Position numbers and translations under genes: made by a program | Shown here: piece after piece, positions 1-64,000 of the stretch | How positions within the stretch are numbered: the stretch's first letter is position 1 | How the letters are laid out: each line of letters starts with the position of its first letter | Assembly (NCBI GenBank): GCA_021734255.1 | Contig: JAIPJM010000003.1 | Location: 61,517-125,516, forward strand | Length of the DNA stretch: 64,000 nt | Source: Fidelibacterota bacterium | Lineage (GTDB): Bacteria > Fidelibacterota > UBA8477 > JABMPR01 | Direction of reading: 5' to 3' | Notes under the pieces: model-generated | What the model was told of the DNA's origin: nothing | Database searches by the model: none | The model's input: the letters and a program-made list of their open reading frames with translations, nothing else

Positions 1-2047
1 CCTGGGCTTCGAAAACATGGTGAAAAACGATGTCATGGATCTCCCCCCACTTCCAGGATGTAAAATCTGAAGTCTCGAAGGTTTCTTCTAAATGACTCAT
101 GGCCGCGGTGAACGCTTCCAGCATCAGATCATCCCGGGTTTCTACTTTGTCTGTATCCACTTTGTCAAACCAGGGATTCTCATTGTCCTCCATCATCAGC
201 AACCAGCGGTTGGTGGCGATATACCAGGTGCTCAAATATTCTTCAGCCAACTCAGGTCCCAGATCATCTGTCAGGATCAACCGCAAAAAGGTATCCAGGG
301 TCTGTCGATAGATGGACCCTTCGAAGCCATCTGCGTCCAGTACCTGATCCCAGTTTGATAAGGCTGTTTTGACCCCCACATGCTCCTGGGGGATCACAGG
401 GAGTAGATGTTCCAGTACAAGGGGTACCAGGTAGGATTGCTGGTCCTGCTGGATACGACCCATATCTGCAGCTGTTAATTTTTCTTTGGACTTGATCAGG
501 TCACGGATCCTTTTGGTCCTGAATTCAGGGGCATACTCTCCCGGCATAGGATAGGGATAATCAGCCCCGTGAGGCTCAGCGTTGGCAGTGACGATCATGC
601 CACCATCAGGGTTATATAGATGCGGCAGATCCTCAAAAGGGATATATCCCGACCAGTCATATTCACCTGTATGACCGGGAACAGGAAAGAGACCAGAGCC
701 ACTTTTTCGGATGGGGACCTTACCGGCCCCATAGTAGCCAATATTTCCTTCAACATCAGCATAGACAAAATTCTGGGGTGCTGTGGAGAAATGTGATAGG
801 GCCACTGTGAATTCACCCCAGTCACTGGCATGGTTCACTCGGTAAAGTGCTTCGATCTCACCAAAAAAATGATGTCCGGTCCAGGCTAAAGCCAGAACCT
901 CATCCTCATCCTTGATCAGCGGACCATGAATGGATTTCCGGATCTCGAATTCTTCGTATCTGAACCCATTCTCAGCGTCATCATCTTTGATCCTGAGAGC
1001 CTCAGGAATGATCTCGAAGTCCAGCCATTGCTCCTGATAGAGGTATTGGTAGGGATCATCTGGGTTCACCTCCTCGATGAACAGATCCTGGACATCCGGT
1101 CCCATATTGGTGAGGCCCCAGGCGATGTTCCTGTTGTGGCCAATGAGGCAGGCTGGTAGACCGGGGAAGAAACCACCCGCTACGTCCAAACCGGGTGCAT
1201 TCAATTGTGCGAAATACCAGGGCCCGGGCAGGCTGGAACCATGAAGATGGGGATCGCTGCAAAGCATGGGTTTTCCTGAGGTCGTCCTTTCGCCAGAGAC
1301 GACCCAGTTATTGCTCCCGCCGTTCGTGCCAAGGAGTTCTCGGAGTTGTTTGGACTGTGACAAGAGTGCCATATCACCCTGGGCATTCCCACCGAATTCG
1401 TCCATGATCTTGATATGTTCAGGTGCATAGTAGGGAAATAATTCTGCCGTTCGTTCCGCACCCAGCTTTTCATTCAACTGCCTATAGATGAGCTCTGAAT
1501 CATAGTTATAGGAAAGTTGCCAACTCTGCAGTTTGGCGATAGCCAGAATATCGCCCACATCCCAGGCTGCAGGGACATGTCCTAATAGTCTGAATTCAAT
1601 GGGAAGATCAGGATCTGAGATAAGATAGCTATTGATACCGTCGATAAAGTGGCTGAGCATGGCCTGAACCGATTGAGGCAATTCATCAGCGATCGCCGCT
1701 GGATCTTTGGGTCTCAGCATGATCTTTTTCAAAAACTTATCTGCACCGACCATGCTTTCACCAAGGATCTCGCTCAGACTGCCATTGCCTGCAGCTCTGA
1801 GAAACTCCATCTGAAAGAGTCGGTCTTGACTCATAGCATAACCCAATGCGAAGTAGGCATCAGTTTCGCTGGATGCAAAGATGTGCGGGATCCCGGAATC
1901 GTCTCTCAGGATCTCAACTTCGCCCTCCAGCCCAGAAACCCTTACTTCACCTGAGTGGTGTGGTATACCTACATGCAGGAAATGATTGATATAAACACCT
2001 GCGAGCAGGAGCACAAACACGATAGCTATGAATATTTTCTTCCCCAT
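1..2047 (-). CDS. Penicillin amidase/acylase family (Ntn-hydrolase S45) protein, 3' end beyond window. N-terminal signal/TM MGKKIFIAIVFVLLLAGVY. Could be an AHL acylase.
   Basis: Own minus-strand translation is continuous from ATG (revcomp at 2045-2047) to window start. Motifs LPIEFRLLGHVPAAWDVGDILAIAKL and the beta-subunit N-terminal nucleophile SNNWVVSG are typical of the penicillin acylase/PvdQ family. Absent from ORF track because it runs off the edge. Confidence 0.8.
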   Translation of the reverse strand, partial: MGKKIFIAIVFVLLLAGVYINHFLHVGIPHHSGEVRVSGLEGEVEILRDDSGIPHIFASSETDAYFALGYAMSQDRLFQMEFLRAAGNGSLSEILGESMVGADKFLKKIMLRPKDPAAIADELPQSVQAMLSHFIDGINSYLISDPDLPIEFRLLGHVPAAWDVGDILAIAKLQSWQLSYNYDSELIYRQLNEKLGAERTAELFPYYAPEHIKIMDEFGGNAQGDMALLSQSKQLRELLGTNGGSNNWVVSGERTTSGKPMLCSDPHLHGSSLPGPWYFAQLNAPGLDVAGGFFPGLPACLIGHNRNIAWGLTNMGPDVQDLFIEEVNPDDPYQYLYQEQWLDFEIIPEALRIKDDDAENGFRYEEFEIRKSIHGPLIKDEDEVLALAWTGHHFFGEIEALYRVNHASDWGEFTVALSHFSTAPQNFVYADVEGNIGYYGAGKVPIRKSGSGLFPVPGHTGEYDWSGYIPFEDLPHLYNPDGGMIVTANAEPHGADYPYPMPGEYAPEFRTKRIRDLIKSKEKLTAADMGRIQQDQQSYLVPLVLEHLLPVIPQEHVGVKTALSNWDQVLDADGFEGSIYRQTLDTFLRLILTDDLGPELAEEYLSTWYIATNRWLLMMEDNENPWFDKVDTDKVETRDDLMLEAFTAAMSHLEETFETSDFTSWKWGEIHDIVFHHVFEAQ

Positions 2048-2123
2048 TACTCCCCTCTTTCCTCTGACTGTGTGGACTATAGCTTAGCAAAAGGAACTCT
2101 CTTTGGAAACAATTATTTCCTTT

Positions 2124-2273
2124 TGTCATTCTGGGCGTCAACGAAGAATCTTGATCTGGATTTCGGAGTAAACCTTACACGTCTTCGCGAGCCCTTAGGG
2201 CGTGGCGATCTCGAATTATCCCTAATTGGCAAAGACAATATTATTGGGTATTTTTCCTCACTTCAGGATGGTC
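2124..2273. repeat. MITE-like/REP-like repeat copy A (about 150 bp): ttgtcattctgg...tttcggagtaaaccttacacgtcttcgcgagccc-hairpin...cttcaggatggtc
   Basis: Shares 70-80% identity over about 100 bp with copy B at 3406-3646. Terminal inverted-repeat-like ends tgtcattctg / caggatgac. Lies immediately 3' of the glpD-like gene. Confidence 0.5.
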
Positions 2274-3372
2274 TTCGCGACCTTTTCAGCCAATGAAAGG
2301 TAGGTGGTCAGTTTTCCGCCAAAAATATGGATCAATTTGCTCTCACCCTTTTGATGGACATCCAGCTTATACTCCCTGCTCACATCTGACATATTTCCTT
2401 TTTTTCGAACCAGGGGCCGAACACCAATGTAAATATCCCTGACATCCTCACGCTGGAATTGGTGATCCGTTTTCAGATAAACATTCACCTGGTCCAACAG
2501 ATATTGGATATCTGCTTCCGCAGCCTCCACCTCATCCATCTCACAATTTTCCTCGCGCTCTGTTGTCCCCAGGATCGTCTGATCATTTTCAGGTTCCGGA
2601 ATGATAAAGAAGATTCGCTTTTCCCTGGTCTGCATGAACATGAGGTTGGGAACCATAACGCCATCGAAGATCAGGTGGATACCACTCACTTTCCGGATCT
2701 GATACCTGGCTGGGAAATGATATGCTTCGTTCACCTCATCCATCCAGGGACCGGTTGCATTGATGAGCAGGGGAGCCTGAAATTCTCCTGCAGCAGAATG
2801 CACAACAAAACCAGATCGATCCCAATCTATTGATTCGATATCGTCATGAACGATGATCGTCCCCCCAAATTCCTGAAAATCATCTGCAACCCGGCGGGTC
2901 AACTCCCGATCGTGGGTTTTTGCATCCACATAGGAGAGGACTGAGCGCAAGCCATTCTCTGAAAAAGCCGGGAATCGCTCCAAAAAGGCTTCCATGCTTT
3001 CCTTCCGTGATCTTCCAGCTGACCTGGAGCCTGAGAGGATATCATACATCCACAAACCAATACGGATCATCCAACCGGGACGGGGGCTGCTTTTATAGAT
3101 GGGAAGTATGAATCTTTCGTAGTGCACCAGGTCGGGATACTTCTCCACCAGGCGTTGCCGATCATGGAGAGCCTCATAGACCAGGTGGATCTGAGCGGTT
3201 TCCAGATAGCGGAGACCACCATGAATGAGTCGTGAAGATTTGGAGGACGTTCCGCTCCCTACGCCATTTTTGTCCAGCAGTAGTACCTGTTTGCCTTGGC
3301 GGGCAAGATTCTCTGCCACACCACAGCCATTGATACCGGCGCCAAGTACGATGACGTCATAGGATTGCATAG
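2258..3372 (-). CDS. FAD-dependent glycerol-3-phosphate dehydrogenase-like oxidoreductase (GlpA/GlpD family, short form)
   Basis: N-terminal Rossmann motif SYDVIVLGAGINGCGVAENLARQG and GlpD-like motifs (SSKSSRLIHGGLRYLE). The start is moved to MQSYD, because the longer ORF (to 3439) would read through the MITE-like repeat. Confidence 0.75.
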
Positions 3373-3405
3373 TTAAAGATAACCCAAATAAACACTCCAG
3401 AGAAT

Positions 3406-3646
3406 TGTCATTCTGAGTTTTATAACTGGGAAATGTCATCCTGAATCCTTCGACTAAGCTCAGGATAAACGCAGGATATTGAACCTGATTTCGAAGTAAG
3501 CCCTACACGTCTTCGCGATCCCGACAGGCATGTCGGGAGAAGCGATCTCCACTTGATCCCAATTGCCAAGATTATGTATGATTCAGCATCTTAAATTCTG
3601 AGATTGTCCGCCTACGCTTTGTCCTTCGACAGGCTCAGGATGACAG
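3406..3646. repeat. MITE-like repeat copy B (composite, about 240 bp) with internal direct repeat ccttcgacNNNgctcaggat and terminal inverted repeats tgtcatyctga / tcaggatgaca
   Basis: Alignable to copy A (tgatttcgaagtaagccctacacgtcttcgcgatccc + hairpin cccgacaggcatgtcggg + aattgccaagatta). Sits in the 5' region of the glpD-like gene. Confidence 0.5.
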
Positions 3647-3703
3647 CTTCGGCGGGGTGGGCCGTTGAATGACTAAAAGCCCTACCATGATACCGTCACA
3701 CTG

Positions 3704-5107
3704 CTATTTGAACAGAGGCCACCACAGGAGTGCCAGGAGCAGTAGTGATCCAATGGACATGATAGCCATCTTCCAGCCCGCTCGCAGGAAGTCAGGTGCC
3801 CTGACCAACCCGCTGGAATAAATAATGGTACAGGCAGGTGCGGCTACGGCTGTAAAATATCCAAAGGCTGAAGAAATGACGGAAGCCAGACCCAGAAGGA
3901 TGGGATCTCCACCTAAATTCAGTACGATGGGACCGACAACGGCAACGGTTGCTGAACTGCTCAGCAAATTTGAGAACACGCCGCTTAAGCCCACTGAGAC
4001 CACGGCCCGCAGTGCGTCTATATTGGGAATGATCCCACTCAACAGATTCACACTCCCCTCGGCCAGCCAGGCTGCGCCTCCTGTGTTTTTCATCTGAACA
4101 CCAATGGAGATGGTCGCTCCAAAGAGCAGAATTACTCCCCAGTTCACATTCTGCCGAATGTCCTCCCACGAGACCAGATCAAACGCGATGAACAGAAAAA
4201 CCCCCATGAGCGCTATGGTTCCGATCCCATACCTTTCGCTCAGGGTTATCCAACTGGTGAGGATGCCCAGAAAAAGCAGCATGGAAAATATCTCTTTCCT
4301 GGAGATCTTCCCGGCGCGGGCAACATTCACGGAGAGTTTACGAACGGCTGTGTCTAATATTTTTAATTCAGGCGGGAAGGTCTTCAGAATAATGAGGATG
4401 GTGATCGGTATCTCGATCAAAACCATGGGATATACCATCTTCATCCACTCCAGGTAACTCATTGTCCCAGACCCGAATTCTGCCCAATAATTCAGCATGA
4501 TAACATTACGGCCACCACCACTGGGAGTACCAATGGAACCAATGGTGGCGCCATAGGCGATGGAAAACAGCAGAGCCGCAACAAGGTTTGTGTCTGCCTT
4601 GCCCTTTTTATTGGTAAAACGAATGAGTGTGAGCGCTACGGGAAGCATCATGGCTGTGACCATGTGGGGTCCAACAAAACTGGATAAAAGTGCTGAGATG
4701 GCCGTAAATCCTGCGGCAATTCGCCAGGTCCGATTACCGGTGAGACGAATGATCCCCAGCGCGAGGCGCTTATCTAATCCCTGGCTGATAATGGCCACAG
4801 CCAACATGAGAGATCCCATGATAAAGAAGACCGCATCATTCATAAAGTAAGCGCCGACTTCATTGGGTGTGCTCCCACCGATAATTACCTGCCAGAACAG
4901 TAGTTGCAGGGCGATGGCTGGTAGCGGAATGGGTTCTTTCAGGATAAGGATCAGCGTCATCAGGATGATGATCAGGATGTGGTACCCAGCATCGCTCAAG
5001 CCTTCAGGAGCTGGGACGAATAGGTAGAGGATCCCTCCCAAAGCGAATGCGACCAGAAGCCAACGCTTCTGTTGGATCCAAAAAAGCGTATTCGTTGATA
5101 TGTGCAA
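3704..5107 (-). CDS. IT-superfamily anion permease (SLC13/DASS-like; ArsB/NhaD/CitMHS superfamily), paralog 1
   Basis: 467 aa, multi-TM throughout. About 65% identical to paralog 2 at 6038-7438, with shared blocks FMNDAVFFIMGSLMLAVAI, SQGLDKRLALGII, GTPSGGGRNVIM, SSSATVAVVGPIVL. Confidence 0.7.
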   Translation of the reverse strand: MHISTNTLFWIQQKRWLLVAFALGGILYLFVPAPEGLSDAGYHILIIILMTLILILKEPIPLPAIALQLLFWQVIIGGSTPNEVGAYFMNDAVFFIMGSLMLAVAIISQGLDKRLALGIIRLTGNRTWRIAAGFTAISALLSSFVGPHMVTAMMLPVALTLIRFTNKKGKADTNLVAALLFSIAYGATIGSIGTPSGGGRNVIMLNYWAEFGSGTMSYLEWMKMVYPMVLIEIPITILIILKTFPPELKILDTAVRKLSVNVARAGKISRKEIFSMLLFLGILTSWITLSERYGIGTIALMGVFLFIAFDLVSWEDIRQNVNWGVILLFGATISIGVQMKNTGGAAWLAEGSVNLLSGIIPNIDALRAVVSVGLSGVFSNLLSSSATVAVVGPIVLNLGGDPILLGLASVISSAFGYFTAVAAPACTIIYSSGLVRAPDFLRAGWKMAIMSIGSLLLLALLWWPLFK

Positions 5108-5120
5108 AGTAGGGCGCTTC

Positions 5121-6056
5121 TTAGCGGACGATCAGAATCGGGACATCCGTTTGCTTTAAGGTCTGAATGGGCTTACTTCCAAAAAGAAATTGTTTAAGCG
5201 GATTTAAGGTAGAGGCACCCATAATGACAATGTGATTATCACCGGCGAATTCTACGAAGGTTCGGACCGGGTCACCTGTGAGAAAAAATTGCTCCACATC
5301 AATTCCCCTGGAATCAAAGTAGGCTTTGGCCATGTCCGCAGCGCCCTGGTAACCAGCGCCAAACCGGCTGGTCTTGGAAACGGTCAGGGTTCTCACCGGC
5401 CATCCCAATTTTTCGGCGATCAGAGCTCCCCATTCAACAGATTTTGCTGTGGCTGTGGAATCGTCAACCAGCAGAAGGAGTTTATATTTTTTCCGGGGAT
5501 TGAATTTTTGCAAAACAAAAATTGAGCCTGGCAGGTATTGGATAAGGGAGTGAGCCAGATTCCGTTTGTTTTGACTCCCACCAATGATAGCAAGATCATA
5601 TTTTTCCAATTGCATCTCTTTACGCAACTCACCGACCAGTTCTCCTTCGCGCAAAACGAGCTCAATTTTCTTCCCTTCAACATCTGGCATGAAAACCCGG
5701 ATCCTGCCATCCTCTTCATAGACGTGATCTGGGTTGAACTGGATCTTCGCCAAAGCTTCGTTCTCGGGATTCAATTTCTTCAACTCCTTGAGTGCCCATT
5801 GCAACACTTCAAGACCAGGATGAATGATATTCCAGTCTGTCAGATTCTGGCGCGTCAGATTGACTGAGCTTCCATGAAACTCACTGGCTTTCTTGCCGAC
5901 GTAGGCTACACCCATGCTGGCATCAAATACAGAGGCAATGAGTGACCCAAATGTAAGCGTCGGTTTGGAGTACTTCTCACTGCTGACTGCCGTTAGAAAC
6001 TTGAGTGGTTTGGTGTCGATCTTTTCTCGTTTTTTCGTCATAATAGTGGCCACCAT
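5121..6056 (-). CDS. Universal stress protein, tandem UspA domains. Likely true start MTKKREK at 6041 with ATGA overlap onto the upstream permease stop.
   Basis: Two Usp-like halves (ILVDDSTATAKSVEWGA...; DVPILIVR C-terminus). Located between the two permease paralogs. Confidence 0.75.
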   Translation of the reverse strand: MVATIMTKKREKIDTKPLKFLTAVSSEKYSKPTLTFGSLIASVFDASMGVAYVGKKASEFHGSSVNLTRQNLTDWNIIHPGLEVLQWALKELKKLNPENEALAKIQFNPDHVYEEDGRIRVFMPDVEGKKIELVLREGELVGELRKEMQLEKYDLAIIGGSQNKRNLAHSLIQYLPGSIFVLQKFNPRKKYKLLLLVDDSTATAKSVEWGALIAEKLGWPVRTLTVSKTSRFGAGYQGAADMAKAYFDSRGIDVEQFFLTGDPVRTFVEFAGDNHIVIMGASTLNPLKQFLFGSKPIQTLKQTDVPILIVR

Positions 6057-7438
6057 AATAAGGATAATGCAAGTAGGCTAACAATAGATAAAACAGCCAT
6101 TTTCCAGCCCGCTCGTAAAAAATCTTTCGATCGCACAAGACCGCTGGAGTAGATAATAGTACAGGCTGGCGCAGCGACGGCAGTAAAATAGCCAAAGGCG
6201 GAGGCGATGGCGGTGGTGAAGCCAATGAGAATCGGGTCGCCCCCCAGGTCCAGCACGATGGGCCCCACTACAGCAACTGTAGCAGAACTGCTGAGAACAT
6301 TTGACATCACACCAGTAAGCAAGACTGAGACACTCCCCTGCAAGACCGCCGGACTTTCAATAATTTGACTGAGGTTAACGATTATGGTCTTGGCTACCCA
6401 TTGGGCGGCACCCGATTGATTCATCTGAATACCAATGGAAATAGCGGCACCAAAGAGGAGAATGACCCCCCAATTCGTCCGCTGATTCAGTTCACTCCAG
6501 TCAACCAAACCGAAAGCAAGATATAGGAAGACACCGATCAGAGCGATCACACCCAGACCAACATCTTCACTGAGGAAAACCCAGCCCAGGAACACCAGGC
6601 CAAAGAGGAACAGAGCCAGCCATTCCTTCCCTTTGATCTTGCCAGCATGGGCAACATCCACCACTAACTTTCGTACAGCGCTGTCCAGAATGTCGTATTC
6701 AGGTTTGAAGGTCCAGAGCAGAATGATGACTGTAAATGGGATCTGAAAAAGAACCATGGGATACACATATTTTATCCATTCCAGATAGGAGACAGTACCC
6801 ACACCAAATTCTGACCAATAATTCATCATGATCACATTCCGTCCACCACCAGAGGGGGTACCAATAGAGCCTATCGTGGCACCATAGGCGATGGAAAAGA
6901 GCAGGGCCGCTGTCAAGCCGGCAACTTTTCTGGGGTCTTTATGGGCATAGCGGACCAGGGTAAGACCAACGGGCATCATCATGGCGGTTACTGTATGTTC
7001 ACCAATAAATGAAGACAGAATCGCAGATATGGCGGTAAACCCAACGACGATTCGCCAGGTCTTATGGCCGGTGATCTTGATGATCCCCAGGGCCAGACGC
7101 TTATCCAGTCCCTGACTGACGATGGCTACCGCCAGCATGAGGGATCCCATGATGAAGAAAACGGCATCATTCATAAATGAAGACGCCACATTATTGGCGG
7201 TATCCACTCCCAAAACCACTTGCATGAAGATCATGAGCATGGCGATGGCTGGAAGGGGTAATGGCTCTGTAATGATCAGGATCAGAGCCATGGATATGAT
7301 GATCAGGGTATCGTAGGCCGCCATGGTCAAATCGGCAGGAGGTGTGATGAAAGTATGCATGACAAGGCCATACAAAAGGGCGATGAGCAGCCACTTTTTC
7401 TGACGTATCCAGAACAGGATATCGATATACATACTCAA
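6038..7438 (-). CDS. IT-superfamily anion permease (SLC13/DASS-like), paralog 2
   Basis: 466 aa. Close paralog of 3704-5107. Immediately downstream (minus strand) of the molybdoenzyme gene. Confidence 0.7.
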   Translation of the reverse strand: MSMYIDILFWIRQKKWLLIALLYGLVMHTFITPPADLTMAAYDTLIIISMALILIITEPLPLPAIAMLMIFMQVVLGVDTANNVASSFMNDAVFFIMGSLMLAVAIVSQGLDKRLALGIIKITGHKTWRIVVGFTAISAILSSFIGEHTVTAMMMPVGLTLVRYAHKDPRKVAGLTAALLFSIAYGATIGSIGTPSGGGRNVIMMNYWSEFGVGTVSYLEWIKYVYPMVLFQIPFTVIILLWTFKPEYDILDSAVRKLVVDVAHAGKIKGKEWLALFLFGLVFLGWVFLSEDVGLGVIALIGVFLYLAFGLVDWSELNQRTNWGVILLFGAAISIGIQMNQSGAAQWVAKTIIVNLSQIIESPAVLQGSVSVLLTGVMSNVLSSSATVAVVGPIVLDLGGDPILIGFTTAIASAFGYFTAVAAPACTIIYSSGLVRSKDFLRAGWKMAVLSIVSLLALSLLWWPLL

Positions 7439-7469
7439 CTCACTCCACTGGCCGGTTCAATGAAAGTTG

Positions 7470-10331
7470 CTATTCGGTGGAATTGTTCTTCAAATAGAAC
7501 AACTCCTTGCTTGGGGCTAAGGGGCGGCCCATCCAGAGCGGTCTTCTTAAGCCATCCGGGTGTGTCTCACGTTCTTTTGCCCAGTCATTCCACTTCTTGA
7601 AGTGAGCAAATGACTTTTCGGTATCTACAAAGACGTCACCATATTTTTCATCTGCTTTGGGCACACTGATGGTCACTTTTTGCAGCCAGCAATGGGCACC
7701 TGATACTGGATCCGGTTGGACGGCATGAGTGATGTTCTGATGAACCCCTCCATCTCGCCACCAGACACGCTGAGTGTCAGGATCGTCGGTCTTCCAGGGT
7801 TCGACGCCAGTGAGTGTCTCCATGCGCCACTTGCCTGTGCCTTCTTGACTGATCTTCACTGTATTGGTCATAAATTTATTGCCCTGGTCTTGCTGACGAC
7901 GCCAACGACCAATATGATGGGAACAGGCAACCACGCCAGGTTTAATTGCCTCTGTTACCCAAACTTTGTCCACGAACCAACCGATCTCTGTCTCAATTTT
8001 GAGCAATTCACCCGTTTTTACTCCCAGTTTTTTCGCATCAAGGGTATTGATCCAGATGGGGTTCCTGTGGGCGATCTCTGTCAGCCATTTGGCATTGGCA
8101 GAGCGACTGTGAATGTGGGTCGGAAGTCTGAAATTGGGTAACAGCACACATTCATGTTTGTCCTCATCCATATGATCCTTATGAACATGGGATTTGATAT
8201 AACCCGGTATGGCCTGATCCGGATAACCAAAATCCACCATGGTCTGGGAAAAGAACTCCTGTTTCCTGGAGGGTGTCGGAAATCCTGCATATTTCTTCCC
8301 TTTGTCAACAACACCAACCGCTTTACCGTCCTTTATCAGTGTTCCGGTTGCGGTCTCTGTGGCTCCTTCTGCGTCCATCTCAGATAGGGGCGTCTTGTTC
8401 TTCTCGTAGAGGCTGGGAACCACATTGTACGCGCCATACTTCCGCATATACTCAAGAGCGGTGAGACCCTCCTTTTCCGCTGTCTCCGTTAGGCCCTCTG
8501 TATGTTCGAAGATGTACTGGTAATATTCATCAATGTTGATCTTCTCGCCCTCGCGATAGGGGCTCATAAAGTGCTTCCTGATACCCAGATCATTGTCCTT
8601 ATCGATACGCCAGGATAGTTCGATCCAGAATTCATCCTCTTCCCAGACCTGGCCAGGGTTCACTTCGTAGGTGTACTCTACTGGCCTGCCTTCCCTTCTG
8701 GCTTGTTCTCTCAGAACGGGCTGACGATAGGCGATCCAGACCCCGGAATGGGTCTCATATGAATTGAGGTCATGGCGTTCGGGACCGTGTCCCATGGGAA
8801 GTACATAGTCTGCGAAAAATGCTGTCTCATTCCAGGTAGGCGTCAGTGCAATGTGGCAGCCAACTTTCTCTGGGTCAGACAGCATCTCGATCCAGGAAAA
8901 TCCATCGGGATAGGTCCAGACCGGGTTAAAGACTCGCGTAAAGTAAACATCCATGGTCCCACGACCATCCTTGATCAGGTGAGGCAGGATCTGACTCATT
9001 TCGAAGTGATTCAGAGTGTATTCCTGTGGAAAGTGGAGTTCATTCCAGACAGGGGGACCGGGAGGTACGTCAAAAAATTCAGGGTGGAATTTATTCCAGG
9101 CGCTGGGTGAGGTGCCACCGGGGGTTCCAACCGATCCTGTGAGGACATTCAGAAAATGCAGGGTTCTTGATACCTGCCAGCCGCCCAGGTTTCCGATGGA
9201 AGCGCCGCGCCATACATGACTTGACAACTGCGAGCCGGCGCCAGCAATAACATGAGCGACCTCAACGATCTGCTCTGCTTCAATACCGGCTTCGGATGCT
9301 GCATACTCAGGGGTGAACTCGGAGTAGACATCGATCAGAGCTGACACGAAATTGTCAAAAGTAAGGTCAAGATCGGGATGCTCAGCCTTGAGATATTCAT
9401 CCCAATTGACCCAGGTTTCCATATACTCACGATCATACAAGCCTTCTTGAAGAATGATACGGGCGATGGCCAGAAACACAGCTGCCTCAGATCCCGGGTA
9501 TGTTGGCATCCAGTAGTCGGCATGACTGGCTGTATTGGAGAGGCGGGGATCCAGCACGATAAGCTTGGCGCCCTTGAGCTTGCCTTCCATGATACGCTGA
9601 GCATGGGGATTGAAATAGTGACCGGTTTCAAGATGCGAACTGGCCAGGATGATAACCTTGGCGTTGGTGTGATCCGGAGATGGTCGATCGAATTTATGCC
9701 ACATGGCATATCCGGCACGTGCACCTGCTGAACAAATATTGGTGTGGGAATTATGTCCATCAACTCCCCAGGCCTTGAGAACACGTTCCATATAGCCTTC
9801 ATGTCCAGGACGACCGACATGGTAAACAACCTTATCCCGGCGCTCAGCTTTCAAAGATTTCTGGATCTTGGCTGCGATCTCATCCAGAGCCTGCTCCCAG
9901 GAAATGGTCTCCCACTTCCCTTCTCCACGCTCACCCGCCCGTTTCAGAGGATACATGATACGTTCAGTATCATTCACCTGGTTAATGGTTGCAGGACCTT
10001 TGGCACAGTTCCTTCCGCGGGAACCTGGGTGGTGAGGATTTCCCTCAAATTTACGGATCTTGCCGTCTTCTTTGTCGATATATGCCAACAAACCACAGGC
10101 TGATTCGCAATTGAAACAGGTGGTCGGAACGATACTATAGCGTCGCTCTTTTTTTACGGGCCAGGATTTGGGATCCAATTCTGCAAAATCTTCCCACTGA
10201 TCCGGGGGGGGATATTTATACAGGGGTCGCGGTCCTTCAAGAGCATAGACCTCTGAAGTGTCTTCATGTTGGGATATCCTGGGGATCACCCCGATCCCTT
10301 CGGCAAATTTTTCTATCCATGAACGTTTCAT
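7470..10331 (-). CDS. Molybdopterin (bis-MGD) oxidoreductase catalytic subunit, DMSO-reductase/CISM family. No Tat signal, so predicted cytoplasm-facing (SoeA-like / PsrA-PhsA-TtrA-like).
   Basis: 953 aa. N-terminal [4Fe-4S] motif CFNCESACG...C about 75 aa from the start. Candidate Mo-ligand region HTNICSAGARAGY. Main frame has an in-frame TGA 9 codons upstream of the ATG, so no hidden RR leader. Partner FeS/NrfD gene upstream. Confidence 0.85.
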   Translation of the reverse strand: MKRSWIEKFAEGIGVIPRISQHEDTSEVYALEGPRPLYKYPPPDQWEDFAELDPKSWPVKKERRYSIVPTTCFNCESACGLLAYIDKEDGKIRKFEGNPHHPGSRGRNCAKGPATINQVNDTERIMYPLKRAGERGEGKWETISWEQALDEIAAKIQKSLKAERRDKVVYHVGRPGHEGYMERVLKAWGVDGHNSHTNICSAGARAGYAMWHKFDRPSPDHTNAKVIILASSHLETGHYFNPHAQRIMEGKLKGAKLIVLDPRLSNTASHADYWMPTYPGSEAAVFLAIARIILQEGLYDREYMETWVNWDEYLKAEHPDLDLTFDNFVSALIDVYSEFTPEYAASEAGIEAEQIVEVAHVIAGAGSQLSSHVWRGASIGNLGGWQVSRTLHFLNVLTGSVGTPGGTSPSAWNKFHPEFFDVPPGPPVWNELHFPQEYTLNHFEMSQILPHLIKDGRGTMDVYFTRVFNPVWTYPDGFSWIEMLSDPEKVGCHIALTPTWNETAFFADYVLPMGHGPERHDLNSYETHSGVWIAYRQPVLREQARREGRPVEYTYEVNPGQVWEEDEFWIELSWRIDKDNDLGIRKHFMSPYREGEKINIDEYYQYIFEHTEGLTETAEKEGLTALEYMRKYGAYNVVPSLYEKNKTPLSEMDAEGATETATGTLIKDGKAVGVVDKGKKYAGFPTPSRKQEFFSQTMVDFGYPDQAIPGYIKSHVHKDHMDEDKHECVLLPNFRLPTHIHSRSANAKWLTEIAHRNPIWINTLDAKKLGVKTGELLKIETEIGWFVDKVWVTEAIKPGVVACSHHIGRWRRQQDQGNKFMTNTVKISQEGTGKWRMETLTGVEPWKTDDPDTQRVWWRDGGVHQNITHAVQPDPVSGAHCWLQKVTISVPKADEKYGDVFVDTEKSFAHFKKWNDWAKERETHPDGLRRPLWMGRPLAPSKELFYLKNNSTE

Positions 10332-10384
10332 AGTCTGATCCCCTCGATCTTCTTTTCAGATATATAATGTTGAATAAGGTTCAT
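10328..10384 (-). CDS. Candidate 18-codon upstream ORF (MNLIQHYISEKKIEGIRL), translationally coupled to the molybdoenzyme gene
   Basis: Strong SD TAGGAGGA 6 nt upstream of its ATG. The SD overlaps the stop of the FeS/NrfD gene. Its TGA overlaps the ATG of the 953-aa gene (ATGA). Confidence 0.25.
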   Translation of the reverse strand: MNLIQHYISEKKIEGIRL

Positions 10385-10394
10385 CTGTATCCTC

Positions 10395-12005
10395 CTAGCT
10401 CAACGGAATCAACTGGGGTACCCGGATCCTCACAAACTCGGTGAGATAAATACCGACAGCAGCCAGGCCAGCAGCGATGAAGACCATGAGATCCGTATCC
10501 AGAGTATAAAGCATAGCCAGCGGAACAATATTTCCCATGAGTATTCCCAGATAGAAATAGCGGCTATAATAGCCCCCGGTCATGAGTTTATGGGCACGTT
10601 TGGTATCCGATGTGGCATGCGGGCTCAGGAATTCAAGTACGAGAAGAGCCAGATTCAGAGAAACGGCAACCTTGAGTACCGTGAGGACCAGTCCACCTCC
10701 ATCACTGGCCAGGAAAATCCAACCTGCCGCACCAGCGATCAGAGCATGGATCAGCATGTGAACAGGAGCCAGATGATTGGCCCACAGATCTCTTCCTTTA
10801 GCCTGAGCCAGCAGGAAGGCCGTATAAATAGCCGTCATGACCGCAATTGGGGCCGTTAGATTGATCAGCAACTTGCGAAAGCCCAGGTCGAAAAGGTTAT
10901 CAAGCAGGAGCAGGGTTACAACACCACCAAAGGCTGTGATCAAGTATCCACCGCGAACCAGCCAGCTGGACCAGTTGGGTCTCAGTAGTACATAGGGGAA
11001 GCGATCCGGTCGATCCAGATCTTTCACCAACAAACCGCCAGTGAACAGCATGAATACCAGGGTCCCAATAGCAGCAGAAAACTCAAGGCTTGAATTTGAG
11101 ACACCACCGAACCATGATAACAGGGCCATGATCAGCATGAGCCCCGTCGCCACAGATTTGGTCCAGATGTAAGCCGGGACTTCCCAGCCCCAAAGCACAC
11201 CTTTGGCAGGTGAGTCGTAGACACGGGTTGCTTTGCTGGATGCCTGTTCTTTTAATTCTGCCAGCACATTATCGATAGCTCTTTGATCCGGTTGGGTGCC
11301 ATTTTTCGCATGGGATTCCATGGCCATCTGTACCAGGAGATCGGCTTGGGCCTCTGTGCTTGCAGGGTCACTGGCATGTTTGGCAAAATGACCAACACCA
11401 CTGGACTGCTCACTCCAAATATAATTATCGCGACGATCGGTCTGGGTCGGTGTCAGCATATCTGAATCACCTTCCACATACCAGAGATTGGGGGTGGTCC
11501 CCTTTTCTGGTTTTCTGGTGACCACGTGCTCCATAGCAACAAAAGATGATATTTTTGAATGCGGATCATCCAGATCCCCTGAAACGATGGCCTCCGTCGG
11601 ACAGATCACAACACATGCTGGTTCATATCCGCCATCGATCCTGTGGGCACAGTAATTACACTTGGCCGCCGTATTGTCATTGGGGTCGATATAGAGTGCA
11701 TCGTAGGGACAAGCCTGCATACAGGACTTGCAGCCGATACAACGCGCATTATCGAAATCTACGATTCCGTCCATACGTGTATACAGGGCAGACGTGGGAC
11801 AGATCTCCGTGCAGGGAGCATCTTCACAATGATTGCAACGGTGGACTGAGAAGGAACGACTGGTGTCCGGAAAGACACCTTTTTCGATGTATTTCACATG
11901 GGTGCGATTGACACCGATGGCCACATCGTGTTCAGATTTACAGGCAACCGTACAGGCATGACAGCCAATACATTTACGGTTGTCTATGACAAAGCCATAA
12001 TTCAT
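10395..12005 (-). CDS. Fused electron-transfer/membrane-anchor subunit: N-terminal 4x[4Fe-4S] ferredoxin domain (PsrB/SoeB-like) plus C-terminal NrfD/PsrC/SoeC-like polytopic membrane domain
   Basis: Four Cys clusters (CIGCHACTVACKSEH, CNHCEDAPCTEICP, CIGCKSCMQACP, CNYCAHRIDGG..CVVICP) in the first 150 aa. A hydrophilic linker follows, then about 8 TM helices. No signal peptide. Confidence 0.8.
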   Translation of the reverse strand: MNYGFVIDNRKCIGCHACTVACKSEHDVAIGVNRTHVKYIEKGVFPDTSRSFSVHRCNHCEDAPCTEICPTSALYTRMDGIVDFDNARCIGCKSCMQACPYDALYIDPNDNTAAKCNYCAHRIDGGYEPACVVICPTEAIVSGDLDDPHSKISSFVAMEHVVTRKPEKGTTPNLWYVEGDSDMLTPTQTDRRDNYIWSEQSSGVGHFAKHASDPASTEAQADLLVQMAMESHAKNGTQPDQRAIDNVLAELKEQASSKATRVYDSPAKGVLWGWEVPAYIWTKSVATGLMLIMALLSWFGGVSNSSLEFSAAIGTLVFMLFTGGLLVKDLDRPDRFPYVLLRPNWSSWLVRGGYLITAFGGVVTLLLLDNLFDLGFRKLLINLTAPIAVMTAIYTAFLLAQAKGRDLWANHLAPVHMLIHALIAGAAGWIFLASDGGGLVLTVLKVAVSLNLALLVLEFLSPHATSDTKRAHKLMTGGYYSRYFYLGILMGNIVPLAMLYTLDTDLMVFIAAGLAAVGIYLTEFVRIRVPQLIPLS

Positions 12006-12059
12006 AGTAGTTGGTCTCCCCCGTTCAGAATTCGGGTAAAAATCATTTATTCAGTTGGT

Positions 12060-13232
12060 TCAGGAAGCCTGTTGAGCAGCATATGCAGACGCTGCACATT
12101 CGTTCTTCCCAAGGTCCATGGTGCTCTGCTCATCATCCTCTGGATTCAGCCAACCGGCATTCACCTTTCTGATCTCAGCATAGACATCAGGCTGCTTACG
12201 TATGTTTTCCAGGATGAATTTTTGGAAATCCTTATCATTATCGATCCCATAAATGGACGCATTACCCTCAATGATCTTCCCCAGTGATTTTTCAAAAACC
12301 AGGTCTTCATTTGCTTCGCTCCACTGGATATAATGACCGGGAAGCACCTGAAGGTTGGGATCCATCTTTTTGATCTTCTGGTTTACTGTTTCATAAAGCA
12401 TGGTGGCCCATTCGACTGCTTTACCGCCTAGATCTGGTCGCCCCAGCGATATGATGAAAATCGTATCTCCAGATATCACATATTTCCCGTCAATGATGTA
12501 GCAGGTGCTGCCAGGTGTATGGCCCGGCGTATGAACGATCCTGATATCAGGGCCTTTGGGAGAAGCCTTGTAGGTCTCGCCGTCCTGAATAGAAACATAT
12601 TCGAAACTGGCACCGAGAAAATCACCGGCATGTGCATGAACCACTGCCCCTGTTTTTTCTGCCAGGAAGCGACTGCCACTGATATAATCAGCCTGAAGGT
12701 GTGTTTCGAAAGTTTGGGTTAGCTTGCAATCATGCGCTTCCGCAAATTGAGAGTAAAACTCCATATTCCTCGAAGGATCAAAGAGAGTCAGCTCACCTTC
12801 AGAGATCAAACCATAATTCAGAGAGGCTTTTCCAGGCCGAACGAACTGCCACAGTTCGTAGGTATCCGCAGTATCGTTAATTCTTTTGTCTGTCAACATA
12901 TTGCCCCAGGAAACGATTCCCTGGGTTAGATACCCTACATCTTCAAATCCATGGGCGATCAGGATCTCGCCTACATATTTCGCTGAGCCTTCCTTCGCGC
13001 AGACGACCCTCACCTTTTTATCACGCGGGACCTTGGCTACCGATGCTTCCTCTTCTTCCATGAAGTCAAAATAAGGGACATTGATCATATCCACTTCAAC
13101 GGGACTTTCCACTTTGAAGCGGTTGAAGTCCTCTTCATTTCTTACATCCAGAATGAGGAGTTCTTCCGCTTGGGTGAGCCAGTCAAAAAGTTGCTTTGCT
13201 GAGTAGGGAGTAAGCATGTAATTACCTCGCAA
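12060..13232 (-). CDS. Rhodanese-domain / MBL-fold fusion protein, persulfide dioxygenase (ETHE1/Blh)-like
   Basis: N-terminal rhodanese (LILDVRNEEDF...VVCAKEGSAKY). C-terminal MBL fold aligning to ETHE1 (THLQADYISGS vs THCHADHITGS; HTPGHTPGS; SGDTIF). The ETHE1 Fe ligands (His, His, Asp) are conserved. Confidence 0.75.
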   Translation of the reverse strand: MRGNYMLTPYSAKQLFDWLTQAEELLILDVRNEEDFNRFKVESPVEVDMINVPYFDFMEEEEASVAKVPRDKKVRVVCAKEGSAKYVGEILIAHGFEDVGYLTQGIVSWGNMLTDKRINDTADTYELWQFVRPGKASLNYGLISEGELTLFDPSRNMEFYSQFAEAHDCKLTQTFETHLQADYISGSRFLAEKTGAVVHAHAGDFLGASFEYVSIQDGETYKASPKGPDIRIVHTPGHTPGSTCYIIDGKYVISGDTIFIISLGRPDLGGKAVEWATMLYETVNQKIKKMDPNLQVLPGHYIQWSEANEDLVFEKSLGKIIEGNASIYGIDNDKDFQKFILENIRKQPDVYAEIRKVNAGWLNPEDDEQSTMDLGKNECAASAYAAQQAS

Positions 13233-13478
13233 TCATTTCATACGCTGGACATAGAATATCTTATCGAGTCCAACTTCGTCTATCTGTAAAACCTTTTGTC
13301 CGGAGGCTCTGCACCAGGCCTTGATATCTGATTCTGCTCAGGGATGAGCAGCTGTAATTTTCAGTATCTCACCTATCTGCATCATTCTTAATTGTTGGTT
13401 CGAACGAATCACCGGCATTCCCATGCCGCAGTCCCCCAGATCTATGGATACATCCCATTTGACGTCCATATGCTTCAT
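13233..13478 (-). pseudogene. TusA-like sulfur-carrier paralog with in-frame TGA (13338-13340) and altered active-site motif (CPxP replaced by CGMGMP)
   Basis: Translation MKHMDVKWDVSIDLGDCGMGMPVIRSNQQLRMMQIGEILKITAAHP*AESDIKAWCRASGQKVLQIDEVGLDKIFYVQRMK aligns along its whole length with the neighbouring TusA (…DPGSKNDISAWTSRTGHELLG…FVYFIKKK). The stop sits where Gly/Ala is expected. The extended frame ends exactly at the start of the next gene. Confidence 0.5.
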
Positions 13479-13482
13479 TGTG

Positions 13483-13998
13483 CTAAATGAAAAGTGATAT
13501 ATCAGCGTCTGCCGCAAACTCCAGGAAGGTTGCTGCACCGCCAAGTTCAACGCCATCGATGAACTGATCCTGTGTAAATCCGAAGACATCCATGGTCATC
13601 TGACAGCCAATCAGTCTGACACCCAGATCGATGCACATTTCACGCAGCTCTTCCACCGTCGCGACACCTTTTTTCGCAAAGGTCTTCTTCATGAAGGATG
13701 TTGCCATGGCCTCATAGCCTGGAACATTGTTGCCCAGGATATTGGGGATGGGCCACTCAAAATTCTGAAATCCCTTTGGCCCAAATGGCATCTTCATGGG
13801 CATGGCAGGATTGGTCTGTGGCGCCACCTTGGCATCAATCTTTTTGTTCAGCAGGGGCAGCCCATAGAAGGTAAAGAATACAGCAACTTCCATATCCATG
13901 GCGGCTGCTGTCGAGGCTAGTAAAAATGGCGGATAAGCCCAGTCCAGAGTTCCCTGGGAGGCGATCATTGCCAAGCGCTTGGGTCTGTTTTCACTCAT
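13483..13998 (-). CDS. DsrE/DsrF-like (DsrE2-type) sulfur-relay family protein
   Basis: 171 aa. Conserved LIGCQMTMDVFG Cys motif typical of the DsrE/DsrF/DsrH-like family. Adjacent to TusA. Confidence 0.7.
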   Translation of the reverse strand: MSENRPKRLAMIASQGTLDWAYPPFLLASTAAAMDMEVAVFFTFYGLPLLNKKIDAKVAPQTNPAMPMKMPFGPKGFQNFEWPIPNILGNNVPGYEAMATSFMKKTFAKKGVATVEELREMCIDLGVRLIGCQMTMDVFGFTQDQFIDGVELGGAATFLEFAADADISLFI

Positions 13999-14009
13999 GG
14001 ATCACCCGC

Positions 14010-14246
14010 TCACTTCTTCTTGATGAAGTAAACGAACCCTTCATCATTTTCATCAGTACCAAGTAGTTCATGGCCTGTACGGGACGTCCATGCAGAAATA
14101 TCATTTTTTGAACCTGGATCAGTCGCTACCATTTTTAGAATTTGACCACTCTCCATAGCATCAATTGCCTTCTTGGTCTTGATCACGGGAAGAGGGCAAT
14201 TCAGTCCTTTGCAATCCAGTTCCTGATCCACATTAAATTCTGTCAT
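14010..14246 (-). CDS. tusA: TusA-like sulfurtransferase
   Basis: 78 aa with canonical LDCKGLNCPLPVIKTKKAI...TDPGS (CPxP motif). Confidence 0.85.
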   Translation of the reverse strand: MTEFNVDQELDCKGLNCPLPVIKTKKAIDAMESGQILKMVATDPGSKNDISAWTSRTGHELLGTDENDEGFVYFIKKK

Positions 14247-14596
14247 TTAGCTACTCCTTCTTTCTCCGGGAAAAGCTCCCCCAATTTGAATTCTCCAGCT
14301 TCCAATCCGATTTTGCATGAATTGACGCAATTTAAGATTTTCACGATCATATCACTGGCTAAAAAATAAAAAAATCGGGTGCCCTCACGCCTGGAGGCCA
14401 GAATGTTGCGTCTTTGCATGTAACGCAGATGCTGGGAAGTGATGGGCTGGGGGAGATCCAATTCACGTTGGATCTGTCCGACTGACTTTTCTTCTTCCTG
14501 CAAAAACTCAATGATCCGTAATCGTTCGGGATGCCCCAATGCTTTCAAGGTCTTGGAGGCTGATGCGAAAAATTCAGCTTTCTCGGTATCGGTCAT
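14243..14596 (-). CDS. ArsR/SmtB-family transcriptional regulator, SqrR/BigR-like candidate persulfide/redox sensor
   Basis: HTH region LKALGHPERLRIIEFLQEEEKSVGQIQRELDLPQPITSQHLRYM. C-terminal CVNSC pair. Start placed at MTDTEK (14594-14596), because the upstream direct repeats are likely the operator. The ORF track's longer start is 14632. Confidence 0.8.
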   Translation of the reverse strand: MTDTEKAEFFASASKTLKALGHPERLRIIEFLQEEEKSVGQIQRELDLPQPITSQHLRYMQRRNILASRREGTRFFYFLASDMIVKILNCVNSCKIGLEAGEFKLGELFPEKEGVAK

Positions 14597-14801
14597 GTTT
14601 TGTATCACCATTATTAAGACAATATTTGTCATAATATATAGTTTTCACTATATTTGTCAAGTTGAATATTTACACCTGTAGGGCAGCGGTCATGGCAATT
14701 GCTTTTAGCACCAAAAAATGTAGTTTGTCAGGTGTTTTACACCTTCTTTTATAGTAACCCATCCCCCATTAATTCATCAATAATGATATAATTTTTCAGG
14801 A
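14597..14801. promoter_or_regulatory. Divergent promoter region (regulator leftward, acnA rightward) with direct repeat TATTTGTCA x2 (14623-14631, 14651-14659) and near-palindrome GACAATATTTGTC
   Basis: Repeats seen directly, in an AT-rich interval between divergent genes. Candidate ArsR-family operator. Confidence 0.4.
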
Positions 14802-17486
14802 GTGCCTATGGCTAAGAACTCACAATCCCTCAACAGCTTCAATACCCGTTCGACCCTGACATTGAATGGTGTTGACCATGAATATTTTTCCCTGAAAGCA
14901 CTGGCTGCTGATGATCGGCTGAAAAAACTACCCATTGCTCATAAGATCCTGCTGGAGAACATGCTGCGATTCGAAGATGATCTTACCGTCAGCAAAGAGG
15001 ATGTCCATGCTGTCCTGAATTGGGATGCAGCCGCCGCACCGACACATGAGATCCAATTTCGACCAAGCCGTGTGCTCCTTCAGGATTTTACCGGTGTACC
15101 TGCAGTTGTCGACCTGGCTGTCATGCGGGATACGATGGCGGACCTGGGAGGTGACCCGGAGAAGATCAATCCGCTTCAGCCAGCTGACCTGGTCATCGAC
15201 CATTCTGTTCAAGTTGATAAATTTGGCTCAGCCTTGGCATTTCTCGAAAATGCAAATATTGAAATGGATCGAAACCGGGAACGGTACGGGTTCCTGCGCT
15301 GGGGCCAGGATGCTTTTGAAAATTTTAATGTTGTCCCACCGGACACCGGTATCGTTCATCAGATTAACTTGGAGTATCTGGCTCAGGTTGTTTTCAAGAA
15401 TCAGACGGACGAGGGTTCCCAGATCTATCCAGATTCTCTGGTTGGAACCGACTCACACACTACCATGATCAACGGTCTGGGTGTGCTGGGATGGGGTGTT
15501 GGAGGCATCGAAGCTGAAGCAGCTATGCTGGGACAACCCATTTCCATGCTCATCCCCCAGGTTGTTGGTTTCAAGCTTACAGGCAAACTTGCCGAAGGGA
15601 CAACTGCTACTGACCTGGTGCTAACCGTTGTTGAGATGCTCAGAGCAGAGGGTGTTGTCGGTAAATTTGTCGAATTTTACGGAGATGGGATCACCCACCT
15701 CAGCCTGGAAGACCAGGCAACCATTGCCAACATGGCTCCAGAATATGGGGCTACCATGGGATATTTTCCGGTGAATACTGCAACGCTGAAATATCTGCGT
15801 TTCAGTGGTCGGGATGAAGATCAGGTCCAGCTGGTGGAAGCATACACCAGAGCACAGGGCATGTTTTATGAAGCTGGTGGAGATGATCCCACCTATTCGG
15901 CAAACCTTGAGCTGGATGTGAGCACTGTAGTTCCTTCCATCTCAGGCCCAAAGCGCCCCCAGGACAGGATCATGTTGAGCAGCTCCAAACCGACCTGGAT
16001 CCGCGATCTTGAGACACTCAAAGGCAGCAGCAAAGGATCATCAGCTGTGGAAGGTGAAGACTATGAGTTGAAGGATGGTTCCGTCGTTATCGCCGCGATT
16101 ACCTCCTGTACAAATACATCCAACCCAAGTGTAATGGTCGCCGCTGGCCTGCTGGCCAAGAAGGCTGTTGAACTGGGAATGGATATCAAACCCTGGGTCA
16201 AGCCCAGCCTCGCTCCAGGATCAAAAGTCGTTACTGACTATTTTGAAGCAGCAGGGCTTACACCCTATCTGGATAAATTGAAGTTTAACCTGGTTGGATA
16301 TGGCTGTACCACCTGTATCGGTAATAGCGGACCTTTACCTGACGCTATTGCTGATGCTGTAGAAAGTGCTGACCTGGTCGTTACCTCGGTGCTTTCAGGG
16401 AACCGCAACTTCGAAGGTCGTGTGAATCCCCATGTGAAGGCAAATTACCTGGCATCACCGCCCCTGGTAGTTGCCTACGCCCTGGCTGGTACCATGGATA
16501 TCGACCTCTACAACGAGGCAATTGGCCAGGACAAAGATGGCCAGGATGTCTTCTTGAAAGATATCTGGCCCAGCTCCAAGGAGATCGCCGACGCCATTGC
16601 CCAGGCTGTGAAACCCGAACAGTTCAAACGTAAATACGCCGATGTATTCACCGGTGACGAAGCCTGGCAAAATTTAAAAGTACCTCAGGGTAATACCTTC
16701 GAGTGGGATGCGGATTCGACTTACATCCGCAAGCCGTCATTCTTTGAAGGTATGAACCGTCAACCGGATGGACTGACCGATATTAAAGGTGCCAGAGTCC
16801 TGGCCCTGTTGGGCAATTCAGTGACCACCGACCACATATCTCCTGCCGGAGCATTCCATGCTGACAGCCCGGCAGGTAAGTACCTGATTGAAAATGGAAC
16901 GGAGCCCAAGGATTTCAACTCCTATGGCAGTCGTCGTGGAAATCATGAAGTGATGATGCGCGGCACATTTGGTAATATTCGCCTTCGCAATCTCCTGGCT
17001 CCCGGAACAGAAGGTGGTTTCACCAGGAAACTCCCTGAAGGTGAAGTAACCACCATCTATGATGGCGCCATGGCATACAAAGCCGAGGGTACACCTCTCA
17101 TCGTTATCTCAGGCAAGGAATATGGTACCGGATCCAGTCGTGACTGGGCAGCCAAAGGGACCAATCTCCTAGGTGTGAAGGCAGTTATTGCTGAAACTTT
17201 TGAACGAATTCACAGGAGTAACCTTATCGGTATGGGTGTGCTGCCACTCCAGTTCAAGGATGGAGAAGGTCGGGAAAACCTAGGGCTGACGGGTGAAGAG
17301 GTTTACTCCATCTCAGGGATAGCAGATGGACTGACCCCGGGGAAAATTCTCACAGTTCAGGGTACTAAGCCAGACGGAAGCAGCTTCTCATTTGAGGCCA
17401 TGACGCGTATCGATACGAAAAATGAACTGGAATATTACCGACATGGTGGTATTCTGCAGTACGTCATGCGCTCCCTGCTTGACTGA
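14802..17486 (+). CDS. acnA: Aconitate hydratase A
   Basis: 894 aa. Canonical aconitase motifs ([51 protein letters not shown]). Confidence 0.95.
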
Positions 17487-17502
17487 TAAGATCTAACTTA
17501 TA

Positions 17503-17537
17503 TAAAAAAAGGCGATGGTGACTCATCGCCTTTTTTC
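17503..17537 (+). terminator. Rho-independent terminator (aaaaaaaGGCGATGgtgactCATCGCCtttttt), usable in both directions
   Basis: GC stem flanked by an A-run and a T-run, between convergent genes. Confidence 0.7.
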
Positions 17538-17677
17538 TTTGGTCCAAGAAGAAGGATATTGGTTGTAATTGGACCACCTTGCTACATCCATATGCTTTTG
17601 TAGATAGGCCCGGAATGGGCTGCCGGAATTACCTACATTAGCCAGATGCTTGTCCCGGCGATGCTACTCGAACCGGG

Positions 17678-18694
17678 TCAATGTTTAGAGCCCCCTTGTC
17701 CATCTTGGGGCTTTAGACCCCAGATAAAGTCCGAGCTGATCCAGTAAATATTTGAATTTCCATTCAGGGGACTTGCGAAATTCTTTTGAAGCTCGGCAAT
17801 CTCTGGTGATCGATTCTCCCCGGCTCTGGCTGACATAAAGAACAGATACTCACCATCTGGTGAGAGGCTGCTAGAAAATTCGCGACCGTTCTCAGAATTG
17901 ATCCTGTCCCCCATGTTCACCGCTTGACTCCAAGTATCATCGTCATTGCGGAATGATATGTAATAATCTGTACCTCCCCGGCTGTCTTCCAGGCCAACAG
18001 CAGGGATGATCATAAACCTTTCCTGTGGGTCAATGAAGGCATTGTAACGATTGGTGCCGATATTGATCTCCGGCCCCAATTTCTCAGGTTCAGCATACGT
18101 CCCATTCACGAGGCGGGAACGAAAGATCTCGTTGGTGCGTGAGCCTTTTTCAGCCCGGGTGAAATACAGGGTGCCATCCCTGGTGGTTGACGGGTAGAAT
18201 TCTGAGCCCTCGGTGTTCACAGGCGCACCCAAATTGTACGCTTCACCCCAGCCATCACCCTGTCTATCCACAGCCCATATATCCTCTGTGGCCGGGGAAT
18301 CATCATCTTCCGGCATATTGGAAAGAAAGAGCAAGCGATTCCCGTCAGGCGTGATATGCGGTTCATAGAACATATAGTCTGTATTGGTGATAAAACTGGC
18401 CAATTGCGGATCACTCCAGACGCCACTTACTTCCTTCGCCATATAGATCAGGTTGAAACCCATGGCAGAGACACAGAAATAGATCTCCTTTCCATCGGGT
18501 GTGAATGTGATGTCCCTGGCGTACAATGGTGTAGAAACAATTGACTCAGCAAAAAGTTCTGCCGTATCTGCCGGAACTGATTGTCCCAGATACGGGCCCA
18601 TTAAGCCAGAATTTTCTGTGCTGTTCTTTTCAGAAACACACCCTGCCAAAATGACGATGACAGTGAGAAACATAGGAAAGCGGGTAGATATCAT
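17678..18694 (-). CDS. PD40/TolB-like beta-propeller lipoprotein
   Basis: Lipoprotein signal (ILAGC). Repeated SPDG / TPDG / RDG beta-propeller repeat signatures. Confidence 0.55.
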   Translation of the reverse strand: MISTRFPMFLTVIVILAGCVSEKNSTENSGLMGPYLGQSVPADTAELFAESIVSTPLYARDITFTPDGKEIYFCVSAMGFNLIYMAKEVSGVWSDPQLASFITNTDYMFYEPHITPDGNRLLFLSNMPEDDDSPATEDIWAVDRQGDGWGEAYNLGAPVNTEGSEFYPSTTRDGTLYFTRAEKGSRTNEIFRSRLVNGTYAEPEKLGPEINIGTNRYNAFIDPQERFMIIPAVGLEDSRGGTDYYISFRNDDDTWSQAVNMGDRINSENGREFSSSLSPDGEYLFFMSARAGENRSPEIAELQKNFASPLNGNSNIYWISSDFIWGLKPQDGQGGSKH

Positions 18695-19134
18695 GCTTCG
18701 ATCCTCATGTCACTCAACGCGCTCAGCCCATCTTCAGAGTCCATACTCTTTTCTATTTTTTTGACCACAGATCTGAAGACCGGTGTGTCCCTGACCTCAT
18801 TAAAATCAGGGTCATGCTGCATGTATTCAATATCGTGAAAGCCATTGGCAAAGGCAGTGGTAAGCAATTTCGCCGCTGCCACAGCATCACCCTGTAAGGC
18901 GTGACAACAGGCAAGATTGTAGGCCGCTGCAGTGTTTTGCTGGTTGATCTCCAGCGCACGGCTGAACAGGTCAGCAGCTTTTTCATAATTTTTTTCCAGA
19001 TAGGCATCCATGGCTAGTTGATTCAGCTTCAGTCCCTGTATGCCAATCTTTACCTGGCTAACACTTGAACAGCTGGAGATCCCCAACACCACCACGAATA
19101 TGAACAACAAGCGAAAATTGGATATTCCCTTCAT
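18691..19134 (-). CDS. TPR-repeat lipoprotein
   Basis: Signal plus Cys (GISSCSS). TPR-like AYLEKNYEKAADLFSRALEINQQNTAAAYNLACCHALQGD. Confidence 0.55.
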   Translation of the reverse strand: MKGISNFRLLFIFVVVLGISSCSSVSQVKIGIQGLKLNQLAMDAYLEKNYEKAADLFSRALEINQQNTAAAYNLACCHALQGDAVAAAKLLTTAFANGFHDIEYMQHDPDFNEVRDTPVFRSVVKKIEKSMDSEDGLSALSDMRIEA

Positions 19135-19459
19135 AATTATCTCACTTCCCCATCAATTACTCTCATTTTTGATCCGAGTGTCATCATATGGAGGCGAAAA
19201 TAATTGGCACTCCTGGTCAAGAATTCTGATTATCTACCAGTGGCCTTATAGCTTGCTAAGCGGTAAGTTCGAGAGGTTAACAATGAATGACAGACAGGAT
19301 GAAGGGATCACCGCTACCGCTGGTCGGAAAATCAGACCGTTCAGCTAAATCCCGTGATTCAGGTGCCGTTTCACTCTATTTTCGCAGCAATGAAAGTAGG
19401 TTGGCCCCAAAACCCTGGATGTTTGCTGAAAAAATGACTGGCAGCACACCTTAATAGAA

Positions 19460-20572
19460 ATGAAATTGCAGTTCATGAAAACCAAATCAAAATTCTCAAC
19501 ACTCTCCCTCTTTTGGGTCCTTCAGATCACAGGCTGGGTGGTATATGGTATCATCTATTACCTGGTCTTCTATTCGCACAGAGACCTGGATCTGAGGAAT
19601 ACCTTCGGATTCTCCATTACCTACGTGGTGGCGTTCCTTGTAACGCTGATCATGCGGAAGATCTACCAGAAAATGGATTATCATAATCGATCCATCCTGG
19701 AGGTATCGGGGATGGTGGTGATCACATCTGTCATTTTTGCTATCATCTGGCTGTATGTTGATCGATTCATCTCTTATCCCCTCTATGAATATGAGAAATA
19801 CAAAATGTTTCTCTCCAAGATCACCACCCGCAGTAACCTGGGCATGATCTTCTGGAACACATTCATTCTGTTCACATGGTCCACTCTCTACTTCCTTATC
19901 AATTTCTGGCGGGAATGGAATGAGCATCAGCAAAGACTTGAAAAAGCAGAATTGCTGGCCAACAGCGCTCAATTACAAATGCTACGCTACCAGCTCAATC
20001 CCCACTTCCTCTTTAACTCACTTAATTCTATCCGGGCTCTCATTCTGGAGGATAAGAATAAGGCCAGGGAGATGGTCTCTGAGCTGGCAGAACTCTTGAG
20101 ATACTCACTCGTTAGCAACAAGAACGGTGACGTGGCACTGAGTGAAGAGATCACTGCCATCAAACATTATTTTGCCATTGAAAAGAAACGCTTCGAGGAG
20201 AATCTACAGGTAGAATTCGCGGTAGATTCCCTGGCTGAAGACTACCCCATCCCCAGTTTCCTGATCCATCCCCTGGTTGAAAACGCTGTCAAATATGGCA
20301 TGAAAACCTCTCAAATGCCCCTAAAGGTCCGGATCGAAGCGAAGGTTACCGGCAATACCCTTACTGTCTATGTCCGCAATCGAGGAAAGTGGCTACAAGA
20401 AGATGACCCGACACGTTCGAAACCGGCCGGAACAGGCACCGGACTGAACAATGTCAGGGACCGCCTGGAAAACAGATTTCATGGCAATTATGAGCTAAAG
20501 CATTTTGAAGAAGATGAATGCGTCGTTGTAATGATCCAGATCTCAAGAACGGTAGCAAAAGAAGATGGCTAA
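19460..20572 (+). CDS. lytS: LytS/YehU-family sensor histidine kinase
   Basis: N-terminal 5-6 TM domain. His_kinase motif QLNPHFLFNSLNSIRALI. C-terminal HATPase. Confidence 0.8.
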   Translation: MKLQFMKTKSKFSTLSLFWVLQITGWVVYGIIYYLVFYSHRDLDLRNTFGFSITYVVAFLVTLIMRKIYQKMDYHNRSILEVSGMVVITSVIFAIIWLYVDRFISYPLYEYEKYKMFLSKITTRSNLGMIFWNTFILFTWSTLYFLINFWREWNEHQQRLEKAELLANSAQLQMLRYQLNPHFLFNSLNSIRALILEDKNKAREMVSELAELLRYSLVSNKNGDVALSEEITAIKHYFAIEKKRFEENLQVEFAVDSLAEDYPIPSFLIHPLVENAVKYGMKTSQMPLKVRIEAKVTGNTLTVYVRNRGKWLQEDDPTRSKPAGTGTGLNNVRDRLENRFHGNYELKHFEEDECVVVMIQISRTVAKEDG

Positions 20573-21293
20573 AGACTATAAAGCATTACTCGTAGACGAC
20601 GAGCGACTCTCTCGTAATGACCTGCGTCTGCTTTTGGAGAACCATAAGCAGATTACGGTTATCGGGGAAGCCTCCAACGCTGAAGACGGACTGCAGAAGA
20701 TTGATGAACTGAAACCTGATCTGGTCTTTCTGGATATTCAGATGCCAGGAATGAATGGTTTTGACATGCTTGAGCACATCAATTCCGATATTCATGTCAT
20801 TTTTGTCACAGCTTTTGATGAATATGCCCTGCGCGCCTTCGAAGTGAATGCCCTGGACTACCTGCTGAAACCGGTAAATCCGGAAAGGCTGCAACAGTCC
20901 ATTGAACGCCTGGAACAGATTCCTGAAGAGCTGGAGGAATCAGACCTCCGAGAGCTGGAATACAATGACCGGCTCCTGCTCAAGCTGGATACCAGTCTTG
21001 GTTTCCTCAAGGTGAGCACTATTATCTGCATTACCTCGGCCGGCGACTATTCTGAGCTTCTCTGTACCAACAAGAAGAAGGTTCTGGTGCATAAATCCAT
21101 GGCCGAATGGGAGTCCCGTTTACCTGCGACCTTCTTCAATCGTATTCATCGCACCACCATCGTCAATATGGAATATGTGGATCGACTGGAGGAATGGTTC
21201 AATAATTCATACCGGGTCTACATGAAAGGTGTTGAGGAACCTTATGTCATGAGTAGGCGTTATGTAGCCAAGCTAAAGCAAAAAATGAGTTAA
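20565..21293 (+). CDS. lytT: LytTR-family response regulator
   Basis: REC domain (LLVDDERLSR...DLVFLDIQMPGMNGF) plus C-terminal LytTR domain. Overlaps the kinase gene. Confidence 0.85.
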   Translation: MAKDYKALLVDDERLSRNDLRLLLENHKQITVIGEASNAEDGLQKIDELKPDLVFLDIQMPGMNGFDMLEHINSDIHVIFVTAFDEYALRAFEVNALDYLLKPVNPERLQQSIERLEQIPEELEESDLRELEYNDRLLLKLDTSLGFLKVSTIICITSAGDYSELLCTNKKKVLVHKSMAEWESRLPATFFNRIHRTTIVNMEYVDRLEEWFNNSYRVYMKGVEEPYVMSRRYVAKLKQKMS

Positions 21294-21328
21294 ATGTTCT
21301 GCAGATTCTAATCTAGTCTGCTTCGTTC

Positions 21329-21358
21329 AAACCCCGTCTTTTTGGCGGGGTTTTTTTG
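21329..21358 (+). terminator. Rho-independent terminator (ccccgtctttttggcggggttttttt)
   Basis: Stem-loop plus T-run after lytT. Confidence 0.6.
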
Positions 21359-21478
21359 CGATTAACAATGGTCCCCTCCTCCATTCATCTTGTATTGTCT
21401 TTCTAAGCATAGCGAAGAATCTCGGATTTATCTTCGGTCACAGAACCCAGACTCTTCACTCCAGGTGGTTCGAGAAAT

Positions 21479-22189
21479 TTAGAAGTTAGGTACCATCTCC
21501 TTGCGATACTTCGCGAAGAAGCCAGTGATCGACTTAACCACTTCCTCTGCCGTATCCACCACGCGGAATAGCTCGAAATCATCCTGGCTGATGTTCCCAT
21601 TTGCAAGCGCCTGGTCATTCAGCCAGTCTACCATACCGGACCAGTAATCGCGACCCACCAAAAAGATGGGAAATTTCGGTGTCTTACCTGTCTGGGATAA
21701 GGTCAGTGCTTCAAAAAGCTCGTCCAGGGTACCCATCCCTCCGGGAAAGGCAACAAAGGCTTGAGCATATTTCAGGAACATGAGTTTGCGGACAAAAAAG
21801 TATCTGAAGGATATATTCTTGTCTGAATCAACATAAGGATTATTGGACGCTTCAAAGGGTAGTTCAACGCCGATCCCTGCTGATACACCACCCACTTCTT
21901 TTGCCCCCTTGTTTGCTGCCTCCATAACACCAGGCCCGCCCCCAGTGATCACACTTAGACCTTCCTGAGCCAGGAGTTTCGCAAGCTCATAAGCGGTATG
22001 ATAGTATGGATCATCTGGTTTGGTCCGGGCAGAGCCAAAGATGGTCACAGAAGGTCCTATTTCATTCAGAAGATCAAAGCCCTCCACAAACTCTGCCATG
22101 ATCCGGAAGACCTGCCATGAGTTCTTTGATTTGACCTCACTCCAGCTTTTCTGTTCAAATTTTCGTTCAACGCGTTTATCCACACTCAT
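21479..22189 (-). CDS. LOG-family (TIGR00730) Rossmann-fold nucleotide-binding protein / cytokinin riboside 5'-monophosphate phosphoribohydrolase-like
   Basis: GGGPGVMEAANKGA and PGGMGTLDELFE motifs. Confidence 0.8.
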   Translation of the reverse strand: MSVDKRVERKFEQKSWSEVKSKNSWQVFRIMAEFVEGFDLLNEIGPSVTIFGSARTKPDDPYYHTAYELAKLLAQEGLSVITGGGPGVMEAANKGAKEVGGVSAGIGVELPFEASNNPYVDSDKNISFRYFFVRKLMFLKYAQAFVAFPGGMGTLDELFEALTLSQTGKTPKFPIFLVGRDYWSGMVDWLNDQALANGNISQDDFELFRVVDTAEEVVKSITGFFAKYRKEMVPNF

Positions 22190-23085
22190 TCTGATGCTCC
22201 TTCAAGGGCAATTTCAACTGCTTTCATAAGACATTTACTTGTTGTTGTAGCGCCGGTAATAGCATCCACATTCGGCGTCTGCTTGATCAGTATCCGGTCG
22301 ATTACGCCTTCGGCGAATCGGGCATAGGGACTTTCCCTGTTTTCCTTCACTTTGATATCAGAGATCTTACCCTTGATGACCAGTACCTGGACTGAATAAT
22401 CAAATCCCGCATAACTGGCGATTCCTTCATAACTCCCATCAGAGATCTGACTGAGATCAGGAGTTGATATCTCCATTTTGCGATAGGATTCGAGATCCAG
22501 ATACCCCATGATCCCCAGGCTGACCCCAAGAATCACACCAACCCCTGTCAGGGTCAAGACCAGGCTCCGCCGCATCTCATGCTTTTGCACCCGCTGTCCC
22601 CAGGGCCTGAATATCGTGATCGAGATCAGCACTGCAATAATAACCAGGGCAGCAATAATTGCAGGGGCAAGCGCACCATGGTATTCCGTATAAGCGAGGG
22701 ATCCCTTCAAGTTATCCAGGCCTATATCTGAGAGTGCCACCATACCATTGATAGCCGGACCCAATACGACCCATACCAGGAGAAACAGCAACACTGTCCC
22801 GGTCCATTTCCCGATGATCCACCAATGCCTGGTCAATCCCCAGTGCGTAAAAACAGAATAAACAATCCCTGTGGCCACCACACCGAAGAAGGAATAAGTA
22901 ACCACACGATTAAAGAGGGCGTAAATCGAATAGTTAGCGATGTATAGCTCCCTGGGGTCCAGGTTGCCAATAAGATTGATCGTCAGAATAGACGCCAGTC
23001 CACCTGTAAGTGAGGCAATAAAGAAAATATGAATGACGCGCAACCAGCGCCTGCCTGTTTTTTCCAGCATAGATATTCCTTTCAA
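22186..23085 (-). CDS. Membrane protein with C-terminal FMN-binding domain
   Basis: Several TM helices. C-terminal ITGATTTSKCLMKAVEIAL resembles an FMN_bind domain. Confidence 0.45.
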   Translation of the reverse strand: MKGISMLEKTGRRWLRVIHIFFIASLTGGLASILTINLIGNLDPRELYIANYSIYALFNRVVTYSFFGVVATGIVYSVFTHWGLTRHWWIIGKWTGTVLLFLLVWVVLGPAINGMVALSDIGLDNLKGSLAYTEYHGALAPAIIAALVIIAVLISITIFRPWGQRVQKHEMRRSLVLTLTGVGVILGVSLGIMGYLDLESYRKMEISTPDLSQISDGSYEGIASYAGFDYSVQVLVIKGKISDIKVKENRESPYARFAEGVIDRILIKQTPNVDAITGATTTSKCLMKAVEIALEGASE

Positions 23086-23232
23086 GAGACAAGCTCAAGT
23101 ATAAGTCAAAATGATGAAAGATTTTTGCATTTTTTTATTATGAGACCCTCATAAATACTCGGGCTCCTCTTTCTGGCCTATGGTATTTCCTTGCTCCGTA
23201 GGGCTTCATGGTAGAGATTCGAAGGTTGAAAA

Positions 23233-23745
23233 GTGCGAAACCAGGAGAATAATTTCACTATGCAAATTCAAATTTTCGTGACTGGAGGAACCTTTGACAA
23301 GGAATACAATGAGCTCAATGGTGAATTGTACTTCCGAGATACCCATCTGAAGGAAATGCTGACCCAGAGCCGCTTCCAACTCGATGTGAATGTCCGCAGC
23401 CTCATGATGGTGGATAGTCTCGATATGACTGAAGAGGACAGGGAGATCATTCTGACCCACTGCAAAAAATCTCAAGCTGAGGGCATCGTCATCACCCATG
23501 GAACTGACACCATGGTGGAAACTGCACAGTTATTGGCGGAGCATATAAAGGACAAGACCATCGTCCTGACCGGAGCAATGATCCCCATTGTCTTTGGCAG
23601 TTCAGATGGATTGTTCAATATGGGGGCTGCCCTGGCCTATGTCCAAACCCTGGACCCCGGTGTTTATATTGCCATGAATGGACAATATTTTCGTCACGAT
23701 AATGTAAAAAAGAATAAAGAATTGGGTCTTTTCCAGACCCTGTAG
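23233..23745 (+). CDS. L-asparaginase N-terminal-domain-only protein (start possibly MQIQIF at 23263)
   Basis: VTGGTF and ITHGTDTM motifs of the asparaginase/glutaminase N-domain. No C-domain. Confidence 0.5.
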   Translation: MRNQENNFTMQIQIFVTGGTFDKEYNELNGELYFRDTHLKEMLTQSRFQLDVNVRSLMMVDSLDMTEEDREIILTHCKKSQAEGIVITHGTDTMVETAQLLAEHIKDKTIVLTGAMIPIVFGSSDGLFNMGAALAYVQTLDPGVYIAMNGQYFRHDNVKKNKELGLFQTL

Positions 23746-23755
23746 GAGGCAATTC

Positions 23756-24055
23756 ATGAATAGAAATAGAGCATTGATTCTGGTTCTTGTCATCCTTCTA
23801 ACATTGGGATTTTTGAGCGCTTGCATGCCCAACCCCGCAATGGCGGTCCATACACACCCCGCAGGTTTCTTCAAGGGTGTCTGGCATGGCTGGATCGCAC
23901 CCTTTTCACTGATCGTTGGTTTTTTTAATGACAATATCCGTATATATGAACCGAACAATACGGGCTGGTGGTATGATTTCGGTTTTTATATGGCCATCAT
24001 TAGTGGGTTTGGTGGGCTGTCGCTCGTCAGACGGAAGCAGGACGATCGACTCTGA
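23756..24055 (+). CDS. Small hypothetical membrane/lipoprotein (99 aa)
   Basis: Signal/TM with Cys (LGFLSAC), then a second TM. No recognisable family. Confidence 0.35.
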   Translation: MNRNRALILVLVILLTLGFLSACMPNPAMAVHTHPAGFFKGVWHGWIAPFSLIVGFFNDNIRIYEPNNTGWWYDFGFYMAIISGFGGLSLVRRKQDDRL

Positions 24056-24060
24056 TCGCT

Positions 24061-24981
24061 ATGAAGATCACTGTTAAAGAGCTGACGACTGTCGGACCAA
24101 CGATCCATTCCACCTTTGTGGATCTACCTTTTATCAAGCATGTCGGTGGATCAGGAAGCGTACCAAAACCCGTGCTTGCCTATCAATCACCTTCCTGCAT
24201 CAAGATCGTGGGAAATATTCATGCTTTTCTAAAAGCGCAGGAACAGGGATTACCCACGGTTCCGGTCTATCTCATCCAGGAATCAGAAAGCACTCTGGAA
24301 TTGCTCCAGACCATAATTGAATATTATGATCCCCTAACCCTTATGGATAAAGCGCTCATCACCCGCTCCGCCATCGAACTTGGTGTACCCCGTCCCACAC
24401 TAGCTGAAAATATCTTCCCCTTCATGGACCTACCGCCCAGGGAAAAACTTATCGACCAGGTTTTGTTTCTCCTCGATATGCCCAGCGATCTTCAACACTT
24501 CATCGTAGATAAGGACCTGAGCCTGAAACGAGCTCTCATCTTCCAGAAAGCTGAAGGGAACCTGAACTGGGTATCCCGCTTCATTTCCAACCTGAAGGTG
24601 GGGATCAACATGACAGCGGAGATCATCCAGAATATCTGGGAGATGGCAAAACAGGACGATGTGGACTTCAAAACCAAAGCCCAGGAAATGGGGCTCTGGG
24701 AAATGGCTGACACTCACTATGAGGATAACAGGCAGGTACTATTAGACATTCGGAAACGAATATCTGAGGCTCGTTTCCCAATTTTGACCAAAGCTGGCGA
24801 AGATGTTCAGGCGCTTCTGAAAGCAGCCGATCTTCCCAGTTCTGTCAAGGTCAGCTGGGATCCCCAATTTGAACGACAAGGTCTGGATATCTCATTTCAC
24901 AGTAAGGATGAAGCAGAATTGGATCAGACCCTGAGCAAGTTATCCTCACCATCATTTAAAGAACTGTTTAAGAAGGTCTGA
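24061..24981 (+). CDS. Hypothetical protein with degenerate ParB/Srx-like N-terminal domain
   Basis: IKIVGNIHAFLKAQEQGLPTVPVYLI resembles the ParB GERRxRA...IPV block, but the arginines are missing. The rest has no match I recognise. Confidence 0.35.
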   Translation: MKITVKELTTVGPTIHSTFVDLPFIKHVGGSGSVPKPVLAYQSPSCIKIVGNIHAFLKAQEQGLPTVPVYLIQESESTLELLQTIIEYYDPLTLMDKALITRSAIELGVPRPTLAENIFPFMDLPPREKLIDQVLFLLDMPSDLQHFIVDKDLSLKRALIFQKAEGNLNWVSRFISNLKVGINMTAEIIQNIWEMAKQDDVDFKTKAQEMGLWEMADTHYEDNRQVLLDIRKRISEARFPILTKAGEDVQALLKAADLPSSVKVSWDPQFERQGLDISFHSKDEAELDQTLSKLSSPSFKELFKKV

Positions 24982-24985
24982 GCCT

Positions 24986-26176
24986 GTGAAAGAGCCAAAG
25001 ATCACCCGGATCGTTGTTGATGAGAAGGTCGCCAACCAGGAGTTGGTAGCTCGTTACCAGAAAAATAATCCCGATGCCACGGTGACCCGGATCGAACTCA
25101 CTGAGGAGTATAAAGTATCCATGTTCCGTCAGGAACCGACACCGGCTAAACGGGAGATCCTGCTCACAGAAAAACAGGGACATACTGTAAAACAATGCCC
25201 AGGGACAGATCGGACCTATCGCTGTTGTAATTATCATGTGATCAACCAGACAAGCAATTGTCCCATTGACTGCACCTATTGTATCCTTCAGTTTTACTTA
25301 AATAATCCCGTAACAACTGTCTATGCGAACTCTGAGAAATTGCTGACTGAGGTAAAAGAGAAGATCGCCACCCAACCCAGGCGCTTTTTCCGTATCGGTA
25401 CCGGTGAGTTATCCGATAGTTTGGCATTTGACTCCTCATCCGATTTCTCCCGGGACATTGTGACGTATTTCGCTGATCTGGATAATGTGCTTCTGGAGTT
25501 GAAGACCAAATCCAATCGGATCGAGAACTTATTGGACCTGGATCACAAGGGACACACCGTGGTCTCCTGGTCAGTGAATCCACAGGTCATTATTGACGCC
25601 GAGGAACATAAAGCTGCTTCACTGCAGGAACGGCTCGAAGCCATGGCCAAAGTCCAGGCAGCCGGTTATAAGATCGGTTTCCATTTTGACCCACTCCTTT
25701 TTCACGAGGGTTGGGAACAGAGTTACCCAGATCTGATCAAACAACTTTTCCAGGTGGTCGACCCGACAAACGTTACCTGGGTCTCCATCGGGTCTCTCCG
25801 CTTTCCCCCGGAGATGAAAGACAAGGTTTTGGAAAAATTCCCCAAATCAAAGATCATGTTCGCTGAACTGATCCGCGGAATGGATGGCAAGATGCGCTAT
25901 CCCAAACCGCTGCGATTGGACATGTATCGAACGGTGTATAAAGCATTACAGACATATGGCGGGGAGGATCTATTCATCTATTTCTGTATGGAATCTGCCG
26001 AAATTTGGGAACGGGTCATGGGCTGGAGCCCTGAAGATAATGAGCACCTGGACTATCTATTTGCTGAAAGTCTGCATCGTCGCTTCCCTGGTCTCATGCA
26101 AGAGGCTCCTGATCGACAAGTCTATGATGATGGTATTCCGCTTCACCAGGATAAGGCAGACATTCCCGGGTTTTAA
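24986..26176 (+). CDS. SPL-family radical SAM protein (spore-photoproduct-lyase-like)
   Basis: CPIDCTYC (Cx3Cx2C) followed by ILQFYLNNPVTTVYAN and RIGTGELSDSLAFD, as in the SplB family. Confidence 0.7.
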   Translation: MKEPKITRIVVDEKVANQELVARYQKNNPDATVTRIELTEEYKVSMFRQEPTPAKREILLTEKQGHTVKQCPGTDRTYRCCNYHVINQTSNCPIDCTYCILQFYLNNPVTTVYANSEKLLTEVKEKIATQPRRFFRIGTGELSDSLAFDSSSDFSRDIVTYFADLDNVLLELKTKSNRIENLLDLDHKGHTVVSWSVNPQVIIDAEEHKAASLQERLEAMAKVQAAGYKIGFHFDPLLFHEGWEQSYPDLIKQLFQVVDPTNVTWVSIGSLRFPPEMKDKVLEKFPKSKIMFAELIRGMDGKMRYPKPLRLDMYRTVYKALQTYGGEDLFIYFCMESAEIWERVMGWSPEDNEHLDYLFAESLHRRFPGLMQEAPDRQVYDDGIPLHQDKADIPGF

Positions 26177-26188
26177 GCACTCGTTGTA

Positions 26189-26692
26189 ATGATTCGCAAA
26201 GTAATAAAAGACGACTTTGGTCAACTCGTTGAAATTTATAACCAAGCCATACTCAAGGGGCATCAAACTGCCCATTTGAACCCGGTAACCATTGATTCGA
26301 GGAAGCAATGGTTTCTTGACCACGCTGCGAAAAGGCAACTGCTTCTCGCTTATTTAGAAGGAAAAACTATCCTTGGGTACCTTAGCTTAAGCGCCTATCG
26401 AAACGGGCGTGAAGCATTACAGGGGACAAAAGAAGTGAGCATCTACATTAGACAGGATTCCCAAAATCAGGGCATTGCATCAGCACTTTTTAAGCATACA
26501 CTAGCTCTGTGTCCCTCAATGGGAATTGAAGCCTTGATCGCTATCATCCTGGCCAGCAATCAGAGCAGTATCTCCTTCTTTAAAAAGCATCAGTTTGAAG
26601 AGTGGGGCCGCTTACTCGATATAGCAAAAGTCGCTGGCCATAAAATCGATCATGTCTATCTGGGGAGACAGGTTTCCCTTGATAAGCGTTAA
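26189..26692 (+). CDS. GNAT N-acetyltransferase, phosphinothricin/MSO acetyltransferase (PAT)-like
   Basis: Acetyl-CoA binding motif QNQGIASALFKH. Overall PAT/YncA-like. Confidence 0.75.
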   Translation: MIRKVIKDDFGQLVEIYNQAILKGHQTAHLNPVTIDSRKQWFLDHAAKRQLLLAYLEGKTILGYLSLSAYRNGREALQGTKEVSIYIRQDSQNQGIASALFKHTLALCPSMGIEALIAIILASNQSSISFFKKHQFEEWGRLLDIAKVAGHKIDHVYLGRQVSLDKR

Positions 26693-26708
26693 AAACAGAG
26701 CCACCAAG

Positions 26709-27266
26709 ATGAAATCATTTATAAGCATATCCCTCCAGACTGAACGGCTCACGCTGAGGCCGGTAAAGGAGAGTGATGCCGAGGATCTATACGCCATTTT
26801 CTCGGATCCAACGGTCATGCGCTATGGGAGCTCAACACCCTGGACTTCCATCGATCAGGCCCTAAAAAAAATAAGTTTGGATCGGGAAGCGCTAAAAAAA
26901 AGTGAATCGCTTATTCTCGGCGTGATCCGTAATGATGATAATAAATTGATCGGCACTTGCAGCCTGTTTGACATAAACTGGCAATGTCGCCGGGCCGAGA
27001 TCGGCTATATTCTGAGTTCAAAAGTCTGGGGTCAGGGCTACATGAATGAAGCGCTTCATACACTGCTGGACTTCGGGTTCGATGAATTGAACTTCCACCG
27101 GGTCGAAGCCGACATCGACCCCAACAATAAAGCTTCAGAAAGGATCCTCCAGAAACTGGGCTTCACGGAAGAGGGCTTACTCAGGGAACGGTGGATCGTG
27201 GATGGGGAGATCACTGACACAGGGTTCTATGGTTTATTACAAAGAGAGTGGCGAAGCAAGATTTGA
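26709..27266 (+). CDS. GNAT family N-acetyltransferase (RimJ/RimL-like)
   Basis: ERLTLRPVKESDAEDLY start typical of the RimL family. GQGYMNEAL motif. Confidence 0.7.
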   Translation: MKSFISISLQTERLTLRPVKESDAEDLYAIFSDPTVMRYGSSTPWTSIDQALKKISLDREALKKSESLILGVIRNDDNKLIGTCSLFDINWQCRRAEIGYILSSKVWGQGYMNEALHTLLDFGFDELNFHRVEADIDPNNKASERILQKLGFTEEGLLRERWIVDGEITDTGFYGLLQREWRSKI

Positions 27267-27449
27267 GCCTACCTTCGCCCAACTATACAGAGGTATAATA
27301 ATATCTACCAGCCAGAGGTAGTGACATCTTTTGCTGGGTCTAGCTTCACATGCAGGAGTAGCCGTACGTGTACGATTAGGCCGTTGCTTTGTACTTATAG
27401 CATCAGTAAAACATGGGGTATGAAATAAATCGGGGGTCAAGGAGTAGTT

Positions 27450-27953
27450 ATGAATCTTCAGACTATTGCATCAATTGCAGAAATATTTGGATTTGTAGCC
27501 GTTATGGCAGCTATTATTTTTGGTTGGATCCAGATCCAACAATTCAAGCGTCAGAGAAGAGATCAGGCAGCCATAGAGCTAGTGCGAAACTTCCAGGATA
27601 TTGAGTTTACACGGGGTTTTCGCTTGATCCATTCCTTGCCGGAGGACATTTCAGCCGATGAGTTCAAAAGCAAGGGAACTGAATACATAGATGCTGCCTA
27701 TTCCCTCAGTATGAAATACGAGACCATGGGGGTCCTGGTGCACCGTGAGGTAGTACCCATCGATGCAGTAGAGGATCTGATCGGTGGTGTTGGAATTACA
27801 CTTTGGAAACGGCTTAGTCCCTGGATTCATGCTGTTCGCAAAGAACAATCAAATGAGCATATCCTCGAATGGTATCAATGGCTGATTGAGAGGATACTGG
27901 AGCGCGGGAATAAGAACCAAGAACCTGCGTATAAAAGATTCAGAATATGGTAG
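27450..27953 (+). CDS. Hypothetical protein with N-terminal TM anchor (167 aa)
   Basis: Single N-terminal TM helix. No recognisable domain. Confidence 0.35.
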   Translation: MNLQTIASIAEIFGFVAVMAAIIFGWIQIQQFKRQRRDQAAIELVRNFQDIEFTRGFRLIHSLPEDISADEFKSKGTEYIDAAYSLSMKYETMGVLVHREVVPIDAVEDLIGGVGITLWKRLSPWIHAVRKEQSNEHILEWYQWLIERILERGNKNQEPAYKRFRIW

Positions 27954-27971
27954 CTGAAGGAGTAGTCAGAT

Positions 27972-28733
27972 ATGTTTAAGCATGCCATTGTTCGAACACC
28001 ATGCAAAAACATGGTGGCCGGTTTAACAGGGGCTGGTCTGGGGAAACCAGATCATTCTCTCGCTATGATTCAGCATCAAGCATATATCAAAGTACTTGAA
28101 TCTTGCAATGTCGAGGTCACGATTCTTCCTCCAGATGAGAAATATCCTGATTCCACTTTTGTTGAGGACGTTGCTCTCCTGACACCGCATTGTGCTATTA
28201 TCACCCGCCCGGGTGCACCCTCCCGACAGGGTGAAACAGAAGGGATCCAGAGAGCCATTACTCCCTTTTATTCGGCTGTGGAGGTGATAAGGGAACCAGG
28301 TACCATCGATGCCGGTGATATCATGATGGTTGGTGAACACTACTACATTGGCCTATCTGAGCGTACAAACCCTGAGGGCGCCAGGCAAATGATCCAGATC
28401 CTGGAGCAATATGGAATGAGCGGATCTACTGTTGATCTGAAGCATGTCCTCCACCTGAAAACGGGTGCTGCCTATCTGGAAAACAATAATCTGGTTGTAT
28501 GTGGTGAATTCACCGAAAAGGCTGAATTTGAAAAATTTAACAGGATAGTTATCACTGAAGCAAATGCCTATTCAGCCAATTGCATTTGGGTGAACGACCG
28601 CGTGGTCATCCCATCCGGGTTTCCCAGAACAAAGGAGCTGATCAGCAGCGCCGGCTACCCTGTTATTGAAACCGATATGTCTGAATTTCAAAAATTGGAT
28701 GGTGGGCTCAGCTGTCTATCTCTCAGGTTTTAA
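27972..28733 (+). CDS. Dimethylarginine dimethylaminohydrolase (DDAH)/amidinotransferase superfamily protein
   Basis: MFKHAIVRTPCKNM...TPHCAIITRPGAPSRQGE...LDGGLSCLSLRF (C-terminal catalytic Cys) typical of DDAH. Confidence 0.75.
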   Translation: MFKHAIVRTPCKNMVAGLTGAGLGKPDHSLAMIQHQAYIKVLESCNVEVTILPPDEKYPDSTFVEDVALLTPHCAIITRPGAPSRQGETEGIQRAITPFYSAVEVIREPGTIDAGDIMMVGEHYYIGLSERTNPEGARQMIQILEQYGMSGSTVDLKHVLHLKTGAAYLENNNLVVCGEFTEKAEFEKFNRIVITEANAYSANCIWVNDRVVIPSGFPRTKELISSAGYPVIETDMSEFQKLDGGLSCLSLRF

Positions 28734-28761
28734 CGCTTGACCACACGATGAAGGAATTATT

Positions 28762-29493
28762 ATGAATATATTGATCGTCGGTGCTACTGGCGCCACTGGA
28801 AAACGACTGGTTGAGCAATTGCTGGAGCGGGGGCAGTCCGTAAAAGCTTTTGTTCGCGAGGGTAGTGAACTACCGGAAGGGGTCAGAGGGCATAAGGATC
28901 TAACCATCATTAACGGCTCAGTTCTGGATCTTCCGGATATGGAGCTGGTCACCCATGTAAAGGATTGTGATGCTGTGGTTTCCTGTCTCGGACACAACAT
29001 CTCATTCAAGGGACTGTTCCTGCCTCCCCGTAAACTGGTCAGAGATTCAATTCGCAAGTTATATCAAGCTGTTCAGCTCCATGAGTACCCGATGCCGGTT
29101 AAATTTCTGCTGATGAATACCACAGGGAACCGAAATCGTGATCTGAACGAAAAAATATCGCTCAAACATCGTATTGTCGTGGCTCTCCTGCGTATTCTCC
29201 TCCCGCCCCAGGCTGACAATGAGGCAGCTGCTAACTTCCTTCGAGTACACGTGGGCCAGACCGATGACAAAGTAGAGTGGCTTGCTGTGCGTCCAGATGG
29301 GTTGATCGATGAAGAGGCGGTAACAGGATATGATGTTCACCCATCCCCCGTTCGTGATCCCATTTTTGATGCTGGTCAAACCAGCCGTATCAATGTGGCC
29401 CATTTCATGGCCGAATTGATCCTTAACACGGAACTATGGAACAAGTGGAAAGGTCAGATGCCTGTCATCTATAACAGAGATCATGGCGAATAG
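28762..29493 (+). CDS. NAD(P)H-binding (NmrA/atypical SDR) oxidoreductase
   Basis: MNILIVGATGATGKRLVEQLLERG Rossmann motif. Confidence 0.7.
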   Translation: MNILIVGATGATGKRLVEQLLERGQSVKAFVREGSELPEGVRGHKDLTIINGSVLDLPDMELVTHVKDCDAVVSCLGHNISFKGLFLPPRKLVRDSIRKLYQAVQLHEYPMPVKFLLMNTTGNRNRDLNEKISLKHRIVVALLRILLPPQADNEAAANFLRVHVGQTDDKVEWLAVRPDGLIDEEAVTGYDVHPSPVRDPIFDAGQTSRINVAHFMAELILNTELWNKWKGQMPVIYNRDHGE

Positions 29494-29704
29494 TGCATTT
29501 ACCTACCAGCAAACCAAATCCGGGTTGGTTCTTATCAGTGCCAATAATCGCGTGGTGACAACACTCAAAGGCAAAGAAGCTCTCAAATTTATACAAAAGA
29601 TCGACCCCCTCTCCCTGGGTGAACAACAATTACTCATGGCCAAAGTCACCGGACAATTCAAATTTGGCAATGAAAGACGAGCCAAGGGATCAGATCAAAG
29701 ATGA
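29483..29704 (+). CDS. Small hypothetical protein (73 aa), overlapping both neighbours
   Basis: ORF only. Overlaps consistent with operon packing. Confidence 0.3.
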   Translation: MANSAFTYQQTKSGLVLISANNRVVTTLKGKEALKFIQKIDPLSLGEQQLLMAKVTGQFKFGNERRAKGSDQR

Positions 29705-30237
29705 AAATGATTGCCTACATGGGGGTAAGTCTGGATGGCTACATCGCTGACAAAGCGGGTGGTGTTGATTGGCTCAATGAGCTACCCATCCCGGAGGGTG
29801 ATGATCTGGGGTTCTCAACATTCATGGCTGGTATCGATGCCCTGCTCATGGGGTCGAACTCTTTCCGCACCATCCTCCAGATCGGTGACTGGTATTACGA
29901 TAAGCCTGTGTATGTTGCCAGTAACAGCATCCAGTTGATCCCTGAGGGTTATCAGGAGCGCATTAAACTCATTCAAGGGGATATTCACGAGTTACTTGCC
30001 CAGCTCGAGGGAGATGGCCATCAAAATATTTATGTTGATGGCGGGAAGATCGTCCAGGCCTGTATCCAGGCAGATCTGCTGGATGAGCTCATTATTACTC
30101 ATATTCCTGTTTTACTGGGTGATGGCATATCACTTTTTGGCAAGTTGGAACGGTCCAAGACTCTGGAACACAGACAGACGGAGGTTCTGGGATATGGCCT
30201 GGTGAAATCTCACTATCTCATTCGGAATAATCGATGA
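29701..30237 (+). CDS. Dihydrofolate reductase family (RibD C-terminal domain) protein
   Basis: MKMIAYMGVSLDGYIADKAGGVDWL... typical of the RibD_C/DHFR-like family. Confidence 0.7.
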   Translation: MKMIAYMGVSLDGYIADKAGGVDWLNELPIPEGDDLGFSTFMAGIDALLMGSNSFRTILQIGDWYYDKPVYVASNSIQLIPEGYQERIKLIQGDIHELLAQLEGDGHQNIYVDGGKIVQACIQADLLDELIITHIPVLLGDGISLFGKLERSKTLEHRQTEVLGYGLVKSHYLIRNNR

Positions 30238-30743
30238 GTCTATTAATTACTCCTGTTCATGCGAAGACTGATGTACAACGCTTGGCTGGTCTGGCCAGTG
30301 AGATCTGGTGGCAGCATTTTCCCCCGATCATTGGTAAAGCTCAGGTCGAATACATGGTTAAAAAGTTTCAAAGTGAAACAGCCATACTGGAGCAATTAGA
30401 GCAGGGCTATGACTATTTTCTGGCTGAGATTGATGGCCTCGCTGTTGGATATACCGGCCTGCTACCTGATGCAGAGGCAAAAAAGCTGATGATCAGCAAG
30501 CTTTATGTGAAAGAGAATGCCCGTGATAACGGTGTTGGTCAGACGCTCCTGGATTTCATTGAAAAGAAATGTAACACTGAAGGGCTTGATACACTCTGGC
30601 TCACAGTGAATCGCGGAAACACGGGACCGATCAATTGGTATCTGAAACGTGGGTTTAGGATCACAAAAGAAGTTGACATGGACATCGGTGAAGGCTTTAT
30701 CATGGATGACTATATCATGGAAAAGGACTTACACCGGGACTGA
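30234..30743 (+). CDS. GNAT family N-acetyltransferase
   Basis: RDNGVGQTLLDFIEKK acetyl-CoA motif. Confidence 0.7.
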   Translation: MSLLITPVHAKTDVQRLAGLASEIWWQHFPPIIGKAQVEYMVKKFQSETAILEQLEQGYDYFLAEIDGLAVGYTGLLPDAEAKKLMISKLYVKENARDNGVGQTLLDFIEKKCNTEGLDTLWLTVNRGNTGPINWYLKRGFRITKEVDMDIGEGFIMDDYIMEKDLHRD

Positions 30744-31549
30744 TGACGTCGATCACGGGAAATATTTTCAACATTAAACGATACGCTATTCATGATGGAC
30801 CCAACATCCGGACCACGGTCTTCTTTAAGGGTTGCTCCCTCTCCTGCTGGTGGTGTCACAACCCGGAAGGGAAATCCCCAGAGGTCCGGTTCAAGTCAAA
30901 CCCTCGGCAAACCTTTGAGTCCAGCGATGAAAAATTGGTTCCTTTGGGTGGCTGGACAAGTACAGTCTCTGAGATCATGGGGGAAATACGCAAGGATCTG
31001 CCCTTCTTCCAGGAAAGCGGTGGTGGCGTCACTTTCTCTGGTGGTGATCCCCTCTACCAGCCCGAGTTTCTTCAGGCGCTCCTCAAGGCTTGTGGCCAGG
31101 AGAACATCCATCGAAGCGTTGATACCTCAGCCCATGCCCCTGCAGAGATCATTCGTTCAGTTGCAGGAGAAACTGAGCTCTGGTTATTGGACCTTAAACA
31201 CATGGATAATACCCTGCATCTTAAGCATACGGGTTTAGAAAACGGCTTGATCCTTCAAAATATCAAACTGCTGGATGCATTGGGCGCGGAAATTCGTATC
31301 CGCATCCCTTTGATCCCGGGAGTGAATGCTGATGAACAGAATCTGACTGCGTCAGCAAAATTCATCTGTGATCTGGAACGTAAACATCCCATTGATATCT
31401 TACCCTATCATGACACGGCTGCTTCAAAATATCGAACCCTGGGGTTAGATTATCGCCAGGTGCAAGCAAGCGGACCAGAATCATTGAATCCAGAACAGCT
31501 CATAGAATTGATGGGCAGCTATGGACTCTCAGCCCAAATAGGTGGTTAA
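30743..31549 (+). CDS. Glycyl-radical enzyme activating protein (PFL-AE family radical SAM)
   Basis: FFKGCSLSCWWCHNPE (CxxxCxxC) plus GGDPLYQPEF. Confidence 0.9.
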   Translation: MTSITGNIFNIKRYAIHDGPNIRTTVFFKGCSLSCWWCHNPEGKSPEVRFKSNPRQTFESSDEKLVPLGGWTSTVSEIMGEIRKDLPFFQESGGGVTFSGGDPLYQPEFLQALLKACGQENIHRSVDTSAHAPAEIIRSVAGETELWLLDLKHMDNTLHLKHTGLENGLILQNIKLLDALGAEIRIRIPLIPGVNADEQNLTASAKFICDLERKHPIDILPYHDTAASKYRTLGLDYRQVQASGPESLNPEQLIELMGSYGLSAQIGG

Positions 31550-31552
31550 AGA

Positions 31553-33910
31553 ATGAATGACCGTATCAATAGATTGAGACAGGAAAGCTTTGAGGCAAAG
31601 CCATCCATCTCCATTGAGCGGGCCTTGCTTGAAACTGAATTTTATCAGGATAATGCAGATAATTATTCGCTACCGGTTCTGCGCGCACTGACCTTTAAAC
31701 ACATCTGTGAAAACAAATCGCTCTATCTCGGACCTGATGAACTTATTGTCGGCGAGAGGGGACCGTCACCTAAATCTGTTCCCACATTTCCAGAGCTGAC
31801 CTGCCATAGCGTTGAAGACTTGAAGATTCTAAAAAGTCGTGAAATGACACCTTACGATATTTCCGATACTGATATAGCCATCTACGCTGAAAAGGTCATC
31901 CCGTATTGGGAAGGTCGGTCCATGCGGGATCGGATATTCTCAAAAGTGCCTGAAGACTGGAAGCTTGCCTATGAGGCTGGACTTTTCACCGAGTTCATGG
32001 AACAGCGGGCACCAGGACATACGGCCCTGGATGGAACCATCTATCGAATGGGTATGATCGATCTCAAGGCGCGCATCGCTGATCGTATCCAGCGCTTGGA
32101 TTATGATAGCGATCCTCAGGCAGCTGATCGGTATGAGCAACTCAAAGCCATGGATATCACCTGCGACGCCATTATCATTTTTGCCGCTCGTCACGCTGAG
32201 CTGGCTGAATCTCTGATCAAACAAACCGCCGATCCTGAACGCGTCCAGGAGTTAAAAACGATCGCTTACGTGTGCCGAAATGTTCCGGCGAAGGCTCCTC
32301 AAACATTTCATGAAGCTATCCAGATGTACTGGTTCGTGCACCTGGGCATCATCACAGAACTCAATGGCTGGGACGCCATGACACCTGGACACATCGACCA
32401 TCATTTGATACCCTTTTACGAAAAGGAGATCGTTGACGGAACCCTGACCCGGGAGGGGGCAAAGGAACTGATGAGTTGCCTGTGGATCAAGGTGAACAAC
32501 CAGACTGCACCGCCAAAAGTTGGGGTAACAGCAAAGGAAAGTGGCACTTATAACGATTTCACCCAGATCAATCTTGGTGGCCTCTACCCGGATGGGAGCG
32601 ATGCCAGTAATGAGGTGTCCCTGATCGGCCTGGAAGTATCGGACGAACTTCATCTGCTTCAGCCTCAGCCCAGTGTCCACATCAGCTCGAAGACGCCAGA
32701 TGCATTCCTGACGGCTGCCAGTAAAGTCATTCGCAAGGGGTACGGCTACCCCTCCGTCTTTAACACAGAGATGGTGGTGAAAGAACAGCTCCGTGTCGGC
32801 AAATCCGCACAAGATGCATTGGAAGGCGGTACCAGCGGCTGTATCGAGACCGGTGCCTTTGGCAAAGAAGCCTATATTCTCACAGGTTATTTCAACGTCC
32901 CCAAGGTATTGGAACTTACCCTGAATAATGGTACAGATCCCCTGAGTGGCAAGCAAGTGGGGCTAAAGACCGGACCCGTTGAATCTTTTTCAACCTATGA
33001 GGAGTTGTACTCGGCATTTTTGAAACAATTGCACTACTTCGTCGATTTGAAGATCCGGGTAAATAACTATATCGAACAGATGTATGCCAACTACTCTCCG
33101 GCTCCCTTCTTATCAGTTGTGATTCATGATTGTATCGAGAAGGGTCAGGACTATTACAACAGCGGTCCCCGTTACAACACCAACTACATCCAGTGTTGTG
33201 GGATCGGGACGGTGACCGACAGTCTTTCTGCGTTAAGGACCCATGTCTTCGGCGGTGAGCTTGACATGGCTGAGTTAATGGCAGCACTTGAAGCGAATTT
33301 TGAGGGTTTCGACGATCTCCGATCCCAACTACAGCATCAGACCCCCTTCTATGGTAACGATGATGATCGGGCAGACATGATCATGCTGGATGTTTATGGC
33401 GATCTATTCAAAGCCATCGATGGCAAGCCCAACACCAAAGGAACGGTTTATCATCTCAATATGCTTTCCACCACCTGTCATATATATTTTGGCAAAATGC
33501 TAGGTGCCACACCCAACGGACGGCGTGCTCATCTACCAGAATCAGATGGCACTTCTCCCTCACACGGTGCAGATGTGCAGGGTCCCACAGCTGTGGTAAA
33601 GTCCCTGAGCAAAATGGATCAATCCTTGTCCGGGGGTACTCTGCTGAATCAACGATTCCTGCCTGACGTACTTGCTTCGGACCAGGACCTGAAAAACCTG
33701 GGGAGTCTCATCCGTACCTACTTCAAGCTTGGTGGTCATCATATGCAGTTCAATGTTGTAGATACAGCGACCCTGCGCAAAGCCCAAGCGAACCCAGACG
33801 ACTATAAAAACCTTCTGGTTCGGGTTGCAGGTTACAGCGATTATTTTGTTGATCTGGATAAGGATCATCAGGAAGAGATCATTCGTAGAACAGAGCAAGG
33901 GTTACCTTAA
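31553..33910 (+). CDS. Glycyl radical enzyme, Cys-X-Glu eliminase/dehydratase-type (substrate unknown)
   Basis: 785 aa. C-terminal glycyl-radical motif RVAGYSDYF. Cys loop GTSGCIETGAFG (C-x-E, as in the GDH/CutC/HypD/IslA class). PFL-like GATPNGRRAHLPESDGTSPSHGAD block. Confidence 0.85.
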   Translation: MNDRINRLRQESFEAKPSISIERALLETEFYQDNADNYSLPVLRALTFKHICENKSLYLGPDELIVGERGPSPKSVPTFPELTCHSVEDLKILKSREMTPYDISDTDIAIYAEKVIPYWEGRSMRDRIFSKVPEDWKLAYEAGLFTEFMEQRAPGHTALDGTIYRMGMIDLKARIADRIQRLDYDSDPQAADRYEQLKAMDITCDAIIIFAARHAELAESLIKQTADPERVQELKTIAYVCRNVPAKAPQTFHEAIQMYWFVHLGIITELNGWDAMTPGHIDHHLIPFYEKEIVDGTLTREGAKELMSCLWIKVNNQTAPPKVGVTAKESGTYNDFTQINLGGLYPDGSDASNEVSLIGLEVSDELHLLQPQPSVHISSKTPDAFLTAASKVIRKGYGYPSVFNTEMVVKEQLRVGKSAQDALEGGTSGCIETGAFGKEAYILTGYFNVPKVLELTLNNGTDPLSGKQVGLKTGPVESFSTYEELYSAFLKQLHYFVDLKIRVNNYIEQMYANYSPAPFLSVVIHDCIEKGQDYYNSGPRYNTNYIQCCGIGTVTDSLSALRTHVFGGELDMAELMAALEANFEGFDDLRSQLQHQTPFYGNDDDRADMIMLDVYGDLFKAIDGKPNTKGTVYHLNMLSTTCHIYFGKMLGATPNGRRAHLPESDGTSPSHGADVQGPTAVVKSLSKMDQSLSGGTLLNQRFLPDVLASDQDLKNLGSLIRTYFKLGGHHMQFNVVDTATLRKAQANPDDYKNLLVRVAGYSDYFVDLDKDHQEEIIRRTEQGLP

Positions 33911-33913
33911 ATC

Positions 33914-34756
33914 ATGATTTCAGTACACAGCCTCCATATTTATCCCGTAAAATCTCTTCAGGGAATCGACCTGAAGTCAGCCAGATTGGGTATCCGAGGT
34001 CTCCAGTATGATCGGACCTGGATGGTGACCGATGCCCAGAATAAATTCATCACTCAGCGCCATTACCCGAAGCTGGCAAGGATCCAGGTTGAGTTAACGC
34101 AGGACCAAATGACCTTAAGTCACCCGTCCATGGATCCTCTCTGTGTCGATCTGGAAGATTCCCATTCTGATCAATTGGAAGCAACGATCTGGGATGATAA
34201 GGTAAAGGCAATGGATGAAGGGAAAGAGGCTTCCCAATGGTTAACCCAGGTTCTGGGGACGATAGACGGACATTCCTTGAAACTACTACGCTATCATCCT
34301 GATCATATACGCCACGTGAGCCAAAAACATCTGCGGGATGAAGCCGCCCACACCGCTTTTGCTGATGGATTCCCCTTTCTGATCACTTCTGTAGAATCCC
34401 TGGGCAAACTCAATGAAGTCCTTCAAAACAATGGTTCTCAGCCTGTTGGTATGAACCGCTTTCGACCCAATATCGTCATTCGTGGTGTTGAACCCTTTGG
34501 TGAAAACTCACTGGATACACTTGCTTCAAACTCAGGTGAATATGGGCTGGGTATTCGCAAACCCTGCCAGCGATGTCATGTCACAACGATCGATCAATCC
34601 ACTGGACAGAAGATCGAACCGAAAGAACCCCTGCGAACGCTTTTGCAGATGGACACCCAGCCAGGCCTGGAAGGCGCCTACTTCGGACAAAACTCAATAT
34701 TACTGTTTGGGAAAGACGCACTGATACAGGTAGGCGATCAGTTGAGTCCCTCCTGA
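33914..34756 (+). CDS. MOSC domain-containing protein (YcbX/mARC-like, MOSC_N beta-barrel plus MOSC)
   Basis: [15 protein letters not shown]..., FRPNIVIRG. Conserved Cys in the C-terminal half (CQRCHVTT). Confidence 0.75.
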
Positions 34757-34779
34757 ACAACAACAAGAAAGCGAATAGT

Positions 34780-36813
34780 ATGAATCGACTTGCCCAGGAA
34801 AAGAGCCCCTACCTGCTACAACATGCTGAAAACCCAGTGGATTGGTTCTCCTGGGGAGAGGAAGCCTTTCAGGCAGCTCGAGAGGCTGATAAACCTATCT
34901 TTCTTTCCATCGGATACGCCACCTGCCACTGGTGCCATGTCATGGCACATGAATCATTTGAGAGTCCAGAAATTGCTGCTGCCATGAATGACACCTTCAT
35001 CTGTATCAAGGTCGACAGGGAAGAGCGTCCTGATATTGATGCCATCTACATGATGACCTGCCAGATGATGACAGGACAAGGCGGTTGGCCGCTAAGTATT
35101 GTTATGACGCCGGAAAAACAGCCCTTTTATGCAGCCACCTACATTCCACCGGAGAACCGTTACGGCAGGATGGGGATGGATAAATTGATCCCTGCGCTGA
35201 AGAATGCCTGGAAGCACCAGAAAACTGAGGTGATGAACTCTGCACATGATATCTACAACACGCTGGTACAACAGCAGGTGTCACGAGATGAAAGCGGATT
35301 GCAGCCTGAGTTGGTTGGAAAAGGCTATCGAGAGCTTATGGGTCAGTATGACAAAAAGAATGGTGGGTTCGGTTCAGCGCCTAAGTTTCCAACACCCCAC
35401 CGACTGATCTTGCTTCTGCGTCAGGGGGAAACTGACGCCATGTCAGCGGCCAGACATACCCTGCACCAAATGCGGTTGGGTGGTATTTTTGACCACATCG
35501 GATTTGGCTTTCACCGATATTCAACGGATCCCCATTGGCTGCTCCCCCATTTTGAGAAAATGCTGTACGATCAAGCCCTCTTGGCCTGCGCCTATCTGGA
35601 AGCCTTTGAATATACCCAGGAGGAATCGTTTGCTGATGTAGCCAGAGAGATCCTGCTCTATGTCAGCCGGGATATGACCGACCCCTTGGGAGGTTTTTAC
35701 TCAGCTGAGGATGCCGACTCTGAAGGAGAGGAAGGTCTCTTCTACATCTGGTCTGCGTCAGAGCTGAAGCAACTCCTGGGTGACAAATATTCTCGCGTGG
35801 GTGAGTTATGGAATATTTCAGAAGCGGGCAACTTTAAAGATGAATCCAGCGGAGAGGCAAGCCCCTTTAATATTCCCCATTTGAGTCGAAAGCCGAACAA
35901 CCAGGATAGAGATCTGCTGCTCGAGGCAGGGCAAACACTCTTTGAAGTTCGTGAGAACCGGATTCACCCTCAGAAAGACACCAAGGTCCTGGCTGACTGG
36001 AATGGACTCATGATCGCTGCTTTCGCACGAGCGGCGCGTGTCCTGGACGATGAGTTCTATCTCGACCTGGCGAAAAAAGCCAATCAATTCATTCAATCAC
36101 AAATGACAACCGAGGAAGGAGAGCTGTGGCATCGCTGGTGTGACGGGGAGGTGTCAGTCCCCGGTCAGATGGATGACTATGTCTTTCTAACCCAAGGTCT
36201 GCTTGAGCTATATGAATCTACACTTGACCTTGATTATCTGGACCAGGCCCTTCGGTATAACGACATTTTGAAGGACAATTTCATCGATGCGGCTGGTGGG
36301 GGTTATTTCATGACCTCCATTCATGCGGAAGAGCTGATCACACGTCCGAAGTCCCTGTATGACGGGGCAACACCTTCCGGGAACTCCCTGCATATGCTGA
36401 ACCTCCTCAAACTTTCAAGGCTCACAGGAAAGATTGAATTGGAACAGCAGGCTGGAGCCATCGAAGGCGCCTATACAGATGCATTGAAGCGATCCCCTTC
36501 AAACATATCACAAGCACTCATCGCACTGCAATTTGCTCAGGGAGATACTCAGGAAGTCGTTATTGTGGGACCACGCCACCACTCACAAACACAGGAGATG
36601 CTCACACTTATCCAGGCAGAATACGATCCGTTTCGCGTCATTCTCCTGAAAGATCCGGAGGAACAGGAGCACGTTTCGCGTGTAGCTCCTTTCACTGCTG
36701 ACATGGATATGCTGGATGAAAAACCAACAGTCTATATCTGTCAGAATTTTGCCTGTGATCGACCCATCAATTCTCCAGATGCATTACAGAAAAAACTGCA
36801 TCCAGAACCATAA
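34780..36813 (+). CDS. Thioredoxin-domain protein, DUF255/YyaL family (N-terminal Trx-like plus six-hairpin domain)
   Basis: [13 protein letters not shown]...[23 protein letters not shown] is canonical DUF255. Start moved to MNRLAQEK (34780). The ORF-track start 34573 overlaps the MOSC gene. Confidence 0.8.
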
Positions 36814-36850
36814 AAAAAAGACCCCGATATCTCTATCAGGGTCTTCTTCT
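36811..36850. terminator. Bidirectional rho-independent terminator (aaaaaaaAGACCCcgatatctctatcaGGGTCTTcttctt) between convergent genes
   Basis: 7-bp GC-rich stem with an A-run on one side (T-run for the minus-strand tonB operon). Confidence 0.65.
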
Positions 36851-36870
36851 TAATAATAGGATTAAGGAAT

Positions 36871-37518
36871 TTAGTTGTTCTTCAACCTGAATACAACAGG
36901 GACGGAGATCCTTACCGTCACTGCCTTGTCACGCTGGTAAGCCGGTTTCCACTTGATCACCTTGATGGCATCCATGGCAGCTTCATCCAGGCCCGTCTTG
37001 GGAATACCCTTGAGGATGGTAGTCTCGATCACGCGACCATCTTTACCAATGGTGGCTTGTACGATGACGGTACCCTCGATACCAGCTTCTCTGGCGATCT
37101 CCGGATAAACCACAGCCTTCTGGATCGCTGCGTAACCACCCATGGGTTCCGGTGGTTCATCATACGCAATAAAGATAACATTGCTTTCTGGTGGCGGTGG
37201 TGGTTCGTCCAACATCTCAAAATCTTCCAGATCCGTCTCTTCGATGGTGAAATCTTCATCGATCTCCTCATCTTCAGATTCGATTGGGATCGAGGGACGA
37301 GCTGGTGGTGGTGGCTTGTCAAATTGCTGCGTTTCAGGTGGGATCTCAATACTTTCAATAGGTGCTACGTATTCTTCCTGTTCGATCTCTTCCACAGCAA
37401 ATTTCGGGACTGCGTAGAGCACAACTGTGAATACAGCCAAAACGATAATGGCACCAATTTCAAGATGCTTCCTGTGTTGTAGCTTGAGCGAGGCATGGGG
37501 ATACTGTTGTGGTAGCAT
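36871..37518 (-). CDS. tonB: Energy transducer TonB
   Basis: N-terminal TM. Pro/Glu-rich spacer. C-terminal TonB_C (GTVIVQATIGKDGRV...VPVVFRLK). Confidence 0.8.
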   Translation of the reverse strand: MLPQQYPHASLKLQHRKHLEIGAIIVLAVFTVVLYAVPKFAVEEIEQEEYVAPIESIEIPPETQQFDKPPPPARPSIPIESEDEEIDEDFTIEETDLEDFEMLDEPPPPPESNVIFIAYDEPPEPMGGYAAIQKAVVYPEIAREAGIEGTVIVQATIGKDGRVIETTILKGIPKTGLDEAAMDAIKVIKWKPAYQRDKAVTVRISVPVVFRLKNN

Positions 37519-37521
37519 AGT

Positions 37522-37929
37522 TTACTCCCTTGGCTTCGCAGAATAATTGATCTTCAGGGCTGAGGCCTCCCTCAACTCCTGGTGGACATCTGTGATGATC
37601 TCCATCTCGGTCTGGCGATCTGCTTTCAATGACGTGGTCAGTTGGGGATCTGCTACGACTTTATCATACATGATCGTACGAATCTTGCCCACATCAATGA
37701 TCTGATCATCGATGGATACAGTTCCTTCTGCCGTCACCCAGATGTGAGATACGTGCTTATTTCCTTCCAGCTTTGCGATCTGCTTCGCTTCCGGCAGGAT
37801 CAGCTTCAATCCCTGGAATTCTCGAAGAACAGTCACGACCATGAAGAAGATAAGCAGCATAAAGATGATATCAGGGAGTGACGAGGTCGGAATTCCTGGA
37901 TCAATTTTAGTTTTTCTCTTTAGTCGCAT
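37522..37929 (-). CDS. exbD: Biopolymer transport protein ExbD/TolR
   Basis: DIIFMLLIFFMV motif. About 135 aa. Confidence 0.85.
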   Translation of the reverse strand: MRLKRKTKIDPGIPTSSLPDIIFMLLIFFMVVTVLREFQGLKLILPEAKQIAKLEGNKHVSHIWVTAEGTVSIDDQIIDVGKIRTIMYDKVVADPQLTTSLKADRQTEMEIITDVHQELREASALKINYSAKPRE

Positions 37930-37932
37930 GCT

Positions 37933-38352
37933 CTAATTCTCCGGGTCAACGATGGAAATACGTTTTGCATTTGCCTGCTTCAACTGGTCTATCACTTCGA
38001 TATAGACCCGATACTTTGTCTGGGATGCTGTTTTCACAGAAAAGATCATTTTGTCATTGGTCGCGATCAACTGTTTTGCAATGTGCTTGAGTTCGCGAAC
38101 ATCGATAAGACGAACATCGTCTTCGTGATCCAATGCGATCTTTCCAGAAGCATTGACAAGAATATTGGTGATGTTCTTCTTGTGTACTTCCACCTGTGAG
38201 TCCCCTTTTTCAGGAAGCACAAGCCCCAGTCCCTTGTCCATATCGATGGTTGTGGTCACCAGGAAGAATAGCAATAGCATAAACACAATATCCGGAAGGG
38301 AGGCAGTTGGAATCTCACCCCCAGGTTTATCTCTTTTTTTCTTTACCAGCAT
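37933..38352 (-). CDS. exbD: Biopolymer transport protein ExbD/TolR (second copy)
   Basis: DIVFMLLLFFLV motif. Confidence 0.85.
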   Translation of the reverse strand: MLVKKKRDKPGGEIPTASLPDIVFMLLLFFLVTTTIDMDKGLGLVLPEKGDSQVEVHKKNITNILVNASGKIALDHEDDVRLIDVRELKHIAKQLIATNDKMIFSVKTASQTKYRVYIEVIDQLKQANAKRISIVDPEN

Positions 38353-38377
38353 AGTATTACCCGGTCAATTGTGTTTA

Positions 38378-38989
38378 TTAACTCTTCTCCATCTCTTCAA
38401 TCGTATCCAGTAGATCGATGGAAGCCTCTTCCATTTTGATGATCAGTCTGTCGATCATGAATGTAAAAAGATTCTGTGAGAACTGGATAACCATAGCAAC
38501 GATCAACCCGAAGAGAGTCGTCAGCAGGGCCATTGAGATACCAACAGCAACGAGAGCAGGCTGGATATCATTGGCAGCAGCGATAGAATCGAATGCCTTA
38601 ACCATACCATAAACTGTTCCGGTGAATCCAAGCATTGGTGCGAGTGATACCACTGTTGAGAGCCAGATCATATTGTTCTCAAGAAATGACATCTCAATGG
38701 AGCCGGCACTTTCGATCGCCTTTTCCGCTGCCAGTACACCACGGTCAGCTCTGGATAGACCTGCCAGATAGATCATTGGAACTGAACCAGGCGTGTTGCG
38801 ACAGACTTCAATAGCCGCATCTTTACCCTGTTCTTTCAAGGTCGTATTGATCTCTGAGAGAAATGATTTTGTCTGAATAGTTGCTTTCATCAAGCTGATG
38901 AATCGTTCAACAACGAACACCAGACCGAAGATGAAGACAATAAGAATCGGCCACATGAATTGACCACCGTTTAAAAACCACTGAACCAT
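38378..38989 (-). CDS. exbB: MotA/TolQ/ExbB proton channel
   Basis: 3 TM helices. MLGFTGTVYGMVKAF motif. Confidence 0.85.
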   Translation of the reverse strand: MVQWFLNGGQFMWPILIVFIFGLVFVVERFISLMKATIQTKSFLSEINTTLKEQGKDAAIEVCRNTPGSVPMIYLAGLSRADRGVLAAEKAIESAGSIEMSFLENNMIWLSTVVSLAPMLGFTGTVYGMVKAFDSIAAANDIQPALVAVGISMALLTTLFGLIVAMVIQFSQNLFTFMIDRLIIKMEEASIDLLDTIEEMEKS

Positions 38990-39131
38990 TTCGGTTATTC
39001 CTCCTAATCCTATGTAGATTTCAGAATTTGACTTACCCTACCTTATCCTTCAATCATAGTCGGATACCTAAGTAAAGTCAATCAATTTCCCTATTAATGC
39101 CCCGTCGTTTCTCAGTTATTCAGGGCAAATT

Positions 39132-40727
39132 TCAAAAATATTCAGCTACCCTGCCAATATCGCGTGCCTGGTCAAAATATCCCAGTGCTTCCTGAACCTG
39201 ATTATCCATCTGGGTCCTGATCTGATATTGCTCATTTCGGCCAAAAAGTTTTGCGGCCAGTTCGCTCTTGATGTAGTACCGGATAGTCTCTTCGTCCTCG
39301 CGGATCTTCTCTTTATCAAGCTCAAGATCCTCAATAGCGAAGATCTTCTCGTAAACCTCATTCAAGAGTTCATCGCTTACTTCATACTCGCGATTGAAGG
39401 TCGGCCAATCATCACCGAGCTCCGGATGTTCTCCTGCATAATCTGCGGCAATTCGGAAAAAGAACCTTATATCATTGCGCCTTACCTTTGCCAGATCGCG
39501 GGAGATCGTTGCTGGATCCTCGAGAGTGATATCAGGTGTGATGCCACCACCACCATAGACGGTACGTCCCGTCTTGGTCTTGAATTGGGGTCTATCCTCC
39601 AGCTTGGTGGTGTCAACGCCCCGTTCCCTGTCCATGAGTTCAGAATAATATTCATAGGCATCACCGTTCTCATATTCTCGCTGAATGAGACGACCGCTCG
39701 GTGTATAATATCTCGCAACAGTCACCCGAATAGCAGAGCCATCCCGAAGTGGGTACTGGCGCTGAACCAGCCCTTTTCCAAAGCTTGTCTCTCCCACAAC
39801 AATGCCTCGGTCCAGATCCTGGAGTGCGCCGGCCAAAATCTCACTGGCTGATGCTGAACCGCGATTGATCATGGCAATGATGGGTTGTTTATAGTAGGTC
39901 GCCTTATGATTTGAAAACATTTCTTCATTGGCATTCTTCAGCCGACCCTTTGTGGATAGGATCTTCTCGCCGCCGGGGAGGATATAATCAACAATTTTGA
40001 TGACCTCATCCATGTAGCCACCGCTATTGTTTCGCAGGTCGATAAGCAGTCGTTTCATACCCTGAGCCTGTAGTTCTGAGATGGCTGAGATGACTTCATT
40101 TGAGGTCGTTGATGAAAATCGATTCAGCAGAATATATCCTGTGCTGTCTTCCATGACGAACTTGGCCAGAACGCTATAGATCGGGATCTTATCACGAATG
40201 ATGGTAACCGGGATCAGTTCATCTTCGCCAGGTCTGGAGATCTCAAGGTCAACTTTTGAACCCTTGGGACCTCGTAATTTTTCAAACACACCATCGCGGG
40301 TGATCTTGAATGCGGACTCGTCGTCAATAGTGACGATCTGGTCACCTGGCTCCAGGAGACCATCTGAAGGAGAGCCGACAATGGGCGTGATCACGGTAAT
40401 AAAATCATCGATCAGGTCAAATTCGATCCCAATACCTTCAAAATTTCCTCTAAAGCTCTCATTGATCTGTTCTGTTCGGTCAGCCCCAATGAAGACGGAG
40501 TGGGGGTCCAGAGCTTCCATGAGTCCATTCTGAGCTCCGATCATGGTCTTGTCCCAATCCACATCATCCACATAGTTGGTGTTGATGATCTTTACCATGT
40601 CCTGGAAGTCACGCCATTTGTTATAAAAGTCGCTACCCTGGGCAAAAATGACCTCACCTGAGGGGGTCAGTGCGATAGCACCCAGGATGACGAGGCTAGC
40701 AATCGCTATGTTTCTAAATACTTTCAT
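39132..40727 (-). CDS. ctp: S41 family carboxyl-terminal processing peptidase
   Basis: GVFEKLRGPKGSKVDL (PDZ) and GSASASEILAGALQD catalytic motif. Confidence 0.85.
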   Translation of the reverse strand: MKVFRNIAIASLVILGAIALTPSGEVIFAQGSDFYNKWRDFQDMVKIINTNYVDDVDWDKTMIGAQNGLMEALDPHSVFIGADRTEQINESFRGNFEGIGIEFDLIDDFITVITPIVGSPSDGLLEPGDQIVTIDDESAFKITRDGVFEKLRGPKGSKVDLEISRPGEDELIPVTIIRDKIPIYSVLAKFVMEDSTGYILLNRFSSTTSNEVISAISELQAQGMKRLLIDLRNNSGGYMDEVIKIVDYILPGGEKILSTKGRLKNANEEMFSNHKATYYKQPIIAMINRGSASASEILAGALQDLDRGIVVGETSFGKGLVQRQYPLRDGSAIRVTVARYYTPSGRLIQREYENGDAYEYYSELMDRERGVDTTKLEDRPQFKTKTGRTVYGGGGITPDITLEDPATISRDLAKVRRNDIRFFFRIAADYAGEHPELGDDWPTFNREYEVSDELLNEVYEKIFAIEDLELDKEKIREDEETIRYYIKSELAAKLFGRNEQYQIRTQMDNQVQEALGYFDQARDIGRVAEYF

Positions 40728-40916
40728 AATCTCAATCTATATAACCCAAACTACTTGATTCGGTTCCAACATTACTCGTAGCCTGTAAAATAATTGAGCG
40801 CATCAAACGATGAAAGCACCCATTTGGCTCTGGAAATAATAATCGCCGATGGGTTTCACCGGCGATTAATTCTATAACAGGGATGTTTTAGGTGTCCAAG
40901 CACCGAAAAATGGGGC

Positions 40917-41684
40917 TTAAAGGGTAACGTAAAGCTGGGTTCTCAAAAACAGAGCAGAGAGAGAGACCTCAGGAGAATCAACAATCGATTCTGCATTATA
41001 CAGGTTCCATGAGCCTGATGCAGCAATTTGATAGTTATAACCAACCACGGCTTTTAATCCGATCATACGCGAGACGTCAAAGCGAAATCCCAAATAAGGC
41101 TGAACAACCGGCAAGGTCCAGGCTGAAACTTCAAACGCTTTTCTTCCGGTAACGCCTGCACCCGTGTCTGTACCTGAGATCACATCCTGCCAGCTTTCAT
41201 TACCCGGTGAGGATTGGGCACTTACCGACACATATCCGATACCGAACATGGATCCACCCAACAACATCAATCGAGAACGCGAATGTGTGTTGAGTTCAGT
41301 CGTCAGCCCAACCTGATTTATAGTAAAATTGATATAAAATTGATCATCATTCGTATCATTACCTGATGCTTTATATTCACCAATTCCTGCATACATACCA
41401 ATGGTCCAGTGGGGAGACACCTCTCCAAATCCCTCGAAACCAGAGAAGACCATATTCGAACTTTTGATCCCGGTTGTCAGGCTAGCGTTTGCTATATCAA
41501 ACTCCGGTGCAGTTGAAAAAGTCGGCAGGTCCGCAAATGCATCTTCGTCCATTTTCAGGGAAATCATGTAAGAGAAAGAGGGTCCGATGCCAGAATGCAG
41601 GGCTGGTTTACCTTCTGAGAACTGGGCCTGCACGGATCCAAGGATCAAGCCTGCCATCACAAATAGTTTCGAAAAATTTCTCAT
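40917..41684 (-). CDS. Putative outer-membrane beta-barrel protein (start at MRNFSKLFVMAGLILGSVQA signal peptide)
   Basis: Signal peptide. Alternating amphipathic beta-strand pattern. Gly/Ser/Tyr-rich. Confidence 0.4.
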   Translation of the reverse strand: MRNFSKLFVMAGLILGSVQAQFSEGKPALHSGIGPSFSYMISLKMDEDAFADLPTFSTAPEFDIANASLTTGIKSSNMVFSGFEGFGEVSPHWTIGMYAGIGEYKASGNDTNDDQFYINFTINQVGLTTELNTHSRSRLMLLGGSMFGIGYVSVSAQSSPGNESWQDVISGTDTGAGVTGRKAFEVSAWTLPVVQPYLGFRFDVSRMIGLKAVVGYNYQIAASGSWNLYNAESIVDSPEVSLSALFLRTQLYVTL

Positions 41685-41956
41685 TGTTGTTTTACCTCCC
41701 AAAAGGATAGTCCTGCTGGATGTTCCCTGGTTTACATCGAGATCAGCGTAAAAATCAGGCGCTAATTTGTCTCGCTTTTTGTCTACATGCAAATTGTTGA
41801 CACAATATATGTGCTCTCAATTTTTTACACAAGTCTTTTAAGAAATTACTTTAAGTGTTGGCGTAAATTTATATTGCATACAGGAGTTTAGCCCAATAAA
41901 TTGGCTTAACGTTTGGAGTAGGATTCAAAGTTTAAACCGTAAAGAAATGGGTTTCC

Positions 41957-44900
41957 ATGATGAGCAAACATTTTTTTAGCCATGTAATGCTGCGTTATAT
42001 CTTGCTGGCTCCGCTTATTGTTGCACTGTCCATAACGAGTCTGTTCGGTGCTGGCAACCTTCGTGATATTCACCATGTTACAGATCTGGGGGATTTGAAT
42101 CATGATGGGAATAATGATTTTGGAGCAATCAGAAAAGGCAACGGTTCCAATACTGAACTGATCGGATTTTCAGTCAATCCTGACGGTGATTTTGATATTT
42201 TCTGGCGGTTTGCCCTGCCTGAAAACCTTATTGGTGAATGGGTTGACTTTACCCTGGCTGACTTAAACCTGAACGGCCGCCCTGAATTAGTAGCTATCAT
42301 GAAACTGGTCTCTGCAGGCTCTGGCAGTAATGCGCCCTGGCTATATGGCTTCGAATGGACTGGTAGTGAATTTGAATATATCCCCAGTTTTCAATGGGCT
42401 TGGAAGTCCGAGAGTGGACTGTTTGCCCGACCGGGCCAGATCGAGGTAGCGGATATTGATAGAGACGGATTAAGCGAATTATTTATCACCTTAAGCGCAC
42501 CTCAGGTCAATCTGCTGGTTCTTGAATTCAATGGTGATCTCAAGACAGCTGAAGTGGAGATCGAATACAGCGGCCTGCCTAGCTCCATGACAAAAATTCC
42601 TGCTTCCATATCCATCGCTGTTGCAGATGTAAATGCAGACAATAATGACGATATTATCCTCATGCAGAAACAGGGATCACAGGTCATGACGGCCGGTATC
42701 GTATCCATGGCCGAGGATAAATATTCGCACCAAGCCTTACCGACTTTCACCTTGAATGCCCGCGATGAGGTCATTCATAATTCTACTATCTCAAAAGCTG
42801 ACTTGGGTGGGCGTGGATCAAACCTCGTCTACATCGGTAGTTCTGGGGGTACGATCTACCAGTATGACCCCACCATCGGTGGCTCTGTCTGGCAACGCTT
42901 TTCATCCCCCATCAATACCCTATCCTTTTCTGACATGAATGGGAACGGGTTAACCGAAGGGCTCATTCAAAGCGGCGACCGGATCTACTTTCTTGAACAA
43001 GCGACCAATGGCGTTGGCTTTGATTGTTTCCACTCTCTTGTTGATGCAACGATCAGTGGGCAGGACGTGCTTGCCTTCCGCGATGGCCTCCTTATCAAGA
43101 ATCATGGGGTCTACCAATTCATGGCAGTGGGTGAATCCGCTCCCCATATGACTGAGGATATGGAAGAGATGGAGGAAGCGACAGAAGAGATCACAGAAGA
43201 AGCAGCTGAGGAACCCATGCAGGCAGAACCACCACTCCTGGATAAACTGGTATCTGAACCTGCCGAGACCACCATGATTTCCGAACCCCAGAGAAAACCA
43301 AAAGCACCAGACATTATCCTCCATGTTAATGAAAGTTTTGTACACAACATCCCCCGCCAGGATGATATGGATCCAGGCCAGGCTTACGTGAAATTCCGCA
43401 CCTACCCTGAAGGCATGAGACTGGGTAAGGATTTCGTCTTGAGATGGAACCCAACAGAGGATCAACTGGGCTATCATCAGATCTCTTATTCATTTGGACA
43501 GAGTCTGGATACCAGTATCACCGTGTATGTAAATCATCCACCCGATATTTTTTCAACGCCGCCACCTCTGGCCCAAACCGGTCAGCAGTATCTGTATCAA
43601 GTACAGTGGGAAGATCTGAATACTGAGCAGTATAGCGAATTCGAATTGATCTCAGCACCCTCTGGAATGGCAGTAGATGAGGAGGGTCTGGTTCGGTGGC
43701 TTCCCAGCGATACCCAGCTTGACTCCCAGTATGTCACACTCAGTATCAGCGATGGATTTGAACGAACGCTTCAAAAATTTGCACTCTATGTGAACATCTT
43801 ACCCCTTGTTCTGGACAAACCTGCACCCGTCGCATTTGTCAATGAGCCCTACGTTGGACAGATCGGCATTCAGGATAAGAACGAACCCAATACGGCACGC
43901 GTGATTCCACTTCGGGCACCACAGAACCTGGTTTTGGAATCCTCCGGTCGTATTACCTGGACGCCTGAAGAAAGGCAAACCGGTTTTCATGATGTCCTGT
44001 TTGAGCTCACAGATGACATGTCAACCAGCCTGGACTCATTCACACTGTTCGCCAATACACCACCAATTATTTCATCCCGGTATGAGAAACATGTGCCGGT
44101 CGGTAAACCCTGGAATTATAACGTTGAGGTCCAGGACCCCAATGCCAATCAGGATATCGGCTTCCTGATCTCCGAAAGCAGCATCCCCAATTTGACGATC
44201 AGTCGGCGCGGTCGTATTACCTGGACGCCAACAGAAGCTGAACTCGGACGGCAGACCTTTACCGTGTCTGTGTCGGATGGCTTGCGAGACGATCTCCAAA
44301 AGGTCGATATCTATGTAAATAGCCCTCCTGTGCTAGGGAAAGTGACTGATACCCTTGCCATTGTTGCCAGACCATTTACAACCACTGTTCCGGTCACGGA
44401 TCACAACAAGGGTCAGGCATTGAATTATACCTTCCTCTCTGCACCTGATGGAATGACTATTTCCAATGCCGGTCAGATAGAGTGGACCCCAACCCGGGGT
44501 CAAAAGGGCTGGAATGAGGTCTTTGTCAAGGTCTCTGATGAGTACGCCTCCGATACCTATAAGTTTGCGGTGTATGCCAATGCCCCGCCTATCATTGTAT
44601 CTACACCTGATACACTTGCTATAGCCGGACAAGAGTATGTCTATGAATTAAAGGCACTTGACCTGAATACAGACCAGACCCTGGTGTTTGAAGTTTTGAA
44701 TGCTCCGGAAGGTGTAAGCATTCGTAACAACTCGGCTGTGGTCTGGACACCCACTCTTGATCAGCTGGATAAAGCCCAATTCAAGGTCAGTGTAACAGAT
44801 GGGCATGACACCAATGTCCAAACTGTTGATCTCTTTGTGAATGCCCTGCCTGAAGTCACCTCAAAACCATCTGCGGTAGTACTGGCTGATCGCAAGTACC

Positions 44901-45199
44901 GATATCAGCTCAAGTCACGGGACTTGAATAAAGACAGCATCACCTACTCAACTGTCCTTCTGCCAAGTGGCGCGGATATGGACACAGAAGAAGGCTTGAT
45001 CACCTGGACACCAGATAAGTCCAACGAAGGAGCCAATAAATTCATTATTCAGTTAACTGACTCGCGCGGCTCGACCAACTTGCATGAATTTGAGGTTAAT
45101 GTCTTTGAAGATCCCAAAACACCCATGCGTCAAATGGGAGCCTTTATCATCACGCTGGCAGGTATTGGCGCGATGTTCATCCTAAAATTCCTGTCTTGA
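41957..45199 (+). CDS. Large cell-surface protein: N-terminal FG-GAP/VCBS-like region, acidic linker, about 7 tandem cadherin-like/He_PIG Ig domains, C-terminal TM anchor
   Basis: Modules of about 95 aa repeat the pattern PP.I...Y.Y.V...D.N....F.L.SAP.GM.I...G.I.WTP...Q.G...V.V.VSDG......F.V.V. Acidic stretch MTEDMEEMEEATEEITEEAAEE. Ends with the hydrophobic MGAFIITLAGIGAMFILKFLS. Confidence 0.7.
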   Translation: MMSKHFFSHVMLRYILLAPLIVALSITSLFGAGNLRDIHHVTDLGDLNHDGNNDFGAIRKGNGSNTELIGFSVNPDGDFDIFWRFALPENLIGEWVDFTLADLNLNGRPELVAIMKLVSAGSGSNAPWLYGFEWTGSEFEYIPSFQWAWKSESGLFARPGQIEVADIDRDGLSELFITLSAPQVNLLVLEFNGDLKTAEVEIEYSGLPSSMTKIPASISIAVADVNADNNDDIILMQKQGSQVMTAGIVSMAEDKYSHQALPTFTLNARDEVIHNSTISKADLGGRGSNLVYIGSSGGTIYQYDPTIGGSVWQRFSSPINTLSFSDMNGNGLTEGLIQSGDRIYFLEQATNGVGFDCFHSLVDATISGQDVLAFRDGLLIKNHGVYQFMAVGESAPHMTEDMEEMEEATEEITEEAAEEPMQAEPPLLDKLVSEPAETTMISEPQRKPKAPDIILHVNESFVHNIPRQDDMDPGQAYVKFRTYPEGMRLGKDFVLRWNPTEDQLGYHQISYSFGQSLDTSITVYVNHPPDIFSTPPPLAQTGQQYLYQVQWEDLNTEQYSEFELISAPSGMAVDEEGLVRWLPSDTQLDSQYVTLSISDGFERTLQKFALYVNILPLVLDKPAPVAFVNEPYVGQIGIQDKNEPNTARVIPLRAPQNLVLESSGRITWTPEERQTGFHDVLFELTDDMSTSLDSFTLFANTPPIISSRYEKHVPVGKPWNYNVEVQDPNANQDIGFLISESSIPNLTISRRGRITWTPTEAELGRQTFTVSVSDGLRDDLQKVDIYVNSPPVLGKVTDTLAIVARPFTTTVPVTDHNKGQALNYTFLSAPDGMTISNAGQIEWTPTRGQKGWNEVFVKVSDEYASDTYKFAVYANAPPIIVSTPDTLAIAGQEYVYELKALDLNTDQTLVFEVLNAPEGVSIRNNSAVVWTPTLDQLDKAQFKVSVTDGHDTNVQTVDLFVNALPEVTSKPSAVVLADRKYRYQLKSRDLNKDSITYSTVLLPSGADMDTEEGLITWTPDKSNEGANKFIIQLTDSRGSTNLHEFEVNVFEDPKTPMRQMGAFIITLAGIGAMFILKFLS

Positions 45200-45223
45200 T
45201 CCTACATCCAAACAGGACTGAAA

Positions 45224-45254
45224 GACCCCGGCAATTTTGTCGGGGTTTTTTTAT
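45224..45254 (+). terminator. Rho-independent terminator (gaccccggcaattttgtcggggttttttt)
   Basis: Stem-loop plus T-run after the adhesin gene. Confidence 0.65.
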
Positions 45255-45421
45255 ATGATATTTTCCAAATGTCCGGGTTTTCCAAGTGACTGGGGAGCTT
45301 GAAAAGACTTTACAAAATTATTTGAACGGTTAGTCTGCACTTTACCCGTCACCCATAAGCTGAGGGCACCCCATACTGAGGAGCCGCTAATTTGGGTATA
45401 TATTTTTAAGGGATCTGGGTT

Positions 45422-46339
45422 TTAAAGTTGATACGATAGCGACATCTGGCTGACCCAGCCGATGCCCCCAAAACTCTGGGTAGCAGACTCGATGAGAATT
45501 CCATGCCAGTCGATCACAAAACCAGCTGAAGCTCCGGCAACAAAATCAGATTCATTGACGCCTGTCTGGAAATCGAAGCGGTTCGAGTTTACACCCAACC
45601 TCAATCGAAAACTTGGATGGAGCAAAACCTCTGCACCAAGGGCCAGGCGTAATTGCTCATCGAAAGCATAGATACCTTCCAGGTTCAATCGCAAAGGAAG
45701 GTGAGAGAGTACCTTGGAAGATCCGACACGGAGCTGTCGCGGCATGGGTTCCTGGCTATCACCCAAAGGGGTTGCTGCCAGATATACACCCACGCTGAGA
45801 GAATCTGCCTCCTGGTTATACACAGCGCCCACGTCATAATAGAAGTCGGAGTTGGACTCAAGATCAACTGTGCGCGTGTAGTGCCCGATCCGGGTTCCCA
45901 GACTCATCGTCTCTGAAAATTTGAAGGCATAGCCAAGCGCGACGGACATCTCCTGGTACCCGAAGGCTCCGGTCGTCACACCCGTGAGCGAGGTGGCATC
46001 AAATTGACCATAATCGAAAAAGGTGGTTTCCAGGCTGAGCCGGTGCCTCTGCAGGGGAAGTAGGCCCCCAGCTGAGTAGCCCTTGATGCCGACCAGATGA
46101 TTAACATATCCTGTTTGGATGGATAATTTATCTGCAAAGGTCATTCCGGCAGGATTACCCTGAATATCCATCCCACCAGTGGGATCGATTGCCCGACCAC
46201 CGCCCATGGCAGCGGAGCGACTGCTGAAAGGATAGTTCAGGATCTGATACGATGGCGTTTCTGCCATACCGACCTGAACCAGAAATCCGGACAAAAGGAT
46301 GGTTTTTAATAATTGCTTGGTCATGACCTTAAAGTACAT
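45422..46339 (-). CDS. PorV/PorQ-like (T9SS-associated) outer-membrane beta-barrel protein
   Basis: Signal peptide. N-terminal SSRSAAMGGG...GNPAGM resembles the PorV ARAxxMGGA...NPAG signature. Confidence 0.5.
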   Translation of the reverse strand: MYFKVMTKQLLKTILLSGFLVQVGMAETPSYQILNYPFSSRSAAMGGGRAIDPTGGMDIQGNPAGMTFADKLSIQTGYVNHLVGIKGYSAGGLLPLQRHRLSLETTFFDYGQFDATSLTGVTTGAFGYQEMSVALGYAFKFSETMSLGTRIGHYTRTVDLESNSDFYYDVGAVYNQEADSLSVGVYLAATPLGDSQEPMPRQLRVGSSKVLSHLPLRLNLEGIYAFDEQLRLALGAEVLLHPSFRLRLGVNSNRFDFQTGVNESDFVAGASAGFVIDWHGILIESATQSFGGIGWVSQMSLSYQL

Positions 46340-46430
46340 GCCTTAAAATGATTTTTGTTTCAATATAAAACAGGACTTTTTTTAGGGTCAGTATGCTAAG
46401 AAAGGCACTCCTGGCATTTTCTGTGGAACC

Positions 46431-47312
46431 ATGCTAGCTTCTGTGCTCATGGTATATTTACTCTGGACACTCCTCATCATTTTACTCTTCTATAGCGGTA
46501 TCCAGATTTTCATCCGGAAAGTTTACGCCTTCAAACCGGTTCCCCACAAAGAAACACCAGCGAAATTCGGCATTCCCTTCGATGAAGTCAGGTTCAAGAC
46601 AGAGAATGATAAGACACTATATGGCTGGTGGATTCCGGCGGTGAAGCATTCCGAGACCGCACCTACCCTAATTCTCGCCCATGGATTATATCGCAATCTG
46701 GGGTACATGCTGCGATATATTCAAAATTTGCATCCCCTGGGTTATAACCTCTTGACCTTCGATTCACGACATCATGGCAGCAGCGACCGGGATGATCATG
46801 CCTCTATGTATAAAATTGGTCAGGATATCACACATGCAGTTCGGTATCTGGAATCGATAAAAGTGGCTCAAGGTCGTTTCGGGGCAATCGGCATCTCGCT
46901 GGGAGGAGCCGGGTCGGTTTACGCTGCCTCCCTGGAACCATCCATCAAAGCCGTTGTCACTGTTGGTGCACCAGCCCATCCTGTCGATGTCATGTACCGT
47001 AGATTCAGGGAATATTATTTACCTGGCTTTGTTGTGTGGTATGCCCTTAGACAGATAGAAAAGGCGATTGGTGTTTCCTTTGATTCTTTTGCACCTGAAA
47101 CCAATATTGCTAAGGCAAAAGCCCACTTCCTGATCATTCATGGAGAGGAGGACCAGGTCGTCTTACACTCACAAGGTGAGAAACTCAAAAAAGCAGGCAA
47201 TGCGGGTCAATGTGAACTGTGGTCGCTGGACGGTTACGGCCATTCCAATTGTCATCATCATCCAGATTTCTGGAATCGGGTTCACACTTTTTTGATCGAT
47301 CAATTAACTTAA
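46431..47312 (+). CDS. Alpha/beta hydrolase with N-terminal TM anchor
   Basis: GISLGG nucleophile elbow. HGEED...GHS C-terminal triad elements. Confidence 0.7.
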   Translation: MLASVLMVYLLWTLLIILLFYSGIQIFIRKVYAFKPVPHKETPAKFGIPFDEVRFKTENDKTLYGWWIPAVKHSETAPTLILAHGLYRNLGYMLRYIQNLHPLGYNLLTFDSRHHGSSDRDDHASMYKIGQDITHAVRYLESIKVAQGRFGAIGISLGGAGSVYAASLEPSIKAVVTVGAPAHPVDVMYRRFREYYLPGFVVWYALRQIEKAIGVSFDSFAPETNIAKAKAHFLIIHGEEDQVVLHSQGEKLKKAGNAGQCELWSLDGYGHSNCHHHPDFWNRVHTFLIDQLT

Positions 47313-47347
47313 GGGATGGTAACTATTTCTTCACAAGGAAGCCAATC

Positions 47348-48727
47348 ATGAAGTATCCGCCAGAACCATTTCGAATTAAGACCGTTGAGGCCATCTCACG
47401 GACGACGGAGTGGGAGCGCCTCTCCACCATCCAGGATGCAGGATTCAACGTATTCAACATCCCAGCTGAAAAGATCTACATCGACCTCCTGACCGACAGC
47501 GGTACCAGCGCTATGAGTGACAATCAATGGGCTGGCATGATGATAGGTGACGAATCCTACGCTGGTTCGAAGAATTACTTCAGGTTTGAGGCAATGATCC
47601 ATCGGATCTTCGGCTTCAAGTATGTCATTCCCACCCACCAGGGACGGGTGGCTGAAAATCTTTTGTTCTCCACCATCCTAAAAGCGGGTGCAGGTCAGGT
47701 TATCCCCAACAATAATCATTTTGATACTACCCGTGCCAATGTGGAATATAACGGTGGTATAGCAGAAGACCTGGTCGTGGATATTGCCAAGGACACCCAG
47801 GCCCTTGCCGATTTCAAGGGGAATATTGACCTGGATAAACTCGAGAGACTCGTTCAGAAAGTCGGTGCTGAGAACATCCCCATTGGCATGCTGACCATCA
47901 CCAATAATTCTGGTGGCGGTCAACCGGTGTCCATGGAAAATATAAGGAAAACATCAGAATTGTTGCACCAGCATGGCATCCCTTTTTTCATTGATGCCTG
48001 CCGCTTTGCGGAAAATGCCTATTTCATTAAAAAGCGCGAATCGGGTTACGGTGAGAAGAATATCCTGGAGATCGCCAACGAGATGTTTTCCTACGCAGAT
48101 GGTTGCACCATGAGTGCCAAGAAAGATGGATTGGTAAACATGGGTGGCTTCTTTGCTACCAACAACAAAGACCTAGCCGAGCAGATCACAAACCGCCTGA
48201 TCCTCATTGAAGGATTCCCCACCTATGGTGGGCTTGCCGGACGTGATCTGGAGGCTATCGCACGTGGTTTAGAGGAAGTGTTGCATGAAGACTATCTGGC
48301 TTATCGTATCTCTCAAGTGGAAGAGCTTGGTGACCGTCTCATTGCAGCAGGGGTGCCCATCCTAAGGCCGACCGGTGGCCACGCCGTTTACCTGGATGCT
48401 AAAAATTTCCTGCCACATGTACCCCAGTCCCAGTTTCCAGGAATTGCCCTTACCGTTGCACTCTACACCCATGCAGGAATTCGGGCCGTGGAGATCGGCA
48501 GCTTGATGTTCGCCCATCAGGATGAGAAAGGAAATACCCATTATCCTGACCTGGAACTGGTTCGACTGGCGATTCCACGCAGAGTCTACACAAATAGTCA
48601 GATGGAATATGTTGCTGAGAATATCATTGAACTTTTCCAGGACCGTGAAAATATCGGTGGCTACGAAATCGAGTATGAGGCGAGTGTTCTCAGGCATTTT
48701 ACAGCCCGCATGAAGCCTCTTAAATAG
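47348..48727 (+). CDS. tnaA: Tryptophanase (beta-eliminating lyase; TnaA/TPL family)
   Basis: MKYPPEPFRIKTVE...IDLLTDSGT...PTHQGR...SAKKD (PLP Lys)...FPTYGGLAGRD...LRHFTARMKPL. Start moved to MKYP. Confidence 0.85.
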   Translation: MKYPPEPFRIKTVEAISRTTEWERLSTIQDAGFNVFNIPAEKIYIDLLTDSGTSAMSDNQWAGMMIGDESYAGSKNYFRFEAMIHRIFGFKYVIPTHQGRVAENLLFSTILKAGAGQVIPNNNHFDTTRANVEYNGGIAEDLVVDIAKDTQALADFKGNIDLDKLERLVQKVGAENIPIGMLTITNNSGGGQPVSMENIRKTSELLHQHGIPFFIDACRFAENAYFIKKRESGYGEKNILEIANEMFSYADGCTMSAKKDGLVNMGGFFATNNKDLAEQITNRLILIEGFPTYGGLAGRDLEAIARGLEEVLHEDYLAYRISQVEELGDRLIAAGVPILRPTGGHAVYLDAKNFLPHVPQSQFPGIALTVALYTHAGIRAVEIGSLMFAHQDEKGNTHYPDLELVRLAIPRRVYTNSQMEYVAENIIELFQDRENIGGYEIEYEASVLRHFTARMKPLK

Positions 48728-48743
48728 GACTGTCACGCAAGAC

Positions 48744-50330
48744 ATGAAACGCCTGCACACCATATTAATCCTTATGCTCCTGCTGAACACTGCGCACGCC
48801 AGGCTTTACTGGGTATTCCTGGTAGATGATCCCGGCAGACCCCCAGCCGTTATTTCAGAAAAAGCAGCCGACAGGGTGGCGCTCCGCGGGAATTTGAGGA
48901 TACCGGGATCCAAGCTCGTCCTCCCCGACCATATTGCTGAGATAGAGTTCCTCGGATTCAAGATAAAGACTGCTTCCCGTTTTCTGAATGCTGTCAGTGT
49001 TGATGTTCAGAGCGAAGAGGATATCTATACGCTTAAGCAACTTCCGTTCGTCATTGACATGCAGCCTGTTGGACAGCGTCCAAGCAGAAAACCAGTAGCA
49101 TTTGATTCAGAAACCAGCCTGGCTCGAATCACTCAATTTGAGTATGGAGACTCCTACACCCAGAACGCCATGCTGGGAATACCCGCATTGCACAACTATG
49201 GCTATGATGGTGCTGGTGTCCTTATCGGTATATTTGATACCGGTTTCAATCAGGTCCACCCTGCCTTTGATGCCATGGATATAGTCAAGACATATGATTT
49301 TGTCGACCAAGAGGTGGATGTTACAACCACTTACCTTTCCAATCATGGGGATGATGTACTGAGTGTCATCGGGGGCTATGCTCCTGGTGAACTGATCGGA
49401 CCGGCATATGGCGCATCCTACCTATTGGCCCGCACAGAGAACATCGGCAGTGAAACACGACAGGAAGAGCACAATTGGATGGCTGCTGTGGAGTGGGCAG
49501 ATTCGCTGGGAGTGGATATCATTTCCTCTTCCCTTGTCTATTTTGATTTTGACGGTACGGGTGAAGATTATCCGATTTCCGCTCTGGACGGCCAGACAAC
49601 CATTGTTGCGCAGGCGGCCAACATCGCAGCTGCCCGGGGGATATTGGTGGTAAACGCAAATGGGAATGATGGGCCAGGAGATATGACACTCTGGCCTCCT
49701 GCTGATAGCCCCGACGTTCTTTCAGTCGGTGCCGTCGGACCAGATGAGGTCATAACAGGTTTTTCTGGCAGAGGTCCGACCTATGATGGCAGGATCAAGC
49801 CAGATGTTGTAGCACAGGGTTCATCCGTTCAGATGGTCAGTGGTACCAGCGGGTACAAGCTTGGTCAGGGAACATCTTACTCAACGCCTGCAGTTGCAGG
49901 TCTTGCCGCATTACTACTCCAGGCAGCTCCCGATATCAGCCCCGATTCCATCATATCAATATTCAAAGCAAATGGAGACCGGGCGAGCAACCCTGATAAT
50001 ATTTATGGATATGGTATTCCCCAATTTGCCTATTTATTTGAGCCCATTGGTGGTGATCAATTCCTGAATAATTTGACCTTCCCGAATCCGAGCACATATG
50101 ATTTCATTCATCTGGTACTGCCCCACCGCATTCCCGGTGATGTTGACGATGCGAAATTGTACAATATTAGGGGCCAATATCTGGGAGAACTTGCGGTAGA
50201 AAAAGTCTCGGGCACCACCCTGCGCCTGAATTTGCCAGACGATACACTCCTTGCAGACCAATTACTGATCGCCTCTGTCAGGATCGATGACAAGCGCTAC
50301 ACCGGTAAATTCGTTTATATCAAATCTTAA
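48744..50330 (+). CDS. S8 family subtilisin-like serine peptidase with T9SS-type C-terminal sorting domain
   Basis: Signal peptide. Catalytic D (GIFDTGF), H (HGDDV), S (GTSYSTPAVAG). C-terminal LYNIRGQYLGEL...GKFVYIKS resembles a T9SS CTD. Confidence 0.85.
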   Translation: MKRLHTILILMLLLNTAHARLYWVFLVDDPGRPPAVISEKAADRVALRGNLRIPGSKLVLPDHIAEIEFLGFKIKTASRFLNAVSVDVQSEEDIYTLKQLPFVIDMQPVGQRPSRKPVAFDSETSLARITQFEYGDSYTQNAMLGIPALHNYGYDGAGVLIGIFDTGFNQVHPAFDAMDIVKTYDFVDQEVDVTTTYLSNHGDDVLSVIGGYAPGELIGPAYGASYLLARTENIGSETRQEEHNWMAAVEWADSLGVDIISSSLVYFDFDGTGEDYPISALDGQTTIVAQAANIAAARGILVVNANGNDGPGDMTLWPPADSPDVLSVGAVGPDEVITGFSGRGPTYDGRIKPDVVAQGSSVQMVSGTSGYKLGQGTSYSTPAVAGLAALLLQAAPDISPDSIISIFKANGDRASNPDNIYGYGIPQFAYLFEPIGGDQFLNNLTFPNPSTYDFIHLVLPHRIPGDVDDAKLYNIRGQYLGELAVEKVSGTTLRLNLPDDTLLADQLLIASVRIDDKRYTGKFVYIKS

Positions 50331-50386
50331 CCATTCTGGAACAAGACCGGTCAAAACCAGTAATTAACTTAAAGTGGAGGTGAAAC

Positions 50387-50875
50387 ATGAAGACCCATAG
50401 AATTTTGATCCTCATCCTGGTTCTGGTAACGACAGTCCAGGCGAGCCCCCACCGTCGGGTCACACACCATCACTCCCACCCCTACCGCTACAGCAATCAT
50501 TATCGACCAGCCCATTACAATTATCTGCGCTACTCATATGGACCTGTCAGATACTACCAACCAGCCTACGTCACCCGGGTGACCAAAACAGTCTATCCCA
50601 AGAACCTGGTTACCATTACTGCTGAAGCCGTAACGGGGGATATCGAAACATTGCATGACGCCTTTCTGCGCGACCTCATCTCAGAAAATGATTATAAGGG
50701 AGCAAAGAAAACACTGTTGAATCGCATTGGCATGCAGGTTAATCCTGAGGCAGTCGGTGCTTCAACCCAGGATATCATTACTCAGATAGAGCACCTCTAT
50801 GAAATGAAGAGCAGACAGGTACTGACTGAGAGAGAATACCGCAAGCAGAAGAACAAATTGCTGGATATGATCTAA
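50387..50875 (+). CDS. Secreted hypothetical protein: His/Tyr/Arg-rich N-terminal region plus two SHOCT-like motifs
   Basis: Signal peptide. HRRVTHHHSHPYRYSNHYRPAHYNYLRYSYGPVRYY. Motifs LISENDYKGAKKTLL and VLTEREYRKQKNKLL. Confidence 0.45.
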   Translation: MKTHRILILILVLVTTVQASPHRRVTHHHSHPYRYSNHYRPAHYNYLRYSYGPVRYYQPAYVTRVTKTVYPKNLVTITAEAVTGDIETLHDAFLRDLISENDYKGAKKTLLNRIGMQVNPEAVGASTQDIITQIEHLYEMKSRQVLTEREYRKQKNKLLDMI

Positions 50876-50955
50876 AAACGAACCTTCCAACGCTTCCAAA
50901 CCACCAGCTAAAAATATTATCCAAAAAGGTACATCTTTTTCTTGGTTATAAATGA

Positions 50956-51549
50956 ATGCTCGTTTATTATAGATGCGTGAGAGTAAAAGACGATATAAAA
51001 CGTAACGCAATTATAGAAGCCACGGTTTCCTTGGTGAATGAGATCGGATTTGCTGCCAGTTCTGTGTCAAAGATCGCCAAACGGGCGGACGTCTCCCCTG
51101 CGACTATTTACATTTACTTCAAAAATAAAGACGACCTGCTGGTTTCCACTTATGTAGATATCAAAACCTGCCTCGCCAATGCCATTATGGAAGACTTCGA
51201 TTCTGATACACCCATCAGAGACGCTGTCTTTCTTGCCGGTAAAAAGCTGTATGCCTATATAAACAAACACCCCAAGCTCTTTTACTTCACGGAACAGTTC
51301 GCCAATTCACCCTATACTGACCTGGTTGACAAAGACAAGATCGAAGCACCATTCAAGCCCATGTATGATCGGATACAAGAAGGGATAGACCAGAAGATCA
51401 TTAAGGATGTTCCCTTCGAACTCCTGTTTGCTCACCTGTATCTACCCATTTTTAATCTGGTCAACCCCCGGCTGCATCCCAATTTTAAAGCAACGCCTGA
51501 GATCATTGACATATCCATGAACATGGCCTGGGACGCGATCAAGCTTTAA
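50956..51549 (+). CDS. TetR/AcrR family transcriptional regulator (true start possibly GTG near 50977)
   Basis: KRNAIIEATVSLVNEIGFAASSVSKIAKRADVSPATIYIYFKNKDDL HTH. Confidence 0.8.
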   Translation: MLVYYRCVRVKDDIKRNAIIEATVSLVNEIGFAASSVSKIAKRADVSPATIYIYFKNKDDLLVSTYVDIKTCLANAIMEDFDSDTPIRDAVFLAGKKLYAYINKHPKLFYFTEQFANSPYTDLVDKDKIEAPFKPMYDRIQEGIDQKIIKDVPFELLFAHLYLPIFNLVNPRLHPNFKATPEIIDISMNMAWDAIKL

Positions 51550-51570
51550 AAAAATTTCAAGGAAAACTGA

Positions 51571-52731
51571 ATGAACATTCGTTTAAATAAAACACTCAAA
51601 CGGACTGGCAAAACACTGCTGACCCTGGCGGTTGTCCTGGCTGGATTGACCTTCTCAGCAAATTCAGTGCAGTCCTCTGCAGAATACAATAAGGGAGAAT
51701 CTCCCATGGAAAAAATTATGGGTTCGCCACAGTTTGATGGTAAGCGCTTCAAACAGCAAGTTCCCATGAAAAATCCTTCCTTCACAGAAATGATGAAGGA
51801 CCAGTTCTTTGGAAATGAGATCCGCGTACCGGAACAAACCCTGCCCCAGCAGTATGCTGATCTAAGGCCGTTCTTCTCCACAGACAACAACCAAGTCAAT
51901 GTAACCAATGCCAGGCACTCCTCACTCCTGATCAATATCGATGGCTATCGCATCATGACCGATCCAGTTTTTGAGGCTAAAATCACTCCTGTTGGACCCA
52001 CGCGGTTCAATAAAGAGATTTCGGTGAATATCAATGACCTGAGAGACATCGATGTGGTGGTGATCTCCCACAATCACTATGATCATCTCAACAAATTCTC
52101 AATCCAGACATTGAATCCTGAGGTCACCCGTTTTCTGGTACCTCTTGGTGTAGGTGCCCAGTTGGAAAAGTGGGGTGTCTCCCGCGATAAAATCACTGAA
52201 CTGGACTGGTGGGATGAATTTAGTTTTAACGCGGATCTGACCCTGGTCTCAACCCCCAGTCAGCATTTCTCTGGACGCGGGTTGACAGACAGGAACAAGA
52301 CCCTCTGGACATCCTGGACCATCATGACGGCCAACCATCGGCTCTATTTCAGCGGTGATACGGGCTACTTTGATGGATTCAAAGAGATCGGTGCTAAATA
52401 TGGCCCCTTTGATATCGCGTTTATGGAATGTGGAGCCTACAACGACGCCTGGTCCACCGTCCACATGTTTCCGGAGGAGACCATACAGGGGGGCATTGAT
52501 CTAAATGCTCAGCATATTTATCCCATTCACTGGGGAACGTTTAGACTCGCCATGCATGACTGGTTCGATCCCATGGTCCGAGCCAGACTGGCTGCCGACA
52601 GCAGAGGCGTTTCACTTTTAACCCCTGTTTTCGGACAGACACTGGAGTATCCAGACTCTCTTACAACTACAGATTGGTGGATCCCATTCTTACCAGAGAT
52701 AAACGAAGCATTAACGGAGGTAGCCCCATGA
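51571..52731 (+). CDS. Secreted MBL-fold metallo-hydrolase (NAPE-PLD-like)
   Basis: Signal peptide. VVVISHNHYDHLN (HxHxDH) motif. Confidence 0.75.
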   Translation: MNIRLNKTLKRTGKTLLTLAVVLAGLTFSANSVQSSAEYNKGESPMEKIMGSPQFDGKRFKQQVPMKNPSFTEMMKDQFFGNEIRVPEQTLPQQYADLRPFFSTDNNQVNVTNARHSSLLINIDGYRIMTDPVFEAKITPVGPTRFNKEISVNINDLRDIDVVVISHNHYDHLNKFSIQTLNPEVTRFLVPLGVGAQLEKWGVSRDKITELDWWDEFSFNADLTLVSTPSQHFSGRGLTDRNKTLWTSWTIMTANHRLYFSGDTGYFDGFKEIGAKYGPFDIAFMECGAYNDAWSTVHMFPEETIQGGIDLNAQHIYPIHWGTFRLAMHDWFDPMVRARLAADSRGVSLLTPVFGQTLEYPDSLTTTDWWIPFLPEINEALTEVAP

Positions 52732-53408
52732 TCAAAGCAATCATCACCGGTGCAACTGGTATGGTCGGAGAAGGCGTTCTACATGAATGCATTAAACATC
52801 CAGATATAGAATCGATCCTGGTCATCACCCGTAAACCAACAGGTGTGAACGACCCTAAAGTAACGGAGCTCATCCATACAGACTTTTCAGATTTCAGCTC
52901 TCTTGAAGAGGAACTTAGGGGCTACAATGCAGCCTACCTCTGCATGGGCACCACTTCATTTCTCAGCTCTGAGAAGAGCTACAGCTATGTAACCTATGAC
53001 CTGACCATGGCCCTGGCGCGTCCACTTGTAGCGTTAAACCCAGACATCACACTTTGCTATGTCTCAGGTGCAGGAACGGATGCCAGCGAAGCAGGCAGGC
53101 TCATGTGGACCCGGGTCAAAGGCAAAACAGAGAATGATCTTCTTAAACTACCTGCCAAACAGGCTTTCATGTTCAGGGCCGGGATCATTACCCCAACCCG
53201 GGGGCTGAAAAACACCTATACTTTTTACAAAATTCTAAATCCAATCCTTCCTGTGGTCAGGAAGCTATTTCCCGGGATGATCTCAAGCCTTGAAGAGATA
53301 GGGCTGGCAATGATCCAGGCCACGAAAGAAGGATATGAAAAACCTATCCTTGAAGTGGCAGATATTGTGGCACTCGCCGCACAAGAGGGGAAAAACTTAC
53401 ATGAGTGA
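52728..53408 (+). CDS. NAD(P)H-binding epimerase/dehydratase-family protein
   Basis: MIKAIITGATGMVGEGVL Rossmann motif. ATGA overlap with the upstream gene. Confidence 0.7.
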   Translation: MIKAIITGATGMVGEGVLHECIKHPDIESILVITRKPTGVNDPKVTELIHTDFSDFSSLEEELRGYNAAYLCMGTTSFLSSEKSYSYVTYDLTMALARPLVALNPDITLCYVSGAGTDASEAGRLMWTRVKGKTENDLLKLPAKQAFMFRAGIITPTRGLKNTYTFYKILNPILPVVRKLFPGMISSLEEIGLAMIQATKEGYEKPILEVADIVALAAQEGKNLHE

Positions 53409-54300
53409 AAAATGGACCACGAATAATATTCCTGATCAATCCGGACGAACTGTCATCGTAACGGGAAGTAATAATGGTATTGGATACGAGGCTGCCAAGA
53501 CACTGGCCATGAAGAACGCGCAGGTGATTTTGGCGGTACGCGATCTGGAGAAAGGTGCTCAAGCCAAAAACAACATCCTCAAAGAATTTCCACAGGCTCA
53601 ACTACAGGTAATGCACCTGGATCTGGCAAATCTCAAGACAGTCGACTCTTTTGCGTCAGAATTCAGCGGGAGTAACTCCAGACTTGATCTGTTGATCAAT
53701 AATGCCGGGATCATGATCCCCCCCTATTCAAAAACAGAAGATGGATTTGAGTCTCAAATGGGCACCAATCATTTGGGTCACTTTGCCCTGACAGCCAAGT
53801 TATTCGACATGTTGGACAGCACACCGGGTAGCCGCATTGTAAATGTGAGTAGCGGTGCGCACAAAATGGGGAATCTTAACTTTGATGATCTTCACTGGGA
53901 AGATCGTCGATACATCCCCTGGCGCGCATATGGCGACAGTAAAATATCGAACCTCTATTTCACATTTGAACTGAGACGCCGAATTGAAAGCAGTGAGTCC
54001 AGGGTGCTTGTTGCTGTTGCTCATCCTGGGTATTCTGCTACCGGACTGCAAAAGTTAGCATTCCTTAAATTTTTAAATATCATTGTCGCCCAGTCTGCAG
54101 CCATGGGAGCCCTGCCCACGTTACGTGCAGCCACTGCCCCTGAAGTGAGAGCCGGTGACTATTTTGGCCCGGACGGTGTGGGTGAGATGCGTGGATTCCC
54201 GGAAAAGGTTGAGGCCAAGGAGCTAGCCCACGACGAAGAGATCGCCAGTAAATTGTGGGCCGTTTCAGAAGAGCTGACGGGCGTAACATTCAAGATTTAG
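53401..54300 (+). CDS. SDR family oxidoreductase
   Basis: TVIVTGSNNGIGYEAAK (TGxxxGxG), NNAG, YGDSK catalytic motif. Confidence 0.85.
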   Translation: MSEKWTTNNIPDQSGRTVIVTGSNNGIGYEAAKTLAMKNAQVILAVRDLEKGAQAKNNILKEFPQAQLQVMHLDLANLKTVDSFASEFSGSNSRLDLLINNAGIMIPPYSKTEDGFESQMGTNHLGHFALTAKLFDMLDSTPGSRIVNVSSGAHKMGNLNFDDLHWEDRRYIPWRAYGDSKISNLYFTFELRRRIESSESRVLVAVAHPGYSATGLQKLAFLKFLNIIVAQSAAMGALPTLRAATAPEVRAGDYFGPDGVGEMRGFPEKVEAKELAHDEEIASKLWAVSEELTGVTFKI

Positions 54301-54510
54301 TTCCCTCGCTGCATTTTTCCAGGCGAGTTATACAGGGACCTGTAACCAGGTCCCATTTAATGACTCAAATAGGGGGATTGTATCGGGCAGGATGAATGCT
54401 GAATTCAATATTGAAGGCCTGTGTAAACACTTTATATTTGCGCCGCGAAAAAGGAAATTGGTATTGGTACAACGAAAAAGACGAAGCGAACGAAATAGAA
54501 TACTAGGCGA

Positions 54511-54912
54511 ATGGTAATGGAAATTCTGCACCAACAACTATCAGACAAGCTTATAGAGTTGGCAATAGAGGTGCAGAAGGAACTTGGTGTTGGTTTCCTT
54601 GAGCGAGTTTATGAAAACTCGCTCGTTGTCGCGCTGCAGGATGAGACCATTTCTGTGGATCAACAAAAACATCTGAATGTTTATTTTCGAGGCAGAAACG
54701 TTGGAATCTATGTCGCAGATCTTGTGGTAGATGACAAGATCATTGTTGAGATCAAAGCGGTGGAAAGCCTTTCTAAAGCACACTATGCCCAGGCGATCAA
54801 TTATTTACAAGCAACAGATGTCGAGGTTGCCTATGTCATCAATTTTGGCAAAATACCGCTTCAGTTCAAACGATTGGTCAAACCCAACAAACAAAAACCA
54901 GTAGCTTCGTGA
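54511..54912 (+). CDS. GxxExxY family protein (PD-(D/E)XK-like)
   Basis: AIEVQKELGVGFLERVYENSL signature. 133 aa. Confidence 0.8.
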   Translation: MVMEILHQQLSDKLIELAIEVQKELGVGFLERVYENSLVVALQDETISVDQQKHLNVYFRGRNVGIYVADLVVDDKIIVEIKAVESLSKAHYAQAINYLQATDVEVAYVINFGKIPLQFKRLVKPNKQKPVAS

Positions 54913-54960
54913 TCTTCGTTCAATTCGTTGTCAGAAATAAAATATGGAGAAGAAATAGAT

Positions 54961-56844
54961 ATGAGTAAACATGTATTCCAAACCGAAGTAAGTGAACTGC
55001 TTCACCTTATTGTTCATTCACTGTATTCACACAAAGAGATTTTTCTACGGGAACTGGTATCCAATGCGTCCGATGCCCTGGACAAGCTGAAGTACCTGAC
55101 CCTGACAGAGGATGAATTTAAGAAGATCAATTTCGACCCACGGATTGACATTTCCTTCAACGACTCTGACGACGGTCGCTCCCTGACCATCAAAGACACT
55201 GGGATCGGTATGAACGAAGAGGACCTTGTCGAACATCTGGGGACCATCGCCCGATCAGGTACCAAGAATTTCCTGGGAAAGCTCTCCGGTGATGCCAAGA
55301 AGGATTCAAACCTTATCGGACAATTCGGTGTCGGATTCTACTCCTGTTTTATGGTGGCTGATGAAGTTGAGGTCATTTCAAAAAAGGCTGGAGAGGATCA
55401 GGGCTTCCGCTGGGTCAGCGATGGAAAAAGCGGGTATGAGATAGACAAGGTCGTCAAAAAAGAAACTGGAACGGAGATCACGCTCCACTTCAATGACGAG
55501 GGTAAGGAGTATGCTAACCGCTGGTCCATTACTGACATTCTTAAGAAGTACTCGAACCACATCGCATTCCCCATCTTCCTGGAATACGAAGAGAGCACCT
55601 TCGATGGTGAGGGTGAGGATAAAAAAGAGATCAAAGAACTGAAATCCGAGCAGGTCAATGATGCGACTGCATTCTGGAAGCGACCAAAGGGTGAGTTGAA
55701 GAAAAAAGATTATAACGAATTCTACAAAACCCTCAGCAATGATTTTCAGGATCCCCTGCTCCACCTGCATACACAAGCTGAAGGAGCTCTGGATTACACT
55801 ACCCTGTTTTACGTACCAGAGAAGGCACCGGCTGATCTATTCTATGCTGACTATAAACCTGGTGTAAAGCTCTATGTGAAACGTGTTTTCATCACAGATG
55901 ATGAGAAAGAGTTGCTACCGACCTATCTGCGATTTGTTAAGGGTATCATCGATTCTGAAGATCTACCGCTGAACGTCAGCCGGGAGATCCTCCAGCAGAA
56001 TAGAGTTCTGGATAATATTCGCAAATCTTCAGTGAAAAAACTCCTGAAGTCTTTTCAGTCCCTGGCTAAAAAAGACAAGGATTACCTGACGTTCTACAAG
56101 GAATTTGGCCGCCCCATCAAAGAAGGCTATTATCAGGATCAGGAGAACCGCGAACTACTGGAAAAGCTGGTGCGTTTCAAGTCAACCAAGGTTGAGGGCT
56201 ATACAACTCTTGAGGATTATGTCGGAAGAATGCAGGAAGATCAGAAGGGCATCTACTACATCACAGGCGACAATGAAGCTAGCCTGCGCCGCTCTCCGCT
56301 CATCGAAATGTACACATCCAAGGACATTGAAGTTCTGATCGCAGATGATGAGATCGATGAGATCATTATCCCCGGTGTGGCTAAATTTGGCGAACATGAC
56401 TTCAAATCTGTGAACCGCAGCAATGCCGGTGATGAACTGAAGCAGGATGATGAGCAGGATGATGAAACCAAGGATAAGGAAGCGGATGCATTCCTCAAAA
56501 AAGTGAAAAAGGTCCTGGGTGAGCGCGTCAAGGATGTGAAGATCTCTGCGCGTCTCACTGACTCACCTTCCGTCCTGGTAGCTGATGCTGAAGACCCCAC
56601 CTTCCAGATGCAGGAAATGATGCGGGCCATGGGTCAGTTTGACATGCCAGAAGCCAAGCCCATTCTCGAGATCAACCTGAAGCATCCGATCTTGAAGAAG
56701 ATGAAGGGTATGCGGAAATCCAAGGATTTTGACAATGCAACGGAGTTGCTGTATGAGCAAGCAATGTTACTCGAGGGAATGAAACTTGAGAATCCTGCTG
56801 ACTTTGTAAAGCGCCTGAATGATGTTTTGACAAAGTCTCTGTAA
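54961..56844 (+). CDS. htpG: Molecular chaperone HtpG (Hsp90)
   Basis: IFLRELVSNASDALDKL, GQFGVGFYS, LPLNVSREILQQ. Start at MSKHVF, preceded by GGAGAAG. Confidence 0.95.
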   Translation: MSKHVFQTEVSELLHLIVHSLYSHKEIFLRELVSNASDALDKLKYLTLTEDEFKKINFDPRIDISFNDSDDGRSLTIKDTGIGMNEEDLVEHLGTIARSGTKNFLGKLSGDAKKDSNLIGQFGVGFYSCFMVADEVEVISKKAGEDQGFRWVSDGKSGYEIDKVVKKETGTEITLHFNDEGKEYANRWSITDILKKYSNHIAFPIFLEYEESTFDGEGEDKKEIKELKSEQVNDATAFWKRPKGELKKKDYNEFYKTLSNDFQDPLLHLHTQAEGALDYTTLFYVPEKAPADLFYADYKPGVKLYVKRVFITDDEKELLPTYLRFVKGIIDSEDLPLNVSREILQQNRVLDNIRKSSVKKLLKSFQSLAKKDKDYLTFYKEFGRPIKEGYYQDQENRELLEKLVRFKSTKVEGYTTLEDYVGRMQEDQKGIYYITGDNEASLRRSPLIEMYTSKDIEVLIADDEIDEIIIPGVAKFGEHDFKSVNRSNAGDELKQDDEQDDETKDKEADAFLKKVKKVLGERVKDVKISARLTDSPSVLVADAEDPTFQMQEMMRAMGQFDMPEAKPILEINLKHPILKKMKGMRKSKDFDNATELLYEQAMLLEGMKLENPADFVKRLNDVLTKSL

Positions 56845-56870
56845 CTCATTTTCATTCATATCATGTGTAT

Positions 56871-56900
56871 TGAAAGCTCCAAATCGGGGCTTTCTTTTTT
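56871..56900 (+). terminator. Candidate rho-independent terminator (gaaagctccaaatcggggctttctttttt)
   Basis: Stem gaaagc/gctttc plus T-run after htpG. Confidence 0.5.
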
Positions 56901-56987
56901 GCCTTCCAATCATATTGGTAGAATTCGGCGGGGAGGAGAGGAAAGACTATATCAAGGGCCGCATATCAGCTCTTGAGGATAAACAGC

Positions 56988-59372
56988 TTAAATCTTTATC
57001 CTGATCTCGCCGTACAGGTTGATACCCTGGTCGTATACCAATCCCTTATAACGACTAAGGTGGCTATAGTACTGGGCATTTAAAACATTATCAACCCCCA
57101 TGGACATATCCAAAAAACTGGTACCAAAGGGTAGTTTTGCATGGGCAGCAAGGTTGAGAAGCGTATAGCCTTCAGGTTCTACGAAAAGTATTCCACCATC
57201 CCCATCATCGATCATATTTTCATATTCTGCCAGATTTTCCTGTGGAAAATAATATTCACCTGATAGCTCAAGTGAGATCTTGCGAAAGATGGATAGTTTG
57301 TCCAGTTCAAATGACAGACCACTGAGAATCCTGGGTGGGTTAATGGCAGGAAGATTAGTTTCAACTTTCCCATCCTGGTCAGCATCGATGGTCGCCTCCA
57401 GATATTCACCCCACATGATGTCCCAACCAACATTGGCGCGCATATGTCCGCCGACAGTATGCTCTAAGCGCATCTCGCTGCCATAGGTTCTGGCATTTCC
57501 CTGAGTGATCTGGTAAACAGGAATACCTGTCTGATCATCCCGTGTACCAGTCGGTGCGCTGGTGATGTAGTCGGTCAAATGATTATAGAAAAATGTGAAC
57601 TCACCACTGTGTGATCCTGCTACATGCCGCAGGATCAGATCAGTATTGATCGAGCTTTCTGCCGCCAGTACAGCATCACCTCTCTCGATCTTCCAATCAC
57701 CATGATGGACACCATTAATATAAAGCTCGTAGGGATTTGGTGGACGCCACCCTGTCCCTATGTTGAGGGCCAATGAATACGGAGCTTCCACCCGGTGCCA
57801 CACCAACCCCACACCACCGCTGGTGACGGGGAAGTAGTTCCTGCTCACATCCTCACTCACATTGATCATGGGGAAGGTAGACGTTTGAATATCGTAAGTA
57901 TGAGCATCAACACGAAGTCCTCCTGAGAATGTCAAATCCCACCATTTCCAGCGATAATAACTGTAAGCGCCCAGAGCCAGTAGGTTGTAGTTTGGCAGGA
58001 GCCGTTCTTGACCGATCGAATGACTCAATTTGTTCATATAGCTGAGACCGATGGTCCCAGGCAACTTATCCTGCACAATGTGCCGCCAACGAATGTTGGC
58101 AGAGTAGGTGTCCGTTGTTATATCAACAGCAGGGGTCTCGTTTTCCACTCCACCCTCTCGATGATTATGCTGAACACCGGCATCATACTCCAGCCAGCTG
58201 TGTTCCAGCATCCATTTCCCTTTAATGGTCAGATTATCATTTACTGTGGGTGAGATAATTTTTCCCAAGACATGAAACCAAGAGTCTGTTCCCTCTGGAC
58301 CCCCGCCAGTATTGTGCCAGTGTCCTTCCCCGATCAAGGTCTGCTCTTCCTGGTAATACCCTCCAAGAAGTTCTAGTTTGCTGGAATGGAATTTTTTTGC
58401 CCAATGCAAGCTAGCGCTCTGTTGCTGGAACGCTGTCCCCGGGACCCGGGACAAAAATTCATCATCACCTGGAGCGGCATAGTCATCACTCCAGCGCCCC
58501 TGAAAGTTTACATGCATCGCCGTCGTTTGCCCGGCTTTCTGTATACCAAAACCACCGATCAGTTGTTGAGAATTTGCATGAAACCCTGCTCTACTGGCGA
58601 GTTGAAACTTTTGACCTCCTTCGTCCAGTGTCTGCAGAGCAGGTGATTCCAGATGAACGACACCACCCAACGCATCTGATCCATAGATCAGCCCCATGGG
58701 GCCGCGGACAACTTCAATGCGCCCAACGCTTAACACATCTGCCTCAGGTGTATGATGGCCACCCCATTGTTGACCTTCCATGCGAATGCCGTCTTTCAGG
58801 ATTACGATCCTTTGATTACTCATTCCACGAATAATGGGTTTCGTAATTGCATGCCCCTGGGAGACCACCTGTACGCCAGCAATGTTGCCAATAGTACTAC
58901 TCAGGGATTGGCCAGCATGACGCTGGAGGTTTTCACCCTCCAGGACAGAGACCGTTCTTTCAGAGTGCAGCACATCTGTGGGCAGGCCTGTGACAGAAAC
59001 TGTGACGACGGATCCCTCAAGAATTGTATGCTCTAGCACCACCCTGGTTACTTCCCCAGGTGGTTGTGGAATGACAATGCGAACTGATTTCATGACATAC
59101 CCGATGACACTGATATTCACTTCAAAGTCACCGGACGGCAGATGATCCAGGCGAACATGCCCAGTTTCATCACTGACGGTACCCCTGTTCAGCTCATTCA
59201 CCACCACATTGGCATATGGAACAGGCTGGCCGTGTTCATCAACAATATGGGACCGCCAACTGAAATGTTCTACCCTGTCTTCCTCAGCAAACAAGAGAGA
59301 GAAGCTGAGAAAGAGGAAAACGACCAGATACTGCTGGACAGACCTAATGATCATGATCCTCATTTTGTTCAA
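56988..59372 (-). CDS. TonB-dependent receptor with N-terminal carboxypeptidase-regulatory-like domain
   Basis: Signal peptide, CarbopepD_reg-like segment, plug (IVILKDGI...), long beta-barrel. Confidence 0.85.
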   Translation of the reverse strand: MNKMRIMIIRSVQQYLVVFLFLSFSLLFAEEDRVEHFSWRSHIVDEHGQPVPYANVVVNELNRGTVSDETGHVRLDHLPSGDFEVNISVIGYVMKSVRIVIPQPPGEVTRVVLEHTILEGSVVTVSVTGLPTDVLHSERTVSVLEGENLQRHAGQSLSSTIGNIAGVQVVSQGHAITKPIIRGMSNQRIVILKDGIRMEGQQWGGHHTPEADVLSVGRIEVVRGPMGLIYGSDALGGVVHLESPALQTLDEGGQKFQLASRAGFHANSQQLIGGFGIQKAGQTTAMHVNFQGRWSDDYAAPGDDEFLSRVPGTAFQQQSASLHWAKKFHSSKLELLGGYYQEEQTLIGEGHWHNTGGGPEGTDSWFHVLGKIISPTVNDNLTIKGKWMLEHSWLEYDAGVQHNHREGGVENETPAVDITTDTYSANIRWRHIVQDKLPGTIGLSYMNKLSHSIGQERLLPNYNLLALGAYSYYRWKWWDLTFSGGLRVDAHTYDIQTSTFPMINVSEDVSRNYFPVTSGGVGLVWHRVEAPYSLALNIGTGWRPPNPYELYINGVHHGDWKIERGDAVLAAESSINTDLILRHVAGSHSGEFTFFYNHLTDYITSAPTGTRDDQTGIPVYQITQGNARTYGSEMRLEHTVGGHMRANVGWDIMWGEYLEATIDADQDGKVETNLPAINPPRILSGLSFELDKLSIFRKISLELSGEYYFPQENLAEYENMIDDGDGGILFVEPEGYTLLNLAAHAKLPFGTSFLDMSMGVDNVLNAQYYSHLSRYKGLVYDQGINLYGEIRIKI

Positions 59373-59901
59373 TTGACATGGGAAAGAGTATCCCGATCAC
59401 GGACTCAGAGCTGTTTTCAAATGCAAGTAGATATGTATTCTCTACTTCGAGATGAAAGACCGCCTTGAAGGCTATAGTGGCACAATCATCAGAGCGACCA
59501 TAGACCGCTTCTGGCTGAACAATTGTGGAATCACCCCCATTTAGCAGGGTTACATCTGCGGAATGGTCCAAATAGAGTAAATAATCGCCCTCATCACCAA
59601 TAGGTTTGTAGGGGATGTATCCTGCGTAACTATTCCCCGAAGTGGTTGTAAGTTCAACATCATAGCGAGTGTGCAACTGAGCTTGGACCCGGTAGCTATC
59701 GACTATGATCAGGCTGTCTAGCGCTGCTTGAAAATAAGGACTAGCCTGGAGGGCGATAGATGGCCCATAGGTCAGGTGCTCACAAACATGGGCATCCTGA
59801 CTTTCTTCTTCCTCTTCATTTTGGACACATCCGGAAACAGCAAATACGAGGACTATGATAACCCCTGTCAAAATATGTAATTTTTTAATGTGTAGCATGT
59901 T
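59344..59901 (-). CDS. Hypothetical lipoprotein encoded upstream of the TonB-dependent receptor (start MLHIKK)
   Basis: Lipobox VSGC. Acidic stretch. No recognisable family. Confidence 0.4.
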   Translation of the reverse strand, partial: NMLHIKKLHILTGVIIVLVFAVSGCVQNEEEEESQDAHVCEHLTYGPSIALQASPYFQAALDSLIIVDSYRVQAQLHTRYDVELTTTSGNSYAGYIPYKPIGDEGDYLLYLDHSADVTLLNGGDSTIVQPEAVYGRSDDCATIAFKAVFHLEVENTYLLAFENSSESVIGILFPMSIEQNEDHDH

Positions 59902-59961
59902 TACTCCCGTTAATTGGATTACACCTGAGGTCTCAGGTGATAACATTTCTGTCTTTTAAGA

Positions 59962-60279
59962 TTACAGAGAAGCGGGAGGTGGGAGATTGAGCAGATCAGG
60001 CGATAGGATCTGCCTGAATACTGTCTTTGTCTCTTGTAGAACAGGAGTCGATTGTGACACATTCACAATAATTGTAGGCACACCTAGAATCGCAATTAAG
60101 AGGAAGCTGGCAGGGATAATATTGTGCCACTTGCAGGATTGCTCATCCTGGAAAGAATGATGATGGAAAGCCTGCATGAGAATCAGGGATGTGATCAAAA
60201 GAATACCAGCGAGAGCGGATATTCGAATCAGGTTAAGTATGTCATTCCTCTGTTGCATGGCGACAAGATTAAAACCCAT
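59962..60279 (-). CDS. Small hypothetical membrane protein (105 aa)
   Basis: Two predicted TM helices. ORF only. Confidence 0.3.
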   Translation of the reverse strand: MGFNLVAMQQRNDILNLIRISALAGILLITSLILMQAFHHHSFQDEQSCKWHNIIPASFLLIAILGVPTIIVNVSQSTPVLQETKTVFRQILSPDLLNLPPPASL

Positions 60280-60437
60280 CTCTGTTTAATACAAATAGAA
60301 ATAATTACTATTTATGTAACAAAGACAAACAGGTCACCGTAAAGTGACCTTAGTAATGTGGTCGATGTAGGATTGGTGTTCGCTCCGCTCCACCGTCTCC
60401 GCCACGTTGATACGTGGCTCCGGCTCGAACCTACTAT

Positions 60438-60471
60438 GATAAAAAGAAAAGAGGTCTCGCACAGAGACCTC
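60438..60471 (-). terminator. Rho-independent terminator downstream of tRNA-Val (gaggtctctgtgcgagacctcttttctttttatc on minus strand)
   Basis: Perfect 8-bp stem plus T-rich tail. Confidence 0.6.
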
Positions 60472-60475
60472 CAAA

Positions 60476-60552
60476 TGGTGGTCGATACTGGATTCGAACC
60501 AGTGACCTCCCGGATGTGAACCGGACGCTCTAACCAGCTGAGCCAATCGACC
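60476..60552 (-). tRNA. tRNA-Val (anticodon CAC), CCA encoded
   Basis: Minus-strand GGTCGATTGGCTCAGCTGGTTAGAGCGTCCGGTTCACATCCGGGAGGTCACTGGTTCGAATCCAGTATCGACCACCA. Cloverleaf arms and the anticodon loop TTCACAT give anticodon CAC. Confidence 0.85.
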
Positions 60553-60567
60553 AAAAATATAACTTAA

Positions 60568-60594
60568 CAACGAATCCAACGAATTTAACGAATT
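60568..60594. repeat. Three tandem 9-bp repeats (c/t)AACGAAT(c/t) immediately upstream of tRNA-Val. Inverted ttcgt copies at 60625-60650.
   Basis: Seen directly. Likely promoter-proximal protein-binding motifs. Confidence 0.4.
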
Positions 60595-60783
60595 GTATGT
60601 ATTGATCATCATTAATTCAATTTCGTGGTTTTCGTCCAATTCATTGTGAAAAAACATCAATCCGGACCAACTGCCTGTCCCAGCGTAGTCTCGAGCTTGG
60701 CGAGGGACGAAGCGGGAAGCCAATCGACCAATTTTCAATAATGTGTCCTGTCCATGTTAAAAATACAACATGAAAACCAGAAT

Positions 60784-61383
60784 TTACAATAACTCCATCC
60801 AGGCTGTCCGGATCATCTCAATGGCCAGGGCAACCAACAAGAGGCCCATGATCCTGCTCATGATCTCCAGGCCCTGTTCTCCCAGGGCTTTGTTGATGTG
60901 GCGTGCGTAATACATGGCAACCCAAAAAATAACTAGATTGGCGATCATAGCCACGTAGGGCACCAGAATACCATATTGCGCCACCAAGAGAATGATCGCT
61001 GTGATGGCACCAGGACCGGCGATGAGTGGTGTCGCCATAGGAACGACGATATCCTTCTCATAATTGACATCTTCATGCTGATTGATATTCAAAACATACA
61101 TCAAACCGATGATAAGCAGGATCAGTCCACCACCTACCTGGAATGAAAAAAGTGATATGCTGAAAAAATCTAGAACACCCTTGCCAACAAAAACAAAGAC
61201 AGTGAGCAGGAGGAAGGAAACCCTGATGGCTCGGTGGGCACTCTTCTGTTGCCGTTCAGGTGAGTAATCCTTGGTCAAGGTCATGAACACAGGTAATCCA
61301 CCGAAGGGGTCCATAATGACCAGCAGGGTGACAAATGAATGCATGAATGCGCTGAGATCCATCAGGCTTCCCTGCCTTGCCAC
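60784..61383 (-). CDS. marC: MarC family (UPF0056) membrane protein
   Basis: 199 aa, 6 TM helices. MarC-like pattern. Confidence 0.75.
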   Translation of the reverse strand: MARQGSLMDLSAFMHSFVTLLVIMDPFGGLPVFMTLTKDYSPERQQKSAHRAIRVSFLLLTVFVFVGKGVLDFFSISLFSFQVGGGLILLIIGLMYVLNINQHEDVNYEKDIVVPMATPLIAGPGAITAIILLVAQYGILVPYVAMIANLVIFWVAMYYARHINKALGEQGLEIMSRIMGLLLVALAIEMIRTAWMELL

Positions 61384-62480
61384 GCTTTATTGATTGCCTC
61401 AACTGCCAGTCTTACCATGACCGTCGGAATGCCTGAACGAATATCGTGTTGACCCAGCTTGCTCAATAGCACCCAGTGTAACTCTGAATGGGCCACCTTC
61501 TTATCCAGGTGTGTGATCGCCTCAATTTCTGCTGGATCAAGTTCACCTGGGGGTGTTTTCAATGGAATATGTCTAAGGTTGTCAGCCAAAACCTGCCATT
61601 CAGCATCGGGTAGATCTCCGGCCTGGTTGGAGAGCCAGCCGGCACCATACATCCCCAGAATGACAGCTTCCCCATGCCTGATCTTGCCATACCCCAGCTT
61701 TGCTTCGATGGCATGACCCAGGGTGTGTCCAAAATTCAGGATACGGCGGAGACCTGCTTCTTTTTCATCAGCCTCAACCACCTCAGCCTTGAGTTCACAA
61801 CTCTTTGAGATCGCCTGGATGAGTTTATCGTTTGGCTCAGACGCAAGCAGCTCATGCATATTTTCTGTGAGAAAATTAAAATAGTCCAGATCACAGACAG
61901 CACCCATCTTAAACATTTCAGCATAACCCGAGATCCTGTCCCGCTCATCAAGGCTGGCAAGGGAATGCACATCCATAAGGACCAGGTCAGGTTGATAAAA
62001 ACTGCCGATGAGATTCTTCCCACTCTTGTGGTTAACACCCGTTTTACCACCGACGGCTGCATCCACCATGGATAACAGAGTTGTCGGGATATGGACCAGC
62101 TTAATACCTCGAAAGAGAATGGCAGCGACAAAGCCCCCCAGGTCCGTGGTCACGCCACCACCCAGGGTGACAATGGTACCCGTCCGTTCCATTCCCTGTG
62201 CGATGAGGGCATCCATGACCTGCTCCACGGTTGCCAGGTTCTTGTATGCCTCACCCTCAGGAATAAGAATGGTCCGCGTAACGAAACCTGCAGCTTGCAG
62301 TGAATCTCTCAGGAGGGTCCCATATAATTCATTCACCGTATTGTTGGAGATGATGCCAATCGGTCCTGCCGCTTCGATCGCTTTCAAATGCTCAGCGGCA
62401 TTGCTTATGAGCTCCCCTCCGATCAGACATTCATATTGACCGATTTCGTGCTTGATCTTTATTCGAGTTGTTTCAGACAT
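61362..62480 (-). CDS. aroB: 3-dehydroquinate synthase
   Basis: GGGVTTDLGGFVAA, NFGHTLGHAIE. Confidence 0.9.
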   Translation of the reverse strand: MSETTRIKIKHEIGQYECLIGGELISNAAEHLKAIEAAGPIGIISNNTVNELYGTLLRDSLQAAGFVTRTILIPEGEAYKNLATVEQVMDALIAQGMERTGTIVTLGGGVTTDLGGFVAAILFRGIKLVHIPTTLLSMVDAAVGGKTGVNHKSGKNLIGSFYQPDLVLMDVHSLASLDERDRISGYAEMFKMGAVCDLDYFNFLTENMHELLASEPNDKLIQAISKSCELKAEVVEADEKEAGLRRILNFGHTLGHAIEAKLGYGKIRHGEAVILGMYGAGWLSNQAGDLPDAEWQVLADNLRHIPLKTPPGELDPAEIEAITHLDKKVAHSELHWVLLSKLGQHDIRSGIPTVMVRLAVEAINKAWQGREA

Positions 62481-62994
62481 GCCGTATGCTTAACTCCTTC
62501 ATGACCTGATCTACAATTGTATCAGGTGATTTTTCACCAACATTTATCTGCAGTGTTGATGCTCTGGCATAGGCTTCCTGTCTAGCTTCAAGAATATTGC
62601 CTAATTTCTGTAAGGTATCTTTACACCTACTGAGAAGTGGTCGATCAGTGGCATATTCCAGACGAGCGGCTGCTTCTTCCGGTGACAGTACCAGCCAGAT
62701 CGTGCTTTGCTCTTTCAGAAACTCAAGATTTTCTGTGCTTGTGACAACGCCGCCACCACAGGCAATGATGGTATTCTGAAGCATTTCCGTTCTCAGCAAA
62801 GTAGCTGATTCCATTTGTCTAAAGACCGCTTCGCCGGATTCAGAAAAGATCTGGGCAATGGTTTGATCACTTTCCCTCTCTATTTCCTCATCCAGATCCT
62901 GAAAATGCCAGTCTAATTTTTGGGCGAGTAATTTTCCAACGGTGCTTTTTCCAGCCCCCATGAGCCCAATCAGATAAATATTCTTCTTGATCAT
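62473..62994 (-). CDS. aroK: Shikimate kinase
   Basis: P-loop GLMGAGKSTVGKLLA...DLD. Confidence 0.85.
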   Translation of the reverse strand: MIKKNIYLIGLMGAGKSTVGKLLAQKLDWHFQDLDEEIERESDQTIAQIFSESGEAVFRQMESATLLRTEMLQNTIIACGGGVVTSTENLEFLKEQSTIWLVLSPEEAAARLEYATDRPLLSRCKDTLQKLGNILEARQEAYARASTLQINVGEKSPDTIVDQVMKELSIRHV

Positions 62995-63046
62995 TGCTAG
63001 TTTTCCTAAGACCGGGTCAAAATAGCATTCGGCTTAGCATGATGAA

Positions 63047-64000
63047 TCAGGCTCCCGTTGCCTTTATGTGGGCCTTGACCTGCTCCAGGGAATCCCCTCC
63101 AAATTTTTCGAGAACAGCATCGGCCAGCACAAGGGCCAGCATAGCCTCGCCTATGACCGCCGCTGCAGGAACAGCACAGGCATCCGTGCGCTCTTTATGG
63201 GCAGAGCCCGCTTCACCACTGGCAATATCAACAGAGCGCAAGGGTTTCGCCAGAGTCGGTATGGGCTTCATGCCAACCTGAACCTGAATAAGCTCTCCAT
63301 TGGACATACCACCTTCCACACCTCCGGCATGATTGGTTGCCCGCCTTACTTTTCCATGCTCTTTGATGATCTCATCATGAACCTTTGAACCCGGTGTATC
63401 AGCCATATCCAGACCATCACCAATGCTAACAGATTTCATAGCGTTTATGGACATCATGGCCGCAGAGATCCGGGTACTGAGCTTCCGATCCCAGTGGGTA
63501 TAGGAGCCTAAACCGGCGGGTACACCAGATGCTACAACCTCAAATACCCCACCAATTGAATCTCCGGCCTTTCGCAGAGCGTTGATGTGCTCGACCATCT
63601 TAGCTTCTGCCTGTTTGTCCAGGCAACGCACCGGTGATTCATCTGCTGCTCTATTTATCGATCTCAAATCACTGGCCGGTGTAGCAGTCGACAGCTCTGG
63701 GCCGATCTGCTTCACATGACTTGCTATTTCAATGCCGAGCTCCCTCAGCAAGACCCTGCAGATGGCGCCCAGTCCAACGCGCATGGCCGTCTCTCTTGCA
63801 GATGAACGCTCCAACACGTTCCGAATATCCGAGAAACCAAATTTCTGTACGCCGGCAAGGTCTGCGTGGCCCGGTCTGGGTAAGGTGACCGGATCAACAG
63901 CGGTCTTGGGCTGTTCATGGGACATTCTGTCTTCTTTCCAGTTCTCCCAATCCTTATTCTGGATCCACAGGGCGATGGGAGATCCCAGGGTTTTACCATG
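63047..64000 (-). CDS. aroC: Chorismate synthase, 5' end beyond window
   Basis: RPGHAD, SSARETAMRV, GGRSSA-like blocks. Own translation shows the frame stays open upstream of the listed Met (...GKTLGSPIALWIQNKDWENWKEDRMSHEQ) to the window end. Confidence 0.9.
   Translation of the reverse strand, partial: HGKTLGSPIALWIQNKDWENWKEDRMSHEQPKTAVDPVTLPRPGHADLAGVQKFGFSDIRNVLERSSARETAMRVGLGAICRVLLRELGIEIASHVKQIGPELSTATPASDLRSINRAADESPVRCLDKQAEAKMVEHINALRKAGDSIGGVFEVVASGVPAGLGSYTHWDRKLSTRISAAMMSINAMKSVSIGDGLDMADTPGSKVHDEIIKEHGKVRRATNHAGGVEGGMSNGELIQVQVGMKPIPTLAKPLRSVDIASGEAGSAHKERTDACAVPAAAVIGEAMLALVLADAVLEKFGGDSLEQVKAHIKATGA

What the first reader, a model, noticed from the sequence alone, without database searches (positions are those of the whole stretch)
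13233..13478. Second TusA-like gene interrupted by an in-frame TGA and carrying a CGMGMP variant of the CPxP active-site motif
When translated through the TGA at 13338-13340, the product aligns end-to-end with the adjacent canonical TusA. The stop sits where Gly/Ala of the DPG turn is expected. The extended frame ends exactly where the next gene begins (13233 / 13232), so the full-length frame is the ancestral gene. It could be a young pseudogene, a sequencing error, or a programmed readthrough site. The Cys loop insertion (C-GMGM-P) suggests functional divergence even before the stop arose.
Basis: seen in the sequence. Interest (0 to 1): 0.55.

Follow-up and report, generated by a model that had tools for sequence, protein, structure and literature searches.

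The report
Selenocysteine-encoding TusA-like sulfur-relay gene
The "interrupted" second TusA gene is most likely not broken: its in-frame TGA is conserved across dozens of uncultured marine bacteria and most likely encodes selenocysteine, which would make it an apparently undescribed selenoprotein family sitting inside sulfur-oxidation gene clusters and mis-annotated in databases as 41-54-residue fragments.

Summary
The minus-strand ORF 13478..13233 has 81 codons with a TGA at codon 47 (13340..13338). Its read-through product is a TusA-fold protein.

It is not a pseudogene or an assembly error:
- The same TGA sits at the same codon in 39 of 41 distinct homologous genes (39-56% identity).
- The window's syntenic orthologs carry it too.
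- Two independent assemblies of the window's own sequence carry it.

Several lines point to selenocysteine:
- Three homolog clusters have Cys (TGC/TGT) at that codon.
- The 34 codons after the TGA are under purifying selection in frame.
- TGA is otherwise an ordinary stop in these genomes.
- A small hairpin with a GU-containing loop lies 23 nt downstream, with frozen synonymous sites and compensatory changes. It is thermodynamically weak.

The alignment to TusA is gapless: the canonical Cys19 is replaced by Met (CPxP becomes MGMP), a Cys sits at position 17, and Sec replaces the G/A of the DPG/DPA turn.

The gene travels with TusA-DsrE2 next to sHdr, DsrMKJOP or Psr/Soe-like modules in Marinimicrobia and SAR324.

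No Sec machinery could be checked, because none lies in the sequence held. No listing of this family was found in the selenoprotein literature I could read.

The parts
13233..13478 (-). Full recoded gene: TusA-fold protein of 80 residues (codon 47 = UGA, read as Sec) plus terminal TGA stop at 13235..13233
   Evidence: Translation. Pfam TusA 44.9 bits across the stop. In-frame purifying selection on both sides of the UGA. Orthologs L057-L062 have the same architecture.
13338..13340 (-). In-frame UGA, codon 47, proposed selenocysteine codon. It aligns with the G/A of the DPG/DPA turn of TusA (A47 of E. coli TusA).
   Evidence: TGA in 39 of 41 distinct homologous genes; the other two have TGC and TTA. 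Cys in P0005, P0023 and P0028. Identical in two independent assemblies.
13304..13321 (-). Candidate bacterial SECIS hairpin AGGCCUG[GUG]CAGaGCCU. Seven base pairs with one bulged A, apical loop GUG, 23 nt between UGA and loop.
   Evidence: Folds. Synonymous sites of codons 53-57 are nearly frozen. pS is 0.43 here against about 0.74 elsewhere. 78.9% of cells are paired, 5 pairs change on both sides, 0 of 500 shuffles reach this. Weak points: -7.3 kcal/mol, RNAalifold keeps only 3 pairs, no Rfam match.
13413..13430 (-). Codons 17-22, C-G-M-G-M-P: the altered CPxP region. Cys17 is the candidate partner of Sec47. Met19 occupies the place of the canonical TusA cysteine.
   Evidence: Invariant in all 41 distinct genes, apart from G/F variants in distant Cys forms. 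Gapless alignment to canonical TusA and Pfam register.
13326..13328 (-). Asp51 codon. It is retained from TusA, where Asp51 lies 4.2 A from the catalytic sulfur.
   Evidence: Invariant in alignment A5 and 41/41. Role in E. coli TusA from PMC2854127.
13483..13998 (-). DsrE2-type sulfur carrier, immediately upstream in the same operon
   Evidence: NCBIfam SulfCarrDsrE2 209.3 bits (cut-off 210) and Pfam DrsE_2 161.6 bits. Adjacent to, or on the same contig as, the recoded gene in most loci.
14010..14246 (-). Canonical TusA (CPLP motif), first sulfur carrier of the operon. It ends with a TGA stop.
   Evidence: Pfam TusA 90.2 bits; sequence.
14243..14632 (-). ArsR/BigR-type regulator heading the operon
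   Evidence: NCBIfam HTH_metalloreg 74.7 bits, BigR 53.7 bits. Conserved upstream of TusA-DsrE2 in other loci.
12060..13217 (-). Rhodanese + metallo-beta-lactamase fusion (385 aa), downstream gene
   Evidence: Pfam Rhodanese and Lactamase_B. Same gene in orthologs L057-L064.
10395..12005 (-). Fused 4Fe-4S (PsrB/DsrO-like) + NrfD membrane subunit
7470..10331 (-). Molybdopterin oxidoreductase catalytic subunit (953 aa), Psr/Soe-like
   Evidence: Pfam Molybdop_Fe4S4, Molybdopterin, Molydop_binding. Annotated in Ca. Marinimicrobia MAGs.

Best explanation
The gene encodes an 80-residue TusA-fold selenoprotein.

Decoding (inferred): ribosomes reach UGA-47. A small hairpin about 15-20 nt downstream (apical loop G-U-G) recruits the Sec-specific elongation factor with Sec-tRNA, and selenocysteine is inserted instead of terminating.

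Protein architecture: the canonical TusA catalytic cysteine (Cys19 of CPxP) has been replaced by Met. The reactive chalcogen has moved across the same pocket to residue 47, which is the N-cap of helix 2. Cys17 lies in the neighbouring beta1-alpha1 loop, and His45 and Asp51 flank it.

Function (inferred from context): it acts in the cytoplasmic sulfane-sulfur relay (rhodanese, TusA, DsrE2) that feeds sHdr, reverse-Dsr or Psr/Soe-like oxidoreductases in Marinimicrobia, SAR324 and related marine bacteria. I propose that Sec47 takes up sulfane sulfur as a Se-S(-S) adduct and that Cys17 resolves or relays it through a selenenylsulfide.

Status of each step:
- Shown: the conserved recoding signal, the fold, the altered active site and the gene context.
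- Inferred: Sec identity, SelB dependence and the chemistry.
For: 1. Conserved UGA. TGA is at codon 47 in 39 of 41 distinct genes from 53 loci, at 39-56% protein identity. It is also present in the syntenic orthologs L057-L062. The sequence, TGA included, is identical in two independent assemblies.
2. Sec/Cys pairing. TGC or TGT sits at that codon in L003/L067/P0005, L065/P0023 and L066/P0028, in two sub-branches.
3. Translation past the UGA. In-frame pN/pS is 0.25 for codons 48-52 and 0.48 for codons 59-76, against values above 1 in the other two frames. Only the full-length product gives a complete TusA fold: Pfam match, and the model of the Cys form has pLDDT 78.8 and matches E. coli TusA 3LVJ_C at rmsd 1.3 A.
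4. TGA is otherwise a normal stop. It ends 16 of 43 long ORFs in the window and 134 of 362 in the loci, including TusA and this gene itself.
5. SECIS-like hairpin. Loop GUG, spacing 23 nt, G then U in the loop, which fits the published bSECIS model (PMC13188914). Codons 53-57 use AAG 22/22, GCC 35/38, TGC 35/36 and AGG 36/37, whereas other conserved Gly/Pro/Arg/Ala codons have entropy 1.6-1.9 bits. Five of 8 pairs change on both sides, 0 of 500 shuffles reach this, and slid controls pair at most 58% against 78.9%. The divergent L054/L056 keep a hairpin at the same place with a different stem and a GGUCG/GGUAU loop. The Cys forms L065/L066 have no such hairpin.
6. Active-site geometry. E. coli TusA numbering coincides with this protein's. 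In TusA, Asp45 H-bonds the NH of Cys19 and Asp51 is 4.2 A from its sulfur (PMC2854127), so residue 47 borders the canonical site. In the model, the Cys equivalent to Sec47 is the residue just before helix 2.
7. Context. The gene always lies on contigs with TusA-DsrE2, next to sHdr-LbpA, DsrMKJOP or Mo-oxidoreductase modules.
Against: - No selA, selB, selD or tRNA-Sec lies in the 64-kb window or in the roughly 647 kb of related loci held. The trait is therefore unverified for these genomes.
- SAR406 and SAR324 single-cell genomes were listed as 'orphan SelD' organisms, meaning SelD was found without other known Sec components (PMC5029168). Those genomes are partial.
- The hairpin is small and weak. 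It is -7.3 kcal/mol in the window, against the model threshold of -7.5. The z-score of the surrounding fold is not significant. RNAalifold supports only 3 pairs. There is no Rfam match.
- The hairpin overlaps conserved residues K-A-W-C-R, so part of its conservation is protein-level.
- The Cys forms L003/L067 can still form a different stem.
- Cys forms are few compared with UGA forms.
- There are no proteomic or labelling data.
- The proposed Se-S chemistry and the Cys17 partnership are inference only. Distances in the model could not be measured with these tools.
Confidence: 0.8

Rival explanations
1. Programmed or leaky UGA read-through that does not involve selenocysteine. A near-cognate tRNA (Trp, Cys or Arg) would be inserted, giving a short 46-residue product and a minor full-length isoform, with the hairpin acting only as a read-through stimulator.
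For: No Sec machinery was seen in any sequence held. SAR406 and SAR324 partial genomes were reported with orphan SelD only. The hairpin is weak and matches no Rfam family. One locus has TTA (Leu) and one database protein has Arg at the site.
Against: The sense-codon homologs in otherwise intact genes have Cys at this position, never Trp, in three separate clusters. The site is a helix N-cap beside the canonical TusA active site, which is typical for a catalytic Cys/Sec. The hairpin position and its G-U loop match the bSECIS consensus. A 46-residue product would lack half of the fold.
Confidence: 0.1
2. Young pseudogene: a nonsense mutation (for example TGC or TGG to TGA) inactivated a second TusA copy.
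For: A single in-frame stop in an otherwise intact gene. GenBank and gene callers leave it truncated or uncalled. Real decayed copies exist: L007 has an extra TAA and L070 has three TGAs.
Against: The same TGA is in 39 of 41 distinct genes down to about 40% identity and in at least two phyla. There is purifying selection after the stop. Synonymous constraint falls exactly on a downstream hairpin.
Confidence: 0.02
3. Sequencing or assembly error at 13338-13340.
For: None beyond the prior that single-base errors occur in MAGs.
Against: The 271-nt sequence, TGA included, is identical in two independent assemblies from separate runs, SRR12088348 and SRR12088349. More than 50 other contigs from different projects have the same codon.
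Confidence: 0.01
4. Alternative genetic code (TGA = Trp or Gly, table 4 or 25) in these organisms. This is what some ENA gene calls, which translate the codon as W, imply.
For: Database proteins P0001-P0004, P0007 and P0017 show W at the site.
Against: The W in P0001-P0003 comes from code-4 gene calling of TGA, not from TGG. TGA ends 37% of long ORFs in the window and loci, including the adjacent TusA and this gene itself.
Confidence: 0.01
5. Two separate small proteins: a 46-residue N-terminal peptide and an independently initiated C-terminal peptide.
For: Gene callers annotate the N-terminal part alone, at 41-54 aa.
Against: No start codon or ribosome-binding site follows the TGA. Neither half is a folding unit of the beta-alpha-beta-alpha-beta-beta TusA fold. 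The Cys forms are single continuous ORFs.
Confidence: 0.02

Closest known systems
TusA / SirA-like sulfur carrier proteins (Pfam PF01206; E. coli TusA, PDB 3LVJ/1DCJ; Allochromatium vinosum TusA of the rhd-tusA-dsrE2 cluster)
   Same: Same fold and length. Pfam match above the gathering score. Pro22, Pro46, Asp51 and Cys56 are retained at the same numbering as E. coli TusA. Same genomic company (rhodanese, TusA, DsrE2, Dsr/sHdr genes).
   Different: The defining catalytic Cys of CPxP is replaced by Met (M-G-M-P). A Cys sits two residues upstream. Asp45 is replaced by His. Residue 47 is Sec (or Cys). The protein scores only 25.6 bits against the NCBIfam TusA equivalog (cut-off 78).
Known Sec-containing relatives of sulfur-transfer proteins: DsrE-like selenoprotein (PF02635, UxxC) and rhodanese-like selenoproteins (PF00581, NF041203)
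   Same: These are also small sulfur-carrier folds in which a catalytic Cys position is taken by Sec. They were also found by Sec/Cys pairing and a bSECIS, and their biochemistry is also untested.
   Different: Different folds. In those families Sec replaces the family's own catalytic Cys; here the canonical Cys is lost and Sec appears at another position of the pocket. No TusA/SirA/PF01206 entry appears in the parts of the 2022 and 2026 family lists returned by my keyword searches, and neither term occurs in the GOS paper or in the BSepDB main text.
YedF (TusA-like selenium-metabolism protein, NF008242 / TIGR03527)
   Same: A TusA-like domain linked to selenium biology.
   Different: By established knowledge (not tested here), YedF keeps the CPxP cysteine and is not itself a selenoprotein; it is usually found next to yedE or sel genes. 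This protein scores 19.7 bits against a cut-off of 79 and sits in sulfur-oxidation clusters.
E. coli fdhF bacterial SECIS
   Same: A hairpin directly downstream of UGA inside the coding region, with a GGU in or next to the apical loop at a comparable distance. The fdhF comparison rests on my own knowledge; the general bSECIS model is from PMC13188914.
   Different: A much shorter and weaker stem with a 3-nt loop. There is no sequence similarity beyond GGU, and binding to SelB is untested.

Membership tests
Bacterial selenoprotein gene (Sec-UGA) | In-frame UGA conserved at the same codon among divergent homologs | tested here: met
   39 of 41 distinct genes; orthologs L057-L062.
Bacterial selenoprotein gene (Sec-UGA) | Homologs with Cys aligned to the UGA | tested here: met
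   L003/L067/P0005 (TGC), L065/P0023 (TGT), L066/P0028 (TGC).
Bacterial selenoprotein gene (Sec-UGA) | Protein-coding conservation continues downstream of the UGA in the same frame | tested here: met
   pN/pS is 0.25 and 0.48 in frame, above 1 off frame. The Pfam domain spans the stop.
Bacterial selenoprotein gene (Sec-UGA) | bSECIS geometry: 3-9 nt apical loop, G in the first two loop positions, 16-37 nt from UGA to the loop (PMC13188914) | tested here: met
   Loop GUG, spacing 23 nt. GGU is invariant or nearly so.
Bacterial selenoprotein gene (Sec-UGA) | bSECIS stability (MFE <= -7.5 kcal/mol) and a well-supported stem | tested here: inconclusive
   Window -7.3; orthologs -7.8 and -8.0; other members down to about -9.7. 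Covariation is positive, but RNAalifold keeps 3 pairs, the fold z-score is not significant and Rfam has no match.
Bacterial selenoprotein gene (Sec-UGA) | Host genome encodes SelA, SelB, SelD and tRNA-Sec | tested here: inconclusive
Literature: SAR406 and SAR324 SAGs have SelD only.
Bacterial selenoprotein gene (Sec-UGA) | Selenium demonstrated in the polypeptide | not testable with these tools
   Needs 75Se labelling or mass spectrometry.
TusA family (PF01206) | Profile match above the curated threshold | tested here: met
   Pfam 44.9 bits against 28.6. The NCBIfam TusA equivalog is not met: 25.6 against 78.
TusA family (PF01206) | Two-layer beta-alpha-beta-alpha-beta-beta fold | tested here: met
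   Model of the Cys-form homolog P0005 has pLDDT 78.8. Foldseek top hit is E. coli TusA 3LVJ_C, rmsd 1.3 A, TM 0.83. The window protein itself could not be submitted.
TusA family (PF01206) | Catalytic Cys in a CPxP motif at the N-terminus of helix 1 | tested here: not met
   That position is Met19 (M-G-M-P); Cys17 lies at -2.
TusA family (PF01206) | Conserved Asp45 and Asp51 near the catalytic Cys | tested here: inconclusive
   Asp51 is invariant; Asp45 is replaced by His45.
YedF selenium-metabolism protein | Match to NF008242 / TIGR03527 above the cut-off | tested here: not met
   19.7 bits against a cut-off of 79.
Pseudogene | The disabling lesion is not conserved, and constraint is relaxed after it | tested here: not met

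The most novel reading that the evidence does not exclude
This would be the first selenoprotein component of dissimilatory sulfur oxidation. It is a TusA-fold carrier whose reactive centre moved from the CPxP cysteine to a selenocysteine at the helix-2 N-cap. It would work with Cys17 through Se-S intermediates to hand sulfane sulfur to sHdr, rDsr or Psr-like enzymes. It would also be an unrecognised selenoprotein in SAR406 and SAR324, the lineages previously listed as having an 'orphan' SelD. A more radical version is not excluded by my data: these lineages really lack SelA/SelB and decode this UGA in some other way.
Probability: 0.35. Interest if true: 0.75.

Novelty: new variant of a known kind. 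Interest (0 to 1): 0.62.

Why it matters
If confirmed, it matters in four ways.
1. It adds a selenoprotein family on a fold (TusA) with no entry found in the published family lists I could search. Here the catalytic chalcogen has changed both element and position.
2. It links selenium use to the cytoplasmic sulfur-oxidation machinery of abundant dark-ocean and oxygen-minimum-zone bacteria (Marinimicrobia/SAR406, SAR324). Their sulfur metabolism is still debated (PMC8359478).
3. It offers a concrete candidate for the 'orphan SelD' puzzle in exactly those lineages.
4. It exposes a systematic annotation error. The gene is stored as 41-54-residue hypothetical proteins, is not called at all, or is translated with the wrong code (W at the site).

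Tried and rejected
- Rfam at gathering thresholds on the whole window and at E <= 10 on 13200-13500: no SECIS or other family.
- ARAGORN on the window and all loci: no tRNA-Sec, only tRNA-Val.
This is uninformative about whole genomes.
- Annotation of about 50 window ORFs: no sel genes.
- Two home-made scans for other in-frame-TGA genes. One used conservation across loci and one used codon-usage scoring in the window. Both were swamped by off-frame and antisense signal and gave no credible second candidate.
- RNAalifold on the 48-nt alignment gave only a 3-bp consensus, so the hairpin rests on synonymous-site and pair-count evidence.
P0002 (W form, poor model, pLDDT 61.5) and P0005 (Cys form) were used instead. 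Model coordinates are not returned, so the Cys17-Sec47 distance could not be measured.
- Supplementary family table of BSepDB: not held.
- Rejected idea: metal binding by the Met-rich loop plus His/Sec/Cys as the primary function. The only nearby metalloenzyme common to some contexts (the Mo enzyme) is absent from the sHdr and Dsr contexts. The idea is not excluded.

Full report
**1. The observation**

On the minus strand, 13478..13233 reads MKHMDVKWDVSIDLGDCGMGMPVIRSNQQLRMMQIGEILKITAAHP-TGA-AESDIKAWCRASGQKVLQIDEVGLDKIFYVQRMK-TGA. The internal TGA is at 13340..13338.

With Cys at the stop, the product matches Pfam TusA (PF01206) at 44.9 bits, against a gathering score of 28.6. The match covers residues 21-78, so it runs across the stop.

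The gene lies in a minus-strand operon:
- ArsR/BigR-like regulator, 14632-14243
- canonical TusA, 14246-14010
- DsrE2, 13998-13483
- this gene
- rhodanese/metallo-beta-lactamase fusion, 13217-12060
- fused FeS/NrfD subunit, 12005-10395
- 953-aa molybdopterin oxidoreductase, 10331-7470
- two SLC13 transporters with a Usp protein between them

The window comes from a Candidatus Marinimicrobia (SAR406) MAG. Its DsrE2, TusA, rhodanese/MBL and Mo-enzyme sequences are GenBank MCF7807325, MCF7807326, MCF7807324 and MCF7807322. The accession numbers of DsrE2 and rhodanese/MBL are consecutive. From this I infer that the gene between them carries no protein record there.

**2. It is not a lesion**

The only two full-length hits of the first protein search (P0001, P0002, about 52% identical) show W at the site. 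Their DNA has TGA there; the W comes from gene calling with code 4.

Scans of genome and metagenome collections gave 54 further loci. At the aligned codon every locus has TGA except three: L003 (TGC, Cys), L051 (TTA, Leu) and the frameshifted L055. After removing duplicates, 39 of 41 distinct genes have TGA.

The syntenic orthologs of the window's operon have the same TGA and the same C-terminal part. These are L057 and L058-L062, with the order aconitase / ArsR-TusA-DsrE2-x-Rhd/MBL-FeS/NrfD-Mo-SLC13. Gene callers stop there at 44-48 residues.

The window's own 271 nt, TGA included, are identical in two independent assemblies of separate runs, SRR12088348 and SRR12088349.

TGA is otherwise an ordinary stop. 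It ends 16 of 43 long ORFs in the window and 134 of 362 in the loci. It also ends the neighbouring TusA and this gene itself.

Pairwise pN/pS values show that the sequence after the TGA is translated in frame:
- codons 11-46 (before the TGA): 0.25 in frame
- codons 48-52: 0.25 in frame
- codons 59-76: 0.48 in frame
- all three regions: above 1 in the other two frames

**3. Why selenocysteine**

*Cys homologs.* A HMMER search of 1.84 billion representatives returned three kinds of entries.
- Many are cut off exactly at ...SSSHP: P0006, P0008, P0011-P0014, P0024, P0030, P0032.
- Some are code-4 'W' forms.
- Three clusters are full length with Cys at the site: P0005 (HPCAE), P0023 (HLCSY) and P0028 (HACSF). 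Their DNA reads TGC, TGT and TGC.

The Cys forms fall in two sub-branches, and each sub-branch also has UGA members. No intact member has Trp.

*Synonymous constraint.* Codons 53-57 are almost frozen at synonymous sites:
- Lys AAG 22/22
- Ala GCC 35/38
- Cys TGC 35/36
- Arg AGG 36/37, out of six possible Arg codons

Equally conserved Gly, Pro, Arg and Ala codons elsewhere have 1.6-1.9 bits of codon entropy. pS falls to 0.43 here against about 0.74 elsewhere.

*The hairpin.* These bases form AGGCCUG[GUG]CAGaGCCU at window 13321..13304. The loop starts 23 nt after the UGA.

On 29 distinct sequences the 8-pair helix is paired in 78.9% of cells. Five pairs show changes on both sides. None of 500 shuffles reaches this, and slid controls pair at most 58%.

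The divergent members L054 and L056 keep a hairpin at the same place, built from a different stem (CGUG/CACG) with a GGUCG or GGUAU loop.

The Cys forms L065 and L066 have no hairpin there. L003 and L067 lack the CCUG[GUG]CAGG hairpin, though they can form another stem.

The geometry fits the published bacterial SECIS model: a 3-9 nt loop, G in the first two loop positions, and 16-37 nt spacing (PMC13188914).

*Weak points.*
- The window's hairpin is only -7.3 kcal/mol, against a model threshold of -7.5.
- The fold z-score is not significant.
- RNAalifold keeps three pairs.
- Rfam has no match.

**4. The protein**

MAFFT aligns the family with canonical TusA proteins without a gap in the motif region. 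The Pfam register agrees.
- The CPxP cysteine corresponds to Met19 (M-G-M-P).
- The family's invariant Cys is at position 17.
- The UGA replaces the G of DPG.

Numbering happens to coincide with E. coli TusA:

| E. coli TusA | This protein |
|---|---|
| C19 | M19 |
| P22 | P22 |
| D45 | H45 |
| P46 | P46 |
| A47 | U47 |
| D51 | D51 |
| C56 | C56 |

A model of the Cys form P0005 has pLDDT 78.8 and shows beta-alpha-beta-alpha-beta-beta. The Cys equivalent to Sec47 is the residue just before helix 2. Its best structural match is E. coli TusA: 3LVJ_C, rmsd 1.3 A, TM 0.83.

In the IscS-TusA structure, Asp45 H-bonds the NH of Cys19 and Asp51 lies 4.2 A from its sulfur (PMC2854127). I infer that residue 47 borders the canonical active site. 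The reactive chalcogen has in effect moved across the pocket.

I could not measure the Cys17-Sec47 distance, because model coordinates are not returned.

**5. Context and likely role**

The gene always shares a contig with TusA-DsrE2, in three arrangements.
- Directly after DsrE2 and before Rhd/MBL and the Psr/Soe-like Mo enzyme. This is the arrangement in the window and in L057-L062.
- At the 3' end of an sHdr cluster. The order is ArsR-TusA-DsrE2-DsrE-LbpA-HdrC-HdrB-HdrA-hyp-HdrCB-x-thioesterase-EtfBA, as in L014.
- After DsrMKJOP-DsrE2, as in L032.

GenBank places truncated members in Ca. Marinimicrobia and in SAR324.

I infer a role in the cytoplasmic sulfane-sulfur relay. Sec47 would be the nucleophile and Cys17 its partner. 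This chemistry is a proposal, not a result.

**6. Comparison with what is known**

Keyword searches of the full text of the 2022 and 2026 reviews of prokaryotic selenoprotein families returned DsrE-like and rhodanese-like selenoproteins. They found no occurrence of TusA or SirA in either review, and none of PF01206 in the 2026 review.

The GOS survey has no SirA or COG0425 term, and the deep-Sep and BSepDB main texts have no TusA or PF01206 term.

No dedicated NCBIfam model matches. No paper in the searchable library contains the motif strings. No paper combining TusA with selenocysteine or selenoprotein appeared, from its title and abstract, to deal with a Sec-containing TusA; I read only one of them in the text, and it did not.

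The protein passes the Pfam test for TusA but fails the family's defining CPxP cysteine. I therefore file it as a variant, not a member.

**7. What remains open**

No Sec-insertion genes or tRNA-Sec lie in the sequence I could hold.

SAR406 and SAR324 single-cell genomes were listed as having only an 'orphan' SelD (PMC5029168). Either those partial genomes missed selA, selB and selC, or decoding here is unusual. This is the main check still to be made.

Occasional decayed or altered copies exist:
- L007 has an extra TAA.
- L051 has TTA.
- P0009 has Arg at the site.
- L070 has three TGAs, including one at codon 17.

**Verdict**

- Pseudogene and sequencing error are refuted.
- Conserved recoding, most likely Sec, is strongly supported (about 0.8).
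- The sulfur-relay mechanism is plausible but inferred.

Noticed in passing
window 13233-13478; GenBank MCF7807324-MCF7807326: The window is from a Candidatus Marinimicrobia MAG (contig of 187,808 bp). The protein accessions of DsrE2 and the rhodanese/MBL gene are consecutive, so the recoded gene between them apparently has no protein record. Logan assemblies call no gene there either.
   Followed up: partly
database proteins P0001-P0004, P0007, P0017 (L001, L002, L070): Some ENA gene calls on short contigs translate TGA as W (code 4). This produces full-length 'proteins' with a spurious Trp at the Sec site and spurious N-terminal extensions. Checked at the DNA level for P0001, P0002 and P0003.
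   Followed up: partly
window 7470-12005 (minus strand): A fused FeS (PsrB/DsrO-like) + NrfD subunit and a 953-aa molybdopterin oxidoreductase. This looks like the psr-like module long discussed for Marinimicrobia. Here it is co-transcribed with TusA-DsrE2-rhodanese carriers and followed by two SLC13 transporters. Whether it runs oxidatively or reductively is unknown.
   Followed up: partly
window 12060-13232: The ORF lister starts the rhodanese/MBL gene at TTG 13232, directly after the upstream stop. The likely start is ATG 13217 behind GAGG (385 aa, as in orthologs and GenBank).
   Followed up: yes
L007 (1472-1669), L051, L070, P0009: Occasional altered copies of the family: L007 has an additional TAA, L051 has TTA (Leu) at codon 47 with an intact hairpin, and P0009 has Arg at the site. 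L070 has three TGAs, including one at the Cys17 codon. These could be decay, errors or, for L070, a second Sec.
   Followed up: partly
L003, L067 (Cys forms), about 20-44 nt after the TGC: The Cys-containing HPCAE forms lose the CCUG[GUG]CAGG hairpin but can form a different stem, UUGCCUG/CGGGCAA (about -11.7 kcal/mol). It may be a relic of, or an alternative to, the SECIS-like element.
   Followed up: no
window 30743-33910: A glycyl-radical enzyme (PFL-like, 785 aa) with its radical-SAM activase. This indicates an anaerobic or microaerobic lifestyle.
   Followed up: no
window 33914-36813: The MOSC-domain ORF (33914-34756) and the DUF255 thioredoxin-like ORF (34573-36813) overlap by about 180 nt as listed. 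The second probably starts later.
   Followed up: no
window 47219-48727; 24986-26176; 54928-56844: Tryptophanase, a spore-photoproduct-lyase-like radical SAM protein and HtpG. These are ordinary genes and none is related to selenium.
   Followed up: no
literature, PMC5029168 Table 1: SAR406 and SAR324 single-cell genomes, the two named lineages that carry this gene, are both on the published list of 'orphan SelD' organisms.
   Followed up: partly
L065 (2849-3226): One Cys-form member (P0023) lies outside any sulfur-gene context: next to an Rrf2 regulator, dnaA, carD and ispD. It also carries a roughly 50-residue N-terminal extension.
   Followed up: no

Follow-up and report, generated by a model that had tools for sequence, protein, structure and literature searches.

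ArsR-family sensors of the BigR/SqrR type carry one Cys in helix α2 and another near the C-terminal end of helix α5, and these are joined within the protomer by a polysulfide bridge (PMC10054925; PMC11672702). Known ArsR persulfide sensors are encoded close to sulfurtransferases and rhodaneses (PMC10054925). Metal sensors of the CzrA/SmtB type are recognised by the α5 motif DxHx10Hx2(H/E) (PMC11672702), and the atypical As(III) sensors of the AfArsR type (SSN cluster 5) by three Cys residues within or following α5, which coordinate the metalloid trigonally, together with neighbouring ars genes (PMC10054925). The regulator described here belongs to a Psr/Phs-like operon of the Marinimicrobia (SAR406), the substrate and direction of which are still debated (PMC8359478). 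This operon is the chief basis for giving SAR406, which are abundant, uncultured bacteria of oxygen-minimum zones, a part in marine sulfur cycling. The regulator is a tractable 117-aa protein, and identifying what releases it from DNA would reveal the operon's physiological signal with no need for cultivation.

The gene comes from a Candidatus Marinimicrobia genome and was analysed within a 64-kb window, that is, the whole stretch of DNA under study. We put at about 0.5 the probability that its product is a sulfane-sulfur-responsive autorepressor of the psr-like operon, with C90 in α5 as the switch, a reading that draws on sequence comparison and structure prediction. The operon has the order arsR-tusA-dsrE2-(tusA-like)-rhd/MBL-psrBC-psrA, and its features are as follows.

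14243-14596, minus strand: ArsR/SmtB-family regulator gene (arsR), 117 aa, starting MTDTEK (ORF and profile matches)
14339-14341, minus strand: codon for K86 (from the sequence)
14315-14329, minus strand: codons for C90-V-N-S-C94 in the middle of α5 (C90 14327-14329, C94 14315-14317)
14010-14246, minus strand: TusA sulfur carrier (Pfam TusA, 90.2 bits; synteny)
13483-13998, minus strand: DsrE2-like sulfur carrier (Pfam DrsE_2, 161.6 bits)
13233-13478, minus strand: second TusA-like ORF; an in-frame TGA at 13338-13340 is conserved and may encode selenocysteine
12060-13232, minus strand: rhodanese/metallo-beta-lactamase fusion protein (profile matches)
7470-12005, minus strand: Psr/Phs-like molybdoenzyme genes (fused FeS/NrfD subunit 10395-12005; catalytic subunit 7470-10331)

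The product of 13483-13998 scored 209.3 against the NCBIfam DsrE2 cut-off of 210. The TGA stop codon of arsR overlaps the ATG start codon of tusA (ATGA, 14243-14246), and tusA is predicted to be translationally coupled to arsR. Across the loci examined, which were drawn from Marinimicrobia, a divergent member of the Neomarinimicrobiota, two other lineages and Poseidoniales archaea, the regulator gene adjoins those for TusA and DsrE2 and usually also rhodanese/MBL and Psr-like genes. The TusA, DsrE2 and rhodanese/MBL genes directly downstream give the regulator a sulfur-trafficking context. Of the stretch 14243-14801 singled out in the original prediction, the coding sequence takes up 14243-14596, and 14597-14801 is the intergenic region common to the regulator gene and acnA. 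Rfam searches of the intergenic region and the operon gave no match.

The assignment of this minus-strand ORF to the ArsR family is upheld by scores of 41.3 bits against Pfam HTH_5 (PF01022; cut-off 22) and 75 bits against NCBIfam NF033788 (cut-off 55), and the start at MTDTEK agrees with the N-termini of homologues. An AF2 monomer model built from a 118-sequence alignment (pLDDT 87.7) has the α1-α2-α3-α4-β1-β2-α5 winged helix-turn-helix fold, which together with the scores above the curated cut-offs places the protein in the ArsR/SmtB superfamily; an earlier model from a 21-sequence alignment was discarded (pLDDT 62, wrong wing). The predicted helices span residues 3-19 (α1), 23-32 (α2), 39-46 (α3), 50-62 (α4) and 82-99 (α5), with a short helix at 105-108, and the strands span residues 66-71 (β1) and 74-79 (β2). 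The 20-residue C-terminal tail carries a G...FP motif conserved in close homologues. Foldseek matches to the model were ArsR proteins without exception, and the TM-scores (0.65-0.71) were alike for SqrR/BigR, NolR, Rv0081, M. smegmatis SmtB, HlyU and CzrA. The best phmmer match, and the top Foldseek match, was NolR of Sinorhizobium (E = 2.8e-12), and the protein scored 54 bits where the NCBIfam BigR equivalog requires 155, so the helix-turn-helix core shows no special affinity with SqrR/BigR. The TsoR equivalog (NCBIfam NF045707, Dbac_1936 type) gave 55.2 bits against 115, with the relatives also below the cut-off; a literature search for what TsoR/Dbac_1936 senses found nothing.

The SqrR/BigR/HlyU/SoxR/sHdrR sensors (SSN cluster 4) share the fold (TM-scores of ∼ 0.65-0.69, 29-34% identity) and are likewise repressors that adjoin sulfurtransferase, rhodanese and MBL-type genes, as here. 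Their signal (sulfane sulfur) and their output (release from a promoter-overlapping palindrome) are probably common to this regulator. Their Cys pair, however, is absent. An alignment with PDB entries for BigR, SqrR and two HlyU proteins put their α2 Cys on Glu30 and their α5 Cys on Ile96, two residues past C94, and neither Cys of the regulator matched a Cys of BigR, SqrR or HlyU. Glu30 is E in 52/59 sequences of the TusA-linked clade and 97/97 of its sister clade. The regulator's conserved Cys precedes that α5 position by six residues and may have a partner at i+4 in the same helix, whereas the cluster 4 bridge connects α2 to α5. It had been suggested that the Ser of EEEKSVGQI replaces the first sensing Cys of BigR/SqrR, but BigR, SqrR and both HlyU proteins have Ser there too (Ser38 of the regulator). 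Close homologues carry S, T or N at this position, and Cys is found there only sporadically. The ELCVGDL sequence invoked for that Cys characterises α3 in metal sensors of the SmtB type and not BigR/SqrR. The regulator also lacks the CxC, or the Cys opening α3, of the α3/α3N sensors (ArsR CVC, CadC, SmtB ELCVGDL), reading K37-S38-V39 instead. It differs from the AfArsR type in having two Cys (one in many orthologues), and profile searches found no arsenic genes in the operon. CstR, grouped with the ArsR proteins in the original prediction, belongs to the CsoR family (PMC10054925).

The CVNSC motif reported near the C-terminus is present; both of its Cys residues, C90 and C94, are retained in all of 21 close homologues (56-86% identity) and lie within α5 of the confident AF2 model. 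The wider TusA-linked set comprised 59 distinct orthologues from Bacteria and Poseidoniales archaea, the operon being confirmed for a sample of them. K86 and C90 are each present in 58/59 of these sequences, and C94 in 31/59 (missing in 28/59), so that the family contains both 1-Cys and 2-Cys forms; in many archaeal orthologues C90 is the sole Cys. One contig, L077, has Ser in place of C90 and keeps C94. Judged from these alignments, the conserved unit is C90 (with K86) and not the Cys pair. The original interpretation holds in part, in that the canonical α2/α5 pair is absent and the Cys residues lie in α5, and a different sensing chemistry can reasonably be inferred from this; C94, though, is missing from nearly half of the orthologues. 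Given that C94 is dispensable in half of the family and that C90 is Ser in L077, no single chemistry is proven family-wide.

The upstream region contains the following elements.

14633-14660, minus strand: sigma-70-type promoter of the arsR operon (TTGACA 14660-14655, 16-bp spacer, TATATT 14638-14633)
14634-14653: putative operator, the 20-bp palindrome ATATA-N10-TATAT (ATATATAGTTTTCACTATAT on the plus strand), between -35 and -10 and overlapping -10
14616-14632: second palindrome, ATGACAAATATTGTCTT, just downstream of -10 and around the likely transcription start
14651-14659, plus strand: second copy of TATTTGTCA, comprising the right edge of the ATATA box and the -35 hexamer

The promoter scan gave 11/12 matches, and the promoter is conserved in the Marinimicrobia loci. 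ATATA-N10-TATAT occurs once in the 64 kb (0.07 expected) and in 22/31 non-redundant upstream regions of bacterial and archaeal orthologues, compared with 0.15 in shuffles. In most lineages its distance to the start codon is 50-62 bp, a few copies lying at -82 to -106. The box overlaps promoter elements, -10 in bacteria and perhaps the TATA box in archaea, so its conservation could be due in part to that of the promoter. The earlier observation that TATTTGTCA occurs twice, 28 bp apart, was reproduced (14623-14631 and 14651-14659), the repeat extending to 13 nt with 12/13 matches, and the near-palindrome GACAATATTTGTC proved to be a perfect 5-3-5 palindrome at 14618-14630. As an operator, however, the direct repeat does not stand: in relatives it is not conserved (7-9/13 matches, at offsets varying from 28 to 31 bp), and its first copy is accounted for by half of a clade-specific palindrome, its second by the -35 hexamer with the box edge. 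A literature search for a 'BigR box' found nothing usable.

These data are consistent with a model in which a homodimer of the regulator would repress its own operon, from arsR through psrA; autoregulation is proposed because the regulator gene is the first of the operon and overlaps tusA at ATGA. In the repressing state the dimer would occupy ATATA-N10-TATAT at 14634-14653, a palindrome being the form of operator expected for a two-fold symmetric dimer, and since the box lies between -35 and -10 the bound repressor would occlude RNA polymerase. The sensor would be C90, as a reactive thiolate halfway along α5, the dimerisation helix; the pKa of C90 is probably lowered by K86, one helical turn before it. 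C90 would be modified by sulfane sulfur from a persulfide or polysulfide donor, possibly delivered by the TusA/DsrE2/rhodanese relay of the same operon. In the 2-Cys forms C94, at i+4 on the same helix face, would then resolve this modification into a tri- or tetrasulfide within the helix. In the 1-Cys forms, which include most Poseidoniales orthologues, the signal would be either the Cys persulfide itself or C90 joined to C90' through Sn across the dimer axis. Because this face of α5 is the allosteric inter-subunit metal site in CzrA/SmtB-type proteins, the proposed modification would weaken DNA binding and so relieve repression of the operon. Transcripts of the SAR406 phsA homologue were found only in the lowest-oxygen samples (PMC5596340), which fits derepression by reduced-sulfur species and not by oxidants. 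If correct, the model would add to the sensor field a persulfide-type site distinct from both the SqrR/BigR α2/α5 pair and the CsoR-type pair.

The sulfur reading is challenged by the sister clade, which carries the α5 motif E-x-K-x2-H-x3-C-x3-C-D (E81 in 95/97 sequences, H86 in 89/97, C90 and C94 each in 97/97, D95 in 92/97); in 3/3 members examined, OEP-CzcB-RND (CzcCBA-like) efflux genes lie directly downstream. These nearest large relatives look like metal sensors, which counts against sulfane-sulfur sensing, and in the regulator itself C90, C94 and a ligand of the partner protomer could bind Cd, Cu(I), Zn, As(III) or another such thiophilic metal or metalloid in a Cys-rich version of the classical α5 inter-subunit site, with derepression by the metal. 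The sensing residues of CzrA/SmtB likewise lie on the α5 dimerisation helix, and the protein's NCBIfam name is simply 'metalloregulator'. When the regulator and CzrA are aligned without gaps, C94 meets the Zn ligand H97 of CzrA and position 81 meets D84. At position 81 the sister clade retains an acidic residue, and its distance from E81 to C94, 13 residues, is that from D84 to H97. MAFFT, however, moves the CzrA register by one residue, making the H97 equivalence uncertain by ±1, and at the positions of DxHx10Hx2(H/E) the regulator has S81, M83, C94 and G97, without His or Asp ligands. In the TusA-linked clade, which has S/N81, K86 and Q/K/R95, only the thiols survive of the sister clade's set of ligands, and the 28/59 orthologues that lack C94 are left with one Cys per protomer. 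Moreover, profile searches of the operon found no metal transporter, only sulfur carriers and the Psr-like enzyme. Metal sensing by this protein is judged unlikely. Similar doubt attaches to a NolR-like repressor without a small-molecule site, in which C90 would be structural at the dimer interface, and control would be global, would depend on protein level or would lie with a different factor bound to the second palindrome. NolR, an ArsR-type protein that lacks the classical sensor sites and for which we know of no inducer site, is the best match by sequence and by fold; the GTGAC-N7-GTCAC palindrome at the transcription start could serve another regulator; and a Cys in mid-α5, beside the hydrophobic stripe of the helix, could be conserved merely for packing. 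NolR itself, however, has Ala at the C90 position and a different genomic context, and among solved relatives the residue at that position is Ala, Thr, Leu or Gln. The near-invariance of Cys90 (58/59 TusA-linked and 97/97 sister-clade sequences), the co-invariant Lys at i-4 and a Cys at i+4 or i+5 in 61/93 C90-containing relatives also speak against this reading, which is judged unlikely.

A general sensor of thiol redox state or oxygen (ROS, disulfide stress), switched by a C90/C94 disulfide or a sulfenate, is less probable again. Cys-based ArsR sensors of H2O2 such as RexT are known (PMC10054925), and expression of the operon does differ with oxygen, but a repressor released by oxidation predicts a rise with oxidants, whereas the transcripts appeared only at the lowest oxygen (PMC5596340). 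In addition, an intraprotomer disulfide is impossible in the 1-Cys forms. An i,i+4 Cys pair within a helix is badly placed for a plain disulfide. The least credible of the alternatives is the original one, a BigR/SqrR-type sensor with a relocated Cys pair that binds TATTTGTCA direct repeats. The repeat is mildly over-represented in the window (three copies against 0.69 expected, a count reached in 4/100 shuffles) and the sulfur context is akin to the BigR and SqrR regulons; the Ser38 and Glu30 correspondences, the -35 hexamer within one repeat copy and the family-wide conservation of a palindrome, and not of the repeat, all speak against it.

Returning to the C90-centred sulfane-sulfur switch, the K86/C90(/C94) site is probably derived from an α5 metal site, as suggested by the pattern of retained and lost ligands. 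A broader scenario can be offered only tentatively: that the metal site became a K86-C90 (± C94) sulfane-sulfur switch, maybe charged by TusA/DsrE2, and that regulator, operator and Psr-like operon moved together between Bacteria (Marinimicrobia) and Archaea (Poseidoniales). Such a transfer would mean that one repressor-operator pair serves both sigma-70 and archaeal promoters, and an operator conserved across it would be a small, clean example of a regulatory module crossing domains. The natural 1-Cys and 2-Cys forms and a sister clade of probable metal sensors would make the family a useful case of inducer-specificity evolution on the ArsR scaffold. OhrR also occurs in 1-Cys and 2-Cys versions within one family. 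The passage from CsoR (copper) to CstR (persulfide) follows the same logic, in that a metal scaffold keeps its thiols and loses other ligands on passing from the setting of metal efflux to that of sulfur (PMC10054925; bioRxiv 10.1101/2021.07.25.453692). Both are analogies only, the folds of CsoR (a four-helix bundle) and OhrR (MarR) being unrelated to that of the regulator, and homology is not implied.

Several other candidates were considered and set aside. A cluster of all four Cys residues of the dimer (C90, C94, C90', C94') was rejected, since by homology to CzrA the C94 residues are expected to be widely separated, one at either end of the antiparallel α5 pair. The genome-scan loci L023-L055 are mostly CVC-type ArsR proteins caught by the LKALGHP pattern and were dropped as relatives. 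The second palindrome has the clade consensus GTGAC-N7-GTCAC in the Marinimicrobia loci, with conserved half-sites and a variable spacer; it was dismissed as the family operator because it occurs solely in the main Marinimicrobia clade, being missing from the archaeal and other lineages compared, and because the window copy is imperfect. That copy, ATGACAAATATTGTCTT, contains GACAATATTTGTC plus the first copy of TATTTGTCA, which forms one half of the palindrome. Membership of acnA in the regulon was likewise rejected: its linkage to the regulator gene is confined to Marinimicrobia, and the conserved block nearby, TAGTTTGTnAGGTG, holds a third TTTGTCA and resembles acnA's own promoter.

The minus-strand open reading frame at positions 14243–14632 encodes an ArsR/SmtB-family regulator (Pfam HTH_5, 41.3 bits; NCBIfam NF033788, 75 against a cut-off of 55). 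A start at the Met encoded at 14596 is shared by 21 of 21 homologues (56–86% identity), and the coding sequence was therefore taken as 14243–14596, giving a protein of 117 residues. The window derives from a Candidatus Marinimicrobia genome, and the identical protein P0001 is annotated from such a MAG. The segment 14597–14801 named in the original prediction is the intergenic region common to the regulator and the divergent aconitase gene. At the other end of the gene the TGA stop overlaps the ATG of tusA (ATGA, 14243–14246), and profile matches identify the same-strand genes downstream as TusA, DsrE2, a second TusA-like ORF, a rhodanese/metallo-beta-lactamase (MBL) fusion, a fused FeS/NrfD subunit and a Psr/Phs-like molybdopterin subunit. 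This set of genes is the 'psr-like' locus that underlies the sulfur metabolism proposed for Marinimicrobia (PMC8359478). The features discussed below are as follows.

14660–14633, minus strand: arsR promoter, 11/12 matches
14634–14653: ATATA-N10-TATAT box, the only copy in 64 kb (0.07 expected)
13233–13478, minus strand: second TusA-like ORF, between dsrE2 and the rhodanese/MBL gene
12060–13232, minus strand: rhodanese/MBL fusion
7470–12005, minus strand: Psr/Phs-like genes, FeS subunit fused to an NrfD-type membrane subunit

An AlphaFold2 model built on a 118-sequence alignment was confident (pLDDT 87.7) and displayed the canonical ArsR topology (α1 3–19, α2 23–32, α3 39–46, α4 50–62, β1 66–71, β2 74–79, α5 82–99), with C90 and C94 located in mid-α5. 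The predicted CVNSC motif is present (C90 encoded at 14327–14329, C94 at 14315–14317) and both Cys residues are invariant in close homologues. The accompanying claim, that a sensing Cys of BigR/SqrR is replaced here by Ser, does not survive alignment of the regulator family with BigR, SqrR and two HlyU proteins from the PDB, all of which also have Ser at the Ser38 position. In this alignment the α2 Cys of the four proteins falls on Glu30 of the regulator, a match also returned by HMMER alignment to HlyU, and their α5 Cys falls on Ile96, two residues past C94. The regulator therefore lacks both residues of the α2/α5 Cys pair that defines the known ArsR sulfane-sulfur sensors (PMC10054925, PMC11672702). 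Nor is it especially close to BigR/SqrR: the best sequence match is NolR, TM-scores are alike (∼0.65–0.71) for NolR, Rv0081, M. smegmatis SmtB, HlyU, SqrR, BigR and CzrA, and the regulator scores below the cut-offs of both the BigR and the TsoR equivalog models.

Orthologues of the regulator form a TusA-linked clade, represented by 59 distinct sequences (downstream TusA-DsrE2(-Psr) was confirmed for sampled loci, and metagenome-derived sequences were assigned by similarity). Within this clade C90 and K86 are near-universal (58/59 each), whereas C94 is found in 31/59, being replaced by Thr in most archaeal forms and by Ser in L015, a divergent Neomarinimicrobiota locus. On these counts the family has one-Cys and two-Cys forms around a K-x3-C core, and the Cys 'pair' is not a conserved unit. 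In many archaeal orthologues C90 is the sole Cys of the whole protein. One orthologue only, L077 (metagenome contig Ga0066376_10073194), has Ser90 with Cys94 kept (ILNSISECQ), which reflects either natural C90S variation or an error in sequencing; CISEC is found in its near-twin L076. Of the 120 closest cluster representatives at 50% identity (≤160 residues), 93 carry C90, 61 of these having a further Cys at i+4 or i+5, and just one has an α2 Cys.

The nearest large clade (L056, L057, L059 and L061; P0242, P0182, P0251 and about 95 other proteins) consists of ∼101-residue proteins ending in HILxCIRxCD(M/L), which, where the source is named, are annotated from Gemmatimonadota or Longimicrobiales. 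On the three contigs examined the proteins P0242, P0182 and P0251 are encoded directly upstream of an OEP-CzcB-RND efflux operon, comprising an outer-membrane factor, a CzcB-like adaptor and an RND pump; in L059, ATAG-N8-CTAT lies between the −35 and −10. Across 97 sister-clade sequences the conserved residues are Glu81 (95/97), Lys83 (96/97), His86 (89/97), Cys90 (97/97), Arg92 (96/97), Cys94 (97/97) and Asp95 (92/97). An ungapped HMMER alignment to CzrA, extended with the CzrA sequence and ligand numbering (Zn ligands D84 and H97), places position 81 on D84 and position 94 on H97, a register good to ±1 since MAFFT shifts it by one residue. The 13-residue spacing between positions 81 and 94 agrees with the α5 metal-sensor motif DxHx10Hx2(H/E) (PMC11672702). 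The sister-clade site appears to be derived, in a Cys-rich form, from the inter-subunit α5 metal site, and the clade is probably a so far undescribed Cys-rich α5-type metal sensor. The TusA-linked clade differs in having S/N at 81, Lys at 86 and Q/K/R at 95; it keeps C90 and sometimes C94, whereas the other sister-clade ligands are gone. The same logic, in which the thiols stay and other ligands are lost, distinguishes the persulfide sensor CstR from the copper sensor CsoR on an unrelated fold.

Taken as a whole, the regulator may be a sulfane-sulfur-responsive repressor, a reading to which we assign a probability of about 0.5. A dimer would sit on the ATATA box and keep RNA polymerase out. 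C90 would be the sensing thiolate, and K86, a helical turn from it, would lower its pKa; persulfidation of C90 would come from sulfane sulfur. In two-Cys forms C94 would close an intrahelical tri- or tetrasulfide; an i,i+4 Cys pair in a helix has poor geometry for a plain disulfide, but its spacing suits a longer bridge. One-Cys forms would signal either through the C90 persulfide alone or through a bond to C90' on the other side of the dyad, the two-fold axis lying within about one residue of C90 by the CzrA register. The α5 face serves as the allosteric site in CzrA-type sensors, and modification at this face could plausibly reduce affinity for DNA.

That the regulator senses a metal or metalloid, as its efflux-linked sister clade probably does, is rather unlikely, the ligands retained being C90 and sometimes C94. 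A regulator with no sensing site is quite unlikely beside the near-universal C90 and K86. A general oxidant sensor, which might also use C90, is improbable. The original BigR/SqrR-type reading, with a relocated pair and a direct-repeat operator, is very improbable; the motif and the repeat themselves exist. The fold, regulation type and context are already familiar, whereas the proposed sensing site is outside the described ArsR sites (α3, α3N, α4C, α5, α5C, the three-Cys α5 arsenic site and the α2/α5 pair). Neither a sequence search of the PDB, in which the best five alignments were read position by position, nor NCBIfam, nor the literature searched yielded a characterised or structurally solved member with such a site.

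Aligned upstream sequences from the Marinimicrobia loci showed a sigma-70 promoter (TTGACA-16-TATATT), a palindrome ATATAG-N8-CTATAT conserved between the −35 and −10, and a second palindrome, GTGAC-N7-GTCAC, conserved just past the −10. Unbiased enumeration of palindromic words in 31 non-redundant upstream regions of all lineages, archaea included, found ATATA-N10-TATAT in 22/31 regions, against 0.15 in Markov shuffles, and ATAT-N12-ATAT in 27/31. In most lineages the ATATA box lies 50–62 bp upstream of the start codon; a few have it at −82 to −106. Being two-fold symmetric, overlapping the promoter and accompanying the regulator in both domains, the box is a candidate operator, of the kind expected for a dimeric autorepressor; its conservation could partly be promoter conservation, since its right arm doubles as the −10 in bacteria and an archaeal TATA box may coincide with one arm. 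Both copies of TATTTGTCA and the palindrome GACAATATTTGTC were found in the sequence as predicted. The direct repeat is not upheld as an operator: the −35 hexamer together with the box edge accounts for one copy, the second palindrome supplies the other as its left half, and at the repeat positions in relatives similarity falls to 7–9/13 with variable spacing. The GTGAC-N7-GTCAC palindrome does not extend beyond the main Marinimicrobia clade; it could bind another factor or form a hairpin at the 5' terminus. On the acnA side, a block conserved across Marinimicrobia (window 14700–14745; L001–L014) reads CACCTnACAAACTAAGCTTTTG ... CAAAATCAATYGCCATAAG in arsR orientation and probably serves as promoter or leader for acnA. 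A third TTTGTCA lies within it, as does a hairpin found in the window alone, AGGTGTTTTACACCT (14730–14744).

The rhodanese/MBL fusion reads ETHLQADYISG where metallo-beta-lactamase-fold enzymes, persulfide dioxygenases for example, usually have HxHxDH. Its metal site may be altered, and so persulfide-dioxygenase function is not to be assumed; the match to the Blh model is weak (27.8 bits versus 625). The Psr/Phs-like genes reach no NCBIfam equivalog cut-off (best PhsA, 201 versus 694), and the N-terminus of the catalytic subunit (MKRSWIEKFAEGIGV...) carries no twin-arginine motif. Together with the FeS/NrfD fusion, this suggests that the active site may face the cytoplasm, which would be a better fit to a cytoplasmic TusA/DsrE2/rhodanese relay than a periplasmic polysulfide reductase would be. 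In SAR406, phsA transcripts were detected in the field only at the lowest oxygen (PMC5596340), which is compatible with an inducible operon expressed when conditions are reducing and lean towards sulfidic.

The second TusA-like ORF contains an in-frame TGA (13338–13340), at the same position, between AAHP and AESDIKAWCRASGQK, in the window and in seven Marinimicrobia loci, and same-frame conservation continues past it. If the stop is read as Cys, the translated product exceeds the Pfam TusA threshold (44.9 bits versus 28.6). A 20 nt element beginning 17 nt past the TGA, AAGGCCTGGTGCAGAGCCTC, is identical at synonymous sites and folds to a small bulged hairpin. The ORF is thus a candidate for a TusA-family protein that contains selenocysteine and is accompanied by a SECIS-like element; no tRNA-Sec was found within the window, and the P0024 lineage (L064) lacks the ORF.

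The regulator-led operon is present in the Marinimicrobia loci examined, in the divergent Neomarinimicrobiota, in the P0024 and P0028 lineages and in Poseidoniales (Marine Group II) archaea. Regulator, TusA, DsrE2, rhodanese/MBL, PsrBC and PsrA are common to Marinimicrobia and Poseidoniales (L016–L021, L069, L080–L104), and the archaeal proteins are 69–76% (DsrE2) and ∼65% (PsrA) identical to those encoded at 7470–14596. As the archaeal contigs bear archaeal neighbours (Trm56, Pterin_bind, TraB), this sharing indicates a probable inter-domain transfer of operon, regulator and putative operator. In L006 / L007, from a hydrothermal-vent metagenome, the operon ends after DsrE2 and is followed immediately by a 100-residue PsrA remnant (81% identical) and then by sodium/sulfate-symporter-family and Usp genes, which looks like a deletion derivative retaining the regulator-TusA-DsrE2 core.

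Follow-up and report, generated by a model that had tools for sequence, protein, structure and literature searches.

What does a radical SAM protein of the spore photoproduct lyase (SPL) family do in a bacterium when its gene nearly abuts that of a ParB-like protein? The 64,000-nt stretch of DNA analyzed here (hereafter the window), from a Fidelibacterota bacterium, carries such a pair, formed by a 306-aa protein (X) and the radical SAM protein (rSAM), for which the original prediction had envisaged a nucleic-acid-directed radical system reminiscent of DNA-modification, DNA-repair or defense modules. The comparative evidence points, at a probability of about 0.4, to a chromosomal pathway of radical modification that consumes SAM and has X as the would-be non-catalytic partner of rSAM.

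Conservation of the gene pair

The two open reading frames are co-oriented and nearly abutting, as first described, but the spacer between them comprises 4 nt (GCCT) and not 5 bp (Table 1). The N-terminus of rSAM (MKEPKI) agrees with the N-termini of its homologues. Because an AAGAAGG Shine-Dalgarno-like run is located within the 3' end of X, the spacer is so short and comparable gaps prevail in related loci, the arrangement suggests that X and rSAM are translationally coupled. Of the 65 related loci with at least 1 kb of sequence upstream of rSAM, 44 have X immediately before it in the same orientation, mostly with gaps of -4 to +11 nt. These paired loci come from the Marinimicrobia, Elusimicrobia, KSB1, Bdellovibrio, Thermodesulfovibrio and Bradymonadales, and their flanking genes vary. 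Same-strand adjacency on this scale, in several phyla and with differing flanks, is not a product of chance, and the pairing, whose absence from other genomes would have refuted the original prediction, is conserved.

Within the pair, rSAM is the better conserved protein in 53 of 53 loci, with a mean identity to the window sequence of 58%, against 31% for X, and its subfamily accounts for at least 596 matching stretches in species-representative genomes. In one clade rSAM abuts the replicative dnaE gene (13 loci) and in another it is convergent with ssb, near dnaA, each adjacency being restricted to that single clade. Other recurrent neighbors are metabolic, and include SDR, CoxG/SRPBCC, HAD with galactokinase, aldo-keto reductase and a LytB-UbiA fusion. 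The two genes 3' of the pair (26189-26692 and 26652-27266) are genuine GNATs by Pfam search, as had been proposed, but they are not kept beside the pair in relatives and do not qualify as members of the module. The region initially delimited, starting at 23756, also includes a 99-aa lipoprotein-like ORF, which was rejected as a partner of the pair: in relatives (locus L002) it accompanies an upstream asparaginase-domain gene.

Table 1. Features of the X-rSAM pair in the window; residue ranges (aa) refer to the encoded protein.
Feature	Position	Strand	Basis
X, 306 aa, ParB-fold protein	24061..24981	+	ORF call
X, N-terminal ParB_N-like domain	aa ~1-76		
X, degenerate ParB box II, aa 47-60, IKIVGNIHAFLKAQ	24199..24240	+	Alignments; columns across 85 family members
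X, helical ParB/KorB-type HTH region	aa ~77-217		
X, degenerate ParB box III, aa 84-99, TIIEYYDPLTLMDKAL	24310..24357	+	Columns across 85 family members
X, C-terminal alpha/beta domain	aa ~223-306		
X, best-conserved region family-wide, R238-F-P240 and W266-D-P-x-F-E271	24772..24873	+	Invariant alignment columns
X/rSAM junction: SD-like run, TGA stop, 4-nt spacer, rSAM GTG	24971..24985	+	Direct sequence reading
rSAM, SPL-family radical SAM protein, 396 aa, GTG start	24986..26176	+	PF20903 score, PDB matches, AF2 model
rSAM, subfamily Cys motif C71-PGT-x3-Y-x-C80-C81	25196..25228	+	82 distinct sequences
rSAM, cluster motif C92-x3-C96-x2-C99	25259..25282	+	Alignments
rSAM, E141, at SPL H-donor Cys141 (Bacillus subtilis) / Cys140 (Geobacillus thermodenitrificans)	25406..25408	+	
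rSAM, predicted short beta-hairpin, aa 296-306, invariant G298, D300, K302, R304, Y305	25871..25903	+	AF2 secondary structure, invariance
rSAM, C334	25985-25987	+	

The radical SAM protein and its ParB-fold partner

The assignment of rSAM to the SPL family is sound. It scores 115.5 bits against Pfam SPL (PF20903; cut-off 27), matches SPL in PDB by sequence (E ~1e-22 to 1e-30) and, in a Foldseek search with its AF2 model, finds SPL as the only close fold (E ~1e-20, TM 0.65-0.80, ~350 columns; next-best fold E 7e-5). Its NCBIfam matches are limited to SPL-type, KamA and mobile-pair models, with no HpnH model among them. In addition to family and fold, rSAM has in common with SplB (TIGR04070; PDB 4FHC and related) the CxxxCxxC cluster motif and the SAM-contacting residues, with K175, S196 and R272 (Arg272/274) invariant and aligned with SPL Lys174, Ser195 and Arg273 (G. 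thermodenitrificans numbering). The roles of these SAM-binding residues in SPL are documented, as is the flipping of the lesion by a beta-hairpin bearing Arg304/Tyr305 (PMC3467042). The predicted hairpin of rSAM lies near that DNA-flipping hairpin, although no sequence alignment of the two was obtained.

The residues that define SPL activity are, in contrast, largely replaced across the 82 distinct rSAM sequences. The H-donor Cys is a Glu in 81 of them, and residue 100, at the position of the SPL relay Tyr99, is Ile in 76, Phe in four and Val in two. Among the contacts to the lesion dihydrothymine, Arg193 (194 in B. subtilis numbering) is Ser or Ala in all 82 sequences and Glu268 (269) falls in a two-residue deletion, while the third, Tyr339, cannot be aligned. 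The subfamily displays instead invariant His233 and Asp235 and a cysteine motif that is missing from true SPL, leaving a gap against Bacillus SplB. Together with C334, its cysteines may constitute a second site for a metal or an Fe-S cluster, or else a site for an H-donor, with C71, C81 and C334 present in 82/82 sequences and C80 in 81/82. In clostridial SPLs the H-donor is an alternative upstream Cys (PMC3467042), the position of which (G. thermodenitrificans Ser76) aligns with rSAM Thr77, in a low-confidence region with a six-residue insertion, and only 3-4 residues separate this position from the invariant C80-C81; it is therefore not fully proven that rSAM has lost a path for H return like that of SPL. 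Nonetheless, the identification of rSAM as a spore photoproduct lyase was rejected on its score against the SplB equivalog model (TIGR04070; 132.6 bits, cut-off 400), together with these substitutions, the lost lesion contacts and the four added cysteines, and an orthologue from one of the larger operons described below scores similarly (130.1 bits). The hosts are, moreover, non-sporulating, unlike those of SplB, and the names 'DNA photolyase' and 'spore photoproduct lyase' are probably wrong for these genes.

Structure prediction identifies X as a ParB homologue, with a ParB N-domain of ParB/Srx fold followed by a ParB/KorB-type HTH, in agreement with the fold signature originally recognized in its N-terminus. 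The window protein has no Pfam (E<=0.1), NCBIfam or PDB sequence match, while Pfam ParB_N (PF02195) is matched by 19 of 34 distant family members. Many members also keep the motifs of the ParB/KorB/Noc CTPases, such as the canonical GFRR and DNxxR of loci L012, L067, L015 and others. In the window, by comparison, box II reads GNIHAF in place of GFRR/GxxR, with GNIHAFLKA at the GxxRxxA nucleotide-binding motif of ParB-CTPases, and EYYDPLTLMDKA stands at the position of (D/E)NxxRxxNxxEKA, with EYYDPLTL at the ENxxR of box III, so that the predicted loss of the catalytic arginines extends to both boxes. The family further departs from ParB-CTPases in being encoded among the enzyme genes of an operon, where a parA/parS context is lacking, and in the invariant RxP and WDxxxE of its C-terminal domain. 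R238, P240 and E271 have remained (near-)invariant, even in members 16-36% identical to the window X, while the nucleotide-binding motifs decayed in many lineages. X probably descended from a full-length ParB, in which an NTPase-like N-domain and an HTH region precede a C-terminal domain. Both X and rSAM descend from DNA-acting families, a hint on the side of DNA, as are the adjacencies to dnaE and ssb.

The repeated decay of the nucleotide-binding motifs, in the window as elsewhere, makes a non-catalytic role as rSAM partner, for targeting or as a scaffold, the most likely one for X in the window clade. The window rSAM is acidic (pI 5.6, net charge -10), whereas SplB is basic (pI 8.1), and the HTH region of X is acidic too (pI 4.7), which argues weakly against direct DNA binding by either; some ParB/KorB-family proteins are likewise acidic.

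A four-gene operon with a glycosyltransferase and a nucleosidase

In many lineages, the pair constitutes the 3' end of a longer arrangement that the original prediction did not contemplate, in which genes for an MTAN/HpnG-like nucleosidase (PNP), a GT2 glycosyltransferase, X and rSAM follow one another. This order is found in ~17 loci of the rSAM-centered set. In a GT2-centered metagenome set, X is directly 3' of GT2 in 17 of 63 loci, and rSAM follows X in 11 of the 12 of these with room for it; at loci without rSAM, too, the linkage of X to GT2 is tight. Four further loci have GT2 and the MTAN-like gene upstream of rSAM with X absent: in L130, L147 and L160 the reading frames of all three are overlapping or abutting, and a TauE-family gene separates the MTAN-like gene from rSAM in L144. 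On a rough NJ tree of rSAM, GT2/PNP linkage maps to the deepest and to many other branches. The four-gene operon is probably ancestral, and the window clade, with no GT2 or nucleosidase gene within the window's 64 kb, would represent a derived loss of their adjacency.

The best NCBIfam matches of the short nucleosidase form (~204-220 aa) are HpnG and MTA/SAH nucleosidase, both below cut-off (65.6 bits against 187 for HpnG), and by sequence it matches MTA/SAH and aminodeoxyfutalosine nucleosidases in PDB. For the long form (~280 aa), a profile search of PDB gave MTA/SAH nucleosidases only. GT2 scores 32.9 bits on HpnB, whose cut-off is 379. None of the four proteins has a clear transmembrane segment, and searches for a riboswitch, for a cultured organism carrying the operon and for a published description of it returned none. 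The linkage to GT2 and the nucleosidase shifts the inference from repair or defense toward a multi-step modification or biosynthetic pathway: as the remnant of a four-gene operon, the pair looks like part of a housekeeping modification pathway, rather than of spore-type DNA repair or phage defense.

Proposed pathway and alternative explanations

In the preferred reading, the pair would be what is conserved, as a 3' core, of an enzymatic pathway that is chromosomal and passed on vertically. rSAM, in a putative complex with X, would use SAM as a consumed co-substrate, either abstracting H and releasing 5'-deoxyadenosine or adding the 5'-deoxyadenosyl radical to the substrate, in the manner of HpnH and MqnE. 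The adenosine-type nucleosidase would then strip adenine from the by-product or the adenosylated product, and GT2 would attach a sugar. A precedent for the succession of rSAM adenosylation, PNP-type enzyme and GT2 is found in hopanoid HpnH, HpnG and HpnI and in MqnE (PMC13459092), and the presence of the same enzyme classes in one operon (for MqnE, with its nucleosidase) suggests, by analogy, 5'-deoxyadenosyl addition followed by adenine removal and glycosylation. The closest precedent for X is provided by 7-deazaguanine DNA modification, where the ParB-fold ATPase DpdB is required alongside the base-modifying DpdA, itself a homologue of a family of nucleic-acid enzymes (PMC10164549). DpdB, however, has a DGQQR motif and ATPase activity and belongs to a restriction-modification island, whereas the X of the window clade has a degenerate motif and no linked restriction genes, and its catalytic partner, unlike DpdA, is a radical SAM enzyme. 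The target may well be a nucleic-acid base, in DNA more than in RNA, although this falls short of even odds and a lipid or small molecule is nearly as likely.

Taken furthest, the preferred reading becomes an anaerobic hypermodification of nucleic-acid bases, operating as a chromosomal housekeeping function in many mostly uncultured bacteria, but in this elaborate form it is improbable. A ParB-derived loader would place an SPL-like rSAM with an extra four-Cys site on DNA; rSAM would functionalize a flipped-out pyrimidine, by radical chemistry such as 5'-deoxyadenosyl addition or oxidation of a thymine-methyl radical; and the MTAN-like nucleosidase and GT2 would turn the adduct into a sugar-bearing base, in a bacterial, oxygen-independent counterpart of base J or glucosyl-hmC synthesis. 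Somewhat doubtful, but with a stronger claim than hypermodification, is a lipid or small-molecule glycoconjugate pathway patterned on hopanoid side-chain synthesis. In it, rSAM would add the 5'-deoxyadenosyl radical to an isoprenoid or olefinic metabolite, adenine would be removed by the PNP/MTAN-like enzyme and GT2 would glycosylate the product, with X as a ParB/Srx-fold regulator or a small-molecule kinase-like accessory of the sort that SbnI represents in the staphyloferrin B operon. The three-for-three agreement of enzyme classes with HpnH/HpnG/HpnI (PMC13459092) and the HpnG match of the nucleosidase speak for such a pathway, as do the absence of SPL lesion contacts from rSAM, the acidity of the window proteins and the metabolic neighbors, among them SDR, the CoxG/SRPBCC lipid-binding fold, HAD with galactokinase and the LytB(IspH)-UbiA fusion that adjoins GT2 orthologues. 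Yet rSAM is no homologue of HpnH or MqnE, its only close relative in sequence and fold being a DNA enzyme, and the loci showed neither squalene nor hopene genes and differ from the hopanoid system also in featuring a ParB-fold protein. The scores of the nucleosidase and GT2 fall well short of the cut-offs for HpnG and HpnB, and the four proteins lack clear transmembrane segments. X itself retains the ParB/KorB HTH region, not just an Srx-like N-domain, and many lineages in which the operon persists have lost its nucleotide-binding motif, an argument against X acting as a kinase.

That X might be a mere transcriptional regulator of the rSAM gene, with no physical or catalytic role, draws on its ParB/KorB-type HTH and on Bacillus splA-splB, where the gene upstream is annotated as an SplA-domain transcriptional regulator; the resemblance would be one of analogy, not homology. 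This is quite improbable given that, across phyla, X is set between enzyme genes with reading frames overlapping or abutting on both sides, that its best-conserved residues fall in the C-terminal domain and not in the HTH, and that its linkage to GT2 is tight even where rSAM is absent. In its partners, too, rSAM differs from SplB: where the latter has SplA, rSAM has a ParB-fold protein together with GT2 and a nucleosidase.

Direct-reversal DNA repair, with a ParB-like protein recruiting an SP-lyase-like enzyme to another lesion (e.g., one arising in dark or anoxic habitats), is also unlikely, but it would accommodate the SPL fold and family of rSAM, the fold of X and the dnaE and ssb neighborhoods of two clades. 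SPL-family proteins outside spore-formers had been described as lacking an assigned function, which stands biochemically but overlooks the broader SplB/COG1533 group, whose members bear SplB or DNA repair photolyase annotations and are placed under LexA control in the SOS regulon of several phyla, which ties them to the response to DNA damage (PMC4951493, PMC8565304) and speaks for repair. Both this group and rSAM are radical SAM proteins of non-spore-formers without a biochemical function, and any orthology between them would be conjectural; ParB-like, GT2 and nucleosidase partners are unreported for the SOS genes, and no known LexA box was found upstream of the operons studied here. The replacement or deletion of the H-donor Cys, Tyr99, Arg193 and Glu268 makes spore-type repair unlikely, the window rSAM has no NCBIfam match beyond SPL-type, KamA and mobile-pair models, and the ancestral linkage to GT2 and an adenosine-type nucleosidase suits a high-flux SAM-consuming pathway better than the repair of rare lesions. 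Anti-phage defense, or a restriction-modification-like module, built from ParB-like and radical SAM parts is the least probable proposal by far. ParB-fold proteins (DndB, SspE, DpdB) and radical SAM enzymes are known in defense systems (PMC10853773, PMC10164549), but PADLOC families yielded only marginal matches here (rSAM, E=0.007; the N-terminal ParB-like stretch of MTase_II against an X relative, E 2e-4), and orthologues were absent from 72,556 plasmids and 50,697 phage records. The very high conservation of rSAM, the stable synteny in the Marinimicrobia, which looks vertically inherited, and the absence of a linked nuclease, methyltransferase or other effector gene point in the same direction.

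To our knowledge, SPL is the only characterized member of its radical SAM family. The operons studied here define a large orthologous subfamily beside it, with a Glu for the donor Cys, four extra cysteines and His233/Asp235 as its signature, and with a defined set of partners in the operon, namely a GT2, an adenosine-type nucleosidase and a ParB-fold protein. What had been an orphan annotation thereby becomes a four-gene pathway open to testing. Should the target be DNA or RNA, the pathway would modify bases anaerobically in a way not described before; should it be a lipid or a metabolite, it would provide a fourth example of 5'-deoxyadenosyl as a building block, introduced by an unexpected enzyme family.

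Conservation and layout of the gene pair

The 306-aa protein with a degenerate ParB fold (X) and the 396-aa radical SAM protein of the spore photoproduct lyase (SPL, SplB) family (rSAM) constitute a conserved and apparently translationally coupled pair. A scan of species-representative genomes with an rSAM alignment yielded at least 596 stretches encoding rSAM relatives, and X lies immediately 5' of rSAM, on the same strand, in 44 of the best 65 loci that offer 1 kb or more of upstream sequence, mostly with a gap of -4 to +11 nt. These paired loci span several phyla, with labels including Elusimicrobia, Bradymonadales, KSB1, Bdellovibrio and Thermodesulfovibrio. Every one of the divergent X homologues (44-60% identical) has rSAM after it, in varied flanks. 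The radical SAM protein is the better conserved member in 53/53 loci, with a mean identity to the window of 58% vs 31% for X.

In the window, read directly from the sequence, X ends in ...AAGAAGGTCTGA and the GTG of rSAM follows only four bases on, so that a Shine-Dalgarno-like run, AAGAAGG, falls within the 3' end of X. The stretch belongs to a Candidatus Marinimicrobia genome, X and rSAM each having a 100% identical counterpart in an NCBI MAG. The earlier description of a nearly abutting pair was therefore correct, save for its 5-nt spacer, which is 4 nt, and for its inclusion of the 99-aa lipoprotein-like ORF upstream of X. This ORF was discarded as a part of the module because in L002, a related locus, it stays with the asparaginase-domain gene, two genes away from X; the two (23233-24055) remain adjacent in relatives even when parted from X. 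The pair of GNAT acetyltransferases 3' of rSAM, considered as further parts, was likewise discarded, as these genes adjoin the pair in none of the related loci examined.

The region 3' of rSAM (~26189-31549) looks like a variable spot. It holds ~5 kb of additional same-strand genes (the two GNATs, DUF4760, ADI/DDAH-like, NAD-binding, RibD_C, a third GNAT and a second radical SAM protein); in the close relatives L017 and L025, a TonB/ExbD/ExbB cluster follows rSAM almost directly. The second radical SAM protein has no evident connection to the pair; the start of its gene shares 1 nt with the stop of the GNAT gene ahead of it (30234-30743), which in turn is preceded by a RibD_C-domain gene (29701-30237). 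Scanning 22.9-27.6 kb revealed no excess of promoter-like sites (8 found vs 6.5 expected from shuffling) and about twice the expected number of terminator-like sites (9 vs 4.3), with a strong stem in 0 of the 9 and no intergenic one on the + strand.

Features of the window and of related loci from other genomes or metagenomes (L-numbers, each with its own coordinates)
Locus	Feature	Coordinates	Remarks
Window	Asparaginase N-domain protein, 170 aa	23233-23745	N-terminal domain only; co-oriented with X and rSAM
Window	Lipoprotein-like ORF, 99 aa	23756-24055	Co-oriented with X and rSAM
Window	X, 306 aa	24061-24981	Co-oriented run
Window	rSAM, 396 aa	24986-26176	GTG start; co-oriented run
Window	GNAT acetyltransferase, first	26189-26692	Co-oriented run
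Window	GNAT acetyltransferase, second	26652-27266	Co-oriented run
Window	Second small radical SAM protein, 268 aa	30743-31549	PF04055 + Fer4_12; activase-like CSLSCWWC motif
L013	GT2-X without rSAM nearby	4014-6020	Genes ~100 bp apart
L015	GT2-X without rSAM nearby	4148-5960	Genes overlap
L098	GT2-X without rSAM nearby	2733-4566	Genes overlap
L130	Long MTAN-like protein, ~280 aa	3240-4073	In X's place between GT2 and rSAM
L147	Long MTAN-like protein, ~280 aa	5855-6709	
L160	Long MTAN-like protein, ~280 aa	5806-6660	
L144	Long MTAN-like protein	3664-4482	No Pfam match
L008, L037, L043, L045, L050, L052-L056, L062	rSAM abutting dnaE	~4000-5150 of each	
L131, L155, L164, L165, L168, L170, L173, L176	LytB-UbiA fusion upstream of GT2	e.g. 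L170 3001-4734	

The radical SAM protein and its ParB-like partner

The radical SAM protein is a member of the Pfam SPL family (115.5 bits), and spore photoproduct lyase is both its only match in the PDB by sequence (E ~1e-22 for the single sequence, ~1e-30 for a profile) and its sole match by fold (AF2 model pLDDT 82; Foldseek E ~1e-20, TM 0.65-0.80), the next fold scoring E 7e-5. Its residues were compared with the Bacillus SplB sequence and with 82 distinct family members, taking the roles of H-donor, relay, lesion and SAM contacts from the literature on SPL (PMC3467042), and the SPL active site is found to be re-tooled in this subfamily. The CxxxCxxC motif is kept, as are the SAM-contacting Lys175, Ser196 and Arg272. 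The position of the H-atom donor Cys141 of SPL is occupied by Glu in 81/82 members, the relay Tyr99 is replaced by Ile and the lesion-binding Arg193 (G. thermodenitrificans numbering) by Ser or Ala, and SPL Glu268 falls in a deletion. The subfamily also displays new invariant residues, comprising several Cys (C71, C80, C81, C334), a GTGELxDS motif, H233 and D235, together with G298, D300, K302, R304 and Y305 on a predicted short hairpin. As a caveat, the SPLs of clostridia rely instead on a different Cys further upstream (PMC3467042), and C80-C81 lie near its position, in a stretch that aligns poorly with Bacillus SplB. Overall, rSAM is a distinct orthologous group inside the SPL family; its identification as a true SP lyase was rejected on its score with the SplB equivalog model (132.6 bits vs a cut-off of 400) and on the replacement or deletion of Cys141, Tyr99, Arg193 and Glu268. 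The window rSAM is acidic, and so is the HTH region of X.

By sequence, X has no match in Pfam, NCBIfam or the PDB. Searched with a profile, 1.84 billion representatives yielded 1738 relatives, all of 300-345 aa, and Pfam ParB_N matches 19 of 34 diverse family members. Many relatives retain the GFRR and (D/E)NxxRxxNxxEKA motifs, which have been lost independently in the window clade and in several further clades, whereas in the C-terminal domain R238-x-P240 and E271 stay invariant, or almost so, family-wide. Taken together, the loss of these motifs in several clades, the C-terminal invariants and the ParB_N matches indicate that X is a full-length ParB derivative, with a putative nucleotide-binding site that is dispensable to the conserved role of the family. 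Searching a word-indexed database with the X profile (A2) added only a handful of further proteins annotated as ParB, and cultured organisms were not among the sources. In the related locus L012, a stretch of N at 3864-4471 marks a gap in the assembly between X and rSAM, and X was truncated by the gene caller to 232 aa; the full ORF (2659-3612) encodes 317 aa and has the canonical ParB GFRR.

The wider operon and other neighbourhoods

In many lineages, the pair is set in a four-gene operon in which a nucleosidase and a GT2 glycosyltransferase precede X and rSAM; neither of the two lies within the 64-kb window. Neighbour clustering places a PNP_UDP_1-family protein and GT2 ahead of the pair in ~17 loci. 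The best NCBIfam models for the former are HpnG and MTA/SAH nucleosidase, both under cut-off, and its PDB sequence matches are MTA/SAH and aminodeoxyfutalosine nucleosidases. Orthologues of GT2 are 40-69% identical between lineages, and in a GT2-centred metagenome scan X lies directly 3' of GT2 in 17/63 loci, with rSAM after X in 11 of the 12 GT2-X loci having room. In three distant or unrelated X lineages, GT2 sits directly upstream of a ParB-like X with canonical motifs and rSAM is not nearby; the GT2-ParB linkage extends wider than the ParB-rSAM linkage. A weak test detected no clear transmembrane segments in any of the four operon proteins.

An alternative layout is seen in four loci, where GT2 and a long MTAN-like protein lie upstream of rSAM and X is missing. 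L130, L147 and L160 have the three genes overlapping or abutting, and a TauE-family gene intervenes in L144. The long protein, of ~280 aa and in X's place between GT2 and rSAM, combines an MTAN-like N-terminal part, assigned through profile matches in the PDB to MTA/SAH nucleosidases only, with a ~90-aa C-terminal extension, to which the C-terminus of X showed no similarity in a weak test. A rough NJ tree with SplB as the root puts GT2/nucleosidase-linked rSAM forms on the deepest and many other branches; the window clade (X only) and the dnaE-linked clade are derived. Separately, GT2 orthologues without X and rSAM are found directly 3' of a 577-aa fusion of LytB (IspH) and a UbiA-family prenyltransferase, which in several loci has a Dus gene ahead of it.

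In one Marinimicrobia clade lacking X, the start of rSAM abuts or overlaps the stop of dnaE (13 loci). An error-prone DnaE2 context was rejected, since this dnaE is replicative: it passes the cut-off of NF004226, with 1390 bits, and falls short of that of the error-prone model. A further clade has the pair beside dnaA and in convergent orientation to ssb. Other recurring neighbours (NUDIX hydrolase, HAD with galactokinase, SDR, CoxG/SRPBCC, glutamate racemase, and LytB-UbiA beside GT2) are metabolic or unrelated.

Upstream of 90 operons, the LexA-type boxes GAAC-N4-GTTC, CTGT-N8-ACAG, CTAA-N5-TTAG and TGTTC-N4-GAACA show no enrichment, and GGA-N5-TCC, with 9 occurrences vs 3.8 expected, is too unspecific a motif for use. 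Verrucomicrobia and Bacteroidetes are among the phyla in which the broader 'SplB/COG1533' group belongs to the SOS regulon (PMC4951493, PMC8565304); the rSAM subfamily, possibly orthologous to it, differs in that known LexA boxes were not found upstream. A search for riboswitches and RNA leaders in 15 loci returned tRNAs only.

Proposed pathway and target

The loss of the H-return residues of SPL and the linkage to an adenosine-type nucleosidase suggest that rSAM probably consumes SAM. It may release 5'-deoxyadenosine, or form an adenosylated product for the nucleosidase to trim, and GT2 would act downstream of these steps. The same three enzyme classes appear in the same order in HpnH, HpnG and HpnI of hopanoid side-chain synthesis, and MqnE provides the same adenosyl-addition chemistry (PMC13459092). 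A partner subunit is the favoured reading of X, given the decay of its nucleotide site, the conserved motifs near its C-terminus and its place between enzyme genes; the nearest precedent is DpdB, a ParB-fold ATPase needed by the DNA base-exchange enzyme DpdA (PMC10164549). A dedicated nucleosidase and glycosyltransferase would be more in keeping with modification or biosynthesis than with repairing lesions that are rare, and true SP-lyase-type repair is poorly supported.

The target of such a pathway can be argued in several ways. On the one hand, rSAM and X both stem from DNA-acting families, and rSAM abuts dnaE in one clade and, in a separate one, converges on ssb close to dnaA, which points to a nucleic acid with a probability of about 0.4. 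On the other hand, a lipid, metabolite or other small molecule is almost as probable, in view of the logic of the nucleosidase and GT2, the neighbours with metabolic roles, the acidity of the proteins and the lost SPL lesion contacts; a protein, or something else, takes up the rest of the probability. Defence, raised in the original prediction, is very improbable: PADLOC yields no model match beyond marginal hits, PHROGs gives generic ParB and GtrB-like matches only, and plasmid and phage collections contain no orthologue. The distribution is chromosomal and non-mobile.

The literature search found no description of the X-rSAM pair or of the four-gene operon, and no work joining SPL with ParB or with Marinimicrobia. 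The components are members of known superfamilies; an oxygen-independent base-hypermodification system, an unlikely but real possibility for these genes, would be new.
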